Shown here piece after piece: positions 1 to 64,000 of a stretch of 64,000 bases of DNA. The translations under genes and the position numbers were made by a program. The stretch is from the NCBI GenBank assembly GCA_040220235.1, contig JAVJTO010000164.1. One strand, given 5' to 3'. Under the pieces are notes generated by a model. It had not been told where the DNA came from. It did not search any database and worked only from the letters and a program-made list of their open reading frames with translations. The DNA comes from Coleofasciculus sp. B1-GNL1-01. GTDB taxonomy: Bacteria; Cyanobacteriota; Cyanobacteriia; Cyanobacteriales; Coleofasciculaceae. Each line of letters begins with the position of its first letter. Position 1 is the first letter of the stretch.

Positions 1-559
1 AGTTGTGACTCATCAAGGTTGGCAAAAAAACGGCAACGGAACTAGCCAGCTTAGAACATGGTTAGGACTAACAAAAGACAAGACAAACAAAGCTAACCAG
101 ACACCAGAGACACACGCTGTTGATGGTGTGAGCCTAGCGGCGTTTGAGTTTATTCAATGGCGGGAGCGATATTCTAAGAATGCCAAGCATGGCAACTGGG
201 AGGGTGGTGTTCATATAACACCAGCGCCGTTTACGGTAATCCGCAGACCACCTATTAACCGCCGGCAGTTGCACCTATTTGTTCCATCCAAGGGTGGCAA
301 GCGACGAAAGTATGGCGGCACGGTTACTCGTCATAGCTTCAGAAAGGGAGACAAGGTTGTAGCTGAAAAAGCCGGAAAAACCTATACGGGCTGGTGTTCT
401 GGAGACACCAAAACACAGGTTTCTGTTTCTAACGGAAACTGGAAACGAATTGGGCAGTTTACTGCCAAAAAAGTCAGGTTGTTGCAGCGAAGCACGGGTT
501 TAATCGTCGTGCCTTCAACTGGATTGTCAAATCTTACCACATTGAGTGGCAAGATTTGA
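1..559 (+). CDS. RRXRR-family IscB/IsrB-like RNA-guided endonuclease, C-terminal part (5' end lies outside the window)
   Basis: The frame is open from the window edge. GWQ..TSQLRTWLGL.K...PETHAVDGVSLA resembles the RuvC-III H-x-x-D segment, followed by RRQLH..PSKGGKRRKYGGT and FRKGDKV.AEKAG, as in cyanobacterial RRXRR proteins. Confidence 0.75.
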   Translation, partial: VVTHQGWQKNGNGTSQLRTWLGLTKDKTNKANQTPETHAVDGVSLAAFEFIQWRERYSKNAKHGNWEGGVHITPAPFTVIRRPPINRRQLHLFVPSKGGKRRKYGGTVTRHSFRKGDKVVAEKAGKTYTGWCSGDTKTQVSVSNGNWKRIGQFTAKKVRLLQRSTGLIVVPSTGLSNLTTLSGKI

Positions 560-642
560 CCTCTATTCCTTCGCCCATTGCTTACGCGCTACGCGCAAGC
601 TTTTCGATCGCTGAATGCGAGGTCTCACGAGGTTAGCGATGA
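526..642 (+). mobile_element. Probable right end of an IS200/IS605-superfamily (OMEGA) element
   Basis: 15-bp hairpin GTCAAATCTTACCAC-ATTGA-GTGGCAAGATTTGAC (526-560, one mismatch) overlaps the stop codon; a further small hairpin lies at 580-600. The boundary is approximate. Confidence 0.4.
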
Positions 643-749
643 ACAGTCAATCGGGCAAAGTCAGAGCGTGGTAAGATTAACTGGCTTTTGCTGTATTTAA
701 GGCAAGGCTGGGATCAATCCCAGTCGTTTATAGAATCAGGCATTAATGA

Positions 750-2042
750 ATGTCCCTAATTAGCAACAATTTCAACCGCATGAAGCAACTCGACGTTCTT
801 AAAAATTACGCCAAAGCTGTAGCGATTGGTGCTTATGACCATCATTCTCCCGGTTTATTTGGTAAACATGACAATGTTAGACGGTTATGGGAAGACCGCT
901 TTAACCGTAATGTCATGAGCCATTTTCTCAGCCCCCTCGTTATCCAGAAGCAAGACGAAGGAACTGATCTGCGGGTGATGGATTTAGGCTGTGGTGCAGG
1001 AGAAGGCTTAGGTATCCTAACAAGTTTACCCCAAACTCCGCCAACACTGGATGCTCAGATTAAGACGGTGCTGGATTATCAGGATATTGGTCACTACAAG
1101 GGTGTGGATATCAGTCCAGCGATGATTGAGAAAGCCGCGACTCTCCATGCTGACCACCCACAAACCAAGTTTGAGGTCGCCGATTTGAATGAAGGGCTAC
1201 CCATTGCTGCGGGGGAACCTGCCTACGATATCTACTTTTCTTCTTATGGGGCATTGTCACACCTCAACGATCGCTCATTAGCCAGAGTGATTGGCGATAT
1301 TTGCGACCATATAGGAAACAAAGGCATTTTTGTGGGCGATTTTCTAGCTCGCTATTCCTATGAGTGGCCCCGCTACTGGGGAGAATCGGCTGGGAAGCAA
1401 TCCACGATGAATACCTACTCGATGTCCTACATCTATCCCCCAGATGCTAGGGGCGAAATTGAGGTGGAACGATTCGAGATTCGGTATTGGGGTGGCGAGG
1501 AGTTCGATCAGTTTATCCACGCCGTAGCGGAGAGTAAAGGGGTAAAGATTTCCCGGCGACGATTGTGCGATCGCTCGATTTTGGTGGGTCGCCACATGAA
1601 TACCCGTGAATTTAATCCCGAAGCGCCCCCAATTCGAGCGGCGATTAACTCTCTACATGAAATTAACTGTCGCACCGATTTGTCTCAGTTAATTTTTAAG
1701 TACAATCCCCATCCGGATCATCCTCACATCAATCGCTTCTTCTCGAATTTTCAAGATGCTTGGAATGCAGTCGTTTATGCCTGCATTGAGGCTCTAGATC
1801 AGTGGCGCAACCCTCATAAGTTACTTGCTGAACCGCAAGCGGGTTATCCTCCTGTTGTCCAAGACGCGATCCGCACAATTCGCAACGTGGTACGCACAGC
1901 ACCGACACTGTGTTTTGAAGACCCTAGAGCCAATTTAGTTGAACCCCAACTTGCCTATTTGTTGCGGAATCTAGAGTGGAACCTACAGCAAGGTTTGGGA
2001 ACTGCCCATGGACTGTTAGTCGTCTATGAGTTTTCAAAATAA
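750..2042 (+). CDS. Class I SAM-dependent methyltransferase
   Basis: Motif I VMDLGCGAGEG, then GVDISPAMIEKA and FEVADLN; 430 aa; alternative start at 780. Confidence 0.85.
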   Translation: MSLISNNFNRMKQLDVLKNYAKAVAIGAYDHHSPGLFGKHDNVRRLWEDRFNRNVMSHFLSPLVIQKQDEGTDLRVMDLGCGAGEGLGILTSLPQTPPTLDAQIKTVLDYQDIGHYKGVDISPAMIEKAATLHADHPQTKFEVADLNEGLPIAAGEPAYDIYFSSYGALSHLNDRSLARVIGDICDHIGNKGIFVGDFLARYSYEWPRYWGESAGKQSTMNTYSMSYIYPPDARGEIEVERFEIRYWGGEEFDQFIHAVAESKGVKISRRRLCDRSILVGRHMNTREFNPEAPPIRAAINSLHEINCRTDLSQLIFKYNPHPDHPHINRFFSNFQDAWNAVVYACIEALDQWRNPHKLLAEPQAGYPPVVQDAIRTIRNVVRTAPTLCFEDPRANLVEPQLAYLLRNLEWNLQQGLGTAHGLLVVYEFSK

Positions 2043-2078
2043 TCCTTGACATTGTTGCCTTTTTTGACTAAGGAACGA

Positions 2079-2263
2079 GTAGAGATGTTCGGTGCAACGT
2101 CTCTACCGCACTCACTTTGTCAGGGGAGGGAACAGGGAAAAGGAACAAGCCATTGATGGTTAAAAGATGTATACTCAAGAATATAGAAATGTATACTACT
2201 TATTTGATTTTAAAGGAGACCTCATATCCGTTAGGGTAGAGACGCGCCATGGCGCGTCTCTAC
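2079..2263. repeat. Two GTAGAGA(C/T)G...CGTCTCTAC REP-like palindromes (2079-2106, 2236-2263)
   Basis: GTAGAGACGCGCCATGGCGCGTCTCTAC is a perfect palindrome; relatives at 2529-2550, 15362-15385 and 47388-47415. Confidence 0.8.
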
Positions 2264-2609
2264 ATAAATGATGCGTCCTAACCGCTATGGCGATTGCTAT
2301 AACAGAAACGTTCACATCTAGCATTCACGGGCTATATTGCTCAGGACAGATATGTATTAGCTTGGCAGCTTCGCTACAAATTGTTGGCTTCAGAAAATTT
2401 GCTCTGAGCAACAAAGAGTCAGGAATTCGCCACCAAGCCAATAGCACAATTAAAGCAGTCTTATGTAGCTTGTTCTCACCGTAAATGAGCCGCATAAAAT
2501 TCCTTTTGACTTCTTTGAATGTTTAAAAGACGTAGGATGCTACGTCTCTACTTTTGAATAGCGATACTCGCTGAAAACGGTAGTGCCTTTCACATTTATC
2601 TAAACCGGG

Positions 2610-3965
2610 ATGAGCAGGCTAAACCTTATGGTTAAAATCAGTTTGTTATCTTCAACGCCGCTTTGGTTTTTCCATTTAGTTCCTTACAAAATAGGGGAAT
2701 GCTTTTTCATTAACCTACTTCCCCTATTTATTGTGCAAGTCGTTGGTGGGAGTATCACCGATGTAGGTAAAACCAATTCCTTAGTCTCCCTGGCTGGTGT
2801 GGTTGCTTTTATCCTGTGGGGAAATCTCTCTGACCGATTAGGATGCCGTCGCCCGTTTCTAATTCTGGGATATGTCGGATTTGCGTTGTGTATGTGGCGG
2901 ATTGGTGTGGCAGACAATCTGGTTCAAGTGCAGCAATTCAGTATAGCGGCAGGATTTGTGATGGCAGCCATTATTCCTGTATCAACTGCCCTGGTATTAG
3001 ACACGATTCCCGAAAAACAATGGTCTCAATCATTTGGTCGGTTTTATTTAATTGGGGGTTGGAGTTTTGTTCTCGCTTTAATTGGCGGCGGGATTTGGCA
3101 AGAACTTGTCTCGGATTCGTGGGGTACTGTCTCAGCGATGCGAAGTTTATTTGTTTTTGCATCTGGGGCAACATTTCTCAGCTTAATTCTCTGTTTAATC
3201 TGGGTACAGGAACCGCAGCAGGTTCGTTCCAATCGTCTATTTAGCCCATCGTTACTGGGACGACTCTCTGTCGGTGTGATTGAACGGCGAGTGCTGTTTT
3301 ATCCATCCCGGATGATTTACTTTATCCTAGCTCCAAAGTGGTTAAATCAGGTTCATCAAAAACTCTATAGTCCCCTGAATCTTTATTACCTTTGTTCGGC
3401 TCTATTTTTTCTAGCCGTTCAAATTGTCTATCTTCCCTTCCCGATTTTTCTGGCTGAGGTTTTGGGAGCGACCAATTCCTTGATTTTCTTAATTATTTTT
3501 GGCAAGGCGTTGATTGAGGCATTTCTCTATTTCCCCATCGGTCGGTTCGTGCAAAACCATGACAGCATTAGATGGCAAACTCTAGGAACAGCCGTGCGGG
3601 TGGCAGTTTTTATTGTTTTTACCCTTCTGGCATTTTTAAAGCCAACACCAGCGAGTTTAGTGATGATTGGATTTGCTCATCTGTTTACGGGTTTGACCTG
3701 GGCTGTGATTAATGTTGCTAGTACCCTTTCAGTAGCAAGTCTGGCAACCAAAGGTGAGGAAGGAATGGCGTTGGGAGTCTATAATTCAATTATCGGAGTG
3801 GCAACAATGGTGGGGTCTCTTGTCAGTGGCTATTTAGCAGCACGTTTTGGATATAGTGTTTGTTTTGCCACGGGTACAGTGTTGACAGGTTTAACGGTTG
3901 TTTGTTTTTGGTTACTTGAATTGATTATACACAGTCACCATAGAAAAGTTCTGTCATTTCGATGA
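2610..3965 (+). CDS. MFS transporter
   Basis: About 12 hydrophobic segments; MFS motif A WGNLSDRLGCRRPF. Confidence 0.9.
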   Translation: MSRLNLMVKISLLSSTPLWFFHLVPYKIGECFFINLLPLFIVQVVGGSITDVGKTNSLVSLAGVVAFILWGNLSDRLGCRRPFLILGYVGFALCMWRIGVADNLVQVQQFSIAAGFVMAAIIPVSTALVLDTIPEKQWSQSFGRFYLIGGWSFVLALIGGGIWQELVSDSWGTVSAMRSLFVFASGATFLSLILCLIWVQEPQQVRSNRLFSPSLLGRLSVGVIERRVLFYPSRMIYFILAPKWLNQVHQKLYSPLNLYYLCSALFFLAVQIVYLPFPIFLAEVLGATNSLIFLIIFGKALIEAFLYFPIGRFVQNHDSIRWQTLGTAVRVAVFIVFTLLAFLKPTPASLVMIGFAHLFTGLTWAVINVASTLSVASLATKGEEGMALGVYNSIIGVATMVGSLVSGYLAARFGYSVCFATGTVLTGLTVVCFWLLELIIHSHHRKVLSFR

Positions 3966-4006
3966 TCAAGATGTAGTCAATGCCTGGAATAAATTGCTTA
4001 AGAAAT

Positions 4007-4157
4007 AGCCGAGAACTAAAGTTCTGGCTAAAAGCTAAAACCCGTTAAAACGGGTTTAAAGACTTACCTTGTTAGCTACCTCCTTTATATTCTAGTCCGC
4101 GTATATTCTAGTCCGCGCAGGCGGACTTTGTTTGTGTAGCTGCGACTTCCAGTCGCC
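4007..4157. repeat. Cluster of palindromic dispersed repeats between convergent genes
   Basis: AGCCGAGAACTAAAGTTCTGGCT, AACCCGTTAAAACGGGTT, AGTCCGCGCAGGCGGACT and GCGACTTCCAGTCGC hairpins; TATATTCTAGTCCGCG is duplicated. Confidence 0.6.
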
Positions 4158-4188
4158 ATGGCAAAAAGGGGGTTTCTGAACTGATACT

Positions 4189-4395
4189 CTATGACTCTTC
4201 TGACACTTGCTCTAATTCTCGCAGCGCCTGTTGACCTGCACCAACGGCTAATCCCATCACCCCGCCAATTGTGGCATATTGAGACATGGCATTGGGTCGC
4301 TGATCGGCATGATTAATTTCAGCCACGCCGATGCCTAAGATTACACCCGCAATGCCAGTGATAATGCTGGAGAAAATAATTCGCTTACTATTCAT
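4189..4395 (-). CDS. Small two-TM membrane protein, hypothetical
   Basis: 68 aa, two Gly-rich hydrophobic helices, AGGGAAA upstream of the ATG. Confidence 0.7.
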   Translation of the reverse strand: MNSKRIIFSSIITGIAGVILGIGVAEINHADQRPNAMSQYATIGGVMGLAVGAGQQALRELEQVSEES

Positions 4396-4577
4396 TTTCC
4401 CTAACCTAAACTTAAAAAAACTGTAGTAATTTGCTGTATTCTACGTTTACATTTACCAAAGATTAGGGAAACTGGAGTTCTCAAGCCAATTTTTGCAACA
4501 AAATTATGGCTTTGTTAACATTAGATAATTTTTGTTCATCGTTTTTGATGAATTTGGCGGCATTCCTTTAACGAATA

Positions 4578-7500
4578 TTACCGCATTGTTACTTCAGGCT
4601 TCGGCTCAAGTTCTTTTGTCTGCGGTGTCTTCTGGTTTTTGCCAGGGGAATTAAATAAGCGATCGCTCCCCGATTTGATCACAATATAGAGGATAGGAAC
4701 CACAAATAGACTCAGGAACGTGGCGACAAACATTCCCCCGAACACCGCCGTTCCCAGGGATTGACGGCTTCCTGATCCTGCACCCGTCGCAATCACCAGA
4801 GGGAAAATCCCGAACAATGTAGAAATCGCCGTCATCAAAATCGGTCGTAAACGTTGCTGCGCCGCCTCAATCGCCGCTTTCCTCAGCGTCAACCCTTGGT
4901 CGCGTAGCTGGTTGGCAAATTCTACAATCAGAATCGAGTTCTTACTGGCTAAACCAATCAGCATCACCAAGCCAATCTGACAATAGACATCATTGGGTAA
5001 ACCCCGCAACGATTGCGCCAATAACGCCCCTAAAATCGCCAGAGGAACCGCCAAGAGAATAATAATCGGGTCGATATAACTTTCGTATTGAGCCGCCAAC
5101 ACCAAGAAGACAAACACTAAGCCAAAGCCGAAAATAATCGTCGCTTGACCGCCAGACTGGATTTCCTCCAGGGATAATCCAGACCATTCATAGCCTAATC
5201 CTGGCGGTAATACCTCAGCAGCGACTTCTTCCATGGCTTGAATCGCGTCTCCCGAACTGACTCCTTGCGCGGCTGACCCATTAATCTCAATTGAGCGGAA
5301 CAAGTTATAGTGATTAATGGTTTGCGCCCCTGTGGTTTGCGTCACCGTGACCAAATTCCCCAAGGGAATCATTTCATCTCGTTCGGAACGCACATAGAGT
5401 TGATTAATATCCTCAGGATTTGAGCGGAATTGGGCGTCAGCTTGAACATAAACCCGATAGGTGCGTCGTTCCAGGGTAAAGTCATTCACATAACGCGACC
5501 CTAAATAGGTCTGCAACGTATCAAAGATATCATCAATATCCACCTCCAACGCCTTCGCCCGGTTACGATTCACCTCAATCTGTAACTGGGGGGTATTGGC
5601 TTGATAAAAACTCACTACCTGCTCTAACTGGGGATTCTGATTCGCCGCACCTAGCAATTTCCCCATATTTTCAATCAACGTCTCTAAGCTAAAATTACCT
5701 CGGCGGTCTTGCAGTTGAAATTGGAAGCCGTTAACACTACCTAATCCCCGAATGGAAGGTGGGTTAAAAGGCAAGACTCTGGCTTCTTTAATCCCAAATA
5801 AAGCACCCCGGACTTTATTAATAATCGCTTCGGCAGATTGAGACGGATCAGTTCGTTCTGACCAAGGCTTCAGCGTGGTAAAAACGACACCACTATTCGC
5901 CGTATTGCCACTAAAGCTAAAACCACCCACGGCAAACGTAGCTCTGATTTCATCCAAGGGTAAAATAATATCTTCAATCTGCTCAATCACATCATGAGTG
6001 TAGTTGAGTGACGAACCTTCCGGTCCTTGAACAATCGTAATAAAATAACCTTGGTCTTCATCGGGGAGAAACGCACCTGGAACCTTATCGTAAACCCAAG
6101 TTGTTACTGCTAATAAACCAATAAACACCACAATCACCAGGGTTTTCACGCGAGTTAGGATAATCAAAACTCGCCGATATCGCCGCTGCATTCCGTCTAA
6201 GAACCGATTAAATCCGTCAAACAAGTGACCCCAAAACCCCGTCGCCTCTGGCTTTTGCCGCAAGATTAAGCCAGAAAGGGTTGGCGTCAATGTCAGCGCC
6301 ATAAATGTGGAAACGGCAATTGAAAAGGCAATGGTTAACGCAAATTGTCGGTATAACGCCCCCGTTGTTCCGGGGAAGAAAGCGACGGGAATAAACACCG
6401 CCATTAACACCAATGACGTAGCAATAATTGCCCCCACCAATTCCCGCATGGAAATAATCGCCGCTTGTCGAGACTTAATCCCGCCACGTTGAATCTTTGT
6501 GGTGATATCTTCAACCACCACAATCGCATCATCCACCACCATCCCTGTGGCTAAGGTCAACCCAAATAAGGTCAAACTGTTAATCGAAAAATCAAAAATC
6601 TTGACAAAGGCAAACGTACCAATTAAGGATACCGGAATTGTAATTGCGGGAATAATCGTAGTACGCCAATCCTGTAAAAAGACAAAAATAACCAACACCA
6701 CCAATCCCACCGCTTTAAACAGCGTGAATATCACTTCCGAGAGGGACTGATTCACATAATCGGTCGTATCAAATCCAATATCATAAGTCATCCCCGCCGG
6801 GAACTGCTGCGCCAATTTTGCCATTTCCGCTTTCACCGCAGCGGCGACTTCTAAAGCGTTACTCCCAGGAACAGCAATAATTCCCAATCCGACGGCTTCA
6901 TTTGCCCGAAATCGCAGAAACGTGCCATAACTTTGCGCCCCCAATTCCACACGTCCCACATCTTTAAGTTTAATCAGCGTGCCATCTTCATTCGTGGCTA
7001 AAATCAGTTCCTCAAAATCTGAAACCGTTTCCAAGCGACTAATTGCCCGTAAATCAATTTGATATTGCTGTCCCTCTGGCGCGGGGGGTTGACCGATACG
7101 CCCTGCGCCGACTTGGATATTCTGTTCCCGCAGTGCATCCACCACATCTTGCGCCGTCAGATTCCGACTCGCCAGACGCAGGGGGTCAAGCCAAAGCCGC
7201 ATCGCATAAGTACGTTCGCCAAAAATTTGCACATTTCCCACCCCATTCACCCGTTTTAGGGCGTCTACCAAATACAAGTCAGCGTAGTTACTTAAAAAGA
7301 GATTATCGTACTCACCATTTTCTGAGTACAAACCAAATCCCATCAGGAAATTGGTAGATTCTTTATTTACCGTCACCCCAGTTTGGAGTACAGATTCTGG
7401 TAATTGAGGTTCGGCTAAAGAGACGCGATTTTGCACATCAACTGCGGCAATATCTTGATCTTTATCTGGGGCAAAGGTGATATTAATCGAACTGGTGCCA

Positions 7501-7757
7501 TCATTGCTACTACTGGAGGTCATGTAGCGCATTCCATCAACACCATTAATTGACCGTTCTAAGATAGTCGTTACGGCATTTTCCACGGTTTGAGCATCAG
7601 CACCGTTATAGTTCGCCTGGACACTAACTTGTTTGGGACTAATATCGGGATATTGGGCAACGGGAAGCGTGGGAATACTAATTGCTCCGATTAACAGGAC
7701 AATCAGGGAGCAAACAGTTGTAAATACAGGTCGTTTAATAAAAAATTCGACAAACAT
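4578..7757 (-). CDS. RND efflux permease (AcrB/HAE1 family)
   Basis: 1059 aa; FFIKRPVF N-terminus, [33 protein letters not shown]. Confidence 0.97.
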
Positions 7758-7764
7758 TTTTTAG

Positions 7765-7890
7765 GGGAACAGGGAATGGGGAACAGGGAACAGGGAATAG
7801 GCAACAGGCAATAGGCAATAGGCAATAGGCAATAGGCAATAGGCAATAGGCAATAGGCAATAGGCAATAGGCAATAGGCAACAGGCAACA
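7765..7890. repeat. STRR heptamer tandem array (GGGAACA/GGCAATA, 18 units)
   Basis: Ten perfect GGCAATA units at 7807-7876, flanked by GGGAA(C/T)(A/G) and GGCAACA variants. Confidence 0.95.
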
Positions 7891-7895
7891 GGGAT

Positions 7896-8012
7896 GTAGG
7901 GGCGGGTTGTACCGATAAATTATGGCTACGCAGTGACAATTTGACTAAACCCGCCCTTCTAAATGCAAAGGGAACAAACAAATGACAAATGACCAATGAC
8001 AAATGACCAATG
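7896..8012. repeat. GTAGGGGCGGGTT...AAACCCGCCCT REP-like inverted pair followed by an ACAAATG/ACCAATG STRR array
   Basis: Inverted arms at 7896-7957; heptamers at 7978-8012. Confidence 0.85.
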
Positions 8013-8020
8013 AGCAATAA

Positions 8021-9472
8021 CTAAGAATCTGGCATAATCGGAGCGCCATCAGACAAATTAAGGATACCGGAGACAACGATTGTATCGCCAGGTTCTATCC
8101 CCTCGATAACTTGGTATCGATTCCCTTGTATACCACCCAACGTCACAGGGCGTTGCTTGGCGATGAGTTCAGGTGCGCCCGGTTTAACTTCCTCCGGCGG
8201 TTGTGCTACAAACACAAAAGGTTTTCCCGCCAGACGCGATACAGCATTAACCGGAATTAACACGCCTGGACGTTTTTCCCAGATGACTCGTGCATCCACT
8301 TTCTGTTGATCGTACAGGCGACCATTTGGATTAGAAAATGTGGCTTTTGTCAAGAGAGTTTGAGTATTTTTATCCACTTGCGGTGAGATAAAGCTAATCC
8401 GCCCTGTTGCGATCGCAGGTTCAGTATCTGGGATACCTTGATTTCGCAACTCAACAGTGAGTCCCTGACGCATCCTTTCTTTGTCCTGTTCGTCAATCGG
8501 GATTTCGACTTCTAGGGTTTGGTTTTGAGTAATGGTGGTTAGAGTATCGCCCACATTTACATAGTCTCCCACTTTGACGGGAATATCCCCAACCACTCCA
8601 TCAATGGGAGCGACGACGCGATTCGATTGCAAATCTTCCTCCTCTACCGCCACATCCGCCCTTGCACTAGATAAGTTAGCAGCGACTCTAGCTTCCGTGG
8701 CTTGAGCCGCTTTGACTCGTTCTTGTGCGACATTCAGGGCTTCCTTGGAGGCGGCTAAGGCTTGAGCGGCTGCATCACGAGCAGCGATCGCTTGATTGCG
8801 ATCGCGTGTTTTATCATCGAGTTCTTGTCTGGGTTGAACCCCCTGAGATACCAACTGTTCAGCGCGTTGATAGTTCACCCGCGCCAGTTCTAGTTCCGCT
8901 TCTCGGCTTTGCAATTCAGCCGCTTGACGTCCCTCTTCCGCTTTGAGACGAGCAATATCGGCTTGGGCGGCTCTGACTTCCGCTTGTGCATTATTCAGGG
9001 TAGCGGTTTGTGCATTCACATTGGCGATCGCACTTCTGAGTTCCGCTTCACTGCGTTCTGGCTTCAGTTGTAGAATTAAATCTCCAGCTTGGACGCGATC
9101 GCCTGATGAAGCAACGATTCGGGTAATTCGACCCGCCGTTTCAGGTCGCAATTCTACCTTTTCTTTTGCCTCTAAGGTACTCACAAACACAGAACTGTCT
9201 TCCAGGGTACTTGATTCGACTTGCTCCAGTTTTACCGGAGTGGCTTGAGATTGCTGAGACGTTGGCGGTGAGTTATTTTGCAGTAGAAAACGCCAAGCCG
9301 CCCAACCCCCACCGCCGAAAACTAACAGGGTGAGTAACAATCCCAGCCATAATTTCGGCGTGGGTGATGATTTTCGTATGGGTTGGTCTGCCTCAGAGAT
9401 AATAGAATCCGAGGATTCCCACTCTTGGTTTGAAGGTTCAGGAATAGAGGTTTGGGAGTCGGAGGATGCCAT
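8021..9472 (-). CDS. RND efflux membrane-fusion (periplasmic adaptor) protein
   Basis: N-terminal TM, lipoyl halves (GRITRIVASSGDRVQAGD; VVAPIDGVVGDIPVKVGDYV) and a long coiled coil; co-oriented upstream of the RND permease. Start could be 9520. Confidence 0.93.
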   Translation of the reverse strand: MASSDSQTSIPEPSNQEWESSDSIISEADQPIRKSSPTPKLWLGLLLTLLVFGGGGWAAWRFLLQNNSPPTSQQSQATPVKLEQVESSTLEDSSVFVSTLEAKEKVELRPETAGRITRIVASSGDRVQAGDLILQLKPERSEAELRSAIANVNAQTATLNNAQAEVRAAQADIARLKAEEGRQAAELQSREAELELARVNYQRAEQLVSQGVQPRQELDDKTRDRNQAIAARDAAAQALAASKEALNVAQERVKAAQATEARVAANLSSARADVAVEEEDLQSNRVVAPIDGVVGDIPVKVGDYVNVGDTLTTITQNQTLEVEIPIDEQDKERMRQGLTVELRNQGIPDTEPAIATGRISFISPQVDKNTQTLLTKATFSNPNGRLYDQQKVDARVIWEKRPGVLIPVNAVSRLAGKPFVFVAQPPEEVKPGAPELIAKQRPVTLGGIQGNRYQVIEGIEPGDTIVVSGILNLSDGAPIMPDS

Positions 9473-9866
9473 AGTTGTGTTCTGATGATGGAAGTACTCG
9501 GATTTTGCGCTACAGTCCATCAGTGGATTGTGGGTTCAGATGGTGAGAACTGTCAGGCAATGCCGCCAGTCAGGAGGTAAACTTGTCCTCACCTGTTTAT
9601 ATTACTTAAGACTTGGGAAAAATATATCCTCCAGTCGGGTGTATCGAGTTGGGGAACTCCTAGTGAAAGAGGACAATCCTCACGTCCACGACAAGAGGAG
9701 CAAATTGCCAACCCATCAACGTTAAATTGAAGACGAGAAGAGGCAATAACAATGACCGAGGCATTGCAATATCTATCTTCCGCTAGATAGCTATCTCTGG
9801 AAAATACCGCTTATGATAAGCATCATGTTTAAACAATCCTTATTTTACCCTAAGGGGATCAAATAA

Positions 9867-11519
9867 ATGACTGCTGCCATTGAATTTGCTTTATTTGCTC
9901 CTTACAACGAAGGAGCCTCATTGGTTAGCTGTTTCTCCAATTGGGAAGAAATTCCCATGCAGAAAGATAAGCAGGGGTATTTTCGCACGTCCGTTGAACT
10001 TGAAGATGGTATTTATAAATACAAATTCCGGGTTAAATCAAAATCTTGGTTTTTTGAAGCTGATCAATGGGTAGAGGTCAATGATCCCTACGCTACCGAT
10101 ATTGAAGATCCGACTCAAAACTGCGTCGTGCGGCTCAAAGATGGACAACGCATCGTTGATAATTACGTTTGGATGCATGATAATAAACCCCTACCTCCTG
10201 ACCATGAATTAGTCATCTATGAAATGCATGTCGGTGACTTTTCCGGTGGCGAAGATGATCCTTATCCACGGGGGAATTACCAGCATGTTATTGAAAAGTT
10301 AGATTATCTGGTGGAATTGGGAATTAACGCCATTGAGTTAATGCCTATCAAAGAATATCCCGGTGACTACAGTTGGGGGTACAATCCTCGCTACTTCTTT
10401 GCTACTGAGTCCAGCTATGGTTCGACAGATGAATTGAAACATCTGATCGATGAGTGTCATGGCAAAGGAATTCGGGTAATCATGGACGGGATTTACAACC
10501 ACTCAGAAGCGGAAAGCCCCCTCACCCAAATTGACCATGATTACTGGTATCATAACTCTCCCCGTGACCCAGATAATAACTGGGGACCCGAATTCAACTA
10601 CGAACATTATGACGAAAAGCTAGAGACTTACCCAGCGCGGAAGTTTATCGGTGATGTGGTTCGTTTCTGGATCACTGAATATCATATTGATGGCATTCGC
10701 TACGACGCTGCGCGACAAATGGCTAGCTACGATTTTATGCATTGGATTGTCCAAGAGACTAAAAAAACGGCAGAGGCAAAGCCATTTTACAACGTGGCTG
10801 AATACATCCCCGAAAATCCTAGCATCACCAATTTTGATGGACCGATGGATGGTTGCTGGCATGATAGCTTTTACCACACCGTTAAACCTCACATCTGTGG
10901 TGACAGGTTTGAGTTAGAATCCCTTAAGGATGTAATTGATTGTAAGCGTCAAGGCTACCTGGGAGCGACTAATGTTGTAAATTACCTAAGTAACCACGAT
11001 CACGAACGCCTGATGGTTGAGTTAGCCAATCGGGAAATCTTTGATGAAGAAGCTTTCAAACGGCTCAAGTTAGGGGCAGTTTTGTTAATGACAGCAGTCG
11101 GTATTCCCTTACTCTGGATGGGTGAAGAGTTCGGGGAATATCAGCCGAAATCCATTGAATCCAGAAAGATTAATTGGCAACTACTGAGTAATGATTATAA
11201 TCGCGGGTTGTGCGACTACTATAAAGGGTTAATCGGACTGCGAAAAAACAATCAGGCTCTCTATACAGAGAACATTAATTTCTTCTTTGAAGATGCAGAC
11301 ACCAAAGTTATGGCGTATGTGCGCTGGAATGGTGAAGGCTCTCGTGTTGCTGTCGTTGCCAATTTTTCTGATAATTTCCTCACTGGATATACTCTTTCCA
11401 ACTTTCCGGAGAATGGAATTTGGCACGAATGGACAGGTAACTATGAGGTGGAAGCCAGCAACAACACTTTAACCCTTGACCTTGGCGGATACGAAGCCAA
11501 AGTGTTTGTCTGGCAGTAA
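9867..11519 (+). CDS. GH13 alpha-amylase-family glycosidase with N-terminal CBM48
   Basis: IYEMHVGDF, WGYNP, DGIYNH, IDGIRYDAA (catalytic Asp), VAEY (Glu), NHDHER. Confidence 0.92.
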   Translation: MTAAIEFALFAPYNEGASLVSCFSNWEEIPMQKDKQGYFRTSVELEDGIYKYKFRVKSKSWFFEADQWVEVNDPYATDIEDPTQNCVVRLKDGQRIVDNYVWMHDNKPLPPDHELVIYEMHVGDFSGGEDDPYPRGNYQHVIEKLDYLVELGINAIELMPIKEYPGDYSWGYNPRYFFATESSYGSTDELKHLIDECHGKGIRVIMDGIYNHSEAESPLTQIDHDYWYHNSPRDPDNNWGPEFNYEHYDEKLETYPARKFIGDVVRFWITEYHIDGIRYDAARQMASYDFMHWIVQETKKTAEAKPFYNVAEYIPENPSITNFDGPMDGCWHDSFYHTVKPHICGDRFELESLKDVIDCKRQGYLGATNVVNYLSNHDHERLMVELANREIFDEEAFKRLKLGAVLLMTAVGIPLLWMGEEFGEYQPKSIESRKINWQLLSNDYNRGLCDYYKGLIGLRKNNQALYTENINFFFEDADTKVMAYVRWNGEGSRVAVVANFSDNFLTGYTLSNFPENGIWHEWTGNYEVEASNNTLTLDLGGYEAKVFVWQ

Positions 11520-11545
11520 GCCATCCAATCCGCGATCGCATCTTT

Positions 11546-11569
11546 GTAGGGTGGGCATTGCCCACCCTA
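11546..11569. repeat. GTAGGGTGGGCATTGCCCACCCTA REP-like palindrome
   Basis: Hairpin just after the stop codon; relatives at 26023-26043 and 38325-38356. Confidence 0.8.
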
Positions 11570-11895
11570 TTTTTATGAATAACATTGAAATTTTTGTCAA
11601 CATTATGCCTAAACCACAGGTTGACATAATTTCACAATATTACTTATATGATTATACATCAATGTGAGTGCATCTTTTGTACTCTACCTTATTGGTTAAA
11701 TAGGTATCAGGTACGCACAAGTCCTGTTAGCCAAACCTTCTGCTTAGGATTAACTCACCACCAGACGTACCCGGTTATTTCTCTACACTCAACACTATCC
11801 GACTCCAGAAGAACAGGTTTTGAGGTAACATTATCATCAATGGCTAGCGCCAAATAGCCGCTCAAAACCATGCCCGAAAAGCGAAGGGTCAAGTC

Positions 11896-11956
11896 GGAGC
11901 GGGTTTAGTCGCATCTGGGTTAGCCAAGAAAGGATAGTCGTCAAACCCGCCCCTAC
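11896..11956. repeat. GCGGGTTT...AAACCCGCCCCTAC REP-like inverted pair
   Basis: Same family as copies at 7896, 14039, 41342, 52042, 52628, 52696, 60318 and 63039. Confidence 0.8.
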
Positions 11957-11991
11957 ACATTCAAAACCCAAAACTCAAAACTGTTAAACTG

Positions 11992-12369
11992 ATGCCTCAA
12001 ATTCCTCCACTCAATACCGAAACCCTTTGGCAAATCTTGAACGAAGAACTGGATGATGATACCGTCAATCAGCTTGTCTGGCATTATTTGGGGTATCGCT
12101 ATGACCCAGAAACAAGCCAATGGGATTGTACCAACGTACCTCCAGAATGGTACGAAAACTATCCAGAACCCCCCAACTTTATCGAGAGTCGTCCCGCCAC
12201 CACTAAACTCACTCGTTCAATTCCCAAGGAAAATAAACAGTTATTAAAAGAAGAGTTAGGATTTAAAGGCTATAAAATTGGCGAATTTGGTCGGAGACAG
12301 ACTCGTCGAGCTACGATGGCGAATTGGTTGTTAAGTTATATGAAAGATACGGGATTGAGCCAAGAGTGA
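11992..12369 (+). CDS. DUF1823-family protein
   Basis: LVWHYLGYRYD...YPEPPNFIESRPATTKLTRSIPKENKQLLKEELGFKGY matches my recollection of this conserved cyanobacterial family. Confidence 0.8.
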   Translation: MPQIPPLNTETLWQILNEELDDDTVNQLVWHYLGYRYDPETSQWDCTNVPPEWYENYPEPPNFIESRPATTKLTRSIPKENKQLLKEELGFKGYKIGEFGRRQTRRATMANWLLSYMKDTGLSQE

Positions 12370-14024
12370 ATTCATTGATCACGAATAGCATCACCAGCTT
12401 AACACTCACAAACCCTGGGCAATGGTTTAGCGATCGCCTCTTCCTGGCGGTTCCCGTCAGCGAGAGTAATGGGAATGTGGCGGAAGTCGTCAGTTTCCTG
12501 ATTATTCTGTTACTCGTCGCTACAGGTGTGGCGTTGATTTCGCGACGATTCCGTATCCCGTATATTACGGGGTTAGTGTTAGCCGGATTAGCGATTACGG
12601 AACTCTTACCCAGTCGCATCGGGTTAGATTCGGCGCTGATTTTTAATCTCTTTTTACCGATTCTATTATTTGAAGCGGCAATTAATACTGATATTTCCCG
12701 CCTCCGCAGCACGATTAAACCGATTGCTTTACTTGCAGGACCCGGTGTATTGATCTGTTCGGGAATTACTTCAGTTTTATTGAAACTCGAATTAGGTCTT
12801 GATTGGATACCCGCTGCGATGGTGGGTGTGATTTTATCCATTACCGATACCGCTTTAGTCATTGCTGTCTTTAAAGAAGTTTCGGTTCCTCACCGACTGG
12901 TGACTCTGGTTGAGGGAGAAAGCCTCCTCAACGATGATGTCGCCTTGGTCTTATTTAGCCTAATTTTGACGATGCATGAAACGGGAGCCTTATCCGCGCT
13001 GGATGTGATTCAAGAATTTTTATTCGTGTTAATTGGCGGGGCTTTAGTCGGCGCGGCGTTGGGATATCTGAGTATTGGCTTATTGAGCCAAACGCAAGAT
13101 CCCTTGGGCGGACTTTTGCTCACCGTTGCTCTCGCCTTAGGTGCATTTCAAGCGGGAGAATTATTACACGTATCCGGTGTTGTTGCTGTAGTCATCGCTG
13201 GACTCATTGTCGGTAATTTTGAACATTCACAAGTAACATCAGCATCGAATCAAGTTACGTTATTTAGCTTCTGGGAATATGCGGGGTTTGGCGTGAATAC
13301 GTTTATTTTCTTGCTGATTGGCTTAGAGATAAATATTATTACCATTTGGCAGACTTTACCCGCTATACTTTTAGCCTTTATTGCCTATCAAGGGGGGCGT
13401 CTTCTCACCGTTTATCCGTTGTTAGCATTCGTCCGTTTTTTTGACAAACCAATTCCGATGCGTTGGCGACATATCCTATTAGCTGGTAATATTAAAGGTT
13501 CCCTCTCCACCGCCTTAGCCTTGAGTCTACCTGCTGATTTACCCGGACGAGAGACGCTGCTGGCGATCGTTTTGGGAATTGTTTTGGTTTCTTTGGTGGG
13601 ACAGGGGTTAAGTTTACCATGGGTGGTACGGCATTTAAAGTTATCCTATCGGTCAGAATCCTATCAACAAATTGAGGAATTGCAAGCTCAATTGATGACA
13701 GCTAAAGCGGCACAAGATGAATTAGCGAGTCTCCTGAAAACTGGAGTATTACCGAAATCAATTTACGAAGAAATGCGAGCCTCCTATCAACTGCGAGTCG
13801 CCACCGCTGATAGAACCTTGCGAGAAATCTATAACCAACGTTCAGAAAATTCACCCGAAAATCGCAGCGATCGCACGAAACTAGAAGCCATTCGTCGGCA
13901 ATTACTTTTAGCAGAAAAAGGGGCATTAACAGATGCCCTGCGTAAGCGGATTCTGTCTGAAGTCGTGGTACAAAAGCGGATTAAACAAATTGATGAGCTG
14001 TTGTTAAAATTAGAAGATGATTAG
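12366..14024 (+). CDS. Na+/H+ antiporter, CPA1 family
   Basis: LFLPILLFEAA, EGESLLND, FWEYAGF, about 12 TMs and a cytoplasmic tail; the GTG start overlaps the upstream TGA (GTGA). Confidence 0.9.
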   Translation: MNSLITNSITSLTLTNPGQWFSDRLFLAVPVSESNGNVAEVVSFLIILLLVATGVALISRRFRIPYITGLVLAGLAITELLPSRIGLDSALIFNLFLPILLFEAAINTDISRLRSTIKPIALLAGPGVLICSGITSVLLKLELGLDWIPAAMVGVILSITDTALVIAVFKEVSVPHRLVTLVEGESLLNDDVALVLFSLILTMHETGALSALDVIQEFLFVLIGGALVGAALGYLSIGLLSQTQDPLGGLLLTVALALGAFQAGELLHVSGVVAVVIAGLIVGNFEHSQVTSASNQVTLFSFWEYAGFGVNTFIFLLIGLEINIITIWQTLPAILLAFIAYQGGRLLTVYPLLAFVRFFDKPIPMRWRHILLAGNIKGSLSTALALSLPADLPGRETLLAIVLGIVLVSLVGQGLSLPWVVRHLKLSYRSESYQQIEELQAQLMTAKAAQDELASLLKTGVLPKSIYEEMRASYQLRVATADRTLREIYNQRSENSPENRSDRTKLEAIRRQLLLAEKGALTDALRKRILSEVVVQKRIKQIDELLLKLEDD

Positions 14025-14038
14025 TGCAGCACGGAACT

Positions 14039-14105
14039 GTAGGGGCGGGTTTAGAGACCAACGTAATGCATCTAACGAATAACTGTACAACAAAACCCGC
14101 CCTTA
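14039..14105. repeat. GTAGGGGCGGGTTT...AAAACCCGCCCTTA REP-like inverted pair
   Basis: Inverted arms 14 nt after the antiporter stop. Confidence 0.85.
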
Positions 14106-14133
14106 TCCTGGTTAATAATTGCCTCTCGCTGAT

Positions 14134-14348
14134 TTAATGACCTGCGTTCAATAGGGTTTCAGCAGTAAGATTCAGTTCAGGAGAGGAACAAACTGCAAGA
14201 GTAAAAAAGTCGCGATCGCAACGTTTTCTCCTGATTCTGGTGGCACTTCGATCAGCTTTCCGTTATACAATTCGTAGAGCTTGTCTGTCCCGTCATCATA
14301 AGACAGATAGTCATTAAAGCTGGAAAATCTTAGCTGAGCTTGAATCAT
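14134..14348 (-). pseudogene. Uma2-family endonuclease pseudogene with internal deletion
   Basis: MIQAQLRFSSFNDYLSYDDGTDKLYELYNGKLIEVPPESGENVAIATFLLLQF (Uma2 N-terminus) is joined out of frame to PELNLTAETLLNAGH* (Uma2 C-terminus); the catalytic middle is missing. Confidence 0.75.
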
Positions 14349-14460
14349 TTGTCATTTGTCATTTGTCATTTGTCATTTGTCATTCGTCATTTGTAAATTC
14401 TCTCCCCCATCTCCCCCATCTCCCCCATCTTCCTCATCTCCCTTCCCTGTTCCCTGTTCC
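14345..14460. repeat. STRR arrays: TCATTTG heptamers, CTCCCCCAT nonamers and TGTTCCC heptamers
   Basis: Directly visible tandem repeats; the last units encode the TrkA C-terminal tail. Confidence 0.9.
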
Positions 14461-15162
14461 CTCAATCGATGAAAGTGGTGCAAGTTTAGAACCAACCCCT
14501 AAAAAATCGATGACTTGGTGTAACAATTCCGCTTTTGTCACCACGAGTATCGTTGATCCGGGTTCAAGTACCGTATTGTCATTGGGAATCACTAAATCTG
14601 CATGAGGATGGGATTGATAACCAATAATTAAAGACCCCTCTGGAAACCGAGAATCCTGAATCACTTGAGCCACAGTACGCCCTGCAACATCCGATTCCCC
14701 CGGTACTCCCAGTTTAAACACTTCTACTTGACCCTGTTCATAGTGCATAATCGATTCCACTTCCGGATATTCGATCGCATTGACCATGCGATTGACGGCT
14801 AAGTCAACTGTGCTAATGATATGATGAGCGCCCGCAATCCGTAGAGGCTCCTTAAAATCCCGTTGGCGGATGCGACTAACAATATGGGGAACACCAAAAT
14901 GTTTAGCCAAAGTAACCATTGCCAGATTTAACGCATCATCTCGCAGCACCGCCGCCATCGCATCGGCTTTGCGAATCCCGGCTTCGAGTAACACTTGGGT
15001 GGTGACAGCACTCCCTTCAAATGCCATCACCCCCACTTGTTCGCGAGCATACCGACAAGCCGCAGGGTCTGCATCAATAATCGCGATCGTATGTCCTAAT
15101 TCCACTAACTGCTGGGCTAAACTCAATCCCACTAATCCCGCGCCGCCGATTAATACGTACAT
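14434..15162 (-). CDS. trkA: TrkA/KtrA-family K+ transport regulatory protein (RCK N and C domains)
   Basis: Rossmann GGAGLVG, AGIRKADA, and a C-terminal TrkA_C segment IPNDNTVLEPG. Confidence 0.88.
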   Translation of the reverse strand: MYVLIGGAGLVGLSLAQQLVELGHTIAIIDADPAACRYAREQVGVMAFEGSAVTTQVLLEAGIRKADAMAAVLRDDALNLAMVTLAKHFGVPHIVSRIRQRDFKEPLRIAGAHHIISTVDLAVNRMVNAIEYPEVESIMHYEQGQVEVFKLGVPGESDVAGRTVAQVIQDSRFPEGSLIIGYQSHPHADLVIPNDNTVLEPGSTILVVTKAELLHQVIDFLGVGSKLAPLSSIEGTGNREGR

Positions 15163-15196
15163 GATTCGTTTAGCTCGCTCCTAGACTTTATGTCAC

Positions 15197-15304
15197 GTAG
15201 GGTGCGTTAGCGAAAGCGTAACGCACCGTTATTGATTGGTGCGTTACGGCGCAAAAGGTTAAAAAGCCCCACTATATGTCAAGCCAGCGCCTAACGCACC
15301 CTAC
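15197..15304. repeat. GTAGGGTGCGTTA...TAACGCACCCTAC REPIN-like element
   Basis: Two inverted REP hairpins; a single copy lies at 46395-46424. Confidence 0.85.
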
Positions 15305-15468
15305 GGGATATCCATTTCCCATGGTGTCTCAGTCGAATCAACCACAAACGCCCCTGTTCCTAGACGTAGCAGGCTACGTCTATACATCCTTAGCGGATGA
15401 CAGAGGCTGACGAAAAATGGTACAACATCTTAGTTTACATAAACGGGATGATTAAGTGAGGAAGCGGA

Positions 15469-16944
15469 ATGTACATTATCCAGGTTGCCTCTGAATGCGC
15501 CCCTGTGATCAAAGCCGGCGGCTTAGGGGATGTGGTATATGGTCTGAGTCGGGAATTAGAGATTCAGGGGCATTGCATTGAGCTAATTCTGCCCAAATAC
15601 GACAACATGCGCTATGACCACATCTGGGGACTCCATGATGCCTATATTAATCTATGGGTACCCTGGTACGGTGCAGCGATTCACTGTTCTGTCTATTGTG
15701 GTTGGGTTCATGGACGAGTCTGTTTCTTTATCGAACCTCATTCCCAGGATAATTTCTTCAATCGTGGCTGCTACTACGGTTGTGATGACGATAACATGCG
15801 GTTTGCTTTCTTTTGTAAAGCCACTTTAGAGTTTCTGCTTCAGAGTAATAAGCGTCCTGATGTGATCCACTGTCACGATTGGCAGACGGGTTTACTCCCA
15901 GTCATGCTGTTTGAGATCTATAAATATCATGGCATGGCAAATCAACGGATATGCTACACCATTCATAACTTTAAACACCAAGGAATGGGGGGAAGTGAAA
16001 TCCTGTGGGCAACCGGGTTGAATCGAGAAGGCTATTATTTTCAGGATGATCGCCTGAAAGATAATTTTAATCCCTTTGCCTTAAACTTTATGAAAGGCGG
16101 TATTGTTTACGCCAATGCGATAACGACAGTTTCTCCCCATCATGCCTGGGAAGCTCGGTTCACGCCCATCGGATGTGGGTTAGGTCATACATTACATTTA
16201 CATCAGGATAAGTTTACCGGAATTCTCAACGGCATTAATGATGATTTTTGGAATCCGGAACAAGACCGCTATATTCCCTATCACTACGCCCCGGATAGTT
16301 TTGAAGACAAAGCGAAAAATAAAAAAGCGTTGCGGGAACGGCTGTTAATTCAAGATGCTAATAAACCAATTGTGGCGTTTATTGGTCGTTTAGATGATCA
16401 AAAAGGTGTTCATCTTGTCCATCATGCTATCTATTACTCTCTGCACAAGGGCGCTCAATTCGTTTTGTTAGGGTCAGCAACAGCGGCGGCAATTAATTCC
16501 TGGTTCTGGCACGAAAAATACTACTTAAATGATAACCCTGATGTCCATTTGGAACTGGGCTTTAATGAGGAATTATCTCATTTGATTTATGCTGGAGCCG
16601 ATTTTATGCTAGTTCCGAGTAATTACGAACCCTGCGGATTGACTCAGATCATTGGCTTAAAGTACGGAACCGTGCCAATTGTGCGGAGTGTAGGGGGACT
16701 GGTCAATACCGTGTTTGACCGCGATCACGACTTGACTCATCCCATGGACAAACGCAATGGATATGTATTCAGTCACACCGATTACTATGCGTTAGAATCC
16801 GCGATGGATCGGGCGTTGGGATTGTGGTATGACTATCCAGAAGAGTTCCGTAAACTGGCGATTCAAGGTATGGCGTATGATTACTCGTGGAGTGCTTCGG
16901 CATCTAAGTATGTGAAAATCTATGACATGATCCGACATCAATAG
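15469..16944 (+). CDS. glgA: Glycogen synthase (GT5)
   Basis: SECAPVIKAGGLGDVV, IHCHDWQ, GRLDDQKG, PSNYEPCGLTQ; GAGGA Shine-Dalgarno upstream. Confidence 0.96.
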   Translation: MYIIQVASECAPVIKAGGLGDVVYGLSRELEIQGHCIELILPKYDNMRYDHIWGLHDAYINLWVPWYGAAIHCSVYCGWVHGRVCFFIEPHSQDNFFNRGCYYGCDDDNMRFAFFCKATLEFLLQSNKRPDVIHCHDWQTGLLPVMLFEIYKYHGMANQRICYTIHNFKHQGMGGSEILWATGLNREGYYFQDDRLKDNFNPFALNFMKGGIVYANAITTVSPHHAWEARFTPIGCGLGHTLHLHQDKFTGILNGINDDFWNPEQDRYIPYHYAPDSFEDKAKNKKALRERLLIQDANKPIVAFIGRLDDQKGVHLVHHAIYYSLHKGAQFVLLGSATAAAINSWFWHEKYYLNDNPDVHLELGFNEELSHLIYAGADFMLVPSNYEPCGLTQIIGLKYGTVPIVRSVGGLVNTVFDRDHDLTHPMDKRNGYVFSHTDYYALESAMDRALGLWYDYPEEFRKLAIQGMAYDYSWSASASKYVKIYDMIRHQ

Positions 16945-17066
16945 GGGTTGCTGAATCAGTGGTGAGGTGAGGGAGATAGCGGAATATATTGTTTATTTGG
17001 AGGGGATTTCAGCCTACATTCGGCAAATATTTAAACAGGATTGAACAAACACAAGCCGACGATGCT

Positions 17067-17133
17067 GTAGGGGCGACCCGCCTGCCTCAATGAACGCTAC
17101 CCATCCACTCAATTGTATCGGGTCGCCCTTTAC
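17067..17133. repeat. GTAGGGGCGACCCG...CGGGTCGCCC REP-like inverted pair
   Basis: A second copy with a similar spacer lies at 40613-40678. Confidence 0.8.
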
Positions 17134-17303
17134 TCAAACTGATTGAATTGTTAAAATACGCCAAGGGTATCGTGATATTGATGTTAACTAAAACCCCTCA
17201 CCTCCAGCCCCTCTCCCACTCTGGGGAGAGGGGAGCAAGAGGGATGTAAAATGGAAGTGGCTTAGAGACATATCATAATGTATTGAACAGTAATATAGCA
17301 ATC

Positions 17304-17400
17304 CTATTTGAGTCGTGTCCAAAAATCACATCCAATAGTCCAAGTCAATCCATAAAGACCAATCCAGAAGTTGCTGTATCGTCTCTGGCTTCTTGCTAAC
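17304..17400 (-). pseudogene. Possible IS4-family transposase C-terminal remnant
   Basis: RSQRRYSNFWIGLYGLTW resembles the RRHSxFWIGLYG tail I recall from cyanobacterial IS4-type transposases; no DDE core is present. Confidence 0.4.
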
Positions 17401-17499
17401 TGTGATAGAATTTGGGTAGCATTATTGATTGAGCGGTTGACTGGAATAAACATAGACCGCTCTTTTTTACCACAAAACAAACCCATTTCTTGTTAATTT

Positions 17500-17811
17500 T
17501 TGGAAAAAGTCAAAAAATTATTGTCTATTGCTTTTACTCTGAGCGATACATTCTTTCTTACTGAAGTTCCCCCAGCCGAAGAGCAAACCAAGAGCGATCG
17601 CGCTCTCAATAATACCATTGCCTTAGCTGGGATTGTGCTGGGGATTAGCGGCTTAACCGCTACCGCAATTTCCGTACAACAACCCCAGCCGAAATCCTAC
17701 ACCGATGTTTCGTTTTTATCCTCACCCATTTTTATCTGGAGTCTCGGTTTAAGCTTTCCGTTTATCATCTTCCTCTTCTATCGCTTCATCGCTGATCTGT
17801 GGCGACGTTAA
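17500..17811 (+). pseudogene. Probably 5'-truncated C-terminal fragment of a two-TM hypothetical protein
   Basis: EQTKSDRALNNTIALAGIVLG followed by two TMs; weak TTG start in a region of mobile debris. Confidence 0.4.
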
Positions 17812-17874
17812 TCAATCCGGAATCAGGAGTCATGGTGATTTTACCGGATATTATATTCCACTGTTATCGATCGC

Positions 17875-19605
17875 CTAAAAAGGCTGAAAAAGAATAGAAA
17901 AGGTAATTCCATTATCTTGTAGAGAACCGCCTTCATCTTCAACGCTATTGAGGGGAATTCCCCAATACAGTTGTGCTGACCACGACGGATCACGTTGCCA
18001 CAACAGTCCTAACCCAAGACTGGCTAAGGTGTTAGGATTAGTCACCTCATCCTCGTGGTTCCAAACCGTGCCAATATCGAAAAACGGAGCAATTTGCACA
18101 GTTCCAATGCCCTCAGGTTGGCTGATAATCGGGAAACGAACTTCCACAGAACCAATAATTCCATTGTCAGCCACGCGCTGATTTTGGCGATACCCTCGCA
18201 CGGTATCAATTCCACCAATACTGAACTGTTCTAGCGGTAAGAGCGAATCATTCGACAGTTGCGCTCCCGCACGAGCAATAATGATACTATCAGCCCCTAA
18301 AGCCTGCACCCACTGAAACTGTCCCACCCAACTCATAAACCGCCCATCAGTACCCGTATCATTGATGGTGGCGTCAAACGCATCCAAGCCAAAACTAAAC
18401 TGCGATCGCGCGGCTAAGACGCGATCAGTGGAACGGTTAAGCCAGTCTTGACTAAACCGCACCACAGTGACTTTCGATTCCCCGTCTTCGGGTCCCAGGG
18501 AAAAGGAAAACGGGATATCATCCAGGACAAAGGTTTGGCTTTGACGCAAATCCAGGGACAAGGATAAGGCAAAGTCACTCGTCGGCGTATGGACAATTGG
18601 TTGGCGAAATCCCACAGACAAGGTTTCTGAGTTAGAGTTAATATCTAAGACTGAAAACGGATCTTCAACAATATCACTATCGCTACGGTTATAGCTGAGA
18701 CTTAACGTACCATCCCTGGGATTGAGAGGGATTTCATAGCTCAGACTATACTGATCCACCCCTTCGGTTATGCCATAATCGGCACTGATGCGATCGCCTA
18801 ATCCCAATAGATTCCGATTCTCTATTCTCACTGTTCCCCCCAAGGAACCGACACTGGGAGAGTCTCGATTCTCTATAGTCACAGAACTCATCCAAGGTTT
18901 TGCCTCTTCTATCTCTAGGGTTAACACACTGGTTCCAGCCATGGTTCCTGCTGATAACTCGGCTTGAATTTGATCGAGTACCGGATCAAGTTGCAGCAGT
19001 TGCAGCGCTTCCTCTAAGCGACGAATATTCACCGGGGTTTGCGTCGCCAACTGAATCCGCGATCGCACGTAATCATCCCGCAAACGCTCTAATCCTTGAA
19101 TATCAATGCGTTCAAGGCTCCCTTCAACCACCTGAATGCTCACCACACCATCGGTAATATCCTGAGACGGGAGAAATGCACCGGAAGTGGTGTAGCCATT
19201 GTCTGTATATAACTCGGTAATCGCCGTGCGAATCGCTAAGAGTTCTTCAAACGAAGCATTTTGACCAATAAAGGGTGCAACAGCATCTTGCAATTGTTCT
19301 GAGGAAAAAACCGTACTCCCTAATACCTCAACTCGTTCAACCGTGACATTAACCTCCACATCGGGTGATGGCGTCAGAAAGGGTTCTGGGGTGGGTGTGA
19401 GGGGGGGAAGTGATGGAGGCATCTCTGGGGGCGTCGTCGGCAAAGAAGGCAGATTGGGACGAGTGGGTTCCAGGATACCCGGTGGAATCTCTGGAGTCGT
19501 TTGGCTCATCGATGGCAAGTCTTGAGCTAAGGCGATACCACTCCAGCTCAAGTACACCAGATTTAAAGCCCAAAGAAACCGTTTAAACATAAACCAGTAG
19601 CGCAA
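17875..19605 (-). CDS. ShlB/FhaC/HecB-family TpsB outer-membrane transporter
   Basis: Signal peptide, Pro-rich linker, POTRA (YTDNGYTTSGAFLP), VRGY motif (DTVRGYRQN) and C-terminal Phe; start may be the ATG at 19590. Confidence 0.95.
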   Translation of the reverse strand: MRYWFMFKRFLWALNLVYLSWSGIALAQDLPSMSQTTPEIPPGILEPTRPNLPSLPTTPPEMPPSLPPLTPTPEPFLTPSPDVEVNVTVERVEVLGSTVFSSEQLQDAVAPFIGQNASFEELLAIRTAITELYTDNGYTTSGAFLPSQDITDGVVSIQVVEGSLERIDIQGLERLRDDYVRSRIQLATQTPVNIRRLEEALQLLQLDPVLDQIQAELSAGTMAGTSVLTLEIEEAKPWMSSVTIENRDSPSVGSLGGTVRIENRNLLGLGDRISADYGITEGVDQYSLSYEIPLNPRDGTLSLSYNRSDSDIVEDPFSVLDINSNSETLSVGFRQPIVHTPTSDFALSLSLDLRQSQTFVLDDIPFSFSLGPEDGESKVTVVRFSQDWLNRSTDRVLAARSQFSFGLDAFDATINDTGTDGRFMSWVGQFQWVQALGADSIIIARAGAQLSNDSLLPLEQFSIGGIDTVRGYRQNQRVADNGIIGSVEVRFPIISQPEGIGTVQIAPFFDIGTVWNHEDEVTNPNTLASLGLGLLWQRDPSWSAQLYWGIPLNSVEDEGGSLQDNGITFSILFQPF

Positions 19606-19994
19606 AGGTCATCAGTTGACAAGGATGCAGAGAAACCCCGGACTGTTGATCGCAAAAGGGAGAGGGTAAGCAGCAGAGAATAAACGGTTGATTCGAGTAT
19701 CGGGTTGTCAGAGCCGTTAATCCTGTCCTAATTATTCTGACGATCGCTATCAAGCATTTAGTGAGCCAAAACCTCAATTGATCCCCCATAGCATTCATAC
19801 TCGGTAATATTCTTTTATTTCTTGTTCTACTTTCAGCATCAGTGACCGGAAGAAATACAATATAGTAGCAGCTTAGGAGACGCTTTGTCCCCTGTTTTTA
19901 TCCGTTGAGAAACCCAAAAACCCTCAAATTCAGACTCCCCAGTTCAGATCAAAATTTTATAAAATAGAGTTAATTGTTATCATTGTTCCGAAAA

Positions 19995-22589
19995 ATGTCC
20001 CACGGTTGGCAGTTTTGGCGTCGATTTATTGGATTATCTTTAGCCAGCCTTGTCTTTTGTATCAGCTTTCATCCCTGGTCCACTGGGCAAGCCGAACCCG
20101 CCACAGAAATTCAACAACAGCAATTGCTCACACCGACTTCTGAAAAACAGCTTGTGTCCAAGGGAATTGCATCCTATCAAATCGGAGAATTTTCCCAAGC
20201 CATTAACTTATGGGAACAAGCCTTACCTCAAATTACCGACGAAAATGATCGAGCAATTGTTCACAATAACCTGGCTTTAGCCTATCGGCAAACGGGGGAA
20301 CTGGCTCAGGCGATCGCGCACTGGGAAAAGGCGATCCAAATTTACCAGGCTTCACCGGATGCCGAAAACCAGAAACGCATCGCTGGGCTATTAACCGAAC
20401 AAGCCCAAGCTTACAATGATTTGGGACAACATCCGCGAGCGATTACTCTCTTAGAGTCAGCCATTGAACTCGCCACTAAATACCCAGATTCCTTAGCAGA
20501 AGCTGCCGCTCAAGGCGCTTTAGGCAATGCCCACTGGAGTTTAGGCAACTATGATCAGGCGATTTCCGCCCACAAACAGAGCCTCAAAATTGCCCGCGCA
20601 TTGAATAATAACAGTTTTATCGCCACGGCTTTAAATAACGTGGGGAATGTTTATGTCAGCAGAGCCAGCCGATCCAGTTATCAGGCGCAGGTGGCTGAGT
20701 TAGAAGGAGATGTGCAAGAGGCGACGCGCTTAACCCAGGAGGCGCTTCAGGATTGGACACAAGCCAGACTATTCTTCGAGCAAAGTCTAGAAACGGCGCA
20801 AGCCTTAGGAAGTTTGACCGAAATTAAAGCCTTAATGAATTTAAATCGCTGGGTGATTAGTCGTCATTCAGCCAATGTTGCTGACAATTCAGCCGAACCC
20901 TTGAGTGAGGGTGATCAGGCGTTTCTCCAAAGCAATTGGCAACGAGTCAGAGAACTCCTCCCTGGAATACCTGATTCCCGACAGAAAGCCTATACCCTGA
21001 TTCACCTAGCCGAGAGTTTTCAACAGATCGAGTCAGAGGCTTCAACTCAGGAGTCGATCCAGCTTTTAACCCAAGCTTTAACAGTAGCCCAAAAAATAGG
21101 CGATGCCAAAGCCCAATCCTTTGCCCTAGGGAGCTTAGGACAATTGTATGAATCAGCCGGAGACTACAGCACGGCGATGAATTTAACCCGCCAAGCTGAA
21201 TTTAGCGCCCAGCAAATTCAATCCTCTGATAGTTTATATCGCTGGCAATGGCAAGCGGGGCGGATGCTGAAAGCTAGAGGTAACATCGCCTCAGCCATTT
21301 CTGCTTATGAAGGGGCGATCGCGACGTTGCAAAATATTCGCGGCGATTTAGTCACCAATAAAGAGCTACAACTGGATTTCCGGGAACAGGTTGAACCCAT
21401 TTATCGAGAATTAATTGATTTGCTCCTCAATGCTTCCAGTAGCGATTTGAGCGAAGTCAACTCCCAAGAAACGGTTTCACCCCTCAAAGAGGTAATTGAT
21501 ATCGTCGAACTGCTCAAACTGGCAGAGTTGGAAAACTTTTTCGGCGATGAATGTGTGCAAGTCGCCAAAGATAAAGCTCAAAATGAGCAGGGGTTAGCCG
21601 ATGCCAATGCTGCTGTTATCTATTCAATCATTTTGAATGATCGCACCGAAATGATCCTGCGATCGCCTGATGGTTCCCTAAAAAACTATCCTATCCCTAT
21701 CAGCAAGGAAGATATGGAAGTCGAGATCGAACAGCTACGCTACTTTCTGGAACTACGCACCACAGAACAGTATATTCCTCAAGCAAAAGAAATTTATAAT
21801 CGGCTGATTCGTCCCATGGAAGCTGATCTAGCCGTCATGCAACCCAAGACATTAGTCTTCATCAACGATGGCGTCTTGCGTCAGATCCCCATGAGTGCGC
21901 TGCACGATGGTCAAAACTTTTTGATTGAGAAGTATCCCATTGCGATTACTCCCAGTCTGTCATTAACCACCAGCCAACCGTTAGATCACAATCAGTTAAG
22001 AGCGCTGAGTCTGGGTTTAACTATTGCCAAACCTCCCTTTGCCCCCCTGACGAATGTAGAAGCTGAGTTAAATGTGGTTGAAGAAATCTTAGGCGGGACA
22101 GAGTTAATTAATCAGGAATTTACATTCTCAAACTTACAAGACAAACTACGACGCAAAAATTTTCCCGTGGTTCACATGGCAACCCATGGCAAATTTGGTG
22201 TTGATTCCCAGAGTACCTTTATCCTCGGTTATGATCAACAAATTAGTATTGAAGAACTCGACAATCTATTGCGGTCTCGCGGTCGTCGAGAAGCGGTGAA
22301 ACTGCTCACCTTGAGTGCTTGCCAAACCGCAACGGGAAATAATCGTTCCGCATTAGGAATTGCGGGTGTCGCTGTTCGAGCAGGTGTAGAGAGTGCAGTA
22401 GCGACATTATGGTATATCAATGATGAAGCAACTGTACCGCTGATTGCCGAATTTTATAGCCAACTGCGCCAACCGGATATCACCCGGGCAGAAGCGTTAA
22501 GACAGGCGCAGCTAAAGATGATTTCTAATGTCAATTATAATCATCCAGCCGTTTGGTCGCCGTTTATTCTAATTGGCAATTGGAGTTAG
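19995..22589 (+). CDS. Exported TPR + CHAT (caspase-like, clan CD) protease
   Basis: N-terminal hydrophobic signal, several TPRs, YRWQWQAGR, intact HMATHG and LSACQT dyad, C-terminal HPAVWSPFILIGNW; alternative TTG start at 19974. Confidence 0.93.
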   Translation: MSHGWQFWRRFIGLSLASLVFCISFHPWSTGQAEPATEIQQQQLLTPTSEKQLVSKGIASYQIGEFSQAINLWEQALPQITDENDRAIVHNNLALAYRQTGELAQAIAHWEKAIQIYQASPDAENQKRIAGLLTEQAQAYNDLGQHPRAITLLESAIELATKYPDSLAEAAAQGALGNAHWSLGNYDQAISAHKQSLKIARALNNNSFIATALNNVGNVYVSRASRSSYQAQVAELEGDVQEATRLTQEALQDWTQARLFFEQSLETAQALGSLTEIKALMNLNRWVISRHSANVADNSAEPLSEGDQAFLQSNWQRVRELLPGIPDSRQKAYTLIHLAESFQQIESEASTQESIQLLTQALTVAQKIGDAKAQSFALGSLGQLYESAGDYSTAMNLTRQAEFSAQQIQSSDSLYRWQWQAGRMLKARGNIASAISAYEGAIATLQNIRGDLVTNKELQLDFREQVEPIYRELIDLLLNASSSDLSEVNSQETVSPLKEVIDIVELLKLAELENFFGDECVQVAKDKAQNEQGLADANAAVIYSIILNDRTEMILRSPDGSLKNYPIPISKEDMEVEIEQLRYFLELRTTEQYIPQAKEIYNRLIRPMEADLAVMQPKTLVFINDGVLRQIPMSALHDGQNFLIEKYPIAITPSLSLTTSQPLDHNQLRALSLGLTIAKPPFAPLTNVEAELNVVEEILGGTELINQEFTFSNLQDKLRRKNFPVVHMATHGKFGVDSQSTFILGYDQQISIEELDNLLRSRGRREAVKLLTLSACQTATGNNRSALGIAGVAVRAGVESAVATLWYINDEATVPLIAEFYSQLRQPDITRAEALRQAQLKMISNVNYNHPAVWSPFILIGNWS

Positions 22590-22779
22590 TGTCATTGGTC
22601 ATTGGTCATTGGTCATTTGTCATTCGTCATTCGTAAGGGAACAGGGAACAGGGAACAGTAAGCATTTTGAGTTAACTTCCCTATCTCCCTCATCTCCCTC
22701 ATCTCCCTCATCTCCCTCATCTCCCTCATCTCCCTCATCTCCCCCAGCTCCCCCAGCTCCCCCAGCTCCCCCAGCTCCC
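22590..22779. repeat. STRR arrays (GTCATTG, GGGAACA; nonamers CTCCCTCAT and CTCCCCCAG)
   Basis: Tandem repeats between the convergent CHAT and DUF928 genes. Confidence 0.92.
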
Positions 22780-22895
22780 TACCCACCACAAGACTTATTC
22801 AGCAGCCCCTAAAATAGGGAGCAGGGTTACATGATGTATCCCTACTCCCGGTATTGCACTAATGTTCACGCTTTACACCGCTTTCTCTTCGACAG

Positions 22896-23756
22896 TCACG
22901 GTCTTTTAGCAATGTTAAGCCGTTCTTGCTGCGTCACTTGAGTCAAGCCAACTTGCTCCAGCAGAGCCAGGAAATCATCGTTGGTAACTAGCTCATTAGA
23001 ATTCGCGGTTTCAACTTTGGACATTGCAGCTAAGGCATCGTACCAAAGCCCAGCTTCAGCATAACTCCAAGCGCGATCGCGCCACACCTGTGTTGGCACA
23101 TTGTTCTTAGTCGGAGGAGTTGATAGCCGTTGTGGTTCTAAAGCGGCTGGTGTGGATACCCGCTCAATCCAGCTAATGAATACGGGATTAGCCGATGGAT
23201 GCTTGGTATTACAAACCAGAGTGACTGACCATTTGTAGGTTCGTCCAGTTTGCAATTCTGGTCGGTCTTTGGGAAGTTGCAACTGGATCATCCCGGCTTG
23301 GGGAGAGTCGATTTGTTTCTCAAAGAGCGGTTCCGGAACTCCGGGTTCCACGAGAGCAAACCGCATCGGTACACCTTCAGGTACAGGCTGTGATAAGTAC
23401 CAGAAAAAGGTAGGATGACCGGATTTGGTTTGTCCAGCATACTCCTCGGATGGGATCAACAATGTGACTAAATCATTGGTTAACGATTGGCGACAGCCGC
23501 GTGAACCTGAGCCTATTGTCCGCCGTGGATTAGTTGCCACGGGTGGTATATATTGTTTAGACGAACGATGGGTTGACGTTTTGTTTAACTCTGCGTTGGC
23601 AGGTAGATCGTTCCAAATCGAGGTCAGAATTTCTAAATTCTTCGATGACGAAAAAATCCGGGGTGCAGGTAGGTCTAAAAAGCCGAACATTTGCAGGGAA
23701 ACAATTGAAGCTGTCCCGGCAATGATGGTTACTAATTTTTGCCGAGTGGTGTTCAT
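22896..23756 (-). CDS. DUF928-domain protein (exported)
   Basis: RRTIGSGSRGC, HPTFFWY, YKWSVTLVC, YAEAGLWYDAL, LLEQVGL; N-terminal hydrophobic stretch. Confidence 0.88.
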   Translation of the reverse strand: MNTTRQKLVTIIAGTASIVSLQMFGFLDLPAPRIFSSSKNLEILTSIWNDLPANAELNKTSTHRSSKQYIPPVATNPRRTIGSGSRGCRQSLTNDLVTLLIPSEEYAGQTKSGHPTFFWYLSQPVPEGVPMRFALVEPGVPEPLFEKQIDSPQAGMIQLQLPKDRPELQTGRTYKWSVTLVCNTKHPSANPVFISWIERVSTPAALEPQRLSTPPTKNNVPTQVWRDRAWSYAEAGLWYDALAAMSKVETANSNELVTNDDFLALLEQVGLTQVTQQERLNIAKRP

Positions 23757-23912
23757 GAGATTAAGTCCTTCGTTTCATAAGGGTCTTTTTACAAAGGGTT
23801 GGGATGTGATGCACCTACTCCAGCTATGGAAAAATTTTGCCTGAAGACTTTTGGACTCAATAGCGCTCTTGGCTGACAAAATCTAAATCATTATACATGG
23901 CATTTTGAACAA

Positions 23913-25847
23913 CTACAGCAAAATTTGATAAACGGCAGTTAATTGTTCGCGCCCTTTGAGTCTCACCTGACCGATTTGTTTCGTGGGGAATTGATTGTGT
24001 AGATGCTGGTATGTTTCTTCATTGATTAAAATCCGGCAAATTCCTCCATCGAGAGTTTTATCGTAACTTTCTAATCGAGCCGCTACATTTACGCTATCTC
24101 CTAGGGTGGTGTAGTCAAGCCGTTGAGCATTCCCCAAGCTACCTGTGACGACATCCCCTGTGGCAATTCCCACGCGCATTGCTGTTTGCGGATAGCCTTG
24201 ACGTTGCCATTCTTGATTGAGGGTTTGCAGTTTTTGTGCCATGGCTAACGCACAGTTTACCGCTGCGATCGCATCCTGGTCAATTTCGGCGGATGTCGTG
24301 CGTTTAATCGGTACACCAAACACCGCCATAACTGCATCTCCGATAAACTTATCCACAACACCGCCATGATCTAGCACCGTTCCCGCCATGGCATCCATAT
24401 ATTGATTCAGCCAAGCCATCAGCACTTCCGAACCCATATTTTCTGCTACTGTACTAAACCCTTTCAGGTCTGAGAACAGAACCGTGGCAGTCATCTTCTG
24501 ACCACGTAGACGTCCTTCTTTGAGAAGTTGTTCGCGATCGCGCCAAATTGCTTCGGCGATTTGCTTGGTGACATGGCGACCGAATAAATTCATAACGGTG
24601 TGTCGCTCTTCACGCTCGAAGTTACCGATGTACCCTGTCGTTGCTGTAGCGGCACCCAATAACGCCAAAGCTGGGGGAATCACAGGAATCCACCAACTGC
24701 TGATGATAAAGGCTAAGTAGCTGCTCCCGACCAGACCGACAAGTGCGAACAAAAGGCTAATTACTGTCCAACGAGGGAGTAATTTAGCTAAACCTCCTGC
24801 ATCTCGCAACACCCAACACAGGGTTGCACCCGTCAAAGACCAGAGAAAAATCCAGATCCCTTCGATTGGTTCCGACCAAGTTTTCAGTCCAGAACGCCCT
24901 TCTAGAGCTGAACTCAGCAATTGACTAATCATGTTAGCCTGAACTTCTATCCCAGGTGTGCGCTCTTGGGTGGCAATTTTATCACCACTATAGGGGGTGT
25001 AGAAGAAATCATTCAAGCTAGTTGCCGTTGCCCCAATTAAAACGAGGCGATCACGCATTAAGTCTGGTGGTATCCGGTCTTCAAGTACCTCTGTCAATGA
25101 CACCCTGGGAAAGGTACGAGCCGGACCCTTATAGTTTAACAAAATCTGGTATCCCCCGTCATCAGCACTCACATAACCACCATCATTTGCGGAAAAAGGT
25201 TGAAACGTCCCCTTTCCTAAATGAAAAATCAGGGGATTCGTTTGGGAAGGTTGAGATATGATGTCTTGCTCTGCTAAATACATCAATGCCAGTCTCATAC
25301 CAAAAGAGACGGTGACTTGATCGTCGTTTTCAACCATATAAAGCAATGATCGACGCAGCTTACCATCCGCATCAATCACCACGTTATTAAACCCAACTTG
25401 TTCGCGTTGATCTAGGACGGGTGGGGGAGCTACGCTAGCGCTGGGATCTTGCTCGTTAATTTTTTCTATCCCGATTAAATTGGGAGTTGTTTCAAAAACA
25501 TTGACTAATTCGTCATGACCGGGCAAAACCGATAAATCTCGATACAGGTCAAGACCAATCACTCTCGGGTTTTGCGCTTTAATTTTTTTGAGAAGTTCAG
25601 CCAGGACATTATCCGGAATGGGCCACTGTCCGACTTTTTTTAGATCCGCCTCACTAATTCCCACAACCAGAATTCGTTCATCCACAGGTTCTTGAGGACG
25701 CCAACGAAAATATTGGTCAAGAGCAGCCCATTCCCAAGTCTGTAAAAAGCCGAGAAGTCGCAATAGAATAATGAGTCCAGCCACACCAGGAGCAACCGTC
25801 CAGACACCTCGCCCCGCCCAAATTTTTTGTTTAAGGTCTTTCCACAT
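23913..25847 (-). CDS. CHASE2-domain class III adenylate cyclase
   Basis: TM, CHASE2 (GQWPIPD, VIGLDLYRD, DADGKLRR, PGIEVQA), three TMs and a cyclase domain (LFSDLKGFS, DKFIGDAVM, DYTTLGDSVNVAARLE); the Lys/Thr specificity pair indicates ATP. Alternative start at 25907. Confidence 0.93.
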   Translation of the reverse strand: MWKDLKQKIWAGRGVWTVAPGVAGLIILLRLLGFLQTWEWAALDQYFRWRPQEPVDERILVVGISEADLKKVGQWPIPDNVLAELLKKIKAQNPRVIGLDLYRDLSVLPGHDELVNVFETTPNLIGIEKINEQDPSASVAPPPVLDQREQVGFNNVVIDADGKLRRSLLYMVENDDQVTVSFGMRLALMYLAEQDIISQPSQTNPLIFHLGKGTFQPFSANDGGYVSADDGGYQILLNYKGPARTFPRVSLTEVLEDRIPPDLMRDRLVLIGATATSLNDFFYTPYSGDKIATQERTPGIEVQANMISQLLSSALEGRSGLKTWSEPIEGIWIFLWSLTGATLCWVLRDAGGLAKLLPRWTVISLLFALVGLVGSSYLAFIISSWWIPVIPPALALLGAATATTGYIGNFEREERHTVMNLFGRHVTKQIAEAIWRDREQLLKEGRLRGQKMTATVLFSDLKGFSTVAENMGSEVLMAWLNQYMDAMAGTVLDHGGVVDKFIGDAVMAVFGVPIKRTTSAEIDQDAIAAVNCALAMAQKLQTLNQEWQRQGYPQTAMRVGIATGDVVTGSLGNAQRLDYTTLGDSVNVAARLESYDKTLDGGICRILINEETYQHLHNQFPTKQIGQVRLKGREQLTAVYQILL

Positions 25848-26144
25848 CTTATTTTTTAGCGCTCCTTGGTGGTTAGAAACCCAGCTCTCTCTCCTTACCT
25901 TATTCAAGGGCGAAGTAATTGGAACCGAAAAATTAGGTTTGAAGGAATAAATTATTACAAAAACTTTAAATTTAATGGCACTGAAATAAGCATTTTTTTA
26001 TCGCCCGAACCCTTGAACTACTGTAGGGTAGGCAATGCCCACCAGCATACCAGTCAGTGCCATTCAACTTTGAATTAGCGATCTGCGAAATATTACATAG
26101 GGATAATCATCCCTCAAGTGGGTTGGGTAAAACGATCGCGCAGC

Positions 26145-28226
26145 CTATTTCTCTTGCGATGCAGCCTGATAGCAGATTAAATCATCAGCATTCGCGATCG
26201 CGACCAGTTCTGGAGCCGTACCCACGATTACACGTCCATCAGACGTTACCATCATACCCTGAGCTTCTTGAATTGGGTCGCCGGGTTTCCAGAAACTGGG
26301 AGTTGAGGATTGAGAATTGACTGTTGGCGCAGTAGCTTGTTGTCCAGCATCGCCACTAATTCCCTGAACCTGAGTAACGGAATAGTTACCCTGTAACGGA
26401 TTATAGGGGTTATTCGGTAAACCCCCTGTACCTGTAACAATAAAGCTACCTTGCTCCTTATTGCGGTGGGTGAGGCAACTATCAGCAATCACTTGCTCTG
26501 GTGGCAAAAAATTGGTTGATAGTGGCGAGAGGGAATCTTGATTCAAATTCAGCGAGGCTATAAATAAATTACCAGCATCACCGCTACCCAATGCCTCGAC
26601 TGAAATATCCACTCGGTCATTGCCCCGAAATGGCTCAAACGAACCTGGGTTGCGACCTACAGCTGTCCCTTGACCACTGGAGAAAAAGTCTGCCAGAAAT
26701 ACGGGAGAGATAATGCTGATATTACCACCCCTGCCATCAACCGCATTTGCCAGAATATCACTATTTTCTAGGGCGATAAAAACATCGGAGTTAATTGTAA
26801 TATTGCCACCACCACCGATACTGTCGAAAACACTGGTACTAATCAAGCTACCATCGCGTAGACGAATATCTTCAGCCGTGATATCGATGTTACCTCCTCC
26901 TGCTTGATTTGAAGTAGCCGTAATTTCAGCTCCATCTCGAACTGTCAAATTTTCAGTTTGAATGGTTAGCTTGCCAGCATCACCCATCCCTTCACTGGAA
27001 ACAGCTAACCCACTCGGTCCCACAATTGGTGAGCTGCCACTTATCTCTACAGACTCAGAGGCGGTTACGGTTAAGTTGCCTCCCTCACCTCGAGCCGAGC
27101 CAAATGGCGTAACTATAGAACCCGTAGATATTCCAGCCCCATCTTGCACAATTAATCGCCTCGTGGTAATTCTCACGTCTCCTGCATTCCCATCACCAAA
27201 TGTGACCGCATTCAAGTTACTTGAAAAGCCATTGGCTGAAACACCAATTAGTTCTACAGACTCCGAAGCTGTTACATTCACAGTTCCAGCTGATACTGAT
27301 CCTAAGGTGATAGAGGAAATTTGAGCACCATCGGTGAGTCTTACCTGCCTGCCTTGTATTTGAATATCACCACTCCCAATATCAACACCTGTTCCGATGG
27401 GAGGTGGAAAAGGACCTAGATCAGTCACATCAATCGTAGCTTCTTGAGACAGGTGAATATCTTGGAAATTCTGAACATTTTCATAATTGAGAGCAAAACC
27501 ACGATTTGTGGATTGCAGATTGACCAAACTATTACCAGAAACACCTCCTACCTCAACCCGTCCTCCTGGCGCAGTCAGATCACCTCCCTCTAGCAGTACT
27601 TCACCCCCTACTAGAGCTAAACTTTTACCCGTCCGCACCTGAAGACCCACTGAATCTGAAATTGCACCCATTGTTCCGTCCGGACTAGCTTGAGAACGGT
27701 TAACTATCCGTCCTGCTGCGGTTCCAAATTGTAGTCCTACAGGAATACTCACAGTCAGCACAGGTGAGGCTATGCGGTCAGTGCTAAACTCTGTACCATC
27801 TTCAAATTTCAAACTATTTGCTGTACTTGCTACAAAGGAGCCACCAATGCTGAGGGAGGCATTGGAACCAAAGATAATGCCGTTGGGATTGAGGAGAAAG
27901 AGATTAGCATTACCGTTCGCTTTGAGCATGCCATCAATGTTTGAGATGGAATCGCCAGTCACCCGACTAATGACGTTTTGGACATCCAGGCTATTTTTGA
28001 AGAAGGCTGATCCATTGGTAGGTATGGAAAACTCGCGAAAGCTATGGAAGAGGTTCTCTCCGGCTTGATTTTCCCCAGTGATTGTAAAGTTAAGGTTATC
28101 GGCAGTCTTAACGTCGGTAGATAAACTTCCATCAGAGGCAATTTGCCCTTGAACTGACTTAACTGGAATTAAAATGAAGAAGACAATAGGTGGAACCAGC
28201 CAGAGTAAGTAATAACGTCGTTTCAT
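26145..28226 (-). CDS. Filamentous haemagglutinin-like TpsA exoprotein
   Basis: Signal peptide; TPS domain NLFHSF...NLFLLNPNGIIFG; G(N/D)AG beta-helix repeats; C-terminal TGTGGLP...EAQG cyanobacterial tail; AGGAG-like RBS region. Confidence 0.93.
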   Translation of the reverse strand: MKRRYYLLWLVPPIVFFILIPVKSVQGQIASDGSLSTDVKTADNLNFTITGENQAGENLFHSFREFSIPTNGSAFFKNSLDVQNVISRVTGDSISNIDGMLKANGNANLFLLNPNGIIFGSNASLSIGGSFVASTANSLKFEDGTEFSTDRIASPVLTVSIPVGLQFGTAAGRIVNRSQASPDGTMGAISDSVGLQVRTGKSLALVGGEVLLEGGDLTAPGGRVEVGGVSGNSLVNLQSTNRGFALNYENVQNFQDIHLSQEATIDVTDLGPFPPPIGTGVDIGSGDIQIQGRQVRLTDGAQISSITLGSVSAGTVNVTASESVELIGVSANGFSSNLNAVTFGDGNAGDVRITTRRLIVQDGAGISTGSIVTPFGSARGEGGNLTVTASESVEISGSSPIVGPSGLAVSSEGMGDAGKLTIQTENLTVRDGAEITATSNQAGGGNIDITAEDIRLRDGSLISTSVFDSIGGGGNITINSDVFIALENSDILANAVDGRGGNISIISPVFLADFFSSGQGTAVGRNPGSFEPFRGNDRVDISVEALGSGDAGNLFIASLNLNQDSLSPLSTNFLPPEQVIADSCLTHRNKEQGSFIVTGTGGLPNNPYNPLQGNYSVTQVQGISGDAGQQATAPTVNSQSSTPSFWKPGDPIQEAQGMMVTSDGRVIVGTAPELVAIANADDLICYQAASQEK

Positions 28227-28386
28227 AGGAGTAAGTGCTTTCTCGTAGACCTATTCTGAGTCTAACAACTCACACTTATAAAGGTTGAAAGCACAGATAG
28301 ACTTTGAACAGACGCCTTTAATTATTTGGATGGCTCATAAGGATTATGTTCAGGGCAGGGATTATTCGCATTTAATGCACATTGGT

Positions 28387-28578
28387 TCACCAACACCTCC
28401 CCCAAAATCGAATACAAAAATCTGAGGTAGTCGTATCCTCTATCTGCTGTTGAGGACTCACAGGCTGGTCTTGCCTAATTCTATTCTCCATGTTAGCATT
28501 CGCAGAAACAGGAGCTGCGCCAACTTGAGTAGAAAATGTTAAGCTGAGAGCGATCGCGGTAGATGCAACGAGTTTCAT
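28387..28578 (-). CDS. Small exported peptide precursor with a C-terminal Cys-bracketed aromatic motif
   Basis: 63 aa; GGAGA Shine-Dalgarno before the ATG; Sec-type signal MKLVASTAIALSLTFSTQVGAAPVSA; ends FCIRFWGRCW; co-oriented directly upstream of tpsA. Confidence 0.75.
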   Translation of the reverse strand: MKLVASTAIALSLTFSTQVGAAPVSANANMENRIRQDQPVSPQQQIEDTTTSDFCIRFWGRCW

Positions 28579-28763
28579 TTTTCTTTTCTCCGAGTAGATG
28601 TACGAACCTGTGAGCTTGGTGTGATTAACCTAGCCCTAAAATTTTGAGAGATAAATTGCTCTTGTCAGAGACTTTTTATTCAGTTGTTGGAGTTACCCTG
28701 TCAGTGGCGCACCCGATTAGTAGAAGTTTGAGAGAAATCTTTTTCTGCCACTGCTCTATAATT

Positions 28764-28807
28764 AAACTATAGCAAGAGAAAAGACAGAATCTGTGATCTT
28801 TATCAAA
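28764..28807 (-). promoter_or_regulatory. Putative class II CRP-dependent promoter for the peptide/tpsA genes
   Basis: TGTGATCTTTATCAAA at 28792-28807 matches the CRP consensus TGTGATCTAGATCACA at 13/16; minus-strand TG-C-TATAGT -10 box at 28771-28766, 20 nt downstream of the site. Confidence 0.55.
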
Positions 28808-29740
28808 GCTTCATTGAGAGTTCATACAGCCTTAATAAGTGCCTCTTATGGCTTAATTTTTCTTTACAGAAGTTCTGGAGTAAGGAGTACACCGAGGTTA
28901 CGGCGTTAGAGGCAATTAAACGTAATACCCAAAGCTGTAGACTATAGGCTATGACTGTAGTTGAACCGAAATACATTGGAAATACATCCTGGGTTTAGTG
29001 GTGTTTGAGTTACGGTTATCCGTTGAATCAGATTAAATTATTCGTCGAGCCGGATGGGACTTCTCTTTTCCGTCCAAGTGAGATATATCGATTCTTCGCT
29101 AGAGGGTTGCAACAGTGAAATCCTTATGGTGCATGGGTTGCTTTTTATTATTTTGTCAGAGTTTTTTAACAAAGTAAGGCTATGTTAAGAGTTGTAATGT
29201 AAGATTTGCTTATATTAAGGATTATGACGCAATACTTCGTAACATTAAACTTACTATAGAATTACTGACATGGTTTCGCTTCACATCTCCCACCCTACTG
29301 AGTTACAAGTAAGTAATTTTACTCAGCCTCCTGAAGATAGAACTCTTTCCCTGGCAGGTTGTTCCAGACATACCCCTCACATCTACATAGCGGGAAATTC
29401 CCATGAATCTTGCCCTTAAGTTTATTTTGGGCGGAAAGATACTCAACTCCATTGCCTTGATTGAGCAACATGCTTACCTTGAACTCACATCCACCCGCAT
29501 TAAAGATCTCAATCGTGAAAATTCGGTGAAAGAGAAGTCAACTCAGTCTCATCTGATAAACTGTGCAGCCATCTCAAGAGACTATTTTCCTAATGAGCCT
29601 CGAACCATAAATCGCTACAATCAAACTCTAGTAAGCATTTCAGTTACATCAGGTCACGCTGGTCTATTTACAAATCAAAAGGCTGAATAACTGCTAAAAG
29701 CCCTATATAATCAGTATTTCTCCACCCTATTGCTTATGAC

Positions 29741-29762
29741 ACACCGAGCGAAGCCGAGGTGT
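29741..29762. repeat. Small dispersed repeat (GAGCGAAG(C/T)CGA core)
   Basis: ACACCGAGCGAAGCCGAGGTGT; reverse copies at 31651-31672, 37734-37777 and 38332-38353, and a copy at 54378-54414. Confidence 0.75.
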
Positions 29763-29772
29763 TGCCTATTGC

Positions 29773-30768
29773 CTATTGCCCAGCGCGAAGCGCCGTATCT
29801 GGGAAATCGCTGAAAAGTCCATCAATTCCCAGCCGATAGAATTGCTGATACTCCAACTCAGGATTACCTTGATAGTCGGGGGCGAGAAAAACCTCTTCAT
29901 TGCGGAATGTCCAGCCATGAACCTGCAAACCCTGAGCATGAGCGTCATCGAGTAAGGAGGTAGGGGGTAATAAGTAACCATCTGCCCCCGTGGGTACAAT
30001 TAAACGTTTGTTAACCCCGATCGCATCTGCATAATCCGCAATTTCCCGTAACCCCTGAGGCGTTACCAGATCTCCATACGTCCGATTGCTATTGTCATGG
30101 TGTTGAGGATGAGCAATAAAATCGTAGGGTTGACCGATGTCGTTCACTAATTGTACCAAGGATACATCGGTGATTTGCTTCAGCGCTTTCAAGTTCGCCG
30201 TTTCAAAGGATTGGATGAACACAGGAGAATTGCGATCGCCCAATCCGTACTGGTTGAGGATAGTTACCAACGGTTCTTCTAACGAGAGTCCGATCGCGTT
30301 AAAGTAGGTGGGATGCTTGGTTTCTGGATAAATGCCAATCATGCATCCAGTAGCAGCACTTTGGCGTTGAACTAGCTCAATAATATCTACCAGAGTAGGG
30401 ATATCAAACAACCCATCGAATTCTGTCGAACGCAGGTGAGGTAATCGTTCTTTGACTCGTAGGGTTTTTAGTTCAGCCAGAGTAAAGTCCTCAGTAAACC
30501 AACCCGTGACAGTTTGCCCATCAATTATTTTAGTGGTTTGGCGATCTCGAAATTCTGGACGAGTCACCACATCGGTAGTACCCGAAATTTCATTTTCGTG
30601 ACGCGCCACCAATACCCCATCCTGTGTCATCACCAAATCGGGTTCAATGTAATCCGCCCCCATCCGTATCGCTAACTCATAAGCCGCGAGGGTATGTTCG
30701 GGACGATAGCCACTTGCGCCTCGGTGAGCAATCACCAAAGGACGGGAATTTTGGTCACGCGATCGCAT
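29773..30768 (-). CDS. Glycerophosphodiester phosphodiesterase
   Basis: [50 protein letters not shown]; start re-called to the ATG at 30768. Confidence 0.93.
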
Positions 30769-30919
30769 CCTTATATATATAGCACTACGAGGATAGGTTA
30801 GGAGATCAGTTGCTCCCAAGGGAGAACGCTCCCCCAGCTCCCAGACGTGCCATGGCACGTCTGGAACATTGGCTTCCCCCGCTCCCCCTCACCACAGCAC
30901 TTATTCAGCAGCCCCTAAT

Positions 30920-31579
30920 TTACCAGGGTAATACTTCCCCCTTCGCGTGCCAAAACGTACCAGAATTTTCCAAGTTGAGCTGATCAATGCGGGCTAAAAG
31001 TCCCTGAACAGCTTCCTGGGTAGGAATACCATTATGACCTGTCATGTCTGTACTCACCATACCCGGATGGAGAATAGCCACGGCAATTTGACGAGGTTTT
31101 AAATCAATTGACAGAGACTTACCCGCCATGGAAACGGCGACTTTAGACATACGGTAGCCGTAAGAATTACCAGAGGTGTTGTCTTCAATCGAACCCATGC
31201 GGCTAGTCATAATCGCAACCTTAGCACCCGTACCCAAATTGGGGAGTAAAGCTTGGGTGACACGCAACGCGCCCAATGCATTTACCTCAAACTGCTGCCG
31301 GATGGCATCAAAGTCAAGCTGGGGGAGGGTATTTTTCCGCAAAATTCCGGCATTGTTAATCAATACATCCAGAGGAGTATTCTTTAAACGTGATGCTAAG
31401 TCAGCAACAGAGTCATCTGAGGTGATATCAATCCCCGTCTCCACCCGGATACCCAAGCTGTCGAGGGCTTCAGACGTTTTTCGGCAAACGGCGATCGCCG
31501 TTTCTCCTCGTTCGATTAGCTGTCGGCAATACTCTAAGCCGATACCTCGGTTTGCACCTGTTACTAAATAAGTTGCCAT
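30920..31579 (-). CDS. Short-chain dehydrogenase/reductase (CsgA-like)
   Basis: TGANRGIG, INNAG, YRMSK catalytic motif, LHPGMVSTDM; AGGAG upstream of the ATG at 31579. Confidence 0.93.
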   Translation of the reverse strand: MATYLVTGANRGIGLEYCRQLIERGETAIAVCRKTSEALDSLGIRVETGIDITSDDSVADLASRLKNTPLDVLINNAGILRKNTLPQLDFDAIRQQFEVNALGALRVTQALLPNLGTGAKVAIMTSRMGSIEDNTSGNSYGYRMSKVAVSMAGKSLSIDLKPRQIAVAILHPGMVSTDMTGHNGIPTQEAVQGLLARIDQLNLENSGTFWHAKGEVLPW

Positions 31580-31785
31580 ATTTATCTGTAATCTCCTGTA
31601 TAAGTGGGTGGACACAATTAAAGTTAACGGTTGAGATTAGGGAACAGGGAACACCTCGACTTCGCTCGGTGTCCCGGCTCAAAGAGTTCCCAAACCCTTC
31701 TCGCATCGCGTCTCTACATTGCTCCCCCAGCTTTTAGCGCTTAAGTTGACACCAATGCGGTAAAACCCGCCCCTACACCCCCGCG

Positions 31786-34700
31786 CTAAAATCGCCGCCG
31801 ATATTCAATAATCGCCCGACTATCCCCGGAAAAATCAGTCCCCCCCCGCAATAACACATTATCATTCAGCCGATAACGCAGATTGTATTGGAACGGTTCC
31901 CCAGTCGTTAACTCCTTCAACACCGACACCGAGAAATTTTGCGTGATATCAACCCCCGCCTCAGCCGCAAATCCCAAACTCGAAGCCCGTTCTTCATCAT
32001 CGGGAATAATCGTCGGAAATAGACGAAACTCACTCAACGGTAACGCATCCGCAATAAAATTACCCACAGGTCCCAAAACCGCTGAACCCGCCAAATTCGC
32101 TAACCCCAACGTACTATCCCCTCGCCCTAAGGTATCCACAAACCCCCCACCCAACAGCGCCACAATTTCCGCTTCGCTGCGTGCAGGTGTACTTGTCAAT
32201 TCCAACCGATCCTCCAGTTGAGACGCCGGTCCTTCCACCTGGGCAACAACCCGAACCGTTTGCACTGCGCCCAACTCAAAATCAGGCGCATCAGCAATTT
32301 CAGCGGACTCAGTGTCTGTAGGTAGTCGCCGTTGGGTGGCTTCGGCAACTGATGTGACTAAACGCACATCTAAATAGGGATCAAGTCCTTGACCGGAAAT
32401 AAATTCCGCTGTATTTTCATACCCCCGTGCCAACCGGAATTGAGTGGTAAATAAATTCACCTGACCCCGTGTCAATTGAATCACCCCATCGGGTCTCAAA
32501 TCTTCTAAGGTTCCATTCACGGTTAGAGTCCCTTCGGCAAGGAAATTCAAAATCGGTGCCTTTCTAATTTGAATATCTTCGACCAGGGTAATTTCTAAGT
32601 CATTAAACTCGAAGACAATACCCTCCTCCGTGTCACCCCCAGTTCCTACAGCAGTTCCCGCACCGCCATCTTGCTCAGGTAGTGGTACAGTACCATCAAC
32701 TAAGTTAATTTCACCACCAATCGTGGGATTTAATGCTGTCCCCGTCAACACCACTTGACTTTCTTGGATCTTACCTCTGTATAGGGCTTTCAGGTTAATT
32801 GCTAGTTCCCCAATAGTTACGGTGAGTGGATTTTGCTGAGGAATGGGCTGGGAGATGGGTAGGGTGCCGGCGGCGGTAATTTGACCGCCACCATAGTTCG
32901 CCGTCAAGCTATTCACATCAACCCGGTCAAAGTTGAACTCAATTTCTCCCGTCACATCCTCAAGCGGTTCGGGTAGGGCTTGCGAGGCAATCGTCGCCCC
33001 TTCTACGATCGCGGTTCCCTGTGCCCTGAGTCCTCTCGGACGACCTTCTTCTTGATCAAAGCTGCCTTGAATATCCAAATTAACGCTTCCAGTTCCCCCA
33101 TTCCAGACAACTTGCTGGCGGGTAAGGATATTTAATAAAGCCAACCCCTCGTCTTCCACATTCACACTTAAACGGAGTTCCTCACTCTCAGGGGCAGTGG
33201 CGTCTGGGACGGGTAACTGGTAAGGGATTCTCCCCTGAACTACTAATTGAGGTTCACCCTCCTCTGTGAGTATACTTTGGGCTAAGAACCGCAATTGGGC
33301 ATCACTGTAACTGAAACTCCCCTGCAAGGTTTCAATCGCTTCTTGATTCAGCGTCGCATCGGTTACCATGACTGATCCTCTGGCTTGGGGATTCTCTAGA
33401 CTTCCCGAAAGCGTCGCCGTGGCGTCCAGATTGCCACTAAAAAAGCCGATCGCAGGCGGTAAATCCACCACGTCTCGGATCGGGGCAATGGGAACGTTTT
33501 CTAGGCGTAACTGACCCGATTGCGTCTCGCCACCGATAGTCCCGGAAAATGTAGCAAAACTCTCTCCCGATCGCAAGGTAACTGGAAGCAGCGTCAGTAC
33601 CCCCTCTTGGAAGCTGCCTTGAAGCGTTGCCTGGTTAACCTGATAATCACCCCATTCCCAGTCTTGTCCCTCGATGTCAAATTTGGCATTAATTCCCGAT
33701 GCCAACGACCCACTAATCCGTACCGTACCGCTAAACGTGCCATCTAACTCGTCTAAATCCGGCAGAATCTCTGCTTCTTCCTCCGCCTGTTGCCGTTGTT
33801 GCAGTAGGGTTTCAATTTCCGATAGACGGCGCAGTTGGGTGTGTAATTTGGCTTGGGGCATTCCCACTTGGGCGATATCCAAGGGTGCGGTGGGGGTGGT
33901 GGGTGGTGTTGTGGTCAAGTCGATTAACTGTAAACCCGCGACTAGGGTTTCCAGTTGTCCCTGTTCGATATTCAGCGTCCCTTGAAACTGGGGACCCGTG
34001 GGTGTTTGTTGAATTCGACCTGATAGGCTATACAGATTTTCCCCTGGTGTCGCTTCCCCTGGCAAACGACTGCCAAAAATTGGACCGGTTAATTCCACTT
34101 GGTCTAACGCCACGTCAAAGGTATTCAAATTAATTGCGACTTCCCCAGAAATATCACCCACCAAGGGTTGAGTCTGTAGGGCGACAGGCACCGGGGCAAT
34201 ATCTTTAATCAAGGCGATGGGAATATTTTCTGTATTCACCCGTAGCACATTACCCTGGCGCGTCCCGGTGGCGATCGCCTCGTCGCGACGAATGTTAAAG
34301 GAAACAGGAAGATAATCCGATCCCAGGTCTACTTCAATCTGATCGGTCTCACCTTGTAGATCGAGTTCCACACCTTCTCCGGGTATCACCCTCACTGGAC
34401 CAGCGAGTTCCTCTTCAAAGGTCAACCCACTGACGGCAAAGTCCTCCAGTTCAACATTCCCCTGAACACGAGGATTCGTCACTGTCCCGGCAATCGTACC
34501 CGTAAAATCCGCCAATCCCGCCACATCCACATCCGCTGCGGCTGGGGGTAAATACGCCGAGAGTTCGGTTAACTCTAAGTTATTTGCTGCCACATCTAAA
34601 TTAAAATTCCCCACCGCCCCAATTCCTTGATCTAACTGGGCGGGATTCACCCCAATAAACCCACTAGCAGAGAGTCCCTCGGCGGTTAACTGTTGCAGGT

Positions 34701-37557
34701 CTATCCCTTGACCTGTCCAGCGAAATGTGGTATTGACAGGACGGTCAATCAGGGCAAATCCTTGACTAAATCGCAGTTGACCCGCCGCCGTTAGCGATCG
34801 CGCGATCGCTTCCGGGGTTAATGTCTCTAAACTGGTGGAGACATCCACATTGCCGCTTAAGGTTCCTGTCAACTGTTCCCCAAACCGTGCCAATTCAATT
34901 CCGTCCGGGTTTAGCTGGGCTTGTAGCCTCCCATTATTTAACCGTAATGCCGTTGCCCTCACAGTACCCCCCGCCACGGCTAATCTGCCCTGACCTTGGG
35001 CTTGAATCTGATCCAGTGCCACCTTCTCAAGCGATCCTGACAGGTCAAAATTTCCCGCCAACACCCCAGCAAACTGCGGCGGTAATTCCGGCGCTAACCT
35101 CGCCAACTCCAGCCCCGCTGCTTGTACATCTGCCTGCCAGCGTCCGGCAGCGAGATTAATATCCCTTGCCCGGATCACACCTCCTGCCAAATTAACTAGG
35201 GCATTTCCATCCCCCCGAATCGTTTCCAGCGCTACCTGATCCAGACTCCCGGACAGATTCATGATTCCGGTTAAATTCCCCGACAATTGCGACGGTAGCT
35301 GAGGCACAACCCCCGCCAATCCCACCCGATTCGCCGCCACTGTCGCTTGCCAACGACCCGCATTGACATCCAAATTCGACACCTGAACGGTTCCCCCACC
35401 CACATTCAGTTGTCCTTCACCAGCTACATTAATCGCTGATGGTGAAAACTCATCCAAGGAACCCGACGCCACAAACGTACCACTAAACGGCGACTCCAGT
35501 TGAGGCGGTAATTGAGGCGCAAATTCTGCCAACTGAATCCGATTCGCGTCTATTCGGGCTTGCCAACGACCGTTTTCTAGAGTTACTTCCTCCAGATTAA
35601 TCCGTCCCCCAGCCGCCGTCAGCGCCACTTGACCAATCCCACTAATCCCAGAAACAGACGGATCTGCCAGAGAACCAGACAGGGCAAACGTGGCGTTGAT
35701 CGGTTCTTGTAGGGCGTCCGGAATTTGCGGGGCTAACTCTCCTAATTGCACCCCATTGGCATCAACATTCGCCCGCCAGCGCCCTTGAGAGAGTTGGATA
35801 TTCTCGACGCCAATCGTTCCCCCCGCCAGATTTAGGCGTCCCCTACCCTGGGCGCGAACCTGGGATAAGGCAAACTGATCCAAAGGGGTTGATAGGGTAA
35901 ACTGACCCGCTACCGTCCCCTGAAATTGTGACGGCACATCCGCCAGTTGAGACAGTTCCACCCCCTGGGCTTGGATTAAGGCGGTGAGACGATTATCCAG
36001 AACTTGCAGATTTGTCGCGGTGACTGTACCCCCAGCCGCTTGCACCGTCGCCTTTCCCGTAGCGCGGATGTTTTGGGGATTATCCAAGGGACCGAAAATT
36101 TTGGCGGTTCCGGAGAGATTACCGACAGGAATGGGTAGGGTGGTGTTGTAGGTTTTTGCTAGTGCTGTGGTTGGCAGGTTATTGGCTTGCAAGTTAAATT
36201 GTAATCCTCCCTTTTCCCCCAGTTCAATCACACCCCCTCCAGTAATTTTGCCACCGATGGCGGGTTGGGCTTGCAGGTTGCGAACGGCGAGGCGGGTGGG
36301 ATCTTGCGGTTGGGCGGGTGTAGTGAGGGTAAAATCGGTACTGATCGTGCTGAAGGTGACGCGATCAATCTGAGTCGGTTTCGTGGTAACGGCTTCTCCC
36401 TTAACCACAGGTTGGGTCAACGAACCTGTGACTAGCAGGGCGGCTTTGACTTCTCCGGACAGGGGAACGGGCGTGTCTTCGAGATTAAAGGTTTGCAAAA
36501 CAGGCTTAATCTGTATCGCTTGGGTTTGGGCAGTGAGATTAAATCCCGTCTCTAGATCCACGCTACCATTGGCGGTGGCGGGAATTTGTCCAAATTGGGT
36601 GGTTACATCTTCTAAGCGAATGGTTGTCTCTTTGAAGCGTAATCGCCCATTGGTATTGGCAAAGGCTTGGGGAAGTTGGGGCACTTGGGCGGTTACGTTG
36701 TTGAGGGTGGCGTTTCCCAGAAACTGGAGGGGTTGATCGGGTTTAATTGTGATTTCTAAGTCCCCACCAACATTACCCGCATTCACGTCTAGGGGTAAGG
36801 GAATCAGGCGATCCAGGGTACTAGCATTGACATTTTGCCCATCAACTTGTAGATGGGTAGCGCTAGTGGGGAAGAGGTGTTCGCCCTGTAGGTTAAAGGT
36901 TCCGCCACTAGCCATTTCACCTTGGACATCGAAGCGAACAATCTCATTATCCTGTAAGAATTGACTACTCCCCTGGGGAATTGCGATCGCGACGGGGGAT
37001 TGCTGTTTGCCTTCCGTGGATCGAGGCACAAGCTGAACCTCAGCATTCCGTACCCCTAACTGTTGCAATTCTGTTTTAATTGGACCCGGTTCTCCTTGCT
37101 CTTTAAGTTCCAAGGGCATCCATGATCCATCGACGGCTTGTTCGATATAGACATCCGGTTCAATTAGGGTAACGTTTAATTCTAACCGACGGTCGAATAT
37201 AAGGGGAAGTAAATCATACTGAACTTCCACCGCTTCAATCGAGGCGCGATCGGGTTCGGTATCCGTAGGGGGTAAGGCGGCGCTATCAAACCGCAAACTA
37301 TTGAGGGAAAAGCGTTCAACGTCGCCAATTTCCACGGGGCGTTGCAGGAGTTGGGTGAGGTTTCTCGCCACTAGGGGGGCCAACATCTGTTGGATAAAAT
37401 ACCACGCAAAACCCATCCCCCCAGCGATTCCCACCAGCAGGATGATACTGATCCCAATTAACCAACGCCGACGTCGCGATCGCCGAGGCGGTGGAGATTC
37501 CGGTTGTTCATTGGAATTGGATTCCGGTTCGTTACTGGGAGGGGGTACATTGGTCAT
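31786..37557 (-). CDS. tamB: Translocation and assembly module TamB (AsmA-like/DUF490)
   Basis: 1923 aa; N-terminal TM anchor, long beta-taco repeats, and C-terminal DPYLDVRL...LTSTPARSEAEIVALLGG...YRRRF. Confidence 0.88.
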   Translation of the reverse strand: MTNVPPPSNEPESNSNEQPESPPPRRSRRRRWLIGISIILLVGIAGGMGFAWYFIQQMLAPLVARNLTQLLQRPVEIGDVERFSLNSLRFDSAALPPTDTEPDRASIEAVEVQYDLLPLIFDRRLELNVTLIEPDVYIEQAVDGSWMPLELKEQGEPGPIKTELQQLGVRNAEVQLVPRSTEGKQQSPVAIAIPQGSSQFLQDNEIVRFDVQGEMASGGTFNLQGEHLFPTSATHLQVDGQNVNASTLDRLIPLPLDVNAGNVGGDLEITIKPDQPLQFLGNATLNNVTAQVPQLPQAFANTNGRLRFKETTIRLEDVTTQFGQIPATANGSVDLETGFNLTAQTQAIQIKPVLQTFNLEDTPVPLSGEVKAALLVTGSLTQPVVKGEAVTTKPTQIDRVTFSTISTDFTLTTPAQPQDPTRLAVRNLQAQPAIGGKITGGGVIELGEKGGLQFNLQANNLPTTALAKTYNTTLPIPVGNLSGTAKIFGPLDNPQNIRATGKATVQAAGGTVTATNLQVLDNRLTALIQAQGVELSQLADVPSQFQGTVAGQFTLSTPLDQFALSQVRAQGRGRLNLAGGTIGVENIQLSQGRWRANVDANGVQLGELAPQIPDALQEPINATFALSGSLADPSVSGISGIGQVALTAAGGRINLEEVTLENGRWQARIDANRIQLAEFAPQLPPQLESPFSGTFVASGSLDEFSPSAINVAGEGQLNVGGGTVQVSNLDVNAGRWQATVAANRVGLAGVVPQLPSQLSGNLTGIMNLSGSLDQVALETIRGDGNALVNLAGGVIRARDINLAAGRWQADVQAAGLELARLAPELPPQFAGVLAGNFDLSGSLEKVALDQIQAQGQGRLAVAGGTVRATALRLNNGRLQAQLNPDGIELARFGEQLTGTLSGNVDVSTSLETLTPEAIARSLTAAGQLRFSQGFALIDRPVNTTFRWTGQGIDLQQLTAEGLSASGFIGVNPAQLDQGIGAVGNFNLDVAANNLELTELSAYLPPAAADVDVAGLADFTGTIAGTVTNPRVQGNVELEDFAVSGLTFEEELAGPVRVIPGEGVELDLQGETDQIEVDLGSDYLPVSFNIRRDEAIATGTRQGNVLRVNTENIPIALIKDIAPVPVALQTQPLVGDISGEVAINLNTFDVALDQVELTGPIFGSRLPGEATPGENLYSLSGRIQQTPTGPQFQGTLNIEQGQLETLVAGLQLIDLTTTPPTTPTAPLDIAQVGMPQAKLHTQLRRLSEIETLLQQRQQAEEEAEILPDLDELDGTFSGTVRISGSLASGINAKFDIEGQDWEWGDYQVNQATLQGSFQEGVLTLLPVTLRSGESFATFSGTIGGETQSGQLRLENVPIAPIRDVVDLPPAIGFFSGNLDATATLSGSLENPQARGSVMVTDATLNQEAIETLQGSFSYSDAQLRFLAQSILTEEGEPQLVVQGRIPYQLPVPDATAPESEELRLSVNVEDEGLALLNILTRQQVVWNGGTGSVNLDIQGSFDQEEGRPRGLRAQGTAIVEGATIASQALPEPLEDVTGEIEFNFDRVDVNSLTANYGGGQITAAGTLPISQPIPQQNPLTVTIGELAINLKALYRGKIQESQVVLTGTALNPTIGGEINLVDGTVPLPEQDGGAGTAVGTGGDTEEGIVFEFNDLEITLVEDIQIRKAPILNFLAEGTLTVNGTLEDLRPDGVIQLTRGQVNLFTTQFRLARGYENTAEFISGQGLDPYLDVRLVTSVAEATQRRLPTDTESAEIADAPDFELGAVQTVRVVAQVEGPASQLEDRLELTSTPARSEAEIVALLGGGFVDTLGRGDSTLGLANLAGSAVLGPVGNFIADALPLSEFRLFPTIIPDDEERASSLGFAAEAGVDITQNFSVSVLKELTTGEPFQYNLRYRLNDNVLLRGGTDFSGDSRAIIEYRRRF

Positions 37558-37912
37558 AGTCCTTAATTCACGCCGGGAAAGAGAAGGCGGTTAGGTTGCT
37601 GGGTGAGTGCGATCGCTCGTGCTAATTTCAGTCAGGGAAGGCTTAGTCTTTTACTATAGACGGATACTAGAATAAGCCAATTCCCCCCATAGGGGTAGAT
37701 GACTAAGTGGGTTTGGTCAAGGGAAGCTGGGGAACACCTCGACTTACCTCGACTCCGCTCGGTAACACGCTCGGTGTGCCAGATGGGGGAGATGTTAGCT
37801 GTTGGCGTTATTTCTGCCTTACGTCAGTTCTGCTGTCTTGTCATCAAAACCTGAGAATGTCAGGATTTGTAAATTTATTCCTCCAGAAATAGACGAGCAT
37901 TACCGCAAAAAA

Positions 37913-37926
37913 GTATCATTAGATAC
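37913..37926. promoter_or_regulatory. Putative NtcA box
   Basis: GTATCATTAGATAC (GTA-N8-TAC with extended GTATC/GATAC symmetry and an A-rich 5' flank), 86 nt upstream of the 38013 ORF. Confidence 0.45.
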
Positions 37927-38012
37927 AGAAATAGAATCTACCTGAGAGTTTTGACTCAGATCAGTGCAGTGGATCGGTGGGTAGGTTGCGATAATCACAT
38001 TAATATAATCTT

Positions 38013-38243
38013 ATGGATGTCGAGACAACGATCGATTGGGATGAAGCCTTTGAATATCTACCCGGTTCTCTGGTGGAATTGAAAGCACAACCAGGAACCA
38101 CACATCGTATTGACTTTTATGAACCCATGATGGTTCCCCCGATTTGGTTAGTGGATGATCCACGTCCCCGCTATCCCCACGAGTTAAGGATCGTATCACG
38201 CCTGAATGAGCGGGTTTGTTCATTAGAAACTCAAGCCGTTTAA
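38013..38243 (+). CDS. Conserved hypothetical small protein
   Basis: 76 aa, ATG start, globular composition (YEPMMVPPIWLVDDPRPRYPHEL), occupies its own intergenic space. Confidence 0.7.
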   Translation: MDVETTIDWDEAFEYLPGSLVELKAQPGTTHRIDFYEPMMVPPIWLVDDPRPRYPHELRIVSRLNERVCSLETQAV

Positions 38244-38539
38244 GCGCAGAAGCCTCTAAGGTAGAACTTAAGTAGAATGGCAGTGAAATAAGCCTTGTTA
38301 GATCGCCAAAACCTTTGATATACCGTAGGGTGGGTTTCGACTTCGCTCAACCCACCAGCCTTAATTCCGTTACATTCAACTTAAGTAGGTCGGCACAATA
38401 AAAGTTAACGGTGGAGATTGCCATTCGTCATACTCGCTCCCGACAAGGAGCAAGCTACGTCGTCCTTCATTTGTAAGGGTTTAATCGCACAATTTTCTGG
38501 TGTACTTTTCACCCCTTAGTACGAATGACGAATGACGAA

Positions 38540-39802
38540 CTACTGCGCCTCCCAAGAACCGCCTTCACATTCTAGCAACCGCTCAAGAATCGCGATAGTT
38601 TCCTGATTCTGAAAACGGCGGATTTTCTCTTCCATAGCAATATAAATCAGCTCCCTGGATAATCGAGTCAAATATGTATTCTGTAACGTATCAAATTCTT
38701 CAGTTTCTCTTAATTGTCCCACGTTCTCGATAAAGGATTTCTCTAGATTAAATTCAAATGTTTTTACCCAAGACTCGACAACATAACGCCGTTCAGGACG
38801 AGCCATCTTGAGCAATTGCACCAGAGGTCGTCCAAAAACCTCTTTGATCTCCGGTTGAGAGGCAAAGGTTTCCAACCAAACCTCTGATGTGGATACGGGT
38901 CTATCTAAGCTTTTATCATCGACTTTAGCAAAGGCATGAGCTTCAGCATAGGAAACCTTCCCATCTTGATTATAATCAGCCGAAGGAACAGCTTTTCCGG
39001 TGCGATCAACTCCACTTAATCCGGCGAAAAAACTAGAACTATAATCTCGATAATCTGCTTCATTTACTTCGGGTGTACACCCCACAGAGGGGAGTTCTCT
39101 AACCGTGGCAAAGAAACCGCAACGACTCTGAAGCGCTATAGGATTATTCGGATCACCTGCTTCATAAATAAAATTGGCAAACGAACCGGAATAACACTGA
39201 GCCATCATCGCCACAAAAGACGTTTGCGGCGGCAATGTATCCAGCATACTCGCCAATTCTTGTACACTTAAGCTTTGCCGATGCCAAAGACTCAATCTAT
39301 TATTATCGGGATCTTCGGGATTGAAACCCCCATGTCCCGTAAAATAGAAAAATATAGATGGATTGGTTTCCTGAGTAGCAGATTGTTCCATCCAGTTTTG
39401 CAAATTGGTGAAAGATGCTGCGCCGTCTAGGTGAGGAATTTTTGGGGCTTTGTACTGCTCTAAGCCTTGCTCATCTAGATAGCGAATTGTGGTTTGATTA
39501 TTGTTGCCATTAGCAAAGAAAATAGAGGCAGATGCGGGATTATGTCCCAGTTGTCGTAGCGTGCGTTGAAAATAGAGGATATTTTTTTCTAAGGCAATCT
39601 CATTGTTACAAGGCGCACTCCCTCCCCCAAACACCAAAAAATCGGGCGCATCAGCAGGAGCTTGCGCCAAGGCGTGCTTCTGGGGTTGGATAGAGGCAGG
39701 ACTCAACGCTTGAGTTGGTAGAAATTCTACCAAGAGCAAGCTACAGGTGAAACTAAATACAAGTCGGCGTACCCTGGAAAAGTAGTGCATGATTAGAGCC
39801 AA
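38540..39802 (-). CDS. Exported clan CD (caspase/legumain-like, C13-type) peptidase
   Basis: Signal peptide; FFYFTGHG (His-Gly) and MMAQCYSG (Cys) dyad motifs. Confidence 0.75.
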   Translation of the reverse strand: MALIMHYFSRVRRLVFSFTCSLLLVEFLPTQALSPASIQPQKHALAQAPADAPDFLVFGGGSAPCNNEIALEKNILYFQRTLRQLGHNPASASIFFANGNNNQTTIRYLDEQGLEQYKAPKIPHLDGAASFTNLQNWMEQSATQETNPSIFFYFTGHGGFNPEDPDNNRLSLWHRQSLSVQELASMLDTLPPQTSFVAMMAQCYSGSFANFIYEAGDPNNPIALQSRCGFFATVRELPSVGCTPEVNEADYRDYSSSFFAGLSGVDRTGKAVPSADYNQDGKVSYAEAHAFAKVDDKSLDRPVSTSEVWLETFASQPEIKEVFGRPLVQLLKMARPERRYVVESWVKTFEFNLEKSFIENVGQLRETEEFDTLQNTYLTRLSRELIYIAMEEKIRRFQNQETIAILERLLECEGGSWEAQ

Positions 39803-39840
39803 AATTAATTACTTTATTATAATGGAAAACAAAATAACTC

Positions 39841-40416
39841 TCACCAAAGAGAGCTTAAATCCAGGATGAATCCGGGTAAAATATCGTCTCCTGAAAGAGT
39901 AGGTGGAGCCTCTAAAATCTCAACAGCTTGATGAGTACGATAAATTTCCACTCGTCTCATTCCTGGCGCAATTAACCAGCCCAAACGGACGCCATTTTCC
40001 CTATATTCCTTCATTTTATCCTGCGTCGATTTTAAAGTATCTGAAGGAGACATCAGTTCCACAACAAAATCGGGGCAAATTGGCGGAAACTTGGTTCGTT
40101 CTTCTGGAGACAAAGCATTCCAGCGTTCCTGTCTCACCCAAGCTAAATCCGGAGAACGATTAGCGCCATTAGGAAGTTTAAAGCAGGTAGAGGAGTCAAA
40201 CCCAACCCCTAATCGAGTTTGGCGATTCCATATCCCGAAATCAATGACAAGTTCAAAGTTTTGATTCCCGGTTTCTCCGCCAGTGGGAGGCATAATAATT
40301 AATTCTCCGTGAGCATTGCGTTCAAATTTCAGATCAGGATTAGCCCGACATAATTGATAAAATTGGTCATCAGTTAACTGAATAACTGGGTTAAAATCTA
40401 TAGTATAAGCCGTCAT
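39841..40416 (-). CDS. Uma2-family (DUF820) PD-(D/E)XK endonuclease
   Basis: ERNAHGELIIMPPTGGETG, FDSSTCF, RSPDLAW, CPDFVVELMSPSD, KMKEYRENGVRLGWLI. Confidence 0.93.
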   Translation of the reverse strand: MTAYTIDFNPVIQLTDDQFYQLCRANPDLKFERNAHGELIIMPPTGGETGNQNFELVIDFGIWNRQTRLGVGFDSSTCFKLPNGANRSPDLAWVRQERWNALSPEERTKFPPICPDFVVELMSPSDTLKSTQDKMKEYRENGVRLGWLIAPGMRRVEIYRTHQAVEILEAPPTLSGDDILPGFILDLSSLW

Positions 40417-40933
40417 TTTAGTTTTATCTGTTAACTCTACTTAATTGGATTCATCCCCCATCCTCGGTCATTCTCTGACACCGCCTACATTTAGATTGGG
40501 GCGAGTCGAGTTAGGTTAATTCTCATACCTCCACATTTATAGCAGCGACTCGCCCCTACAATTGTGATCATGTCAATTTCTCTGATCATCCGTTTGGTCA
40601 AATTAATAATCGGTAGGGGCGACCCGCTTGCATTACTTAACAATACCCGTCTATTCAATTTACTCGGGTCGCCCTTACTCAGGTTGCCCATCGCATATTT
40701 GTCTGTATTTTAAATGGGTTGGGTTGTAGCCGCCAACGGAACCTCGATCGCCCCTTAACCCTCAATACATTTAACGCCAAGATATCCCCTATTCGGATAA
40801 CCAATCGGAGCGAACGTTGTTGTTTCCGGTCGAGATGTATCACACTAAAAGAAGAAAGTCAAGTTCACTGCTGTTTTACCCTGTCGTCCAGTTGCCATCA
40901 ATCCCACGGGCGAACCAGGAACAACGTTTCCCA

Positions 40934-43900
40934 ATGATTGAAACCAAACAACCCGAAGACGTTACCAGCTATAACCAGAGTTCATTGAACGCCCTCGATC
41001 GCGCGATCGCCTTTTCCCAGGGTGAGTTCTCGCTTGTCTTAGTACGCTGTAATTACAAGCGTTTGCAAAAGCGTATTTTACAACAATTGCGAGAACGCGC
41101 TCAAGGTCGATATCAAATTCAGGAATTAGTTCTCCCCGAATCCGTCACCACCCTATATACCACAATTCAAAATTATGTGAACAAGAATCAGCAGGGCGCG
41201 TCTGGAAATCAGGGTGTAGGGGCAGGTTTTACGGATAACCGAACGAAACCCACTCTACTGGGGGAGGCGAAAAACCAAAAAGATAGAGAAGATTGTAGAC
41301 AGGTTTCGCCGGAAAGTCTCTCGGTGGAACCTCTCCAAGACGGGGGTGGGTTTAGTCACATTGGGGTAACAACCAACAATAATCCTGAATCCCGCCCCTA
41401 CCTTGCTCAACTTAATCCCTCTCTCAATATAGGGAGTAGAGGAGCAGGGGAAGCAGAGGAAGCCAGGGAAGCAGAGGAAGCCGGGGAAGCCGGGGAAGCC
41501 GGGGAAGCCGGGAGAGAGGAAAATCAATTTAGAGCTGATTCAAGCAGTATTGATCCCCCTTCCGCCTTAATCATCCTGGGATTAGAATCCGTCGAAGCGT
41601 TGGATGATTTACTCACCTCCACCAACCAAGTACGGGATGAATTTCGCAAACGCTTACCCTTCCCCCTAGTCTTATGGGTGAATGACGAAGTATTGCATAA
41701 ACTCGTTCGCTCTGCCCCTGATTTTAGCAGTTGGGCGGCGACTCCAATTAAGTTTGAAATTGCTACCGATGAACTCCTCGATTTACTGCAACAAAAAGCA
41801 GACTCCCTATTTAAAACGGTATTAACAGGAACTCCGGGACGATATGCGCCGTGGCGTATCTGTACCCACCATACTAATCTCAATTTAGCCACAGGATGTC
41901 GCTCCCGCGCCGAACTTGACTGCGCCCTCCATGACTTAGAACAGCGCCAAGAAACGATTACCCCGGAACTAGAAGCCAGTCTGCAATTTGTTTTAGGGCA
42001 ATATGATTATGCCAATGATTATATTGATGCCGCCGTTATCCGTTATCAAAAAAGCCTTTGGTACTGGCGCGTTACCAATAACTTAGAACGTCAAGGTGTT
42101 CTCTTATTTCATTTAGGCTTATGTTATTGCCGGAATGCAGACTTGCATCGGGCGCAACGCCACCGCAACTGGGAAGAAGCTTGGCCCTATCTCCAGCAAG
42201 CGGTTGAGGCGTTTGAACGGGCGGAACGTCCGGATTTGGTGGCGCAGTTTATTACCCAACAGGCGGAAGTGTTGCAACATTTGGAAGGCTGGGACTCCCT
42301 GCAACACGTCGCCCAACAATGTTTACAGGTGCATCAACACTATGGTTCCCCCGTGCAATTGGCGCAAGATTACGGCTTTTTAGCCGAAGTCGCCCTCGTG
42401 AAACGGCGCTGGAATGATGCCAATCACTGGGCGCGACAAGCCCTCTCCCGGTTAGAATCGGTCTCGGATCAACTTCAAGACTACCCAGGCTTACATCCCT
42501 ATCTATTGACTCAACTCTATCAACTCATCGTTGTCAAATCCTATCATCAGTTGCGTCAATCGCCAGAAGCCACCCAGCATCTGAATCAGGCGAGTCAAGA
42601 CTTAGCCGATGCCATTGCCAAAAGCGATTATCGCTACGAACCCCAACGTTACTTATATCTGCTGGAGAGCTTACGGCGGCTGTACTTCGAGCAACACCGT
42701 TACTTAGAAGCCTTTCAGATTAAGCAGGAACAAGGGGCAGTTGAACAACTTTATGGATTTCGTGCCTTCATTGGTGCGGCTCGTCTCCAGCCTCGACGAG
42801 CCGTATCTAATCCTACCTTAACCCCGGTTGAACAGCAAGAAATTGTGGCACAAGAAATTGCCGCATCCGGGCGTCAACAGGATGTGCAGCGTTTAATTGA
42901 ACGGTTAAGTCGAGCGGATTGTCAATTGACGGTGATTCATGGACCTTCTGGCGTCGGCAAGAGTTCCATCGTTTCCGCTGGCTTAGTCCCTGCCCTGAAG
43001 CATAGAGCATTAGGCGATCGCTTAGTGTTACCTGTGGTACTGCAAGTATATACCGATTGGATTAAGGAACTGGATAAAGGCGTCAGAACCGCCCTGTCTG
43101 GGTTAACCCCGTCTAAATCTGAGGCTTATACCCCCTCAGAAAGCCTAGGCGAGGAAAGTTCTGACCAAGCCATTCTCAACCAACTGCTGGCACTGTTACG
43201 AGATAACGCCGATCGCAATATCTTAACCGTGTTAATCTTTGACCAGTTTGAGGAGTTTTTCCTGGGACATGCTTCTGCCCAGCAAACGCGCTTATTTCAT
43301 CAGTTTTTCCAGACGTGTTTAGATCTCTCCTTTGTCAAAGTTATTATTTCCATTCGCGAAGACTTTTTACACTATTTATTAGACTTCGAGAAACTGAATC
43401 TAGAGGCAATTGACAATAATATATTAGATCGCAAAAATCGTTATCCGTTAGGTAACTTTTCCCGTCCCGATGCCCGGGCGGTGATCCAAAGCCTCACCGA
43501 ACGCGCCCATTTTTACCTAGAACCCGCCTTAATTGATGCCTTAGTTCAAGATTTAGGTCGAGAACTGGGAGAAGTTCGTCCGATTGAATTGCAAGTGGTG
43601 GGGGCGCAGTTACAAGCTGAAAATATCACCACGCTGGCACAATATCGACAACGGGGTCCGGTGGAAAAGCTGGCGGAACGCTTCCTGGAAAAAGCCCTAA
43701 AAGATTGTGGCGCAGAAAACGAACAGGCGGCTTGGCTGGTGTTGCAACTTCTCACCGATGAAAATAATAATCGTCCCTTAAAAACCCGTGCCGAATTAGT
43801 GATTGAATCGGATATTGATGCCCAGCCACTGGATTTAATTTTAGAAATATTAGAGAAATCCGGCTTAGTCTTCCTGTTACCCGAAATCCCCACCCATCGC

Positions 43901-46252
43901 TATCAACTGGTTCACGATTACCTGGTAGAATTTATCCGCCAGAATGAACAAAATAGTCTGCGAAAAGAACTCGAAGCACTGCGGCAAAAAGATAAAGAGA
44001 GTCAAACTAAAATCCAACAACTGATTCGGGAAAAAAGCCTGCGGTCTAAATTATCAGCGGCGACGAAAAAACATGCAGCGGCGGTGGAAAAACAACACCA
44101 GGCTGAGGAAAAATTGAATCAAATCCTACGACGCCGTTTGCAAGAAGCCCGGATTGCGGGTGTGACATTAGCTACCCTGGCGGTGATTGCTGTTGGACTG
44201 GTATTTCGGGCAGTATTTAGTGAAACCAACGCCCGATTAATTGCCCTGAATGCTTCAGCCGAAGCCTTGGTTGCGTCCAACCGTAAATTTGATGCCTTAC
44301 TGAAAAGTTTATCCGCCGCTAAAGAATTAAAACAGGCCCTAGGAGTGACGCAAGAAACCCGGATGCGGGTGATTTCTACATTGCAACAAGTGGTATACGG
44401 CGTGAAAGAACGTAACCGTTTAACTAGACATAATGATTGGGTGAGTAGCGTTAGCTTTAGTCCCGATGGGAAATTAATTGCATCGGCGTCTAGGGATAAA
44501 ACAATTCAACTGTGGAGTCAGCAAGGGGAATGGTTGAACGAAGTAGGGAGACATAATCAGGGGGTGTATGCAGTTCGCTTCAGTCCTCAGGGCGAGATAT
44601 TAGCCTCTGCGAGTGAGGATAATACGATTAAACTTTGGAGTCGCGAGGGTCGATTATTAAGAACCTTAATTGGACATGGCGATCGCGTCCACAGTATCAG
44701 CTTTAGTCCCGATGGTCAACGGCTTGTCTCGGCGAGTGAAGATAATACGATTAAACTCTGGCGTATTGACGACGGGACATTGTTGAAAACCCTATCAGGT
44801 CATAATCATTGGGTGTTAGATGTGAGTTTCTCTCCAGATGGTCAGTTGATTGCATCCGCCAGTCGCGATAAAACGATTAAACTGTGGCAATCGGATGGTA
44901 CATTACTCAAAACCTTAACCGCCCACAATCAACCTGTACTCGACATCAGTTTTAGTCCCGATGGACAATCTCTCGTCTCGGCTAGTGCAGATAAAACTGT
45001 CAAACTGTGGCGAACTGATGGCAGATTACTCAACACCCTATCCGGACATCAAGATGCTGTAATTGCCGTTACTTATAGTCCAGATGGTCAGATGATAGCC
45101 TCTGGAAGTGACGACAACACGATTAAACTCTGGCGTCCTGATGGCACATTAATTGACACATTACAGGGACATGGTAAGGCGATTTTGGGATTAGGATTTA
45201 GTCCCAATGGCAAAATCTTGGCATCTGCCAGTGCTGATAATACCATCAAACTCTGGCAAGTTGAGGGGGGAATGTTGCAACCGATTCCTGGACATAGCCA
45301 ACCCATCAGCAGTGTCAGTTTTTCCGCCAATGGTCAGAGAATTGCTACCGCTAGCTGGGATAATACGGTGAAACTTTGGACTCGTCAGGGGCAATTGTTA
45401 AAAACAATTGCAGCACATCAAAACTCAGTTAATAGTGTTAGTTTTTCAGACAACGGTGAGACCCTAGCCACAGGCAGTGATGATAAGACAATTAAACTCT
45501 GGAATCAAGATGGAACCTGGCAGAAAACCCTGTCCGGACATAAGGATGGGGTGACCAGTGTTAATTTTAGTCCCGATGGTCAGCAACTGGTATCCAGTAG
45601 CGCGGATCAAACAGTAAAACTATGGCAAATTGATGGCAAATTGGAGAAAACCTTAATCGGTCATCAGGGAACGGTGTGGGGTGTAAGTTTTAGTCCTGAT
45701 GGGTCTTTAATTGCTTCAGCCTCTGACGATAAAACGGTGAAACTTTGGAGTCGTAATGGCAGGTTTATCAAAACATTGAGGGGGCATACAGATTCCGTTA
45801 ATTGGGTAACCTTTAGTCCCGATGGCGAGTTTATTGCCTCAGCTAGCAATGATGGAACGGTGAATATATGGAGTCGAGAAGGAAAATTAGTGCGTCCATT
45901 AAAGGGACATAATGGATCAGTTAATTGGGTAACCTTTAGTCCTGATGGCAACTTTATTGCCTCAGGAAGTGATGACAAAACCGTGAATCTTTGGAGTCGG
46001 CAAACAGGTCATTTAATTAATTCCTTTGTCGGTCATCAGGAGGCTGTGTTTGGCGTCAGTTTCAGTCCTGATGGTGATAGTTTGGCATCAGCGTCTCAAG
46101 ACACGACGGTTATTTTGTGGAATTTGGATTTAGCGGATTTAGTCGAACGCAGTTGTTATTGGTTGGAGGATTATTTACAACATAATCCCGAATCACCAAC
46201 GATTAATGATGCCAATCCCCAGGATTTTCGGGCATTGTGTGAGGGAAGATAG
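40934..46252 (+). CDS. STAND-type (nSTAND1-like) NTPase with TPR-like N-terminal region, TM and about 14 WD40 repeats
   Basis: Walker A GPSGVGKSS, Walker B LIFDQFEEFF, RYQLVHDYLV, coiled coil, TM, then repeated GH...V..V.FSPDG..IASAS.D.TIKLW; start re-called to the ATG at 40934. Confidence 0.92.
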   Translation: MIETKQPEDVTSYNQSSLNALDRAIAFSQGEFSLVLVRCNYKRLQKRILQQLRERAQGRYQIQELVLPESVTTLYTTIQNYVNKNQQGASGNQGVGAGFTDNRTKPTLLGEAKNQKDREDCRQVSPESLSVEPLQDGGGFSHIGVTTNNNPESRPYLAQLNPSLNIGSRGAGEAEEAREAEEAGEAGEAGEAGREENQFRADSSSIDPPSALIILGLESVEALDDLLTSTNQVRDEFRKRLPFPLVLWVNDEVLHKLVRSAPDFSSWAATPIKFEIATDELLDLLQQKADSLFKTVLTGTPGRYAPWRICTHHTNLNLATGCRSRAELDCALHDLEQRQETITPELEASLQFVLGQYDYANDYIDAAVIRYQKSLWYWRVTNNLERQGVLLFHLGLCYCRNADLHRAQRHRNWEEAWPYLQQAVEAFERAERPDLVAQFITQQAEVLQHLEGWDSLQHVAQQCLQVHQHYGSPVQLAQDYGFLAEVALVKRRWNDANHWARQALSRLESVSDQLQDYPGLHPYLLTQLYQLIVVKSYHQLRQSPEATQHLNQASQDLADAIAKSDYRYEPQRYLYLLESLRRLYFEQHRYLEAFQIKQEQGAVEQLYGFRAFIGAARLQPRRAVSNPTLTPVEQQEIVAQEIAASGRQQDVQRLIERLSRADCQLTVIHGPSGVGKSSIVSAGLVPALKHRALGDRLVLPVVLQVYTDWIKELDKGVRTALSGLTPSKSEAYTPSESLGEESSDQAILNQLLALLRDNADRNILTVLIFDQFEEFFLGHASAQQTRLFHQFFQTCLDLSFVKVIISIREDFLHYLLDFEKLNLEAIDNNILDRKNRYPLGNFSRPDARAVIQSLTERAHFYLEPALIDALVQDLGRELGEVRPIELQVVGAQLQAENITTLAQYRQRGPVEKLAERFLEKALKDCGAENEQAAWLVLQLLTDENNNRPLKTRAELVIESDIDAQPLDLILEILEKSGLVFLLPEIPTHRYQLVHDYLVEFIRQNEQNSLRKELEALRQKDKESQTKIQQLIREKSLRSKLSAATKKHAAAVEKQHQAEEKLNQILRRRLQEARIAGVTLATLAVIAVGLVFRAVFSETNARLIALNASAEALVASNRKFDALLKSLSAAKELKQALGVTQETRMRVISTLQQVVYGVKERNRLTRHNDWVSSVSFSPDGKLIASASRDKTIQLWSQQGEWLNEVGRHNQGVYAVRFSPQGEILASASEDNTIKLWSREGRLLRTLIGHGDRVHSISFSPDGQRLVSASEDNTIKLWRIDDGTLLKTLSGHNHWVLDVSFSPDGQLIASASRDKTIKLWQSDGTLLKTLTAHNQPVLDISFSPDGQSLVSASADKTVKLWRTDGRLLNTLSGHQDAVIAVTYSPDGQMIASGSDDNTIKLWRPDGTLIDTLQGHGKAILGLGFSPNGKILASASADNTIKLWQVEGGMLQPIPGHSQPISSVSFSANGQRIATASWDNTVKLWTRQGQLLKTIAAHQNSVNSVSFSDNGETLATGSDDKTIKLWNQDGTWQKTLSGHKDGVTSVNFSPDGQQLVSSSADQTVKLWQIDGKLEKTLIGHQGTVWGVSFSPDGSLIASASDDKTVKLWSRNGRFIKTLRGHTDSVNWVTFSPDGEFIASASNDGTVNIWSREGKLVRPLKGHNGSVNWVTFSPDGNFIASGSDDKTVNLWSRQTGHLINSFVGHQEAVFGVSFSPDGDSLASASQDTTVILWNLDLADLVERSCYWLEDYLQHNPESPTINDANPQDFRALCEGR
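41216..41512. repeat. REP-like pairs and a nonamer array embedded in the STAND-WD40 coding sequence
   Basis: 41216-41258 and 41342-41401 belong to the GTAGGGGCGGGTTT family; GAAGC(A/C)G(A/G)G nonamers at about 41441-41512. Confidence 0.8.
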
Positions 46253-46826
46253 GGAATTTCATTTTCGATGATAGCTATCTAGGGAACAATTAAAATCCAT
46301 GTTTAGTTGGATAATATTATAGGTTGTTTTCAAAAATGGGGGCATTTTTACTCCTATTAATTCCCTTTTAACTCACCTCTTACACCAGATCAATGGTGCG
46401 TTACGCTTCGCTAACGCACCCTACGATTTTGCTAGCTGATCCCCGAACTATTCAAGACGTCGGGGAACTAATTCCTGATTATCCCCCGATTGGATGAGAC
46501 AACTAGGTGAAGTCAATGCCCTAGAAATTGTCATACCTTAAAAATTGAGATGGATTGTGTCACAGATTTAGACTCAACTTGAGTATCTGTATGATTATTA
46601 TCCCTTTTTATCCATATCAAAGCTTTTTAGGGATTGTCATTTATGTCAAACAAGGACGTTAAATCATGATCTTAAATTCTACTAAACTCAAAACTCTAGA
46701 TCACCAAACAACGGATAGTCTTTGGCGTGCGCTCAAATTGTTCTGGATGTTTAGTTGCTTTTACGGTAAATACCAATCGCTTCACCCCTATAAGCGGTAT
46801 GCGTTTATCCTTCAAAGGAGAGGATC

Positions 46827-47348
46827 ATGATTATATTAGATGAAACTATCACGGTTCATGTCCAACCCGAAGATTTAATGGATTTCTTTGCCCATATTGA
46901 CAAAAATTATCAGGCAATATCTAAGGATCACATTCAGGTCACTTGCCTGCAGGGTCATCCGCTGCAAGAAGGATCGATTTTTAAGAATGAAGAATATTTT
47001 CAGGGAAAGCCTGTTCAAGCCAAGTATATCGTCAAACAGGTCATTCCCAATAAACGGATTGAGTATAAAGCGCTATTTCCGCAGTCCCTAATTGGTGGCA
47101 GGTTAGTCAATCAAATCGAGGCGACTAACGATGGCTTTGTCTGGACAGAAATTATCTATTTAGGGTTCAATACTCCACTTTTGGGTAAACTCATCGATGG
47201 GCTAATCCGGTTTTTATTCGTTTTACTTAATGGTAGTGTCTCTGACTTGAAAGCCCATCAAACTGAGGGGATGAAGACAGTTAAGCATATTTTAGAGGAA
47301 AAGGTGCAACGTCGAGAACAAAGCCCTGTAGCCGCAAACGTCCGATAA
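46827..47348 (+). CDS. SRPBCC (START-like) family protein
   Basis: 173 aa; ETITVHVQPEDLMDFF N-terminus and a C-terminal helix HQTEGMKTVKHILE; GGAGAGG Shine-Dalgarno. Confidence 0.7.
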   Translation: MIILDETITVHVQPEDLMDFFAHIDKNYQAISKDHIQVTCLQGHPLQEGSIFKNEEYFQGKPVQAKYIVKQVIPNKRIEYKALFPQSLIGGRLVNQIEATNDGFVWTEIIYLGFNTPLLGKLIDGLIRFLFVLLNGSVSDLKAHQTEGMKTVKHILEEKVQRREQSPVAANVR

Positions 47349-47440
47349 AAGTTTAGGATTGGACTCCGATGTAGTAAAATGTAGCCTGTAGAGATGTTGC
47401 TGGCAAGGTTTCTACCGTCCCCAATCCCCAACTCTTAATT

Positions 47441-48526
47441 ATGTCCAATCCCTTTTTACTCAGCCGCGTCCTTTTACAGTTTAATTCGTCAGACGAAGAC
47501 CTAATTAACGAACTATCAGCCGCCACGTTTACACCGGATGGTAGTTTGTGGCTGGGTTCTGATGAAGGGATAAATGTGGAACGCCTCTCGCTGATCGAAC
47601 CTTGTGTTTTTGGCAATCACCACTCCTATTGTCTAGCCGATTTCATCGAACTGTTTAATCAAGATGATGAAATTGATATTGAAGGAATTGATCATGCCAA
47701 TAATTATCTGTGGATAACCGGGTCTCACAGCACCAAACGCGGCAAACCCAAGGGGAAAAACGTAGAAAAAGACATCCAACGCCTTGCCACGATTAAAACT
47801 GATGTGAATCGATATTTACTTGCTCGTATTCCAATCGTGAATGGCGAATTATTAAAGGTATCTTCTCTCCCAGATAATCCGGAAGAAAAATTGACCGCCG
47901 CTTGCTTACAAAAGACAGACGCGAGTAATAGTCTCATAGATGCCTTAATCGAGGATATTCACTTAGGTCCTTTTGTCACCCATCCCTTACCCAGTAAGGA
48001 TAATGGCTTAGATATCGAAGGATTAGCGGTGCGAGGCGATCGCGTGTTTTTGGGTTGTCGGGGTCCGGTTCTCCGGGGTTGGGCAGTTATCCTAGAAATT
48101 AAAGTGGCTGAATCTGCACCCGGTATCTTAACCCTACAGGACATTGGGGACAACGGGAAACGCTATCTCAAGCACTTTATCGATCTCAATGGTTTAGGCG
48201 TGCGGGAACTCTGTTGGCAAGGAGACGATTTGCTGATTCTGGCTGGACCAACCATGGACTTAGAAGGCGCGATCCGGGTATTCCGTCTCCAGTCTATTTT
48301 AGACCGTTCCGCCGATAGTATTACCGCCCAAGCCTCAGGAGAATTAGAGAAGCTATTTGACTTACCCTTTATCCCAGGATGCGATCGCGCCGAAGGTTTA
48401 GCCTTGTTTCCCTGCTTAGGAGAATCGGATGCGCTATTAATGGTTTACGATTCCCCTAATCCTATTCGCCAAATTGAACCAAGTGCGATTTACGGAGACG
48501 TTTTTAGTGGAAAAATTTTCAGTTAA
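47441..48526 (+). CDS. DUF3616-domain protein (beta-propeller-like)
   Basis: EIDIEG, WITGSHS.KR, SKDNGLDIEGLA, RGPVLRGWA, LILAGPTM. Confidence 0.8.
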   Translation: MSNPFLLSRVLLQFNSSDEDLINELSAATFTPDGSLWLGSDEGINVERLSLIEPCVFGNHHSYCLADFIELFNQDDEIDIEGIDHANNYLWITGSHSTKRGKPKGKNVEKDIQRLATIKTDVNRYLLARIPIVNGELLKVSSLPDNPEEKLTAACLQKTDASNSLIDALIEDIHLGPFVTHPLPSKDNGLDIEGLAVRGDRVFLGCRGPVLRGWAVILEIKVAESAPGILTLQDIGDNGKRYLKHFIDLNGLGVRELCWQGDDLLILAGPTMDLEGAIRVFRLQSILDRSADSITAQASGELEKLFDLPFIPGCDRAEGLALFPCLGESDALLMVYDSPNPIRQIEPSAIYGDVFSGKIFS

Positions 48527-48607
48527 TCGGGCTAAATAGGTTAAGATACTCGCTAATTCAAGATAGTTTAGGTCAAAGCTAGTTATAGAATTAGGATTTT
48601 CTGGTAA

Positions 48608-48913
48608 TCAAGCAATTTGATGCCATAACGTTTCCTGAACTTGACTCTTCTCTTCTCGGACTTTTAGATAACTACAGGGAATACTATCAATTACATCCAT
48701 GGCAGTTTCCCCATTGCGATGAAGTTCGAGTTGAGCTTGGGGAGGGGCTTCAAAGAATAAACGTTCCTGGGGAAATATAATTCGTTCAAATTTCCAATTT
48801 GGAATATTAGCAATCCGAGCAATTAAGGTTTTTCCCGTTCCATTGATATAGTAACAAAGCATGAGATTACGACTGTCATTGAGCCGAGAGTATAATAGTT
48901 GAGTCATCATCAA
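48608..48913 (-). CDS. DUF1830-domain protein
   Basis: LCYYINGT...IARIANIPNWKFERIIFPQERLFFEAPPQAQLE...DSIPC; GAGG upstream. Confidence 0.82.
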   Translation of the reverse strand: MMMTQLLYSRLNDSRNLMLCYYINGTGKTLIARIANIPNWKFERIIFPQERLFFEAPPQAQLELHRNGETAMDVIDSIPCSYLKVREEKSQVQETLWHQIA

Positions 48914-49132
48914 TAACCTCAGTAACGTTATCAGTTGGTCAAAAGTCTTACTCAGAAGCAGGATAAAGGATTAACAAAACGCTTTATCCCCAAGTTTGAC
49001 TGACTTAAGAAGACTAGCGCAGCGCGGTTTCATTATGATGTCCAGCAAATCACCCATAATAAAAAAGCCTAAAACCCTTACTGTTACAGCCTTGCTATTA
49101 TGGGCAATTAACAGAACTTGATACAGCTTATC

Positions 49133-49522
49133 TTATGAAAAAGCTGGGGCAAAAAGATAGGTATAGTTCCAAGGCAAGGTATAGAATTGAGTGTTGGGCA
49201 GGGACGCGGGAGGATGCCAGTCCGATTGAGTGTGTAGAATATACTCTATTCCCCAATGAGCATACGTTTCAACCCGCAAACGCAGTTCTAAAGAATGGTA
49301 AGGGATTTTCGTTGGCACAAAACCGTTCGCCGTTATGTTTACCTGAGTATAGGTTTCAGGAATAGCCGCCATCACATAGTCAACCAGTCGTTGACGTACA
49401 TCGGGCTGGGCAAATAGTTCGTTGTAGGGTTCATCACCATAAACTGCCAACGCATTGTCAATTTCTTCATTCACCAATTGCAGTCCCAAGTCTACAACCG
49501 CTTTAGACAGTGATTTAGACAT
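49133..49522 (-). CDS. ComFB-like (late competence development family) small protein
   Basis: LVNEEID.AL..Y...PY..LF..PDVRQRLVDYVM..IP..Y resembles cyanobacterial ComFB-like proteins; GAGGA upstream. Confidence 0.55.
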   Translation of the reverse strand: MSKSLSKAVVDLGLQLVNEEIDNALAVYGDEPYNELFAQPDVRQRLVDYVMAAIPETYTQVNITANGFVPTKIPYHSLELRLRVETYAHWGIEYILHTQSDWHPPASLPNTQFYTLPWNYTYLFAPAFS

Positions 49523-49729
49523 TGTTCATTTCCTCAACTTGATGGCTTACCTGCTGAGATCAGAATGGATCTGTTGTCTACGGAAACACTGAAATTCAAG
49601 GACATCGAGTCAAAAAGGGAAATATCCCTGTGGGTCATTGCTCGATAACCACTACTGACTTTACAGGTTAAACGTAAAAAAATTGGGGAATGACACTCAA
49701 GGTAACTTAGTGCTTTCTTAAAGAAAAGA

Positions 49730-50407
49730 TTAAGAAAAGGGTTTCAATCGATAACCAACGCTATGAACCGTCTCAATCAAATCATCTGGCGCTCCCACCG
49801 CTTTGAGTTTGTGACGCAAGCTCTTAATGTGAGCTTTAACGGTATCTTCAAAGGGGGTGGCTTCGGCAGACCACAAATGCTCAATGATAAACTCACGGTT
49901 AATGATGCGCTGACTATTTCGCAAAAACAACTCTAGGCAGGAATACTCCTTCGGGGTTAAATGTACAGGCTGTTGATTATAGATTACTTCATGACGACTT
50001 GGATCAAGCTGTAATCGCTCCCACTCTAGCACTGGCGGTACTGAACATCCTCCCCGTCGCAACAGCGCTCGAATGCGAGCTAAGAGTTCTGGCAAATCAA
50101 CGGGTTTGACTACATAGTCATCAGCGCCTGCATCTAAACTGTTCACCTTATCCGTGCTGGTGTCAAGGGCTGTGATCATCAGGATTGAGCCGTGATAACT
50201 GTTAGAACGCAGACGCCGACACAAACTGATACCATCTAACTTAGGGAGCATGACATCTAGCAAAATTAAGTCATAATAGAGGCTTGTAATTTGTCGCCAG
50301 CCGGCTTCCCCATCATTGACAACATCAACATCATAATTTTGATCGACAAGCGCCTCTGTGAGCGCTTCCGCGAGCGCGATATCGTCTTCCACCAACAAGA
50401 TTTTCAT
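49730..50407 (-). CDS. OmpR-family response regulator
   Basis: MKILLVEDD, DLILLDVMLP, GADDYVVKP, winged helix LTPKE...IETVHSVGYRL. Confidence 0.95.
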   Translation of the reverse strand: MKILLVEDDIALAEALTEALVDQNYDVDVVNDGEAGWRQITSLYYDLILLDVMLPKLDGISLCRRLRSNSYHGSILMITALDTSTDKVNSLDAGADDYVVKPVDLPELLARIRALLRRGGCSVPPVLEWERLQLDPSRHEVIYNQQPVHLTPKEYSCLELFLRNSQRIINREFIIEHLWSAEATPFEDTVKAHIKSLRHKLKAVGAPDDLIETVHSVGYRLKPFS

Positions 50408-50621
50408 AGCCAATTGATTGAATAAATCGGTAAGCCAACTCAAGTAGATATAGCAGATGCGCTATATCTTAATTTCTACTTTACCAGCCTTAACATTGGC
50501 TCTACTCATCCTCTAGAGCATCGATCCACTGATCACAGTTAACTAATCGGACGAGTGACGTAGCTTGCTTCTTGTCGGGAGCGAGTATAACCAATGAAAA
50601 ATGATCAATGACAAGTAACAA

Positions 50622-51986
50622 ATGACACATTCTATCCAACCCAAAAATCTGCTTGCTGGTTTGGGTTTAGCATTACTGATTCTCAGTAGTCCGATCGCTG
50701 TTTATGTATGGCGGTTAATGGGATTTGCTCCCCCGGCGGTTCCGGCGCATCCTCTATTGTTAATCACCATCACTAACGGTTTCAGCATACTGCTACTAAT
50801 TGGCATCTACTATCGCTTCTGGGTACGACTTAGGCAACTGGAACAAGACAATGACAACAGCAGATTTTTGTCTCCAGAGATTCGCGATCGTCAACAAGCT
50901 GAGTTGCAAGAACAGAATTTTGTTTCAGTCATTCTTGATACCGCTAACGCCTTAATTACCGTTCTCGATCAACAGGGACGAATTATCCGATTTAATCAAA
51001 CTTGTGAACAACTAAGCGGCTACTCCTCTGAGGAGGTCAAGGGAAAGTATATTTGGGATTTGTTTTTAATTCCTGAAGATATTGAATCAGTAAAAACCAT
51101 TATTAAAGAACTCCAAGCCTATCACTTTCCCAACGAGCATAAAAATTACTGGATTACACGAGATGGCACTCGTCGCCTAATTTCCTGGTATAGTACAGTC
51201 CTGCTGGATGACAATCGTTCCGTCAAGTATTTCATCGGCATTGGTATTGATATCACCGAACGCCAGCAAGCCGAACAAATGCGTCGCCAACTCGAACACC
51301 AGCAAGAACTGAGCCAACTCCAGCTACGCTTTTTTTCATTAGTGTCCCATGAATTTCGCACCCCCTTGAGTACGATTCTAGCCTCCGTTCAACTCCTACA
51401 ACTTTGTCCGGATAAATTTTCTCCAGATAAAAAGATCAGAAATCTGCAACGGATTGAAGCCGCAACTCAACGCCTGCGGCAAATGTTAGATAACATTCTC
51501 ACAATCAATCGGGTGGAAACGGGACAATTGGAGTTCCAGCCAACGCGGGTGAATGTAGAACAGTTTTGTCAAGGAATTTTAGCGGAGATACCGTTTAATC
51601 CAGACCATCAGTATTTCCTAAATTTTGTCAGGACAGCAGACTGTAGCTATGCCTGTTTAGATGAAAAACTGATGCGTTTAATTTTGACAAATTTACTCAC
51701 GAATGCGATTAAATATTCTCCGCCAGGTAGCACTATTGATTTACGGATCAATTGTACAAAAACTGAGATAAATTTTCAAGTTTGCGATCAGGGAATTGGC
51801 ATTCCGGCTGATGATATCCCCCATATCTTTGAACCCTTCCACCGGGGAACAAATATTGATAGTATTCCGGGTTCAGGATTAGGGCTAAGCGTTGCCAAAA
51901 CTTGTGCTAGCGTCCATGGCGGGAACATCAGCGTGACCAGTGAACCTGGAGTGGGTACAACATTTACGGTAACAATTCCTGGCTAA
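50622..51986 (+). CDS. Membrane PAS-domain sensor histidine kinase
   Basis: Two TMs, PAS/PAC, SHEFRTPL, NLLTNAIKYS, DQGIGIP, GSGLGL; divergent from the response regulator. Confidence 0.95.
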   Translation: MTHSIQPKNLLAGLGLALLILSSPIAVYVWRLMGFAPPAVPAHPLLLITITNGFSILLLIGIYYRFWVRLRQLEQDNDNSRFLSPEIRDRQQAELQEQNFVSVILDTANALITVLDQQGRIIRFNQTCEQLSGYSSEEVKGKYIWDLFLIPEDIESVKTIIKELQAYHFPNEHKNYWITRDGTRRLISWYSTVLLDDNRSVKYFIGIGIDITERQQAEQMRRQLEHQQELSQLQLRFFSLVSHEFRTPLSTILASVQLLQLCPDKFSPDKKIRNLQRIEAATQRLRQMLDNILTINRVETGQLEFQPTRVNVEQFCQGILAEIPFNPDHQYFLNFVRTADCSYACLDEKLMRLILTNLLTNAIKYSPPGSTIDLRINCTKTEINFQVCDQGIGIPADDIPHIFEPFHRGTNIDSIPGSGLGLSVAKTCASVHGGNISVTSEPGVGTTFTVTIPG

Positions 51987-52003
51987 TTCATAAGTCAATT
52001 GTC

Positions 52004-52107
52004 GGGGTGGATTTAGCCACTGTAGGGCAAGTTTAGCCACTGTAGGGGCGGGTTTAGGGACTAAATTCAGATACCCAACGATAAATGAACAACAAAACCC
52101 GCCCTTA
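52004..52107. repeat. REP-like inverted pair with a tandemly stuttered left arm
   Basis: TTTAGCCACTGTAGGG is repeated with a 20-nt period before GTAGGGGCGGGTTT...AAAACCCGCCCTTA. Confidence 0.75.
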
Positions 52108-52147
52108 TTCATAAGTTAACAAATAGACTATTGGGGTTGAGTGGAGT

Positions 52148-52600
52148 GTGAGAGTAATGAGCAAAAAACCAACGAAACATAACCATTTTGCTATTACCAA
52201 AGCCGCTAAGATAAGGCTGATCATCTTATTTTTGCTATTGGTAAGTTTAGGAATTTGGACAGGATTGACATTTTCGGAACCGACAAGTCCCCAACAGGCA
52301 GCCGCTCAAGTTAAGCTGCTAGAAGCTATTTATACTCAGGGGAACTATATTGAGGCGGGGATTTGGATTGCGATCGCATTCGGATTTGGCGTCCGAATCA
52401 TTCGCCGTTCGGGAACAGAGCGGTATCAAGCACTCATGGCGTTTCTCACCTTCTTTTTCTTTGGACTATCGGATATCATCGAAGTGCAGACAGGAGCCTG
52501 GTGGCGTCCTTGGTGGTTGTTTGTGTGGAAAAGTCTATGTGTATTGTCCATGGTAGCCTTGCTCATCAATTATCTGCGATCGCGCTCGGATTCACGGTGA
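52148..52600 (+). CDS. Hypothetical membrane protein
   Basis: Four hydrophobic segments; FGLSDIIEVQTGAWWRPWWLFVWK motif. Confidence 0.75.
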   Translation: MRVMSKKPTKHNHFAITKAAKIRLIILFLLLVSLGIWTGLTFSEPTSPQQAAAQVKLLEAIYTQGNYIEAGIWIAIAFGFGVRIIRRSGTERYQALMAFLTFFFFGLSDIIEVQTGAWWRPWWLFVWKSLCVLSMVALLINYLRSRSDSR

Positions 52601-52627
52601 TGTTGAGCGGGCGTGCAGGGGGAGATG

Positions 52628-52760
52628 AGGGCGGGTTTATTAACATCAGGGTAACAACGAAAGATAGTAGTGAAACCAGCCCCTAAACATCGGTCAGGGC
52701 GTGTTTTGAACAAACATTAGTCATCCATAGCGAAAAGAAAATCCCTAAACCCGCCCCTAC
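52628..52760. repeat. Two tandem REP-like inverted pairs
   Basis: GGGCGGGTTT...AAACCAGCCC and GGGCGTGTTT...AAACCCGCCCCTAC. Confidence 0.75.
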
Positions 52761-52891
52761 ACAAAACCAGACCCCTTGAGCCAAGCGAAGGGTTAAAACC
52801 AGGTTCCCGACGAACGAAGTGAAGACTCAAAACTTCACCAATCCCCCGCCAACGATAAAATAGCAAGTGTAACCAATAATTGAGACTTAAC

Positions 52892-53446
52892 ATGAATCAG
52901 CCAGTGCCAGGGAATTCCCAAACCAACTCTGATTCTGATCAATCGATGACTACTGGTGATCCAGGTTTACGATCCTTTGCTGACCGTCTGGCTAAGAATT
53001 TGGCACGGGATACGCTAATTCAAGGAACGACTGACTATCTGCGAAACGTGTTAGCCGTCGATCGCGTGGTTCTCTATTATTTCTATTACGAGTGGAAAGG
53101 TCAAGTCACTTTTGAGTCATTGAGTTCTCCCAACTACTCCATCTTCGGCTCGACTGGCGGCGATGAATGCTTTAATGACGAGTATGCGGAGTTGTATTAT
53201 GCAGGACGAGTAAGAGCGATCGCAGATATTCAAGCCGAACCCATCGATCCCTGTCACCGCGACTTTTTGCATAGCCTTAAAGTACGTGCCAATTTAGTCG
53301 TACCGATCCTTACACCGCGACGGTTATGGGGATTACTCGCGGCTCATCATTGTCAAGATACCCATCCTTGGTCACCGTCTGACATTGAAGCCATGAAAAA
53401 AGCCGCCCGAATCCTAGCGACGGTTCCAGCAATTCGAGATAGTTAA
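52892..53446 (+). CDS. Stand-alone GAF protein, DXCF-type cyanobacteriochrome
   Basis: VDRVVLY, DECF (DXCF), PCH first-Cys motif, VRANLVVPIL, LWGLLAAH; start uncertain (52880, 52892 or 52946). Confidence 0.8.
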   Translation: MNQPVPGNSQTNSDSDQSMTTGDPGLRSFADRLAKNLARDTLIQGTTDYLRNVLAVDRVVLYYFYYEWKGQVTFESLSSPNYSIFGSTGGDECFNDEYAELYYAGRVRAIADIQAEPIDPCHRDFLHSLKVRANLVVPILTPRRLWGLLAAHHCQDTHPWSPSDIEAMKKAARILATVPAIRDS

Positions 53447-53467
53447 CATCAAATTACAGATGTACCG

Positions 53468-55393
53468 ATGAAAGTCAAAGTCCTAGTTCTAGCGCTGACA
53501 ACTCTTACCGCACTCGTCGGTACAGCGGATTGGGCTGCAGATTTTCCCCTGAGTCGCTCCCTATTGTCACAGTGGCAATGGGGCGGTTCGGGGCAGTCAC
53601 AAACCCTGCTCAAAGACCGTATTTTAGATGAAGGGGACACAGAAGCCGCATTTCGGGCGCGGAGTTTGGCAATTCGGGAAAAGGTGGCGGCGGCGGATTT
53701 AGAGGGATTGGATACCTGGTGGCGTACTCGCACGATTAGTGACCCCCATAAATACTTACTTCCAGTTATTCTTGCCCGCCTCAGCTTAGGGGAACAATAC
53801 GATCGCCAGCAAATCTGGGATATACTCTTGGGTTTAGATGAAGGAAAACCGGATCTCTATCACTTCCGCAGTCCCTACGATGTTCGCATCTTCTTCTTAT
53901 TCCGCGATACCATGCCTGAAGCGGTACAAGCCTCTTACCGTAGTATGGTGGATTCGCCGCGTGTGCGCGAGTGGCTGGAACAGGGTACAGAAAATCATCA
54001 GTTCATGCAGCGTATTTCCGGTTTAGCGCTAATGGATGGAAGTGGTTTCCCGACGCCTCTCCCGGCGACGGCGGCGACAAATGAGGCTTGGCTTAGGGCA
54101 GAATTGAATAAGTTCCTGACAATTGGACAGGGAGAGTTTCATTCTTCGACCTATTATGGGTATGCGATCGCAGGTTTGCTGAATCTCTATGATTTTGCTG
54201 ATACTCCCGAATTGCGCCAGTTGGCGAAAGCCGCATTAGATTGGTACGCGGTCAATATGGCGGTGCGCTTCAGTTGGGGAACCTCAGGTGGTGCAGAAAG
54301 TCGCGGGTTTGATCGCGGGACCTGGGATGATAGTGGTTTGAGTGGCGTGGCTTGGATTTGGTGGGGGGATAGTTTGACCCTGAGCGGAGTCGAAGGGAGC
54401 GAAGCCGAAGGGTTAGCGCCTGTTGAGCGTATGGATCGGGGTGTGACTAGGGTAGCATTACCTGCTGCATTAAGTGATTATCGTCCGCCACCGCAATTGA
54501 GAGCGATCGCCCGTAAGGAAATCGAATTACCCTTTCAGCTTAAAGCCAGTCACCCGGGTTATTATAGTTACCACCAAGACAACCGATTTTGGGAAACATT
54601 TTATGTGACTCAAGATTATAGTTTGGGTACATTAATTGACCGAAATCGTTCTTACCAAGTCAAAGGCACCATTAATGCCCAATATGCTACCTATAAATTA
54701 GTCATCCGCGATCCTCAAGGACAAAATAATGCCGTTGTTAGTCTAGGTGGAACCTATCATTCAGACATGGCGACAGGGCGTTCTCCAGGTGATCAATACG
54801 TCCAAGAAAAGGGCGCAGTGATTTATCAGTTACGCTTAAATTCACGAGATAAAGCCGCCGATGTACCAGGGCGTTCTCACCTAGTTTTACCAACTCGATA
54901 TGGGAAACCCCAGCGCTATGGAGATTGGTACATTTGGCGCATTGAAAATACCTTCCTTTGCGCCCGTCCTTGGGGTGAACAGATAGACTGGCAAAATCAG
55001 GTATCGGAGAAATATTCTGATTACCAGGTGTTAGCAGCAATCGGCAGGAATACTGCTTGGATTACCGATGTAGCCAGTGTTGATGATTATCCCACAGTAG
55101 AAGCATTACAGCAAGCCCTTGACCAAACTGAGATTCGCGAACGCTCCTGGGAGATAATGGGTCAGATTACCTATACCAGTTTAGCAGGCGATCGCTTACA
55201 GATGACCTATCAACCCAATCAAGGAGCGGGTTTAGCACAGATTAATGGGAAAGAGCGAATCCTCGACGATTGGGCGGTGTTAGATAGTCCTTATGTTCAG
55301 CAAGACTTAAATAGTGGACTTTTAGAGGTGTTTTCTCCCCCAGAAAACTGGCGTCTACGAGGCACATTGACAGGTCCAGAATGGGAAGAATAG
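53468..55393 (+). CDS. Exported hypothetical protein, possibly heparinase II/III-like fold
   Basis: Signal peptide; GTENHQFM and GEFHSSTYYGY motifs, helical N-half and beta-rich C-half; the fold call is tentative. Confidence 0.65.
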   Translation: MKVKVLVLALTTLTALVGTADWAADFPLSRSLLSQWQWGGSGQSQTLLKDRILDEGDTEAAFRARSLAIREKVAAADLEGLDTWWRTRTISDPHKYLLPVILARLSLGEQYDRQQIWDILLGLDEGKPDLYHFRSPYDVRIFFLFRDTMPEAVQASYRSMVDSPRVREWLEQGTENHQFMQRISGLALMDGSGFPTPLPATAATNEAWLRAELNKFLTIGQGEFHSSTYYGYAIAGLLNLYDFADTPELRQLAKAALDWYAVNMAVRFSWGTSGGAESRGFDRGTWDDSGLSGVAWIWWGDSLTLSGVEGSEAEGLAPVERMDRGVTRVALPAALSDYRPPPQLRAIARKEIELPFQLKASHPGYYSYHQDNRFWETFYVTQDYSLGTLIDRNRSYQVKGTINAQYATYKLVIRDPQGQNNAVVSLGGTYHSDMATGRSPGDQYVQEKGAVIYQLRLNSRDKAADVPGRSHLVLPTRYGKPQRYGDWYIWRIENTFLCARPWGEQIDWQNQVSEKYSDYQVLAAIGRNTAWITDVASVDDYPTVEALQQALDQTEIRERSWEIMGQITYTSLAGDRLQMTYQPNQGAGLAQINGKERILDDWAVLDSPYVQQDLNSGLLEVFSPPENWRLRGTLTGPEWEE

Positions 55394-55402
55394 GAGCATA
55401 AC

Positions 55403-56458
55403 ATGAATAAGGATGAATTGCTTAGACGCTATCAAGCTGGTGAAAGAGATTTTTCGGGTGTGGATCTGAAGGGGGCTGTGATCAGGGATGCCGATTTGAA
55501 TCATGTCAACTTAAGCCATGCCAATTTAAATGGTACTGGATTTGATCATGTCAATCTCAGTTATGCCAATTTAAACCGTGCTAATTTGGGGGGAGCTAAC
55601 TTTAATACTGTTAATCTCACCTATGCGAACTTAAGCCATACCAATTTCATGGGGGGAGCTGACTTAGATAATGTAAATTTCAGTTATGCTGACTTAAGTA
55701 ATGTTTGCTTAGACCACACTTTGAGCAAAAACTGTCACCTAACTGGGGCAAATTTGAGTCGTATGTCCGCACTTCAATCATCCTGGGAAAACTGTGATTT
55801 CAGTGGTGCTGACTTAAGTAACATTCATTTTGAGGAAGTTAGTTTGTTGGGGTCTAACCTCAGCCACACTTCTCTAACTCACGCTTGCTTATCTCTTAGT
55901 GTTAATCTGAGTGGAGTTAACTTGAGCAATGCTAACCTAACGGATGCCAATCTAACGGGTGTTTGCGGCTGGAGTGGAGTTAACCTGAGCGGGGCAAAAC
56001 TAACACGAACTCTCTACGGACCTTGTTTAAGCGCTCCGGCTAACTTTGACCTGACTCAAATGGGAGCGATCTTGATTGAGTCGGGTGCTGATTTGAGCGG
56101 TTTTGATCTAAGTTATTATGTAAGTCATTTCCACAAGAATTTCCGAATCAGCGTTATCGGAGGACTCAGTGACGTTAACTTTAGTCATGCCAATTTAAGT
56201 GGTATTGATTTGAGTGATGAGGAATTAACCCAAGCTAACTTCAGTCACGCCAATTTAACCCGTGTCAACCTCAATGGTGCAGATTTGACTCATGCTAACT
56301 TCTGTAATGCCAATTTAGAAGAGGCTGACCTTTCTTATAGCGATTTAAGTCATGCAAATTTGAGTAATGCTAACCTAACAAATGCCAATCTAACTGAGGT
56401 AACCTTTTGCCATACCATCATGCCAAACGGTAGTGTTAGAAATGAGAATAGCGATTAA
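55403..56458 (+). CDS. Pentapeptide repeat protein
   Basis: ELLRRYQAGERDFSG N-terminus, many A(N/D)Lxx repeats, TIMPNG C-terminus; AGGAG Shine-Dalgarno. Confidence 0.95.
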   Translation: MNKDELLRRYQAGERDFSGVDLKGAVIRDADLNHVNLSHANLNGTGFDHVNLSYANLNRANLGGANFNTVNLTYANLSHTNFMGGADLDNVNFSYADLSNVCLDHTLSKNCHLTGANLSRMSALQSSWENCDFSGADLSNIHFEEVSLLGSNLSHTSLTHACLSLSVNLSGVNLSNANLTDANLTGVCGWSGVNLSGAKLTRTLYGPCLSAPANFDLTQMGAILIESGADLSGFDLSYYVSHFHKNFRISVIGGLSDVNFSHANLSGIDLSDEELTQANFSHANLTRVNLNGADLTHANFCNANLEEADLSYSDLSHANLSNANLTNANLTEVTFCHTIMPNGSVRNENSD

Positions 56459-56733
56459 GGTTCTAGAGCCTGTCAACGCAAGTAGGTTGGATATTTGGTA
56501 ATATCATGTCCGCCTAAACAGTTATTATGCTTTGGTTACATAAAAATATTTACGGAATACATCCTTAAAACCCCCTTGCATTCGTTAATATATTTCCCTC
56601 TATAATTCTTAGGCATTTTTATGAATAAAAGCAATAATCATCAATCCTGATTGGCTTGAATTTCCATGAAAAAAGGAATCAGAGGAAGACAACAATCGTC
56701 TTCTGCCAATGCACGCAAACAATAGAGCCCTCC

Positions 56734-57465
56734 ATGAACAAGTTAACCCTGATGATTTGTCCCCATGATACAGCCAAAAAACCAGATCGATGGTTTCGCT
56801 TCATCCAGTATTTGAATAATCAGCTTGATGTCAACGTACATGTACATATAGAGGTTTCCCTGGATTTCGAGGATTTTCATCAACATCTCGATCAAGCTGA
56901 TATCGTCTACGCTAACCCGGCTGATAGTATCCATCTGCGGGAACAAGGCTTTTCTGCAGTGGTTCGTCCGCTCAATCTTTATGATGAAGTGGTGTATATT
57001 GCCAATCAGGATATCGCCAATCCAACCTTAGATTTGCTGGACGGGAAAACTCTTGCCACTGTCAAAAGTATGCTACCGAGTAAGGTGGCGTTACATAGCC
57101 TCAAAGAAAAAGGAATTGCACCTGCACAACTGTTGGATAAATCCTCTTGGTTAGGAGTGATCAATAGTGTGTCCAAAAACGAAGCCCCTTTCGGCATTGT
57201 CTATAAAGACACCTACCAGGAACTCTCACCCAATACCAAAGCGATGGTTAATGCTTTTGCTGAATCGGAGGAAAACGTCATCTTTCATAGTATCTATATT
57301 AGTCCCAATGCTATGGAGCATAGGAGTGAATTAGAGCGTGTTCTCTTAGAGATGAATGCGACTCCAGCCGGAAAAGATGTGTTGCAAGAACTCAATATTG
57401 AAGGATGGTGTAAAACTACGTCCGAAGAAATTAGCACGGCTAAGGAAATTATGATGGCAGCTTAA
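56734..57465 (+). CDS. PhnD/SsuA-like substrate-binding-fold protein lacking a signal peptide
   Basis: ADIVYANP and C-terminal LLEMNATPAGKDVLQELNIEGW typical of the phosphonate-binding family; start re-called to the ATG at 56734. Confidence 0.7.
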   Translation: MNKLTLMICPHDTAKKPDRWFRFIQYLNNQLDVNVHVHIEVSLDFEDFHQHLDQADIVYANPADSIHLREQGFSAVVRPLNLYDEVVYIANQDIANPTLDLLDGKTLATVKSMLPSKVALHSLKEKGIAPAQLLDKSSWLGVINSVSKNEAPFGIVYKDTYQELSPNTKAMVNAFAESEENVIFHSIYISPNAMEHRSELERVLLEMNATPAGKDVLQELNIEGWCKTTSEEISTAKEIMMAA

Positions 57466-57471
57466 ACCATT

Positions 57472-57516
57472 CGATTCATCCCCAACCAACTTTTTAGTAG
57501 GGTCGGGGATGAATCG
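57472..57516. terminator. Long hairpin after the PhnD-like gene (terminator or dispersed palindrome)
   Basis: CGATTCATCCCC...GGGGATGAATCG, 12-bp perfect arms. Confidence 0.5.
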
Positions 57517-57798
57517 CCAAATTCGATAAATATACGACTTAGGACAGATGACATTTAGATAATATCTACATTAGGTGTTTCCTGTTGCCTGTTTCATGAC
57601 AAAATTCCATCATCCAGTGCTGCACAATAGTCCTTGAGTGGTTTCACCATTGGCACAATTGAGACATCATTGAAATTCGTTACATAACTTTTCCTTTGGC
57701 TGAGAGACAATTTTCGGGTAAAATATTAGCTTCCTAACCTAAATCGTATTAAACGAACCCGACTTGTACTCTAGTAGAGAAGAGCTAGACCATTATCA

Positions 57799-59268
57799 AT
57801 GGAAATTCAGACCCCAGATTGGGTGAAACACGCCGTCTTCTATCAAATATTTCCCGATCGCTTTGCCAAAGGCAATCCACCCCATTCGCAAGTAGCGAAA
57901 ACCCTTCCCCTAGAACCTTGGGATGCCTTGCCCACGTTACAAGGCTATAAGGGTGGAGATCTTTGGGGCGTAATGGAAAAACTCGATTATTTGCAAGATT
58001 TAGGCATTAATGCCGTTTACTTTACCCCCATTTTTCAATCCGCCAGTAACCACCGTTACCATACTCACGATTATTATCAGATTGACCCTCTATTAGGGGG
58101 GAATGGTACATTCATGAAACTGTTGGAAGAATGTCATCGGCGGGAGATGAAAGTCGTCCTGGATGGTGTATTTAACCATGCCAGTCGCGGCTTCTTCTTC
58201 TTCAATGACATTCTCGAAAATGGTCCTTATTCCCCCTGGTTAGATTGGTTCAAGGTGGAACGCTGGCCCCTATCAGCCTACGATGGCGACAAACCCGCTA
58301 ACTATGTCGGTTGGGAAGGAAATCGGGCGTTACCCGAATTTAACCACGATAATCCCGACGTGCGGGAATATATTATGCAGGTTGCCGAACATTGGATTAA
58401 ACTCGGCATCGATGGCTGGCGCTTAGATGTAGCGTATGAGATTGAAACGCCAGGATTTTGGCAAGAATTTCGCGATCGCGTCAAAGCCATCAACCCGGAG
58501 GCTTATATTGTCGGCGAAGTTTGGATGGACTCGCGTCAGTGGCTAGATGGGACGCAATTTGACGGGGTAATGAACTACCTGTTCACCGGACCCACCATTG
58601 CCTTTGCTGCTGGCGATCGCGTGATTCGGGAATACGTCGAACAACCCTCTTACGAACCCTATCCGCCCCTAGATGCGCCCGGTTATGCGGCTAAAATTGA
58701 GCATCTGTTGCAGTTATACCCCTGGGAAATTCAACTTACCCAACTCAACCTGCTAGCCAGTCATGATACAGCCCGACTGCTATCTATTGCTGAAGGAGGG
58801 AAGAAACATCCATCCGCCGAAGCGATCGAAAGCGTGAAGCTGGCTACACTACTACTGTTGACCTTTCTCGGTGCCCCCAGTATCTATTATGGGGATGAAG
58901 TTGGGTTACCTGGCGCATTAGATCCCGACTCCCGCCGGGGTTTTCCTCTAGAATCTCAATGGAATCAAGAGATATTCGATTGTCATCGTCAGCTTATTGC
59001 CCTGCGTCATAATCGCCCCGCACTGCGTACAGGTAGCTATCAAGTGCTGTTCGCTGAGGGAATGACGTATATCTTTGCCCGCAAACTGGAGGCAGATGAG
59101 TTAATTATTGCCGTTAATGCCGGAACCACAACCGCCCAAGTTCAGGTGGAAGTGCCGCCAGAGGTATCACCACGCCATCAAATCGTGTACGGTGACGCCA
59201 GCTTCACCTGGAATCAAAACCATTTGGCGATAGACTTACCGCCTCGGACAGGTTGTATTTTGGGTTAG
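57799..59268 (+). CDS. GH13 neopullulanase/cyclomaltodextrinase-family glycosidase
   Basis: FYQIFPDRF, GGDLWG, SNHRYHTHDY, LDGVFNH, IDGWRLDVA, IVGEVW, SHDTAR, YYGDEVG, DPDSRR. Confidence 0.93.
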   Translation: MEIQTPDWVKHAVFYQIFPDRFAKGNPPHSQVAKTLPLEPWDALPTLQGYKGGDLWGVMEKLDYLQDLGINAVYFTPIFQSASNHRYHTHDYYQIDPLLGGNGTFMKLLEECHRREMKVVLDGVFNHASRGFFFFNDILENGPYSPWLDWFKVERWPLSAYDGDKPANYVGWEGNRALPEFNHDNPDVREYIMQVAEHWIKLGIDGWRLDVAYEIETPGFWQEFRDRVKAINPEAYIVGEVWMDSRQWLDGTQFDGVMNYLFTGPTIAFAAGDRVIREYVEQPSYEPYPPLDAPGYAAKIEHLLQLYPWEIQLTQLNLLASHDTARLLSIAEGGKKHPSAEAIESVKLATLLLLTFLGAPSIYYGDEVGLPGALDPDSRRGFPLESQWNQEIFDCHRQLIALRHNRPALRTGSYQVLFAEGMTYIFARKLEADELIIAVNAGTTTAQVQVEVPPEVSPRHQIVYGDASFTWNQNHLAIDLPPRTGCILG

Positions 59269-59502
59269 AACATCCGTTCAGGTACAGGTACAGGGGGAGT
59301 TTGGATGTCACTCCCCTATTTGCCTTGTCTGCTGTTTGTACCTTATTCCCTGAGTGGAAAGTTACAGTTTTGTAAAGTATTGCTGCTTACATCCGGAAGT
59401 CACCACAGTCAGTCCTACAATAGGAGTATCCTCCAAGAGCAACTAAGACCAGCCCTAGCTCTGCTCTATTACGACACAATAGTACAGGACGGAGTAGTCA
59501 GT

Positions 59503-60150
59503 ATGAAGCTTGTGATCCAGGGCAAGAACATTGAAATCACTGATTCAATTCGAGAATATGTTAATCAAAAAATAGAAAAAGCGGTCAATCACTTTCAAAA
59601 TATGACGACTGAGGTGGACGTGCATCTCTCTGTTGCCCGTAATCCTCGGATCAACACGAAGCAAACTGCCGAAGTTACCATTTATGCCAATAAAACCGTA
59701 ATTCGTGCCCAGGAGAGTAGTGAAGACTTGTATGCCAGTATCGATCTGGTTGCCGATAAGATTCAGCGCCAACTGCGTAAGTACAAAGAAAAACAGCAAA
59801 AGAAAACTCATACGCAACCGAAAACAGGGGCTGTTATTCATGAAGCACCTGTGGTTGAGGATTTAATTGGCGATCGCACTCCCGAACTGCCCACAGAAGT
59901 CGTGCGGATGAAATATTTCGCCATGCCGCCGATGACGATTGAAGAAGCCATGGAACAGCTTCAACTGGTCGATCATGACTTCTATATGTTCCGGAATGCG
60001 AAAACTAACGAGATTAACGTTCTCTATGAACGCAATCACGGCGGATATGGTGTGATTCAGCCTCGCAATGGCAATGGTCATACCAATCATACCAATGGCA
60101 AGACTGCCCAAAATGTTGAGGCGGTAACTGATACATCAACAGTTTCATAG
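59503..60150 (+). CDS. hpf: Ribosome hibernation promoting factor (long HPF/LrtA)
   Basis: [36 protein letters not shown], and C-terminal domain [24 protein letters not shown] before the ATG at 59503. Confidence 0.96.
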
Positions 60151-60185
60151 CATCTGTTATCAAACTTGGTGTCCTCTCTTGATTC

Positions 60186-60208
60186 TCCCCCGAGTGACAG
60201 GCGGGGGA
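60186..60208 (+). terminator. GC hairpin downstream of hpf
   Basis: TCCCCCG-N9-CGGGGGA; the U-tail is weak. Confidence 0.4.
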
Positions 60209-60212
60209 TTAT

Positions 60213-60442
60213 CTCATTTGTCATTGGTCATTGGTCATTCGTCATTGGTCATTGGTCATTTGTCATTCGTCATACTCGCTATCGCGAGAAGCAAGCTACG
60301 TCATTTGTCATTTGGTCAGGGCGGGTTTTGCAGCCAAGCTAAGGAAAACCATCAATATTAGTCCCTAAACCCGCCCCTACACACAGATACACCATGGTAC
60401 GTTTCTACCATGACTGTCCTCATCTCCCCCATCTCCCCCATC
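60213..60442. repeat. Composite repeat block: GTCATT(G/C/T) STRR, small dispersed repeat, REP-like pair (60318-60380) and CTCCCCCAT nonamers
   Basis: Directly visible; the same families occur elsewhere in the window. Confidence 0.85.
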
Positions 60443-60491
60443 TTTGGGATTACCATTGAGTTGGGACTGTAGTACATCGAGGATTAGTGGC

Positions 60492-62072
60492 GTGGCAAGG
60501 GCAAAGATTCTAATTGTCGAAGATGAAATTATTACCGCTCAAGCCATTGCTGGTCAACTCAAACGACTGGGTTACGATGTGGTGGATATCGCCAATTCAG
60601 GTACAGCCGCCCTCGCTAAAGTAGCGGAAACTTGTCCAGATCTGGTGTTGATGGATATTGTTCTCAAACACCGAGACATGGATGGAATTGAAACCGCCGA
60701 GCAGATTCGCAACCAATTTAAAATACCTGTCATCTATCTGACGGCTCACTCAGAGGCGGCTACCTTGGCGCGTGCGAAAGTTACAGAACCCTTTGGCTAT
60801 ATTGTCAAGCCTTTTAATCAACGGGATTTAGGGATTACCATCGAAATTGCCCTTTATAAGCATCAAACCCAACAGCAGTTAATTGAACGCGAGGAATTTC
60901 TCTCCACAATTCTCGACTCAACCCATGATGCTGTAGTCGCAACGGATGCAACAGGCGGCATTACCTATATGAATCCTATCGCCCAAACCATAACGGGTTG
61001 GTCGTCTACTGAGGCGATGGACAAACCCGTTACTGAAGTGGTACAAATTTTCGATGAAGCCACGAATACAGTTGTGGAAAACCCGGTGATACTGCTGCTG
61101 CGGGGTGAACCTGTGCCGAATCAAGGACATAATCGCCTGTTGATTGCTAGAGATGGAACCAAGACGCCCATCGTCGATCACGTTTCCTTAATGCGCCCTA
61201 ATGATGATGACATCAAGGGTGCTGTTTTAGTCATTTGCGATATCAGCGAACGTCGTCAAGCCCAAGCCTTAGAACTGGAACGGGTTAAACTAGCCACAGA
61301 AGTTGCCGAACGCCAAAAAGCTGAGGCAGAAATTCGTAAAGCTTTAATCGCTGAACAGGAATTGAGCGAACTGAAATCTCGGATTGTGGCGATGATTTCC
61401 CACGAATATCGCACACCCTTGGCGGTAATTTTAACCTCAACGGAATTGCTGAAACGCTACAGTACTCAGTTATCACAAGAGAAACAACAAACCTATTTAG
61501 ACCGGATTCAAATGGGCGTCAAGCAGATGGCTCAGCTTGTGGAAGAGGTTCTCACGTTTAATAAAGCCCAAGCTGGTGAACTTCAGTTTAATCCCGAACC
61601 GTTGGATGTGAAAGACTTTTGTCTGCAATTGGTAGATGAACAGCGACTGATGGTTGGCGATCGCTATACGTTGACCTATCATCCTCAACTCTCGTCTGGT
61701 GAAGCGGAGTGGGATAAGCAGATGCTGCGACATATTGTCACCAATCTCCTCAGCAATGCGATTAAGTATTCTGCCAAAGGTACTACGGTTTCCTTGTCCC
61801 TACGCCGCGAGGACGACACCCTGATCATCCAGGTTCAAGATCAAGGGATTGGTATTCCCGAATCGGAGCAACCGCGATTATTTTCCCCCTTTTTCCGCGC
61901 CAGCAATGTCAGCACAATTGCCGGGACGGGGATGGGATTGTCTATTGTTAAAAATTGTGTAGATTTGCATCAAGGGGAGATTGCGATCGCGAGTGAGGTG
62001 GGCAAAGGGACAATGGTGACAGTGACGTTACCTGTCAACGCCAAGTCGTCGTCCGGAGATGAGACCCATTAA
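60492..62072 (+). CDS. Hybrid sensor kinase REC-PAS-HisKA-HATPase
   Basis: KILIVEDE, DLVLMDI, GYIVKPF, PAS, SHEYRTPL, NLLSNAIKYS, GTGMGL; start re-called to the GTG at 60492. Confidence 0.93.
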   Translation: MARAKILIVEDEIITAQAIAGQLKRLGYDVVDIANSGTAALAKVAETCPDLVLMDIVLKHRDMDGIETAEQIRNQFKIPVIYLTAHSEAATLARAKVTEPFGYIVKPFNQRDLGITIEIALYKHQTQQQLIEREEFLSTILDSTHDAVVATDATGGITYMNPIAQTITGWSSTEAMDKPVTEVVQIFDEATNTVVENPVILLLRGEPVPNQGHNRLLIARDGTKTPIVDHVSLMRPNDDDIKGAVLVICDISERRQAQALELERVKLATEVAERQKAEAEIRKALIAEQELSELKSRIVAMISHEYRTPLAVILTSTELLKRYSTQLSQEKQQTYLDRIQMGVKQMAQLVEEVLTFNKAQAGELQFNPEPLDVKDFCLQLVDEQRLMVGDRYTLTYHPQLSSGEAEWDKQMLRHIVTNLLSNAIKYSAKGTTVSLSLRREDDTLIIQVQDQGIGIPESEQPRLFSPFFRASNVSTIAGTGMGLSIVKNCVDLHQGEIAIASEVGKGTMVTVTLPVNAKSSSGDETH

Positions 62073-62197
62073 GACGTATCAATTGATTAAGTTTTATCCC
62101 ATCTAAAAAATAATCTATAATTTCACCTCAATGGGTGATAAAGCCCCGTACAATATAGTTTGATAGAATCTTTTGAGGTGGAGGTAACAGAGCAATC

Positions 62198-62509
62198 ATG
62201 CCCGCAGCCGTTGGGACGATTGAAACGTTAGGGTTTCCTGGGGTACTTGCCGCAGCAGACGCCATGGTCAAAGCTGGCGCGGTTACCCTGGTGAAGTTTG
62301 ATCGCAATGAAAGTGGTCGCTTTATGGTTAGTGTTCGAGGCAAAATATCTGAAGTTAAGGTGGCTGTAGATGCGGGACTAGAAGCGGTGGAGAAAACACA
62401 CGGCGCTGAGATAACCGGTTACTACATCATTCCTAATCCCCACGAAAATGTTGACACCGTTCTACCGATTGAATATACCAGTCAAGTTGAACAGTTTCGC
62501 TCATTTTAA
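62198..62509 (+). CDS. ccmK3: Carboxysome shell protein CcmK3
   Basis: BMC domain AVGTIETLGFPGVLAAADAMVKAG; first gene of the satellite pair. Confidence 0.85.
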   Translation: MPAAVGTIETLGFPGVLAAADAMVKAGAVTLVKFDRNESGRFMVSVRGKISEVKVAVDAGLEAVEKTHGAEITGYYIIPNPHENVDTVLPIEYTSQVEQFRSF

Positions 62510-62657
62510 CTGAGTAAGGGAAGGGCAAATGTTTCAGTGACTCTCTGTCTGGTTCGCGATTAAAAGCTAAAGACAAAGAGTATGTTTCTGAAAAAATACC
62601 CATAATTCGTAGAATAAGTTTTTGAGTTCATTAATTCATTGATTGAGGAGATTGGCA

Positions 62658-63017
62658 ATGTCAATAGTAGCAGTTGGGTCAATTGAAACCAAGGGTTTTC
62701 CCGGTATATTAGCCGCCGCAGATGCTATGGTTAAAGCGGGTCGAGTGACCATAGTCGGCTATATCCGCGTTGGTAGCGCTCGTTTTAATCTGAATATTCG
62801 TGGCGATGTTTCCGAGGTAAAAACCGCCATGGATGCTGGAATTGCAGCCGTTGAAAAAACCTATGGTGCAACCTTAGAATCGTGGGTGATTATTCCCCGC
62901 CCTCATGAAAATGTGGAGTGTGTTCTGCCAATTGCGTACACAGAAGAGGTTGAGCAGTACAGAGAAGCGGTTGAGAATCCATTAGTCCAAGGTAGAGGAA
63001 ACGGGTTGCAACGTTAG
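62658..63017 (+). CDS. ccmK4: Carboxysome shell protein CcmK4
   Basis: BMC domain AVGSIETKGFPGILAAADAMVKAGRVTIVGYIRVGSARF; GAGGAG Shine-Dalgarno before the ATG at 62658. Confidence 0.9.
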   Translation: MSIVAVGSIETKGFPGILAAADAMVKAGRVTIVGYIRVGSARFNLNIRGDVSEVKTAMDAGIAAVEKTYGATLESWVIIPRPHENVECVLPIAYTEEVEQYREAVENPLVQGRGNGLQR

Positions 63018-63038
63018 GAAAATAAGGGAAAGTTTTGT

Positions 63039-63104
63039 GTAGGGGCGGGCGCGAGCCATTTAATTTTGGTATCTATTGATAATCTCTGCACAAAACCCGC
63101 CCTT
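63039..63104. repeat. REP-like inverted pair
   Basis: GTAGGGGCGGG...AAAACCCGCCCTT. Confidence 0.75.
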
Positions 63105-63213
63105 GATCAAAACAAGACAAATGACCTGAAATCGCCAAGCGATCGCGTCTTCCGCCTACCCTCCCCAAAGCCTGTGAAGCCAAGCGATCGCACCAGGGAA
63201 TCACACCGACGAT

Positions 63214-63468
63214 TCAATCCACCATGATTTGTCGCCGCAACAGACTCATCATTTCTCCCGAAGCACCATAAGGAATCGGTGGACTCCATTCCCTCACCTC
63301 CGCAAACCGTAAGCGATGCAGCGTTTTGATAATGCTGTTGATCCCTTTACGGGAACCAATCACCATCACCTTAATAAATTCTTTCTGAGAAACCGGATCA
63401 GTAGAAGCCTGAATAGAAACCTCAGCAGAGGGTAATTGATTCTCATTTGGCACAAAGTACGCTTGCAT
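63214..63468 (-). CDS. Conserved hypothetical small protein divergent from the XRE gene
   Basis: IGSRKGINSIIKTLHRLRFAEVREWSPP motif; AGGTG Shine-Dalgarno. Confidence 0.7.
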   Translation of the reverse strand: MQAYFVPNENQLPSAEVSIQASTDPVSQKEFIKVMVIGSRKGINSIIKTLHRLRFAEVREWSPPIPYGASGEMMSLLRRQIMVD

Positions 63469-63489
63469 TTGAGTTCACCTGATTGATTC

Positions 63490-63550
63490 AATGTGGTCTA
63501 CTAAGACTACATTTAGCCTAGCAAGCCGTGGTCGCATAAGACAACATTTA
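63490..63550. promoter_or_regulatory. Tandem operator-like palindromes between divergent genes
   Basis: AATGTGGTCT-ACTA-AGACTACATT, plus a second copy GTGGTCGCATAAGACAACATTTA 35 nt downstream. Confidence 0.6.
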
Positions 63551-63582
63551 CTTGCTCAGCATCCTCTGACACGATTAGAGGC

Positions 63583-63828
63583 ATGGGAAAAGCGGGACAA
63601 GCTCTCAGGCAAACATTAGACACATACGGCATCAGTCAAAACAAACTAGCCGTAACTTTGGGAGTTGATCGTTCGATGATTTTCAAGTGGTATCACGAGA
63701 AAAGAGATCCCACTGCTGAAACCGTGGTGCAGATTGCACAGGCACTCAAAAGCATTAATCCGAGTGCAGCAGCAGAATTTATCCGGTTGTATGTGGGTGA
63801 GTTCCTTGAGACTGAGGAGGATAGTTGA
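63583..63828 (+). CDS. XRE-family helix-turn-helix regulator
   Basis: GISQNKLAVTLGVDRSMIFKWYHEKRDP HTH; AGAGG Shine-Dalgarno. Confidence 0.9.
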   Translation: MGKAGQALRQTLDTYGISQNKLAVTLGVDRSMIFKWYHEKRDPTAETVVQIAQALKSINPSAAAEFIRLYVGEFLETEEDS

Positions 63829-63925
63829 AGATAAGCGAGCGATCGCCTCAGTTGCGGGTTAGGGTAAGCAACTGTAACCAAATACTTGCCCAAAGCTACC
63901 CATATTTTGACTTTTTGGGTAAGTT

Positions 63926-64000
63926 TTAATGTCGCGCCATCCGTTCTATTACGTCGCTAAGGCTATTAGCGCCCAACTCCAGTCGTTTTATCTTTAACCA
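63926..64000 (-). CDS. Possible 3' end of a gene entering from beyond the window
   Basis: Open frame ...WLKIKRLELGANSLSDVIERMARH*, followed by a hairpin at about 63884-63924. Confidence 0.3.
   Translation of the reverse strand, partial: WLKIKRLELGANSLSDVIERMARH

Follow-up and report, generated by a model that had tools for sequence, protein, structure and literature searches.

A hypervariable cassette shared by a small peptide gene and tpsA likely encodes a strain-specific identity signal in a mat-forming cyanobacterium

A peptide precursor and a two-partner secretion protein (TpsA), encoded side by side in Coleofasciculus sp. B1-GNL1-01, likely act as a strain-specific identity signal in this mat-forming cyanobacterium. 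New is a hypervariable cassette common to the peptide core and tpsA, with the peptide linked to one TpsA clade. TpsA rather than the CHASE2 sensor is the likely cognate receptor, in a pherotype-like layout made from two-partner-secretion parts, because it shares the cassette with the peptide, the linkage of the two genes is fixed, they are tandemly duplicated as a unit in two genomes, and a complex model joins the core to TpsA, while CHASE2 is 92% identical among loci.

Organization of the locus

Positions 17875 to 28807 of the window (the entire 64,000-nucleotide stretch of DNA analyzed) hold the six contiguous genes described in the initial annotation; the ORFs were recovered over this span, their domains were confirmed by Pfam, and all six are real genes (Table 1). 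The common orientation of the peptide, tpsA, cyclase, and DUF928 genes was likewise borne out by the ORF map. The CHAT gene lies on the opposite strand, convergent with the DUF928 gene and divergent from tpsB. TpsA carries an N-terminal TPS domain and a beta-helix, and TpsB is of the POTRA/ShlB type, as in two-partner (type Vb) secretion; the genome contains 8 paralogs of tpsB. For the peptide, TpsB, and CHAT, export signals were read by eye from the N termini, and a 19-residue hydropathy scan was positive only for TpsA, DUF928, and the cyclase. A generic promoter and terminator scan gave counts at or below chance.

Table 1. Features of the peptide-tpsA locus (window coordinates)
Feature	Position	Strand	Basis
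TpsB (ShlB/FhaC/HecB) outer-membrane transporter	17875..19605	-	Pfam ShlB/POTRA_2; divergent from CHAT
TPR-CHAT putative clan CD protease, His738/Cys783, signal-like N terminus	19974..22589	+	Pfam and residue inspection
DUF928 protein: N-terminal hydrophobic segment, Pro/Arg/Gly-rich motif, MtxA-like fold	22896..23756	-	Pfam, structure model
CHASE2 membrane receptor with class III adenylate cyclase domain	23913..25907	-	Pfam; homologs begin at Met21
TpsA, 693 aa: TPS domain, continuous beta-helix to ~residue 557	26145..28226	-	Pfam, structure model
TpsA C-terminal tail, conserved, closed by Cys584/Cys685	26148..26543	-	Sequence comparison, model
Hypervariable cassette: peptide core, intergenic DNA, 5' ~425 tpsA codons	26950..28450	-	Sliding window, 8 same-genus loci
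63-aa prepropeptide ORF	28387..28578	-	ORF list, homologs
Likely -10 element, peptide promoter	28764..28771	-	Kept in 9/9 same-genus loci
CRP-like box, 1 mismatch to TGTGA-N6-TCACA, polymorphic within genus	28792..28807	-	Pattern scan

Peptide precursor and its core

The 63-aa ORF has no Pfam or NCBIfam match. It is a real gene, as homologs (E < 0.01) are present in all 8 other same-genus genomes and in 4 of the 43 other genomes of the family, and 43 database homologs were found. Codons 1 to 47, covering a signal-like N terminus and a pro region, are conserved and are followed by a variable, aromatic-rich core, the last ~15 codons being hypervariable. Among 23 genus-type peptides there are 21 different cores. 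Cores are short (~10 to 16 residues), and the last 12 residues of the peptides contain on average 3.4 aromatic residues with a net charge of +1.4, while many distant cores are proline-rich and uncharged. Genus-type precursors have an acidic site ahead of the core that is not kept in distant ones. The core in the window contains Cys55 and Cys62; the terminal Cys pair noted in the initial annotation was rejected as a defining feature, since it is missing from 4 of the 43 homologs and one distant core contains just one Cys. A lipobox-like motif, which would tether the peptide, occurs in some distant precursors; the window-type precursor has no lipobox cysteine.

No paralogs of the peptide were detected in its own genome by blastp, tblastn, or phmmer, and a peptide profile run against 401 genomes of the phylum returned the own genome and 3 weak matches. 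Distant precursors were recoverable by synteny only; their sequences no longer align across families. None of the peptides reached the cut-off of curated RiPP, bacteriocin, and pheromone precursor models (0/12 and 0/9), with only weak matches in the signal region. The atlas match of the peptide, to an 'Osc7112_2153 family' cluster (0.81), was under the lead threshold, and this name was absent from the literature searched. No dedicated maturation or export enzyme (ComQ, AgrB, or a peptidase ABC exporter) was present among the ORFs and Pfam matches of the locus. CHAT could serve this function for the peptide. Against the proposed signal, no route that would take a Sec-exported peptide across the outer membrane is evident.

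Linkage of the peptide gene to one TpsA clade

In a tree of 128 TpsA N-terminal halves, the window protein falls inside a 33-row clade (SH-aLRT of 99). An upstream signal-peptide ORF accompanies 29 of the 33 rows, and the other 4 have <300 bp of upstream DNA. The peptide gene is thus present in 29 of 29 assessable clade members, from several families, 16 of which were found with TpsA alone as the query. Such an ORF was found at 2 of 54 loci outside the clade and at none of the 41 other TPS ORFs of the own genome. Both G888 and G158 contain two tandem peptide-tpsA units with different cores, and in L093 two peptide genes precede one tpsA. The view that the peptide gene belongs to the system is supported. 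Most sets of TpsA, TPR-CHAT, DUF928, and CHASE2 genes lack a peptide gene.

The peptide-tpsA-cyclase-DUF928 run occurs without adjoining CHAT or tpsB in G050, G036, and G030. One G016 cassette has no relay genes alongside; both cassettes of G016 begin 83 bases from a contig end and possibly derive from mixed strains. L131 contributes two TpsA rows to the tree, both outside the 33-row clade, with peptide linkage checked for one. The wider TpsA survey scored the best 5 candidates per genome, and clade counts are lower bounds. A search with a TpsA fragment against 401 genomes of the class recovered only the own gene among the best 4 candidates per genome and, because just 4 were scored, is uninformative on absence.

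The hypervariable cassette

Mean pairwise nucleotide identity, calculated in a sliding window over 8 same-genus loci, delimits one sharply bounded 1.5-kb block from the peptide core through the first ~425 tpsA codons. Identity is 94% in the peptide leader, 66% in the core, 58% in the intergenic DNA, 76% in tpsA codons 1 to 370, and 87% in codons 371 to 693; the cyclase, DUF928, CHAT, and tpsB genes are at 92 to 94%. G000 and G017 are 57 to 75% identical inside the block and mostly 95 to 100% identical outside it, and G022 and G017 are 99 to 100% identical inside and 89 to 99% outside. Loci with matching cores have matching TpsA alleles (G022/G017, 96%; G021/G019, 92%), compared with 73 to 89% for loci with differing cores. 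At the protein level, TpsA residues 177 to 427 are 59 to 99% identical among the 8 loci. The C-terminal 266 residues are conserved (91%) and the next gene encodes a cyclase rather than an immunity protein; a CDI or polymorphic toxin system was rejected on these grounds.

Across 12 loci, core similarity follows the TpsA variable region (Mantel rho of 0.32, P = 0.016) and does not follow the TpsA tail or the leader; these co-variation tests cannot separate co-adaptation from hitchhiking, because adjoining DNA exchanged as one block co-varies anyway. The Mantel correlation is modest, and cores that begin alike are in some cases paired with different TpsA groups. In X8 and in X16, each a single sequencing run, one leader carries several alternative cores. 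The peptide precursor gene adjoins a predicted receptor gene in a co-polymorphic block, as in ComQXPA- and agr-type systems, but the variable partner is TpsA and not a histidine kinase sensor, the CHASE2 sensor being conserved.

Predicted peptide-TpsA complex

TpsA is predicted to fold like the HMW1/EtpA/HxuA group (PDB 2ODL, 4RT6). In a complex model, the variable peptide core docks against the TpsA beta-helix at its variable face, with a score of 0.90, compared with 0.02 for the best of 3 controls. Of 157 solved pairs, 116 attained this mark, as did 2 of 215 mismatched pairs; near relatives of genuine partners pass as well, so the score does not speak to allele specificity. The model took our own alignments as input. 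One of three runs scored 0.02, at least 22% of contacts are common to the runs, pLDDT of the partner is 36 or more, and the peptide's own fold is uncertain. The modeled interface comprises peptide residues 51 to 63 and a predicted TpsA face formed by residues 186 to 191, 300 to 306, 329 to 343, 363 to 375, and 399 to 408. Predicted interface positions include loops, which are variable in any case. Heterozygosity at the 35 predicted TpsA interface positions is 0.51, compared with 0.28 at the remaining positions of the same region (P = 0.0001, 13 loci). Taken alone, the TpsA tail is predicted to be poorly folded.

The CHAT, DUF928, and CHASE2 module

The TpsA/TPR-CHAT/DUF928/CHASE2 quartet is widespread. 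The co-occurrence mentioned in the initial annotation is seen in 11 complete copies within the own genome, in which 11 of the 25 DUF928 genes sit in a full quartet. Because the majority of quartets lack a peptide, the proposed relay can do without one. In 12 of the 33 long TpsAs of the genome, CHAT is fused in place of the tail; of the 21 unfused ones, 15 are encoded within 6 kb of a CHAT gene and 18 end in a Cys-closed tail.

The CHAT domain (PF12770, E = 1e-57) retains the His738/Cys783 dyad, as first annotated, and by domain and dyad TPR-CHAT is a putative clan CD protease. A sequence search of solved structures gave no match for the CHAT domain or the DUF928 profile. The DUF928 protein has a conserved Pro/Arg/Gly-rich motif near residues 71 to 88 and an Ig-like plus helical fold, and the top fold match of its model is MtxA (PDB 4Z29; E = 2.7e-5, 12% identity); its atlas matches (0.83 or less) were under the lead threshold. 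At positions that distinguish adenylate from guanylate cyclases, the enzyme carries the same Lys and Thr as CyaB, an adenylate cyclase, and differs from the guanylate cyclase Cya2. Judged by sequence, cyclase and protease active sites are intact. Three distant copies that were examined encode a CHASE2 histidine kinase instead of a cyclase. The portions available of two earlier papers mention only the DUF928-CHASE2 neighborhood and caspase-CHASE2 fusions (PMC5587647, PMC8195603). Overall, the view that these genes form one envelope signaling unit is supported, and a self- or density-sensing role is likelier now than the initial annotation could show.

Proposed mechanism and alternative explanations

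That the peptide core and TpsA are a cognate pair is quite probable. Given such a pair, TpsA occupancy probably controls CHASE2 output. Action of the peptide between cells is also probable. We put at even chances the full proposal, an allele-specific signal-receptor pair (pherotype) whose binding outside the cell would be relayed via the tail, TPR-CHAT, and DUF928 to the CHASE2 cyclase. It starts from what is observed, namely, the peptide gene, the common 1.5-kb cassette, and the fixed linkage. The core is predicted to bind one beta-helix sheet of TpsA plus flanking loops. By analogy with HMW1, HxuA, and CdrA, TpsA would exit via TpsB while its disulfide-closed tail keeps an anchor in the periplasm, and the tail is likely both anchor and relay. 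Gene fusions and neighborhood suggest that the tail engages TPR-CHAT and that a CHAT cut, most likely in the TpsA tail or the DUF928 Arg/Gly-rich motif and less likely in the peptide, would switch DUF928-CHASE2. The predicted output is cAMP here and histidine kinase signaling in distant copies, and cAMP-CRP may, depending on lineage and strain, boost peptide transcription.

A reading in which the peptide holds the TpsA of its own cell silent or masked in the periplasm or during export, with peptide loss or displacement by a foreign ligand as the signal, fits the same co-variation and complex model; both proteins have Sec-type N termini and would meet in the periplasm, the locus has no dedicated exporter, and lipobox-like precursors occur. 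It leaves the 21 cores in 23 genus-type peptides and the cassette exchange without evident reason, however, and the two peptide genes ahead of a single tpsA in L093 also speak against it, so we regard it as unlikely. Allele-specific adhesion under inside-out control, in which a tethered peptide is gripped by the TpsA of another filament while CHASE2/cAMP governs a CHAT cut of the tail and TpsA release, is improbable. This logic is known from CdrA, whose periplasmic tail is cut by LapG according to the available part of PMC5422565, and both the fold group of TpsA and the lipobox-like precursors would suit it, but 693 aa is short for an adhesin, the window-type precursor could not be tethered by a lipobox cysteine, and the variety of CHASE2 outputs (cyclase, kinase) is more in keeping with a receptor that ends a relay than with a fixed controller.

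A constant leader with a variable C terminus is also the pattern of polymorphic toxins (PMC3482391, as far as available), and the cationic, aromatic, often disulfide-closed core might harm non-kin, with TpsA as a cognate sensor or immunity factor that sequesters or reports it. The charge and aromatic content of the last 12 residues agree with this, but the shortness of the cores, the proline-rich, uncharged distant ones, a partner wired to a sensor module, and the failure to see orphan core arrays or small immunity genes make it distinctly improbable. The route drawn from the initial annotation, namely, periplasmic maturation of the peptide by CHAT followed by direct binding of the product to CHASE2, is very unlikely. 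A periplasmic location is plausible for all components, the CHAT dyad is intact, and genus-type cores follow an acidic site; moreover, rhizobial CHASE2 cyclases answer a protein signal (PMC13001267), but that signal itself requires an outer-membrane receptor (PMC7529298). The CHASE2 domain is 87 to 98% identical among 8 loci with mostly unrelated cores, whereas TpsA residues 177 to 427 vary with the core and the model puts the core on TpsA, and the pre-core site is lost in distant precursors. Finally, TpsA might diversify under phage or grazer pressure with the peptide end hitchhiking. Block exchange accounts for the co-variation within the genus, but the persistence of linkage over several families whose precursors no longer align, the duplication of peptide and tpsA together, the common features of the cores, and the model interface render the absence of a functional pair extremely improbable.

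In its broadest form, the pherotype proposal describes a system spanning both membranes, with dozens of exchangeable peptide alleles, matching TpsA beta-helices as LRR-like surface receptors, the TPS pore as conduit, a caspase-like protease as amplifier, and peptide-less quartets as a receptor array for other surface ligands. This is possible, at somewhat less than even chances; if true, the peptide-less array names the input side of CHASE2 sensors.

Comparison with known systems

Staphylococcal agr is similar to the ComQXPA pherotypes of Bacillus subtilis. In ComQXPA, as described in the available part of PMC6334282, a polymorphic block spans the gene for the signaling peptide and the 5' portion of the receptor gene, downstream signaling genes are conserved, and several alleles may coexist in one sample. 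No part is homologous to the cyanobacterial locus, in which the putative receptor is a two-partner-secretion beta-helix at a diderm outer membrane, the precursor has a Sec-type leader without a modifying enzyme or ABC exporter, and the CHASE2 sensor lies outside the variable block. NsrA-CyaK/CyaD1/CyaD2-Clr of Sinorhizobium meliloti resembles the proposed pathway in combining CHASE2 adenylate cyclases, a protein signal received via an outer-membrane receptor, and a CRP-family readout (PMC7529298, PMC13001267). However, the receptor NsrA is a beta-barrel in its own right and the signal is a ribosomal protein of the host, and the portions available of these papers (PMC7529298, PMC13001267) describe no TpsA, CHAT, or DUF928 and no polymorphic peptide encoded by the bacterium itself; the only barrel in the cyanobacterial locus is TpsB.

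Pseudomonas CdrA/CdrB with LapG and Haemophilus HMW1 and HxuA share with our locus a TpsA of the same fold group and a periplasmic C-terminal anchor, disulfide-closed in HMW1 and HxuA (PMC5422565). The CdrA tail is cut by a periplasmic protease, and the HxuA beta-helix binds a protein ligand (PMC5422565; PDB 2ODL, 4RT6). In the available text, these proteins serve as adhesins or, in one case, scavenge haem, under control from inside; inward signaling or binding of a co-encoded peptide is reported for none of them. In place of a LapG-type protease and a LapD c-di-GMP receptor, the cyanobacterial locus has a putative clan CD TPR-CHAT and a CHASE2-cyclase. MtxA of the mtx cluster of magnetotactic bacteria, the top fold match of the DUF928 model, is exported, its gene being followed by a CHASE2 cyclase gene; in the part available, its function is given as unknown, and neither a TPS or CHAT protein nor a peptide comes up (PMC4439547).

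In the literature searched, we found no description of a peptide identity signal in a diderm bacterium or of a two-partner secretion protein as an inward-signaling receptor; the system would, if true, provide both. It would also supply a defined ligand that can be synthesized, both for an envelope module that is widespread yet unstudied and for the CHASE2 sensors, about whose inputs little is known. Quorum-like behavior has been described in bundle-forming cyanobacteria, its sensory mechanism being stated as unknown in the available part of PMC13594678. A strain-specific signal would bear on filament sorting in mats.

CRP-like box and transcription

The CRP-type box reported at the head of the run exists; the probability of such a box by chance in a 450-bp upstream stretch is ~0.013, although the 3 CRP-like sites in the whole window (1.84 expected; as many in 27 of 100 shuffles) are not above chance. 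A TAN3T element follows 20 to 22 bases downstream, the consensus and the ~22-bp spacing being taken from the available part of PMC2633013. In family f19, CRP-like boxes precede 8 of 8 peptide genes and in 7 cases lie in tandem with a spacing of 22 bp, but the box is retained in only 4 of 9 same-genus loci and was found in none of 6 other promoters; G050 has one site with 2 mismatches. The genome encodes a SyCRP1-like protein and thus, as in NsrA-CyaK-Clr, both a CHASE2 class III adenylate cyclase and a cAMP receptor protein, and a CRP box at the peptide promoter is plausible. The cAMP-CRP loop that was proposed to re-induce the cluster is, at most, optional and was rejected as a core feature, given the 4 of 9 boxes, the divergent CHAT/tpsB pair without a CRP-like box, and the histidine kinases of the three distant copies.

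Depth was flat over the locus in 5 of 6 RNA runs, and contig depth cannot rank genes; the core allele of the window was not found in these runs. In run X8, contigs over the peptide gene were ~3 to 7 × 10^4 deep, compared with 300 to 1500 on the flanks. As a weak hint, contig depth in X8 rises just downstream of the predicted -10 element.

Locus organization and the surrounding module

The six ORFs of the locus lie where the initial annotation had placed them, and domain searches recovered the domains named there, with the CHAT dyad (His738 and Cys783) in place. The peptide, tpsA, cyclase and DUF928 genes are on the minus strand and the TPR-CHAT gene is on the plus strand, convergent with DUF928 and divergent from tpsB. 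The nearest named relatives of the locus were Coleofasciculus records. CyaB was the nearest solved structure to the cyclase domain, which has in common with CyaB a Lys and a Thr that are replaced in the guanylate cyclase Cya2; we take these positions to be substrate-relevant. Being CyaB-like with both residues, the domain should produce cAMP.

The four-gene TPS/CHAT/DUF928/CHASE2 module is common, and received only passing mentions in the literature searched. In the same genome, 11 of 25 DUF928 genes were grouped with CHASE2, CHAT and a TPS gene, and 12 of 33 long TpsAs carry a C-terminal CHAT fusion. Of the 21 unfused long TpsAs, 15 lie no more than 6 kb from a CHAT gene, and 18 end in a two-cysteine-closed tail. 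DUF928 contains an Arg/Gly-rich motif, and the top fold match of its structure model was MtxA; the part of PMC4439547 consulted describes an mtxA gene followed by a CHASE2 cyclase gene. A CHASE2 histidine kinase terminates the distant loci checked, and CHAT and tpsB are not neighbours of the locus in genomes G050, G036 and G030.

A peptide gene linked to tpsA

The peptide is the distinguishing feature of the window copy of the module. At E < 0.01 it precedes tpsA in each of the eight further genomes of the genus and, within the rest of the family, in 4 of 43 genomes. Family-model searches placed it in no curated family. Codons 1 to 47 are almost invariant, while the final 10 to 16 residues vary: 23 genus-type homologs had 21 distinct cores at 90% leader identity. 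The ends are aromatic-rich, and the final 16 residues contain at least two Cys in 39 of 43 homologs.

A search with TpsA only returned six loci in three other families, each (6/6) with a signal-peptide ORF upstream; further distant loci came from additional searches. The six precursors have short, mostly Cys-closed, proline- and aromatic-rich ends, and the distant precursors were not recovered by the peptide profile. A quick IQ-TREE phylogeny of 128 N-terminal TpsA regions, with SH-aLRT as its only support measure, placed the window TpsA in a 33-row clade (support, 99). The peptide gene was present in 29 of these rows, which include near-copies and are thus not 29 independent events; the other four lacked upstream DNA. 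By hydropathy filter and eye, there were two peptide candidates among 54 loci outside the clade and none before the 41 other TPS ORFs of the window's genome. Two genomes (G888 and G158) each carry two tandem peptide-tpsA units with differing cores, and at locus L093 two peptide genes precede one tpsA.

The hypervariable cassette

A sliding window across eight same-genus loci delimited a sharp variable block from ~28450 (core start) to ~26950 (tpsA codon ~425). Between strains G000 and G017, identity was 57 to 75% within the block and mostly 95 to 100% in genes outside. Strains G022 and G017, which have the same core, match at 99 to 100% within the block and less closely in its flanks, suggesting that the cassette was recently exchanged. 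Mean protein identity was 68% for TpsA mature residues 150 to 400, 91% for the TpsA C-terminal part and 92% for the CHASE2 domain. Across 12 loci, core similarity correlated with similarity in the variable part of TpsA (rho 0.32, p 0.016) and did not track the TpsA tail or the leader. In single sequencing runs (X8, X16), several sequences diverged from one leader at 28427-28430; therefore, alleles coexist. The layout is that of the comQ-comX-5'comP pherotype block of ComQXPA, as described in the consulted portion of PMC6334282.

Predicted binding of the core to TpsA

The TpsA model is a single beta-helix as far as mature residue ~530 (pLDDT mostly >90 up to 470) with a low-confidence tail, and falls in the HMW1/HxuA/EtpA fold group. 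According to excerpts of PMC5422565, the disulfide-closed C-terminus of HMW1 and HxuA is held in the periplasm, and LapG cuts the periplasmic tail of CdrA. Both tail cysteines were >90% conserved among 77 TpsAs. For TpsA mature residues 1 to 500 with peptide residues 26 to 63, the complex score was 0.90 versus 0.02 for the best control (three runs: 0.90, 0.93 and 0.02), with at least 22% of contacts in agreement between runs and partner pLDDT of at least 36. The mark for this score, which 116 of 157 solved pairs and 2 of 215 mismatched ones attain, applies roughly, as our own alignments were used. Peptide residues 51 to 63, the variable core, were predicted to contact alternate residues of five strands and adjoining loops. 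No solved complex of a TpsA with a short peptide was seen among the fold matches.

The 35 predicted interface positions varied more than the remaining positions of the 150 to 410 region in 13 genus-type loci (0.51 versus 0.28, p 0.0001) and in 29 clade members (0.61 versus 0.37). The excess persisted after removal of Gly/Ala/Val/Ile/Leu positions, and the interface accounted for 14 of the 30 positions with the highest variability (4 expected). The model supports putative core-TpsA binding and does not extend to allele specificity.

CRP box and promoter

The genome has a gene for a cNMP-binding CRP protein, presumably of the SyCRP1 type from its motifs. The CRP box departs from the cyanobacterial consensus at one position and is followed 20 to 22 bases downstream by a TAN3T element, the layout given for CRP-activated cyanobacterial promoters in the part of PMC2633013 seen. 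The box is intact in four of nine same-genus loci and broken in five, while the likely -10 element is kept in all nine. In family f19, CRP-like boxes occur at 8/8 peptide promoters (one perfect; seven tandem, 22 bp apart), with no TAN3T at the window-type spacing. The G050 peptide promoter has one two-mismatch site; no CRP-like box was found at those of G036, G010, G096, both G158 units, L098 and L100, or, in the window, before CHAT or tpsB.

The initial annotation had proposed that cAMP-CRP re-induces the cluster, and had suggested scanning similar loci for short signal-peptide ORFs with a terminal Cys pair and for CRP boxes. The box is real and CRP control of the peptide recurs. However, given the patchy boxes, the kinase at distant loci and the lack of a box before CHAT and tpsB, a closed cAMP loop is not a conserved core. 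The peptide gene did recur across the clade, but 4 of 43 homologs lack the cysteines.

Proposed mechanism and alternatives

Only the genes, the cassette and the peptide-tpsA linkage are directly observed parts of the following scheme. The peptide would be exported, trimmed and then presented or released, and TpsA would stand on the surface via TpsB while its tail stays inside. A core of the matching type is predicted to dock on the helix face. The tail would then engage TPR-CHAT, and CHAT cleavage of either the tail or the DUF928 Arg/Gly-rich motif would alter DUF928-CHASE2 and change cAMP; homologous systems, fusions and gene neighbourhood suggest this topology and relay. We consider it quite probable that peptide and TpsA are a cognate pair. 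The scheme as a whole is our best explanation, with about an even chance of being right.

Hitchhiking is one rival: linkage alone could produce the within-genus co-variation, but less easily explains cross-family linkage and tandem duplications. Another is the direct peptide-to-CHASE2 route of the initial annotation, which had a CHAT-processed peptide, TpsA or DUF928 activating CHASE2. That interpretation was partly right, but the receptor appears misassigned, as the CHASE2 domain is far more uniform than TpsA residues 150 to 400. Other rivals retain a peptide-TpsA association and read it as a cis-acting cap, as allele-specific adhesion with inside-out release, or as an antimicrobial peptide plus its sensor.

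The locus would work like peptide pherotype systems but departs from them in defining features; it also departs in defining features from NsrA-CyaK-Clr (portions of PMC7529298 and PMC13001267) and CdrAB/LapG, which share some parts with it. None of these conclusions depends on genome G005, which is unpublished. The literature searched, covering few subscription papers, yielded nothing relevant on a TpsA peptide receptor or cyanobacterial pherotype.

Additional features

Further features of the window and of compared loci (L) and genomes (G) are listed below.

Coordinates of additional features (bare coordinates refer to the window)
Feature	Location	Remark
Tandem repeats, 7 and 9 bp	14345-14442; 22591-22780	Intergenic, latter between CHAT and DUF928; presumably STRR-like
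Flanking ORF	15469-16944(+)	Presumably glycogen synthase-like, from translation
CRP-like sites, one mismatch	15781-15796; 32353-32368	Inside coding regions; chance-compatible
103-aa two-helix membrane ORF	17500-17811(+)	Convergent with tpsB
Reduced strain identity	29000-29800	Mean 57-85%; upstream of promoter
95-aa ORF	29403-29690	In that stretch; no Pfam hit; possibly insertion remnant
Glycerophosphodiester phosphodiesterase gene	29773-30858(-)	Flanks locus
1923-aa flanking ORF	31786-37557(-)	Presumably TamB-like, from translation
CRP protein	C55:93046-93786
Four tandem DUF928 genes	G000:C50:21698-25765	No CHASE2/CHAT/TPS gene within 4 kb
DUF928 proteins, repeated Pro/Gly/Arg motif	L073:10277-11356; L074:10821-11759; L075; L077; L078:1677-2780	4 to ~8 motifs per protein; kinase-linked loci
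Four tandem tpsA	L078:5702-15816 (G096)	Peptide gene at first only
Second peptide-tpsA cassette	L049:83-2893 (G016)	No adjacent relay genes; either orphan cassette or product of mixed assembly
Signal-peptide ORFs before out-of-clade tpsA	L096:2116-2307; L131:658-909	Other Cys-containing ends; possibly independent peptide-TpsA pairings
ORFs directly upstream of out-of-clade tpsA	L125:2985-3299; L156:60-320	Presumably Nif11-type leader precursors
Small ORFs upstream of out-of-clade tpsA	L111:2793-3137; L145:2762-2998	No signal peptide; very Cys-rich C-termini

Follow-up and report, generated by a model that had tools for sequence, protein, structure and literature searches.

What does a 63-residue, apparently exported peptide act upon when its gene lies directly upstream of a two-partner secretion gene? 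The question is raised by a locus of a mat-forming cyanobacterium, within the 64-kb stretch of DNA analysed here (the window). A first-pass annotation had described a tiny exported prepropeptide with a Shine-Dalgarno sequence, a Sec signal, a polar spacer and a two-Cys core, laid out like a pheromone or antimicrobial precursor and tied to a tpsA/CHASE2-cyclase neighbourhood. What that description missed is that the core is hypervariable, and that it and the adjacent TpsA, likely its binding partner, diverge together as a single block.

Organisation of the locus

The peptide gene heads a same-strand run that continues with genes for a 693-aa TpsA, a CHASE2 adenylate cyclase and a DUF928 protein; beyond these lie a convergent gene for a TPR-CHAT protease and then tpsB. 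The genes downstream of the peptide are as follows.

26145..28226, minus strand: TpsA exoprotein, 693 aa, TPS domain and beta-helix, the proposed peptide receptor (PF05860; AlphaFold2; Foldseek)
23913..25907, minus strand: CHASE2 domain, membrane helices and class III nucleotide cyclase, the proposed output (PF05226, PF00211)
22896..23756, minus strand: DUF928 protein with a hydrophobic N-terminus, constant cassette partner (PF06051; follows the cyclase gene in orthologous loci)
19974..22589, plus strand: TPR-CHAT caspase-like protease with a signal-like N-terminus, a neighbour in the genus (PF12770)
17875..19605, minus strand: TpsB (ShlB/FhaC) outer-membrane transporter, presumed exporter and anchor of TpsA (PF03865, PF08479; position conserved in the genus)

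The proposed tie to this neighbourhood holds. The gene order is kept in all seven genus loci that carry the whole cassette. TpsA, with its TPS domain and beta-helix, and TpsB, with its POTRA and ShlB domains, have the make-up of a two-partner secretion system. The cyclase contains the motifs DKFIGD, DYTTLGD and NVAARLE, and we take its Lys and Thr to indicate ATP specificity under the class III rules. AgrB, AgrC, ComQ and ComP were absent from a Pfam scan of 16 ORFs around the peptide gene, and neither a modification enzyme nor a dedicated transporter was found in the window cassette or its orthologs. DUF928 occurs in 108 of 121 genomes of the order. The host genome (G000) contains 47 TPS-domain matches and 30 DUF928 matches (29 over the cut-off), many of them in TpsA-CHAT-DUF928 clusters. 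One paper mentions DUF928, in a passage that places it beside a CHASE2 gene (PMC5587647), and the caspase-CHASE2 fusions in the relevant part of PMC8195603 are described without these cassette partners. Many unrelated high-depth contigs and opposite-strand joints suggest dispersed repeats in short intergenic segments at approximately 25780-26070, 29575-29845 and 30660-30900.

A constant leader and a hypervariable core

The peptide gene and the predicted parts of its product, all on the minus strand, are arranged as follows.

28588..28591, minus strand: Shine-Dalgarno GGAG, 9 nt 5' of the ATG (sequence; upstream letters identical in metagenome loci)
28387..28578, minus strand: prepropeptide gene P0001, 63 aa (translation, homologs, leader dN/dS)
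28501..28578, minus strand: Sec-type signal peptide, residues 1-26 (98% mean identity over residues 1-22; A26 invariant)
28426..28500, minus strand: polar pro-region, residues 27-51 (86% mean identity in the genus; outside the predicted interface)
28387..28425, minus strand: hypervariable aromatic core, residues 52-63, with Cys55 and Cys62 (37% mean identity; DNA matches break here)

Translation of 28387-28578 yields the 63-aa product, and on sequence evidence the ORF is a genuine gene. A DNA search of the genus matched it in all nine Coleofasciculus genomes, and all 23 candidates proved to be homologs with a near-invariant N-terminus, every named one from Coleofasciculus. Codons 1-48 are under purifying selection (pN 0.039, pS 0.111, dN/dS 0.33 over 13 distinct leader DNAs). 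The ORF, the GGAG at 28591-28588 and this conserved leader bear out the earlier description of an exported prepropeptide. The expectation that gene callers could easily miss it was mistaken, as the peptide is already deposited as a "hypothetical protein" (e.g. MC7420_3133). A heuristic scan of the host genome returned 31 small exported-looking intergenic ORFs, among which this is the sole one with two Cys and four aromatics in its tail; the genome has one DNA match to the peptide gene and no second protein match. No Pfam or NCBIfam family matched the peptide (NCBIfam was run with six peptides), and a PDB sequence search returned nothing below E 0.12. Atlas matches all remained below 0.9 (best 0.81, "Osc7112_2153 family protein", and 0.83) and are leads only. 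A promoter scan gave 3 sites against 7.2 expected, and no terminator was found by the same survey. Of 23 sequencing runs listed, 19 contain part of the 64-kb stretch (13 recorded as RNA). Four runs were examined, all as contigs, two of which cover all 30 bins, intergenic DNA included; because contigs from RNA-labelled runs also span intergenic DNA, they do not demonstrate transcription of the peptide gene.

The Sec signal stands; the V/A-x-A motif makes processing after A26 more likely than after A28, and A26 is the sole invariant column in an alignment of 15 distant homologs. Cys55 and Cys62 would be joined by a disulfide. Homologs were counted as 84 distinct full-length sequences, 45 of them of genus type, with the repeat proteins P0024 and P0027 and the 410-aa P0094 excluded beforehand. 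Among the 45 genus alleles mean identity is 98% in the signal, 86% in the spacer and 37% in the C-terminal core, with 32 different cores represented; a constant leader followed by a variable core is the layout of a RiPP-like precursor. At least two Cys are found in 76 of the 84 homologs and none in seven, whose cores are Trp/Pro-rich; one homolog is apparently truncated. The two-Cys core of the first-pass annotation is thus common without being obligatory. The window's core also occurs behind another leader allele (P0056), which points to core exchange by recombination, and dN/dS above 1 was not found between alignable cores. As a source of this diversity, a diversity-generating retroelement was rejected because there is no template repeat or second copy and the cores differ in length; the intergenic DNA changes too. 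A silent-cassette mechanism was also discarded, the host genome holding no paralog or template.

Core composition bears on the antimicrobial half of the original proposal, in which the core would be a beta-hairpin antimicrobial directed against competitors, TpsA an immunity protein or sink for the self allele, and the cyclase a reporter of attack. The Arg/Trp/Phe-rich disulfide hairpins and Trp/Pro-rich linear cores do recall tachyplesin- and indolicidin-like peptides. However, net charge is +1 in 30 and +2 in 17 of 55 cores (0 and +3 in four each), so that 47 of 55 carry a charge that is low for membrane-lytic peptides. The cores average 11 residues, 31% of them aromatic, and some distant ones are rings of 2-4 residues. 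The gene is single-copy, with no orphan immunity array and no modification enzymes. We therefore consider this reading improbable, even though toxin-immunity pairs too are reported to vary as blocks (PMC3482391), and a pheromone is now the leading interpretation of the layout.

Core, intergenic DNA and the 5' part of tpsA form one divergent block

26900..28430, minus strand: divergent allele block, ends approximate, comprising the core, intergenic DNA and the 5' 60% of tpsA (DNA identity, pS)

The block extends over approximately 1.5 kb and includes the first ~410 tpsA codons. DNA identity between ~28430 and 26900 is 43-83%, compared with mostly 89-99% in the flanks in the closest genomes; it drops at the leader/core junction and recovers near tpsA codon 410. 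Contigs from four of four community runs likewise break at 28429-28435. Over one set of ten loci, pS reaches 0.47 for the portion of tpsA inside the block and 0.17 for the cyclase gene, which indicates that the block alleles are older than the strains carrying them. In the seven genus loci with the whole cassette, TpsA is 63-72% identical to the window copy (best segment); the cyclase, DUF928, CHAT and TpsB proteins are 86-98% identical, and the CHASE2 adenylate cyclase does not vary along with the block. Loci L035 and L038 illustrate this separation: their cyclase DNA is 100.0% identical, their cores are unrelated and their TpsAs share 66% identity. Identical cores are accompanied by 99-100% identical TpsA N-regions (L016/L020/L040 and L038/L039), although physical linkage by itself makes core and tpsA vary together. 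As a control, the N-regions of peptide-less TpsA orthologs in the genus are 82-97% identical (10 comparisons), versus 64-71% for peptide-linked TpsA. The locus thus has the form expected of pherotypes, with the peptide gene and the 5' part of its partner in one hypervariable block between conserved flanks.

Length variation was also seen. TpsA ranges from 693 to about 830 aa through gain or loss of whole beta-helix coils, and measures 828 aa in L016 and 761 aa in L020 despite identical cores. The CHASE2 domain has insertions of 20 aa in L019 and 13 aa in L021, whose cores are near-identical, and none in L035, which has a related core.

The variable face of TpsA and a model of the complex

26919..27671, minus strand: TpsA residues 186-436, one beta-sheet face with its loops, the predicted binding groove and most variable surface

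A single-sequence fold of TpsA was unusable (pLDDT 41) and was replaced by an alignment-based AlphaFold2 model, which contains a TPS domain and a beta-helix (mean pLDDT 75). Foldseek matched it to EtpA, HxuA and HMW1 (E 1e-10 to 6e-4). The outward positions of the three strands per coil were assigned by eye from the sequence period and scored before the complex result. The most variable face has an entropy of 1.36 (n=17) compared with 0.99 and 0.83 (n=12 each) for the others (P=0.016, a test that was not blind since the face was chosen after per-site counts had been seen), and four loops are variable as well. On this face dN/dS above 1 was not found (pN 0.31, pS 0.49-0.62).

We predicted the complex of TpsA(28-693) with peptide residues 31-63 in three runs, alongside three controls. 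The model scored 0.90 and the controls 0.57, 0.00 and 0.00; the individual runs gave 0.90, 0.90 and 0.03, with at least 2% of contacts in agreement and a partner pLDDT of at least 35. Of 157 solved complexes, 116 attain the mark it reached, as do 2 of 215 mismatched pairs; these figures are approximate here because our own alignments were used. All confident contacts are made by peptide residues 52-63, on the variable TpsA face and its loops. The model therefore supports binding of the core to the variable face of the beta-helix, with the caveat that the pass may stem from likeness to solved complexes; the single run at 0.03 and the score of 0.57 for an unrelated control peptide suggest that the groove may attract peptides in general.

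Predicted contact positions in TpsA are markedly variable, with an entropy of 1.41 (n=32) versus 0.76 (n=203) elsewhere (P=2e-5) and versus 0.85 (n=101) for polar non-contact positions (P=5e-4); the test used 32 of the 34 listed contact residues, 434 and 436 falling outside the aligned region. Within the same five genomes, groove-equivalent positions are 47% identical in peptide-linked TpsA versus 100% and 82% in two peptide-less sets, which were aligned at lower identity. In a second TpsA lineage (n=18, taken as peptide-linked from one inspected locus, L051) contact entropy is 0.38 versus 0.19 (P=0.02). Core similarity and groove identity were uncorrelated among 11 alleles (Mantel r=0.15, p=0.13).

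That last result, together with complete linkage and the lack of any dN/dS above 1 in the core or on the variable face, would fit a reading in which peptide and TpsA do not interact, TpsA diversifying against phages or grazers and the peptide tail travelling with it as recombination is initiated in the conserved leader. Such hitch-hiking is difficult to reconcile with the Cys pair or Trp/Pro pattern retained through wholesale core change in 83 of 84 homologs, with peptide-less tpsA genes that are not hypervariable, with a gene order that recurs in four families, and with a complex model that passes the mark (0.90 versus 0.57 for the best control). We consider it quite improbable. Conversely, taking the signal, plug or adhesion, and antimicrobial-immunity readings together, it is very probable that peptide and TpsA form a cognate pair.

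The neighbouring CHAT protease

Release of the core by the CHAT protease, cutting after Asp, had also been proposed. The CHAT His and Cys motifs are intact (HMATHG at 734 and LSACQT at 780) and the gene is adjacent throughout the genus, as would suit a peptide that was mainly a substrate or regulator of an exported protease. However, the position two residues ahead of the first Cys differs among the 76 homologs (22 Gly, 18 Asp, 14 Leu, 11 Asn), so that this Asp is not a conserved cleavage site. An IED motif with D48 is found in all 45 genus alleles and a cut there is possible, but D48 is not conserved beyond it. Strains share 90-98% identity in CHAT, which shows no co-variation, and neither CHAT nor ShlB/TpsB turned up in the DNA retrieved from around this cassette's orthologs in two other genera. 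The Asp-directed proposal is thus not upheld, and a role of the peptide centred on CHAT appears very improbable.

Distribution beyond the genus

A homologous peptide lies directly upstream of the orthologous tpsA in four other genera of the family (4 of 24 loci); the remaining 20 comprise 18 paralogous TpsAs lacking a peptide and two genus loci in which the upstream gene is not fully covered. The conserved unit is peptide-tpsA-cyclase-DUF928. Following up weak profile matches revealed related peptides immediately 5' of tpsA in two additional families, and in two of the loci (L122 and L124) peptide and tpsA sit beside CHASE2-GGDEF-EAL sensors and DUF928. Further matches were upstream of tpsA in 4 of 4 cases in one follow-up and 3 of 6 in another. 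A fourth family has a peptide with an unrelated leader, again constant, carrying three different Cys/Trp cores and located upstream of tpsA in three of three loci. In these three further families tpsA-upstream peptides occur in a minority of cassettes. Nine of the 11 weak profile matches were examined and gave two tpsA-upstream peptides, five cases of noise, one truncated copy and one 133-aa secreted protein, the last two without tpsA. The other three of the six non-self matches in the second follow-up were noise, and in a further search four of six non-self matches hit long ORFs. In a quick version of the TpsA tree, the peptide-linked TpsAs of two families group with a support of 94, below the starred level, and the f36 one branches separately.

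The idea that every cassette has a peptide was rejected. By a heuristic applied to 60 DUF928 loci, a small exported ORF lies upstream of 1 of 35 TpsA genes (15 of 552 for other genes), and in the host genome a peptide accompanies 1 of 47 TPS matches, so most cassettes work without one.

Several individual loci deserve description. Genome G001 has two different peptide-tpsA pairs (L025:83-2893 and L024:83-2849), both on contigs that start at the shared leader; no sensor gene follows the L025 pair within 10 kb downstream. Of 24 further DUF928 loci, two have a RiPP cluster in place of the peptide gene upstream of tpsA. At L102:2127-5164 (titled Symplocastrum torsivum) the cluster occupies the peptide-gene slot between a CHAT gene and tpsA-CHASE2 cyclase-DUF928, and encodes a TIGR03975 radical SAM C-methyltransferase, a haem-oxygenase-like enzyme and an 85-aa candidate precursor. 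At L108:9-4361, directly upstream of tpsA-CHASE2 cyclase-DUF928, are a B12 radical SAM enzyme, an 85-aa Nif11-type precursor that matches TIGR03798 above the cut-off, and a 634-aa protein with a C-terminal methyltransferase. The 133-aa secreted-looking protein (L130:5794-6195, G015) has a comparable signal peptide, ends in a Cys-Trp-rich hairpin and lies upstream of an opposite-strand HlyD gene with no tpsA nearby. The truncated copy (L123:7028-7156, G018) is a 42-aa version of the L122 peptide that stops short of any core; it lies next to an ABC transporter operon, with no tpsA.

A proposed strain-specific signal with a matching receptor

The constant leader, strain-variable ring tip and co-varying TpsA face suggest an undescribed peptide-receptor kin-recognition system in a mat-forming cyanobacterium. 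The reading we favour, with a probability of roughly 0.55, is a strain-specific peptide signal with a matching TpsA receptor encoded downstream and a cyclase output. Following Sec export, residues 1-26 would be removed, the two Cys would close a short aromatic ring outside the cytoplasm, and the pro-region may be trimmed by a protease. The core, presumably released from the cell, would then bind the groove on one face of the TpsA beta-helix, as the complex model and the pattern of variation suggest. Occupancy could be relayed via the conserved C-terminal part of TpsA, TpsB, DUF928 and possibly CHAT to the CHASE2 cyclase, changing cAMP. This relay is the weakest step; we infer it from gene order and the Sinorhizobium meliloti precedent described below. 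Since core and groove lie in one recombining block, strains would exchange signal and receptor alleles as matched sets and retain a shared output, which would give rise to communication groups among neighbouring filaments. Counting against this reading are the link from TpsA to CHASE2, which consists of gene order alone, and the different output domain of the distant loci L122 and L124, GGDEF-EAL.

An alternative is that the peptide binds its own TpsA as a cis-acting plug, self-tag or bridge and does not diffuse. As a plug it would occupy the groove until displaced by a foreign ligand; as a bridge it would join the TpsAs of like filaments in kin-specific adhesion. Either form accounts for the co-variation, the groove and the complex model equally, and suits closest folds that are adhesins and protein-binding exoproteins, as well as the sensor-less pair at L025. 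The core is also very hydrophobic (31% aromatic), which would limit diffusion. On the other hand, the CHASE2 output gene is constantly linked in complete loci, and the signal-spacer-ring layout resembles that of secreted peptide hormones and pheromones. We judge a non-diffusing role unlikely and retain the signal-receptor interpretation.

More tentatively, and at somewhat less than even odds, the locus may be one instance of a cyanobacterial polymorphic peptide language, in which Sec-exported disulfide-ring peptides are read by matching TpsA surface receptors through a CHASE2 relay. On this view the widespread TpsA-CHASE2-DUF928(-CHAT-TpsB) cassettes would serve generally as receptors for peptides or proteins, their ligand sometimes encoded just upstream as a simple prepropeptide or an enzyme-modified RiPP. 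If the signal-receptor interpretation is correct, TpsA proteins gain a role as allele-specific peptide receptors, the CHASE2 cassette acquires a defined, synthesisable input, and a molecular route opens by which filaments that form mats and bundles could recognise self. The dozens of core/TpsA pairs found in nature lend themselves to direct tests with synthetic peptides of 10-15 residues. In one account, Microcoleus vaginatus bundles are virtually monospecific and the sensing mechanism is described as unresolved (PMC13594678).

Comparison with known systems

In the literature searched, with most subscription journals outside its scope, we found neither the peptide nor the cassette described, nor any TpsA whose peptide ligand is encoded alongside it, and nothing similar to polymorphic peptide signalling in cyanobacteria. 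A link between CHAT and the aminopyruvatide cluster was considered and dropped, as the main text of the preprint mentions neither CHAT nor CHASE. We know of no co-encoded peptide ligand for two-partner-secreted beta-helix proteins. HxuA-hemopexin, EtpA, HMW1 and FHA share the TPS domain and fold with TpsA, and entry 4rt6 is a hemopexin complex, but no matched entry is a complex with a self-made peptide. RiPP precursors, including the Sec-exported bufferins, similarly combine a conserved leader with a variable Cys-containing core; the present cassette differs in having no modifying enzyme, and no NCBIfam precursor family matches the peptide. According to PMC12452194, bacterial RiPP precursors seldom carry Sec signals.

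For the proposed output, S. meliloti provides the closest parallel: its CHASE2 cyclases are described as answering a peptidic signal via the outer-membrane protein NsrA (PMC7529298; PMC13001267). The NsrA - CyaK/CyaD1/CyaD2 system thus shares a CHASE2 cyclase, a peptidic signal and an outer-membrane component with our model. It differs in having a plant protein as its signal and a beta-barrel as its receptor, whereas here the signal would be self-encoded and polymorphic and the proposed receptor a TpsA.

Polymorphic peptide signalling is well known in Gram-positive bacteria. In Staphylococcus aureus the agr hypervariable region is described as comprising the 3' part of agrB, agrD and the 5' part of agrC (PMC3673130), so that, as here, a cyclic peptide gene and the 5' part of its partner gene vary together. 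In contrast to agr, the cassette has no AgrB peptidase or AgrC kinase, the ring would be a disulfide exported by a Sec signal from a Gram-negative host, what co-varies with the peptide is a secreted beta-helix instead of a membrane kinase, and at least 32 cores are found against four agr groups. For Bacillus ComQXPA, communication groups are reported to be linked to a polymorphic locus whose clusters are 65-70% identical in DNA (PMC4408185), comparable to the block described here, which is mostly 60-80% identical between alleles; unlike ComQXPA, the cassette has no prenyltransferase or histidine kinase, and its membrane sensor is invariant between alleles. Judged by its genes, the locus is laid out like agr and comQXP yet is a member of neither, its components being unrelated and its membrane sensor invariant.
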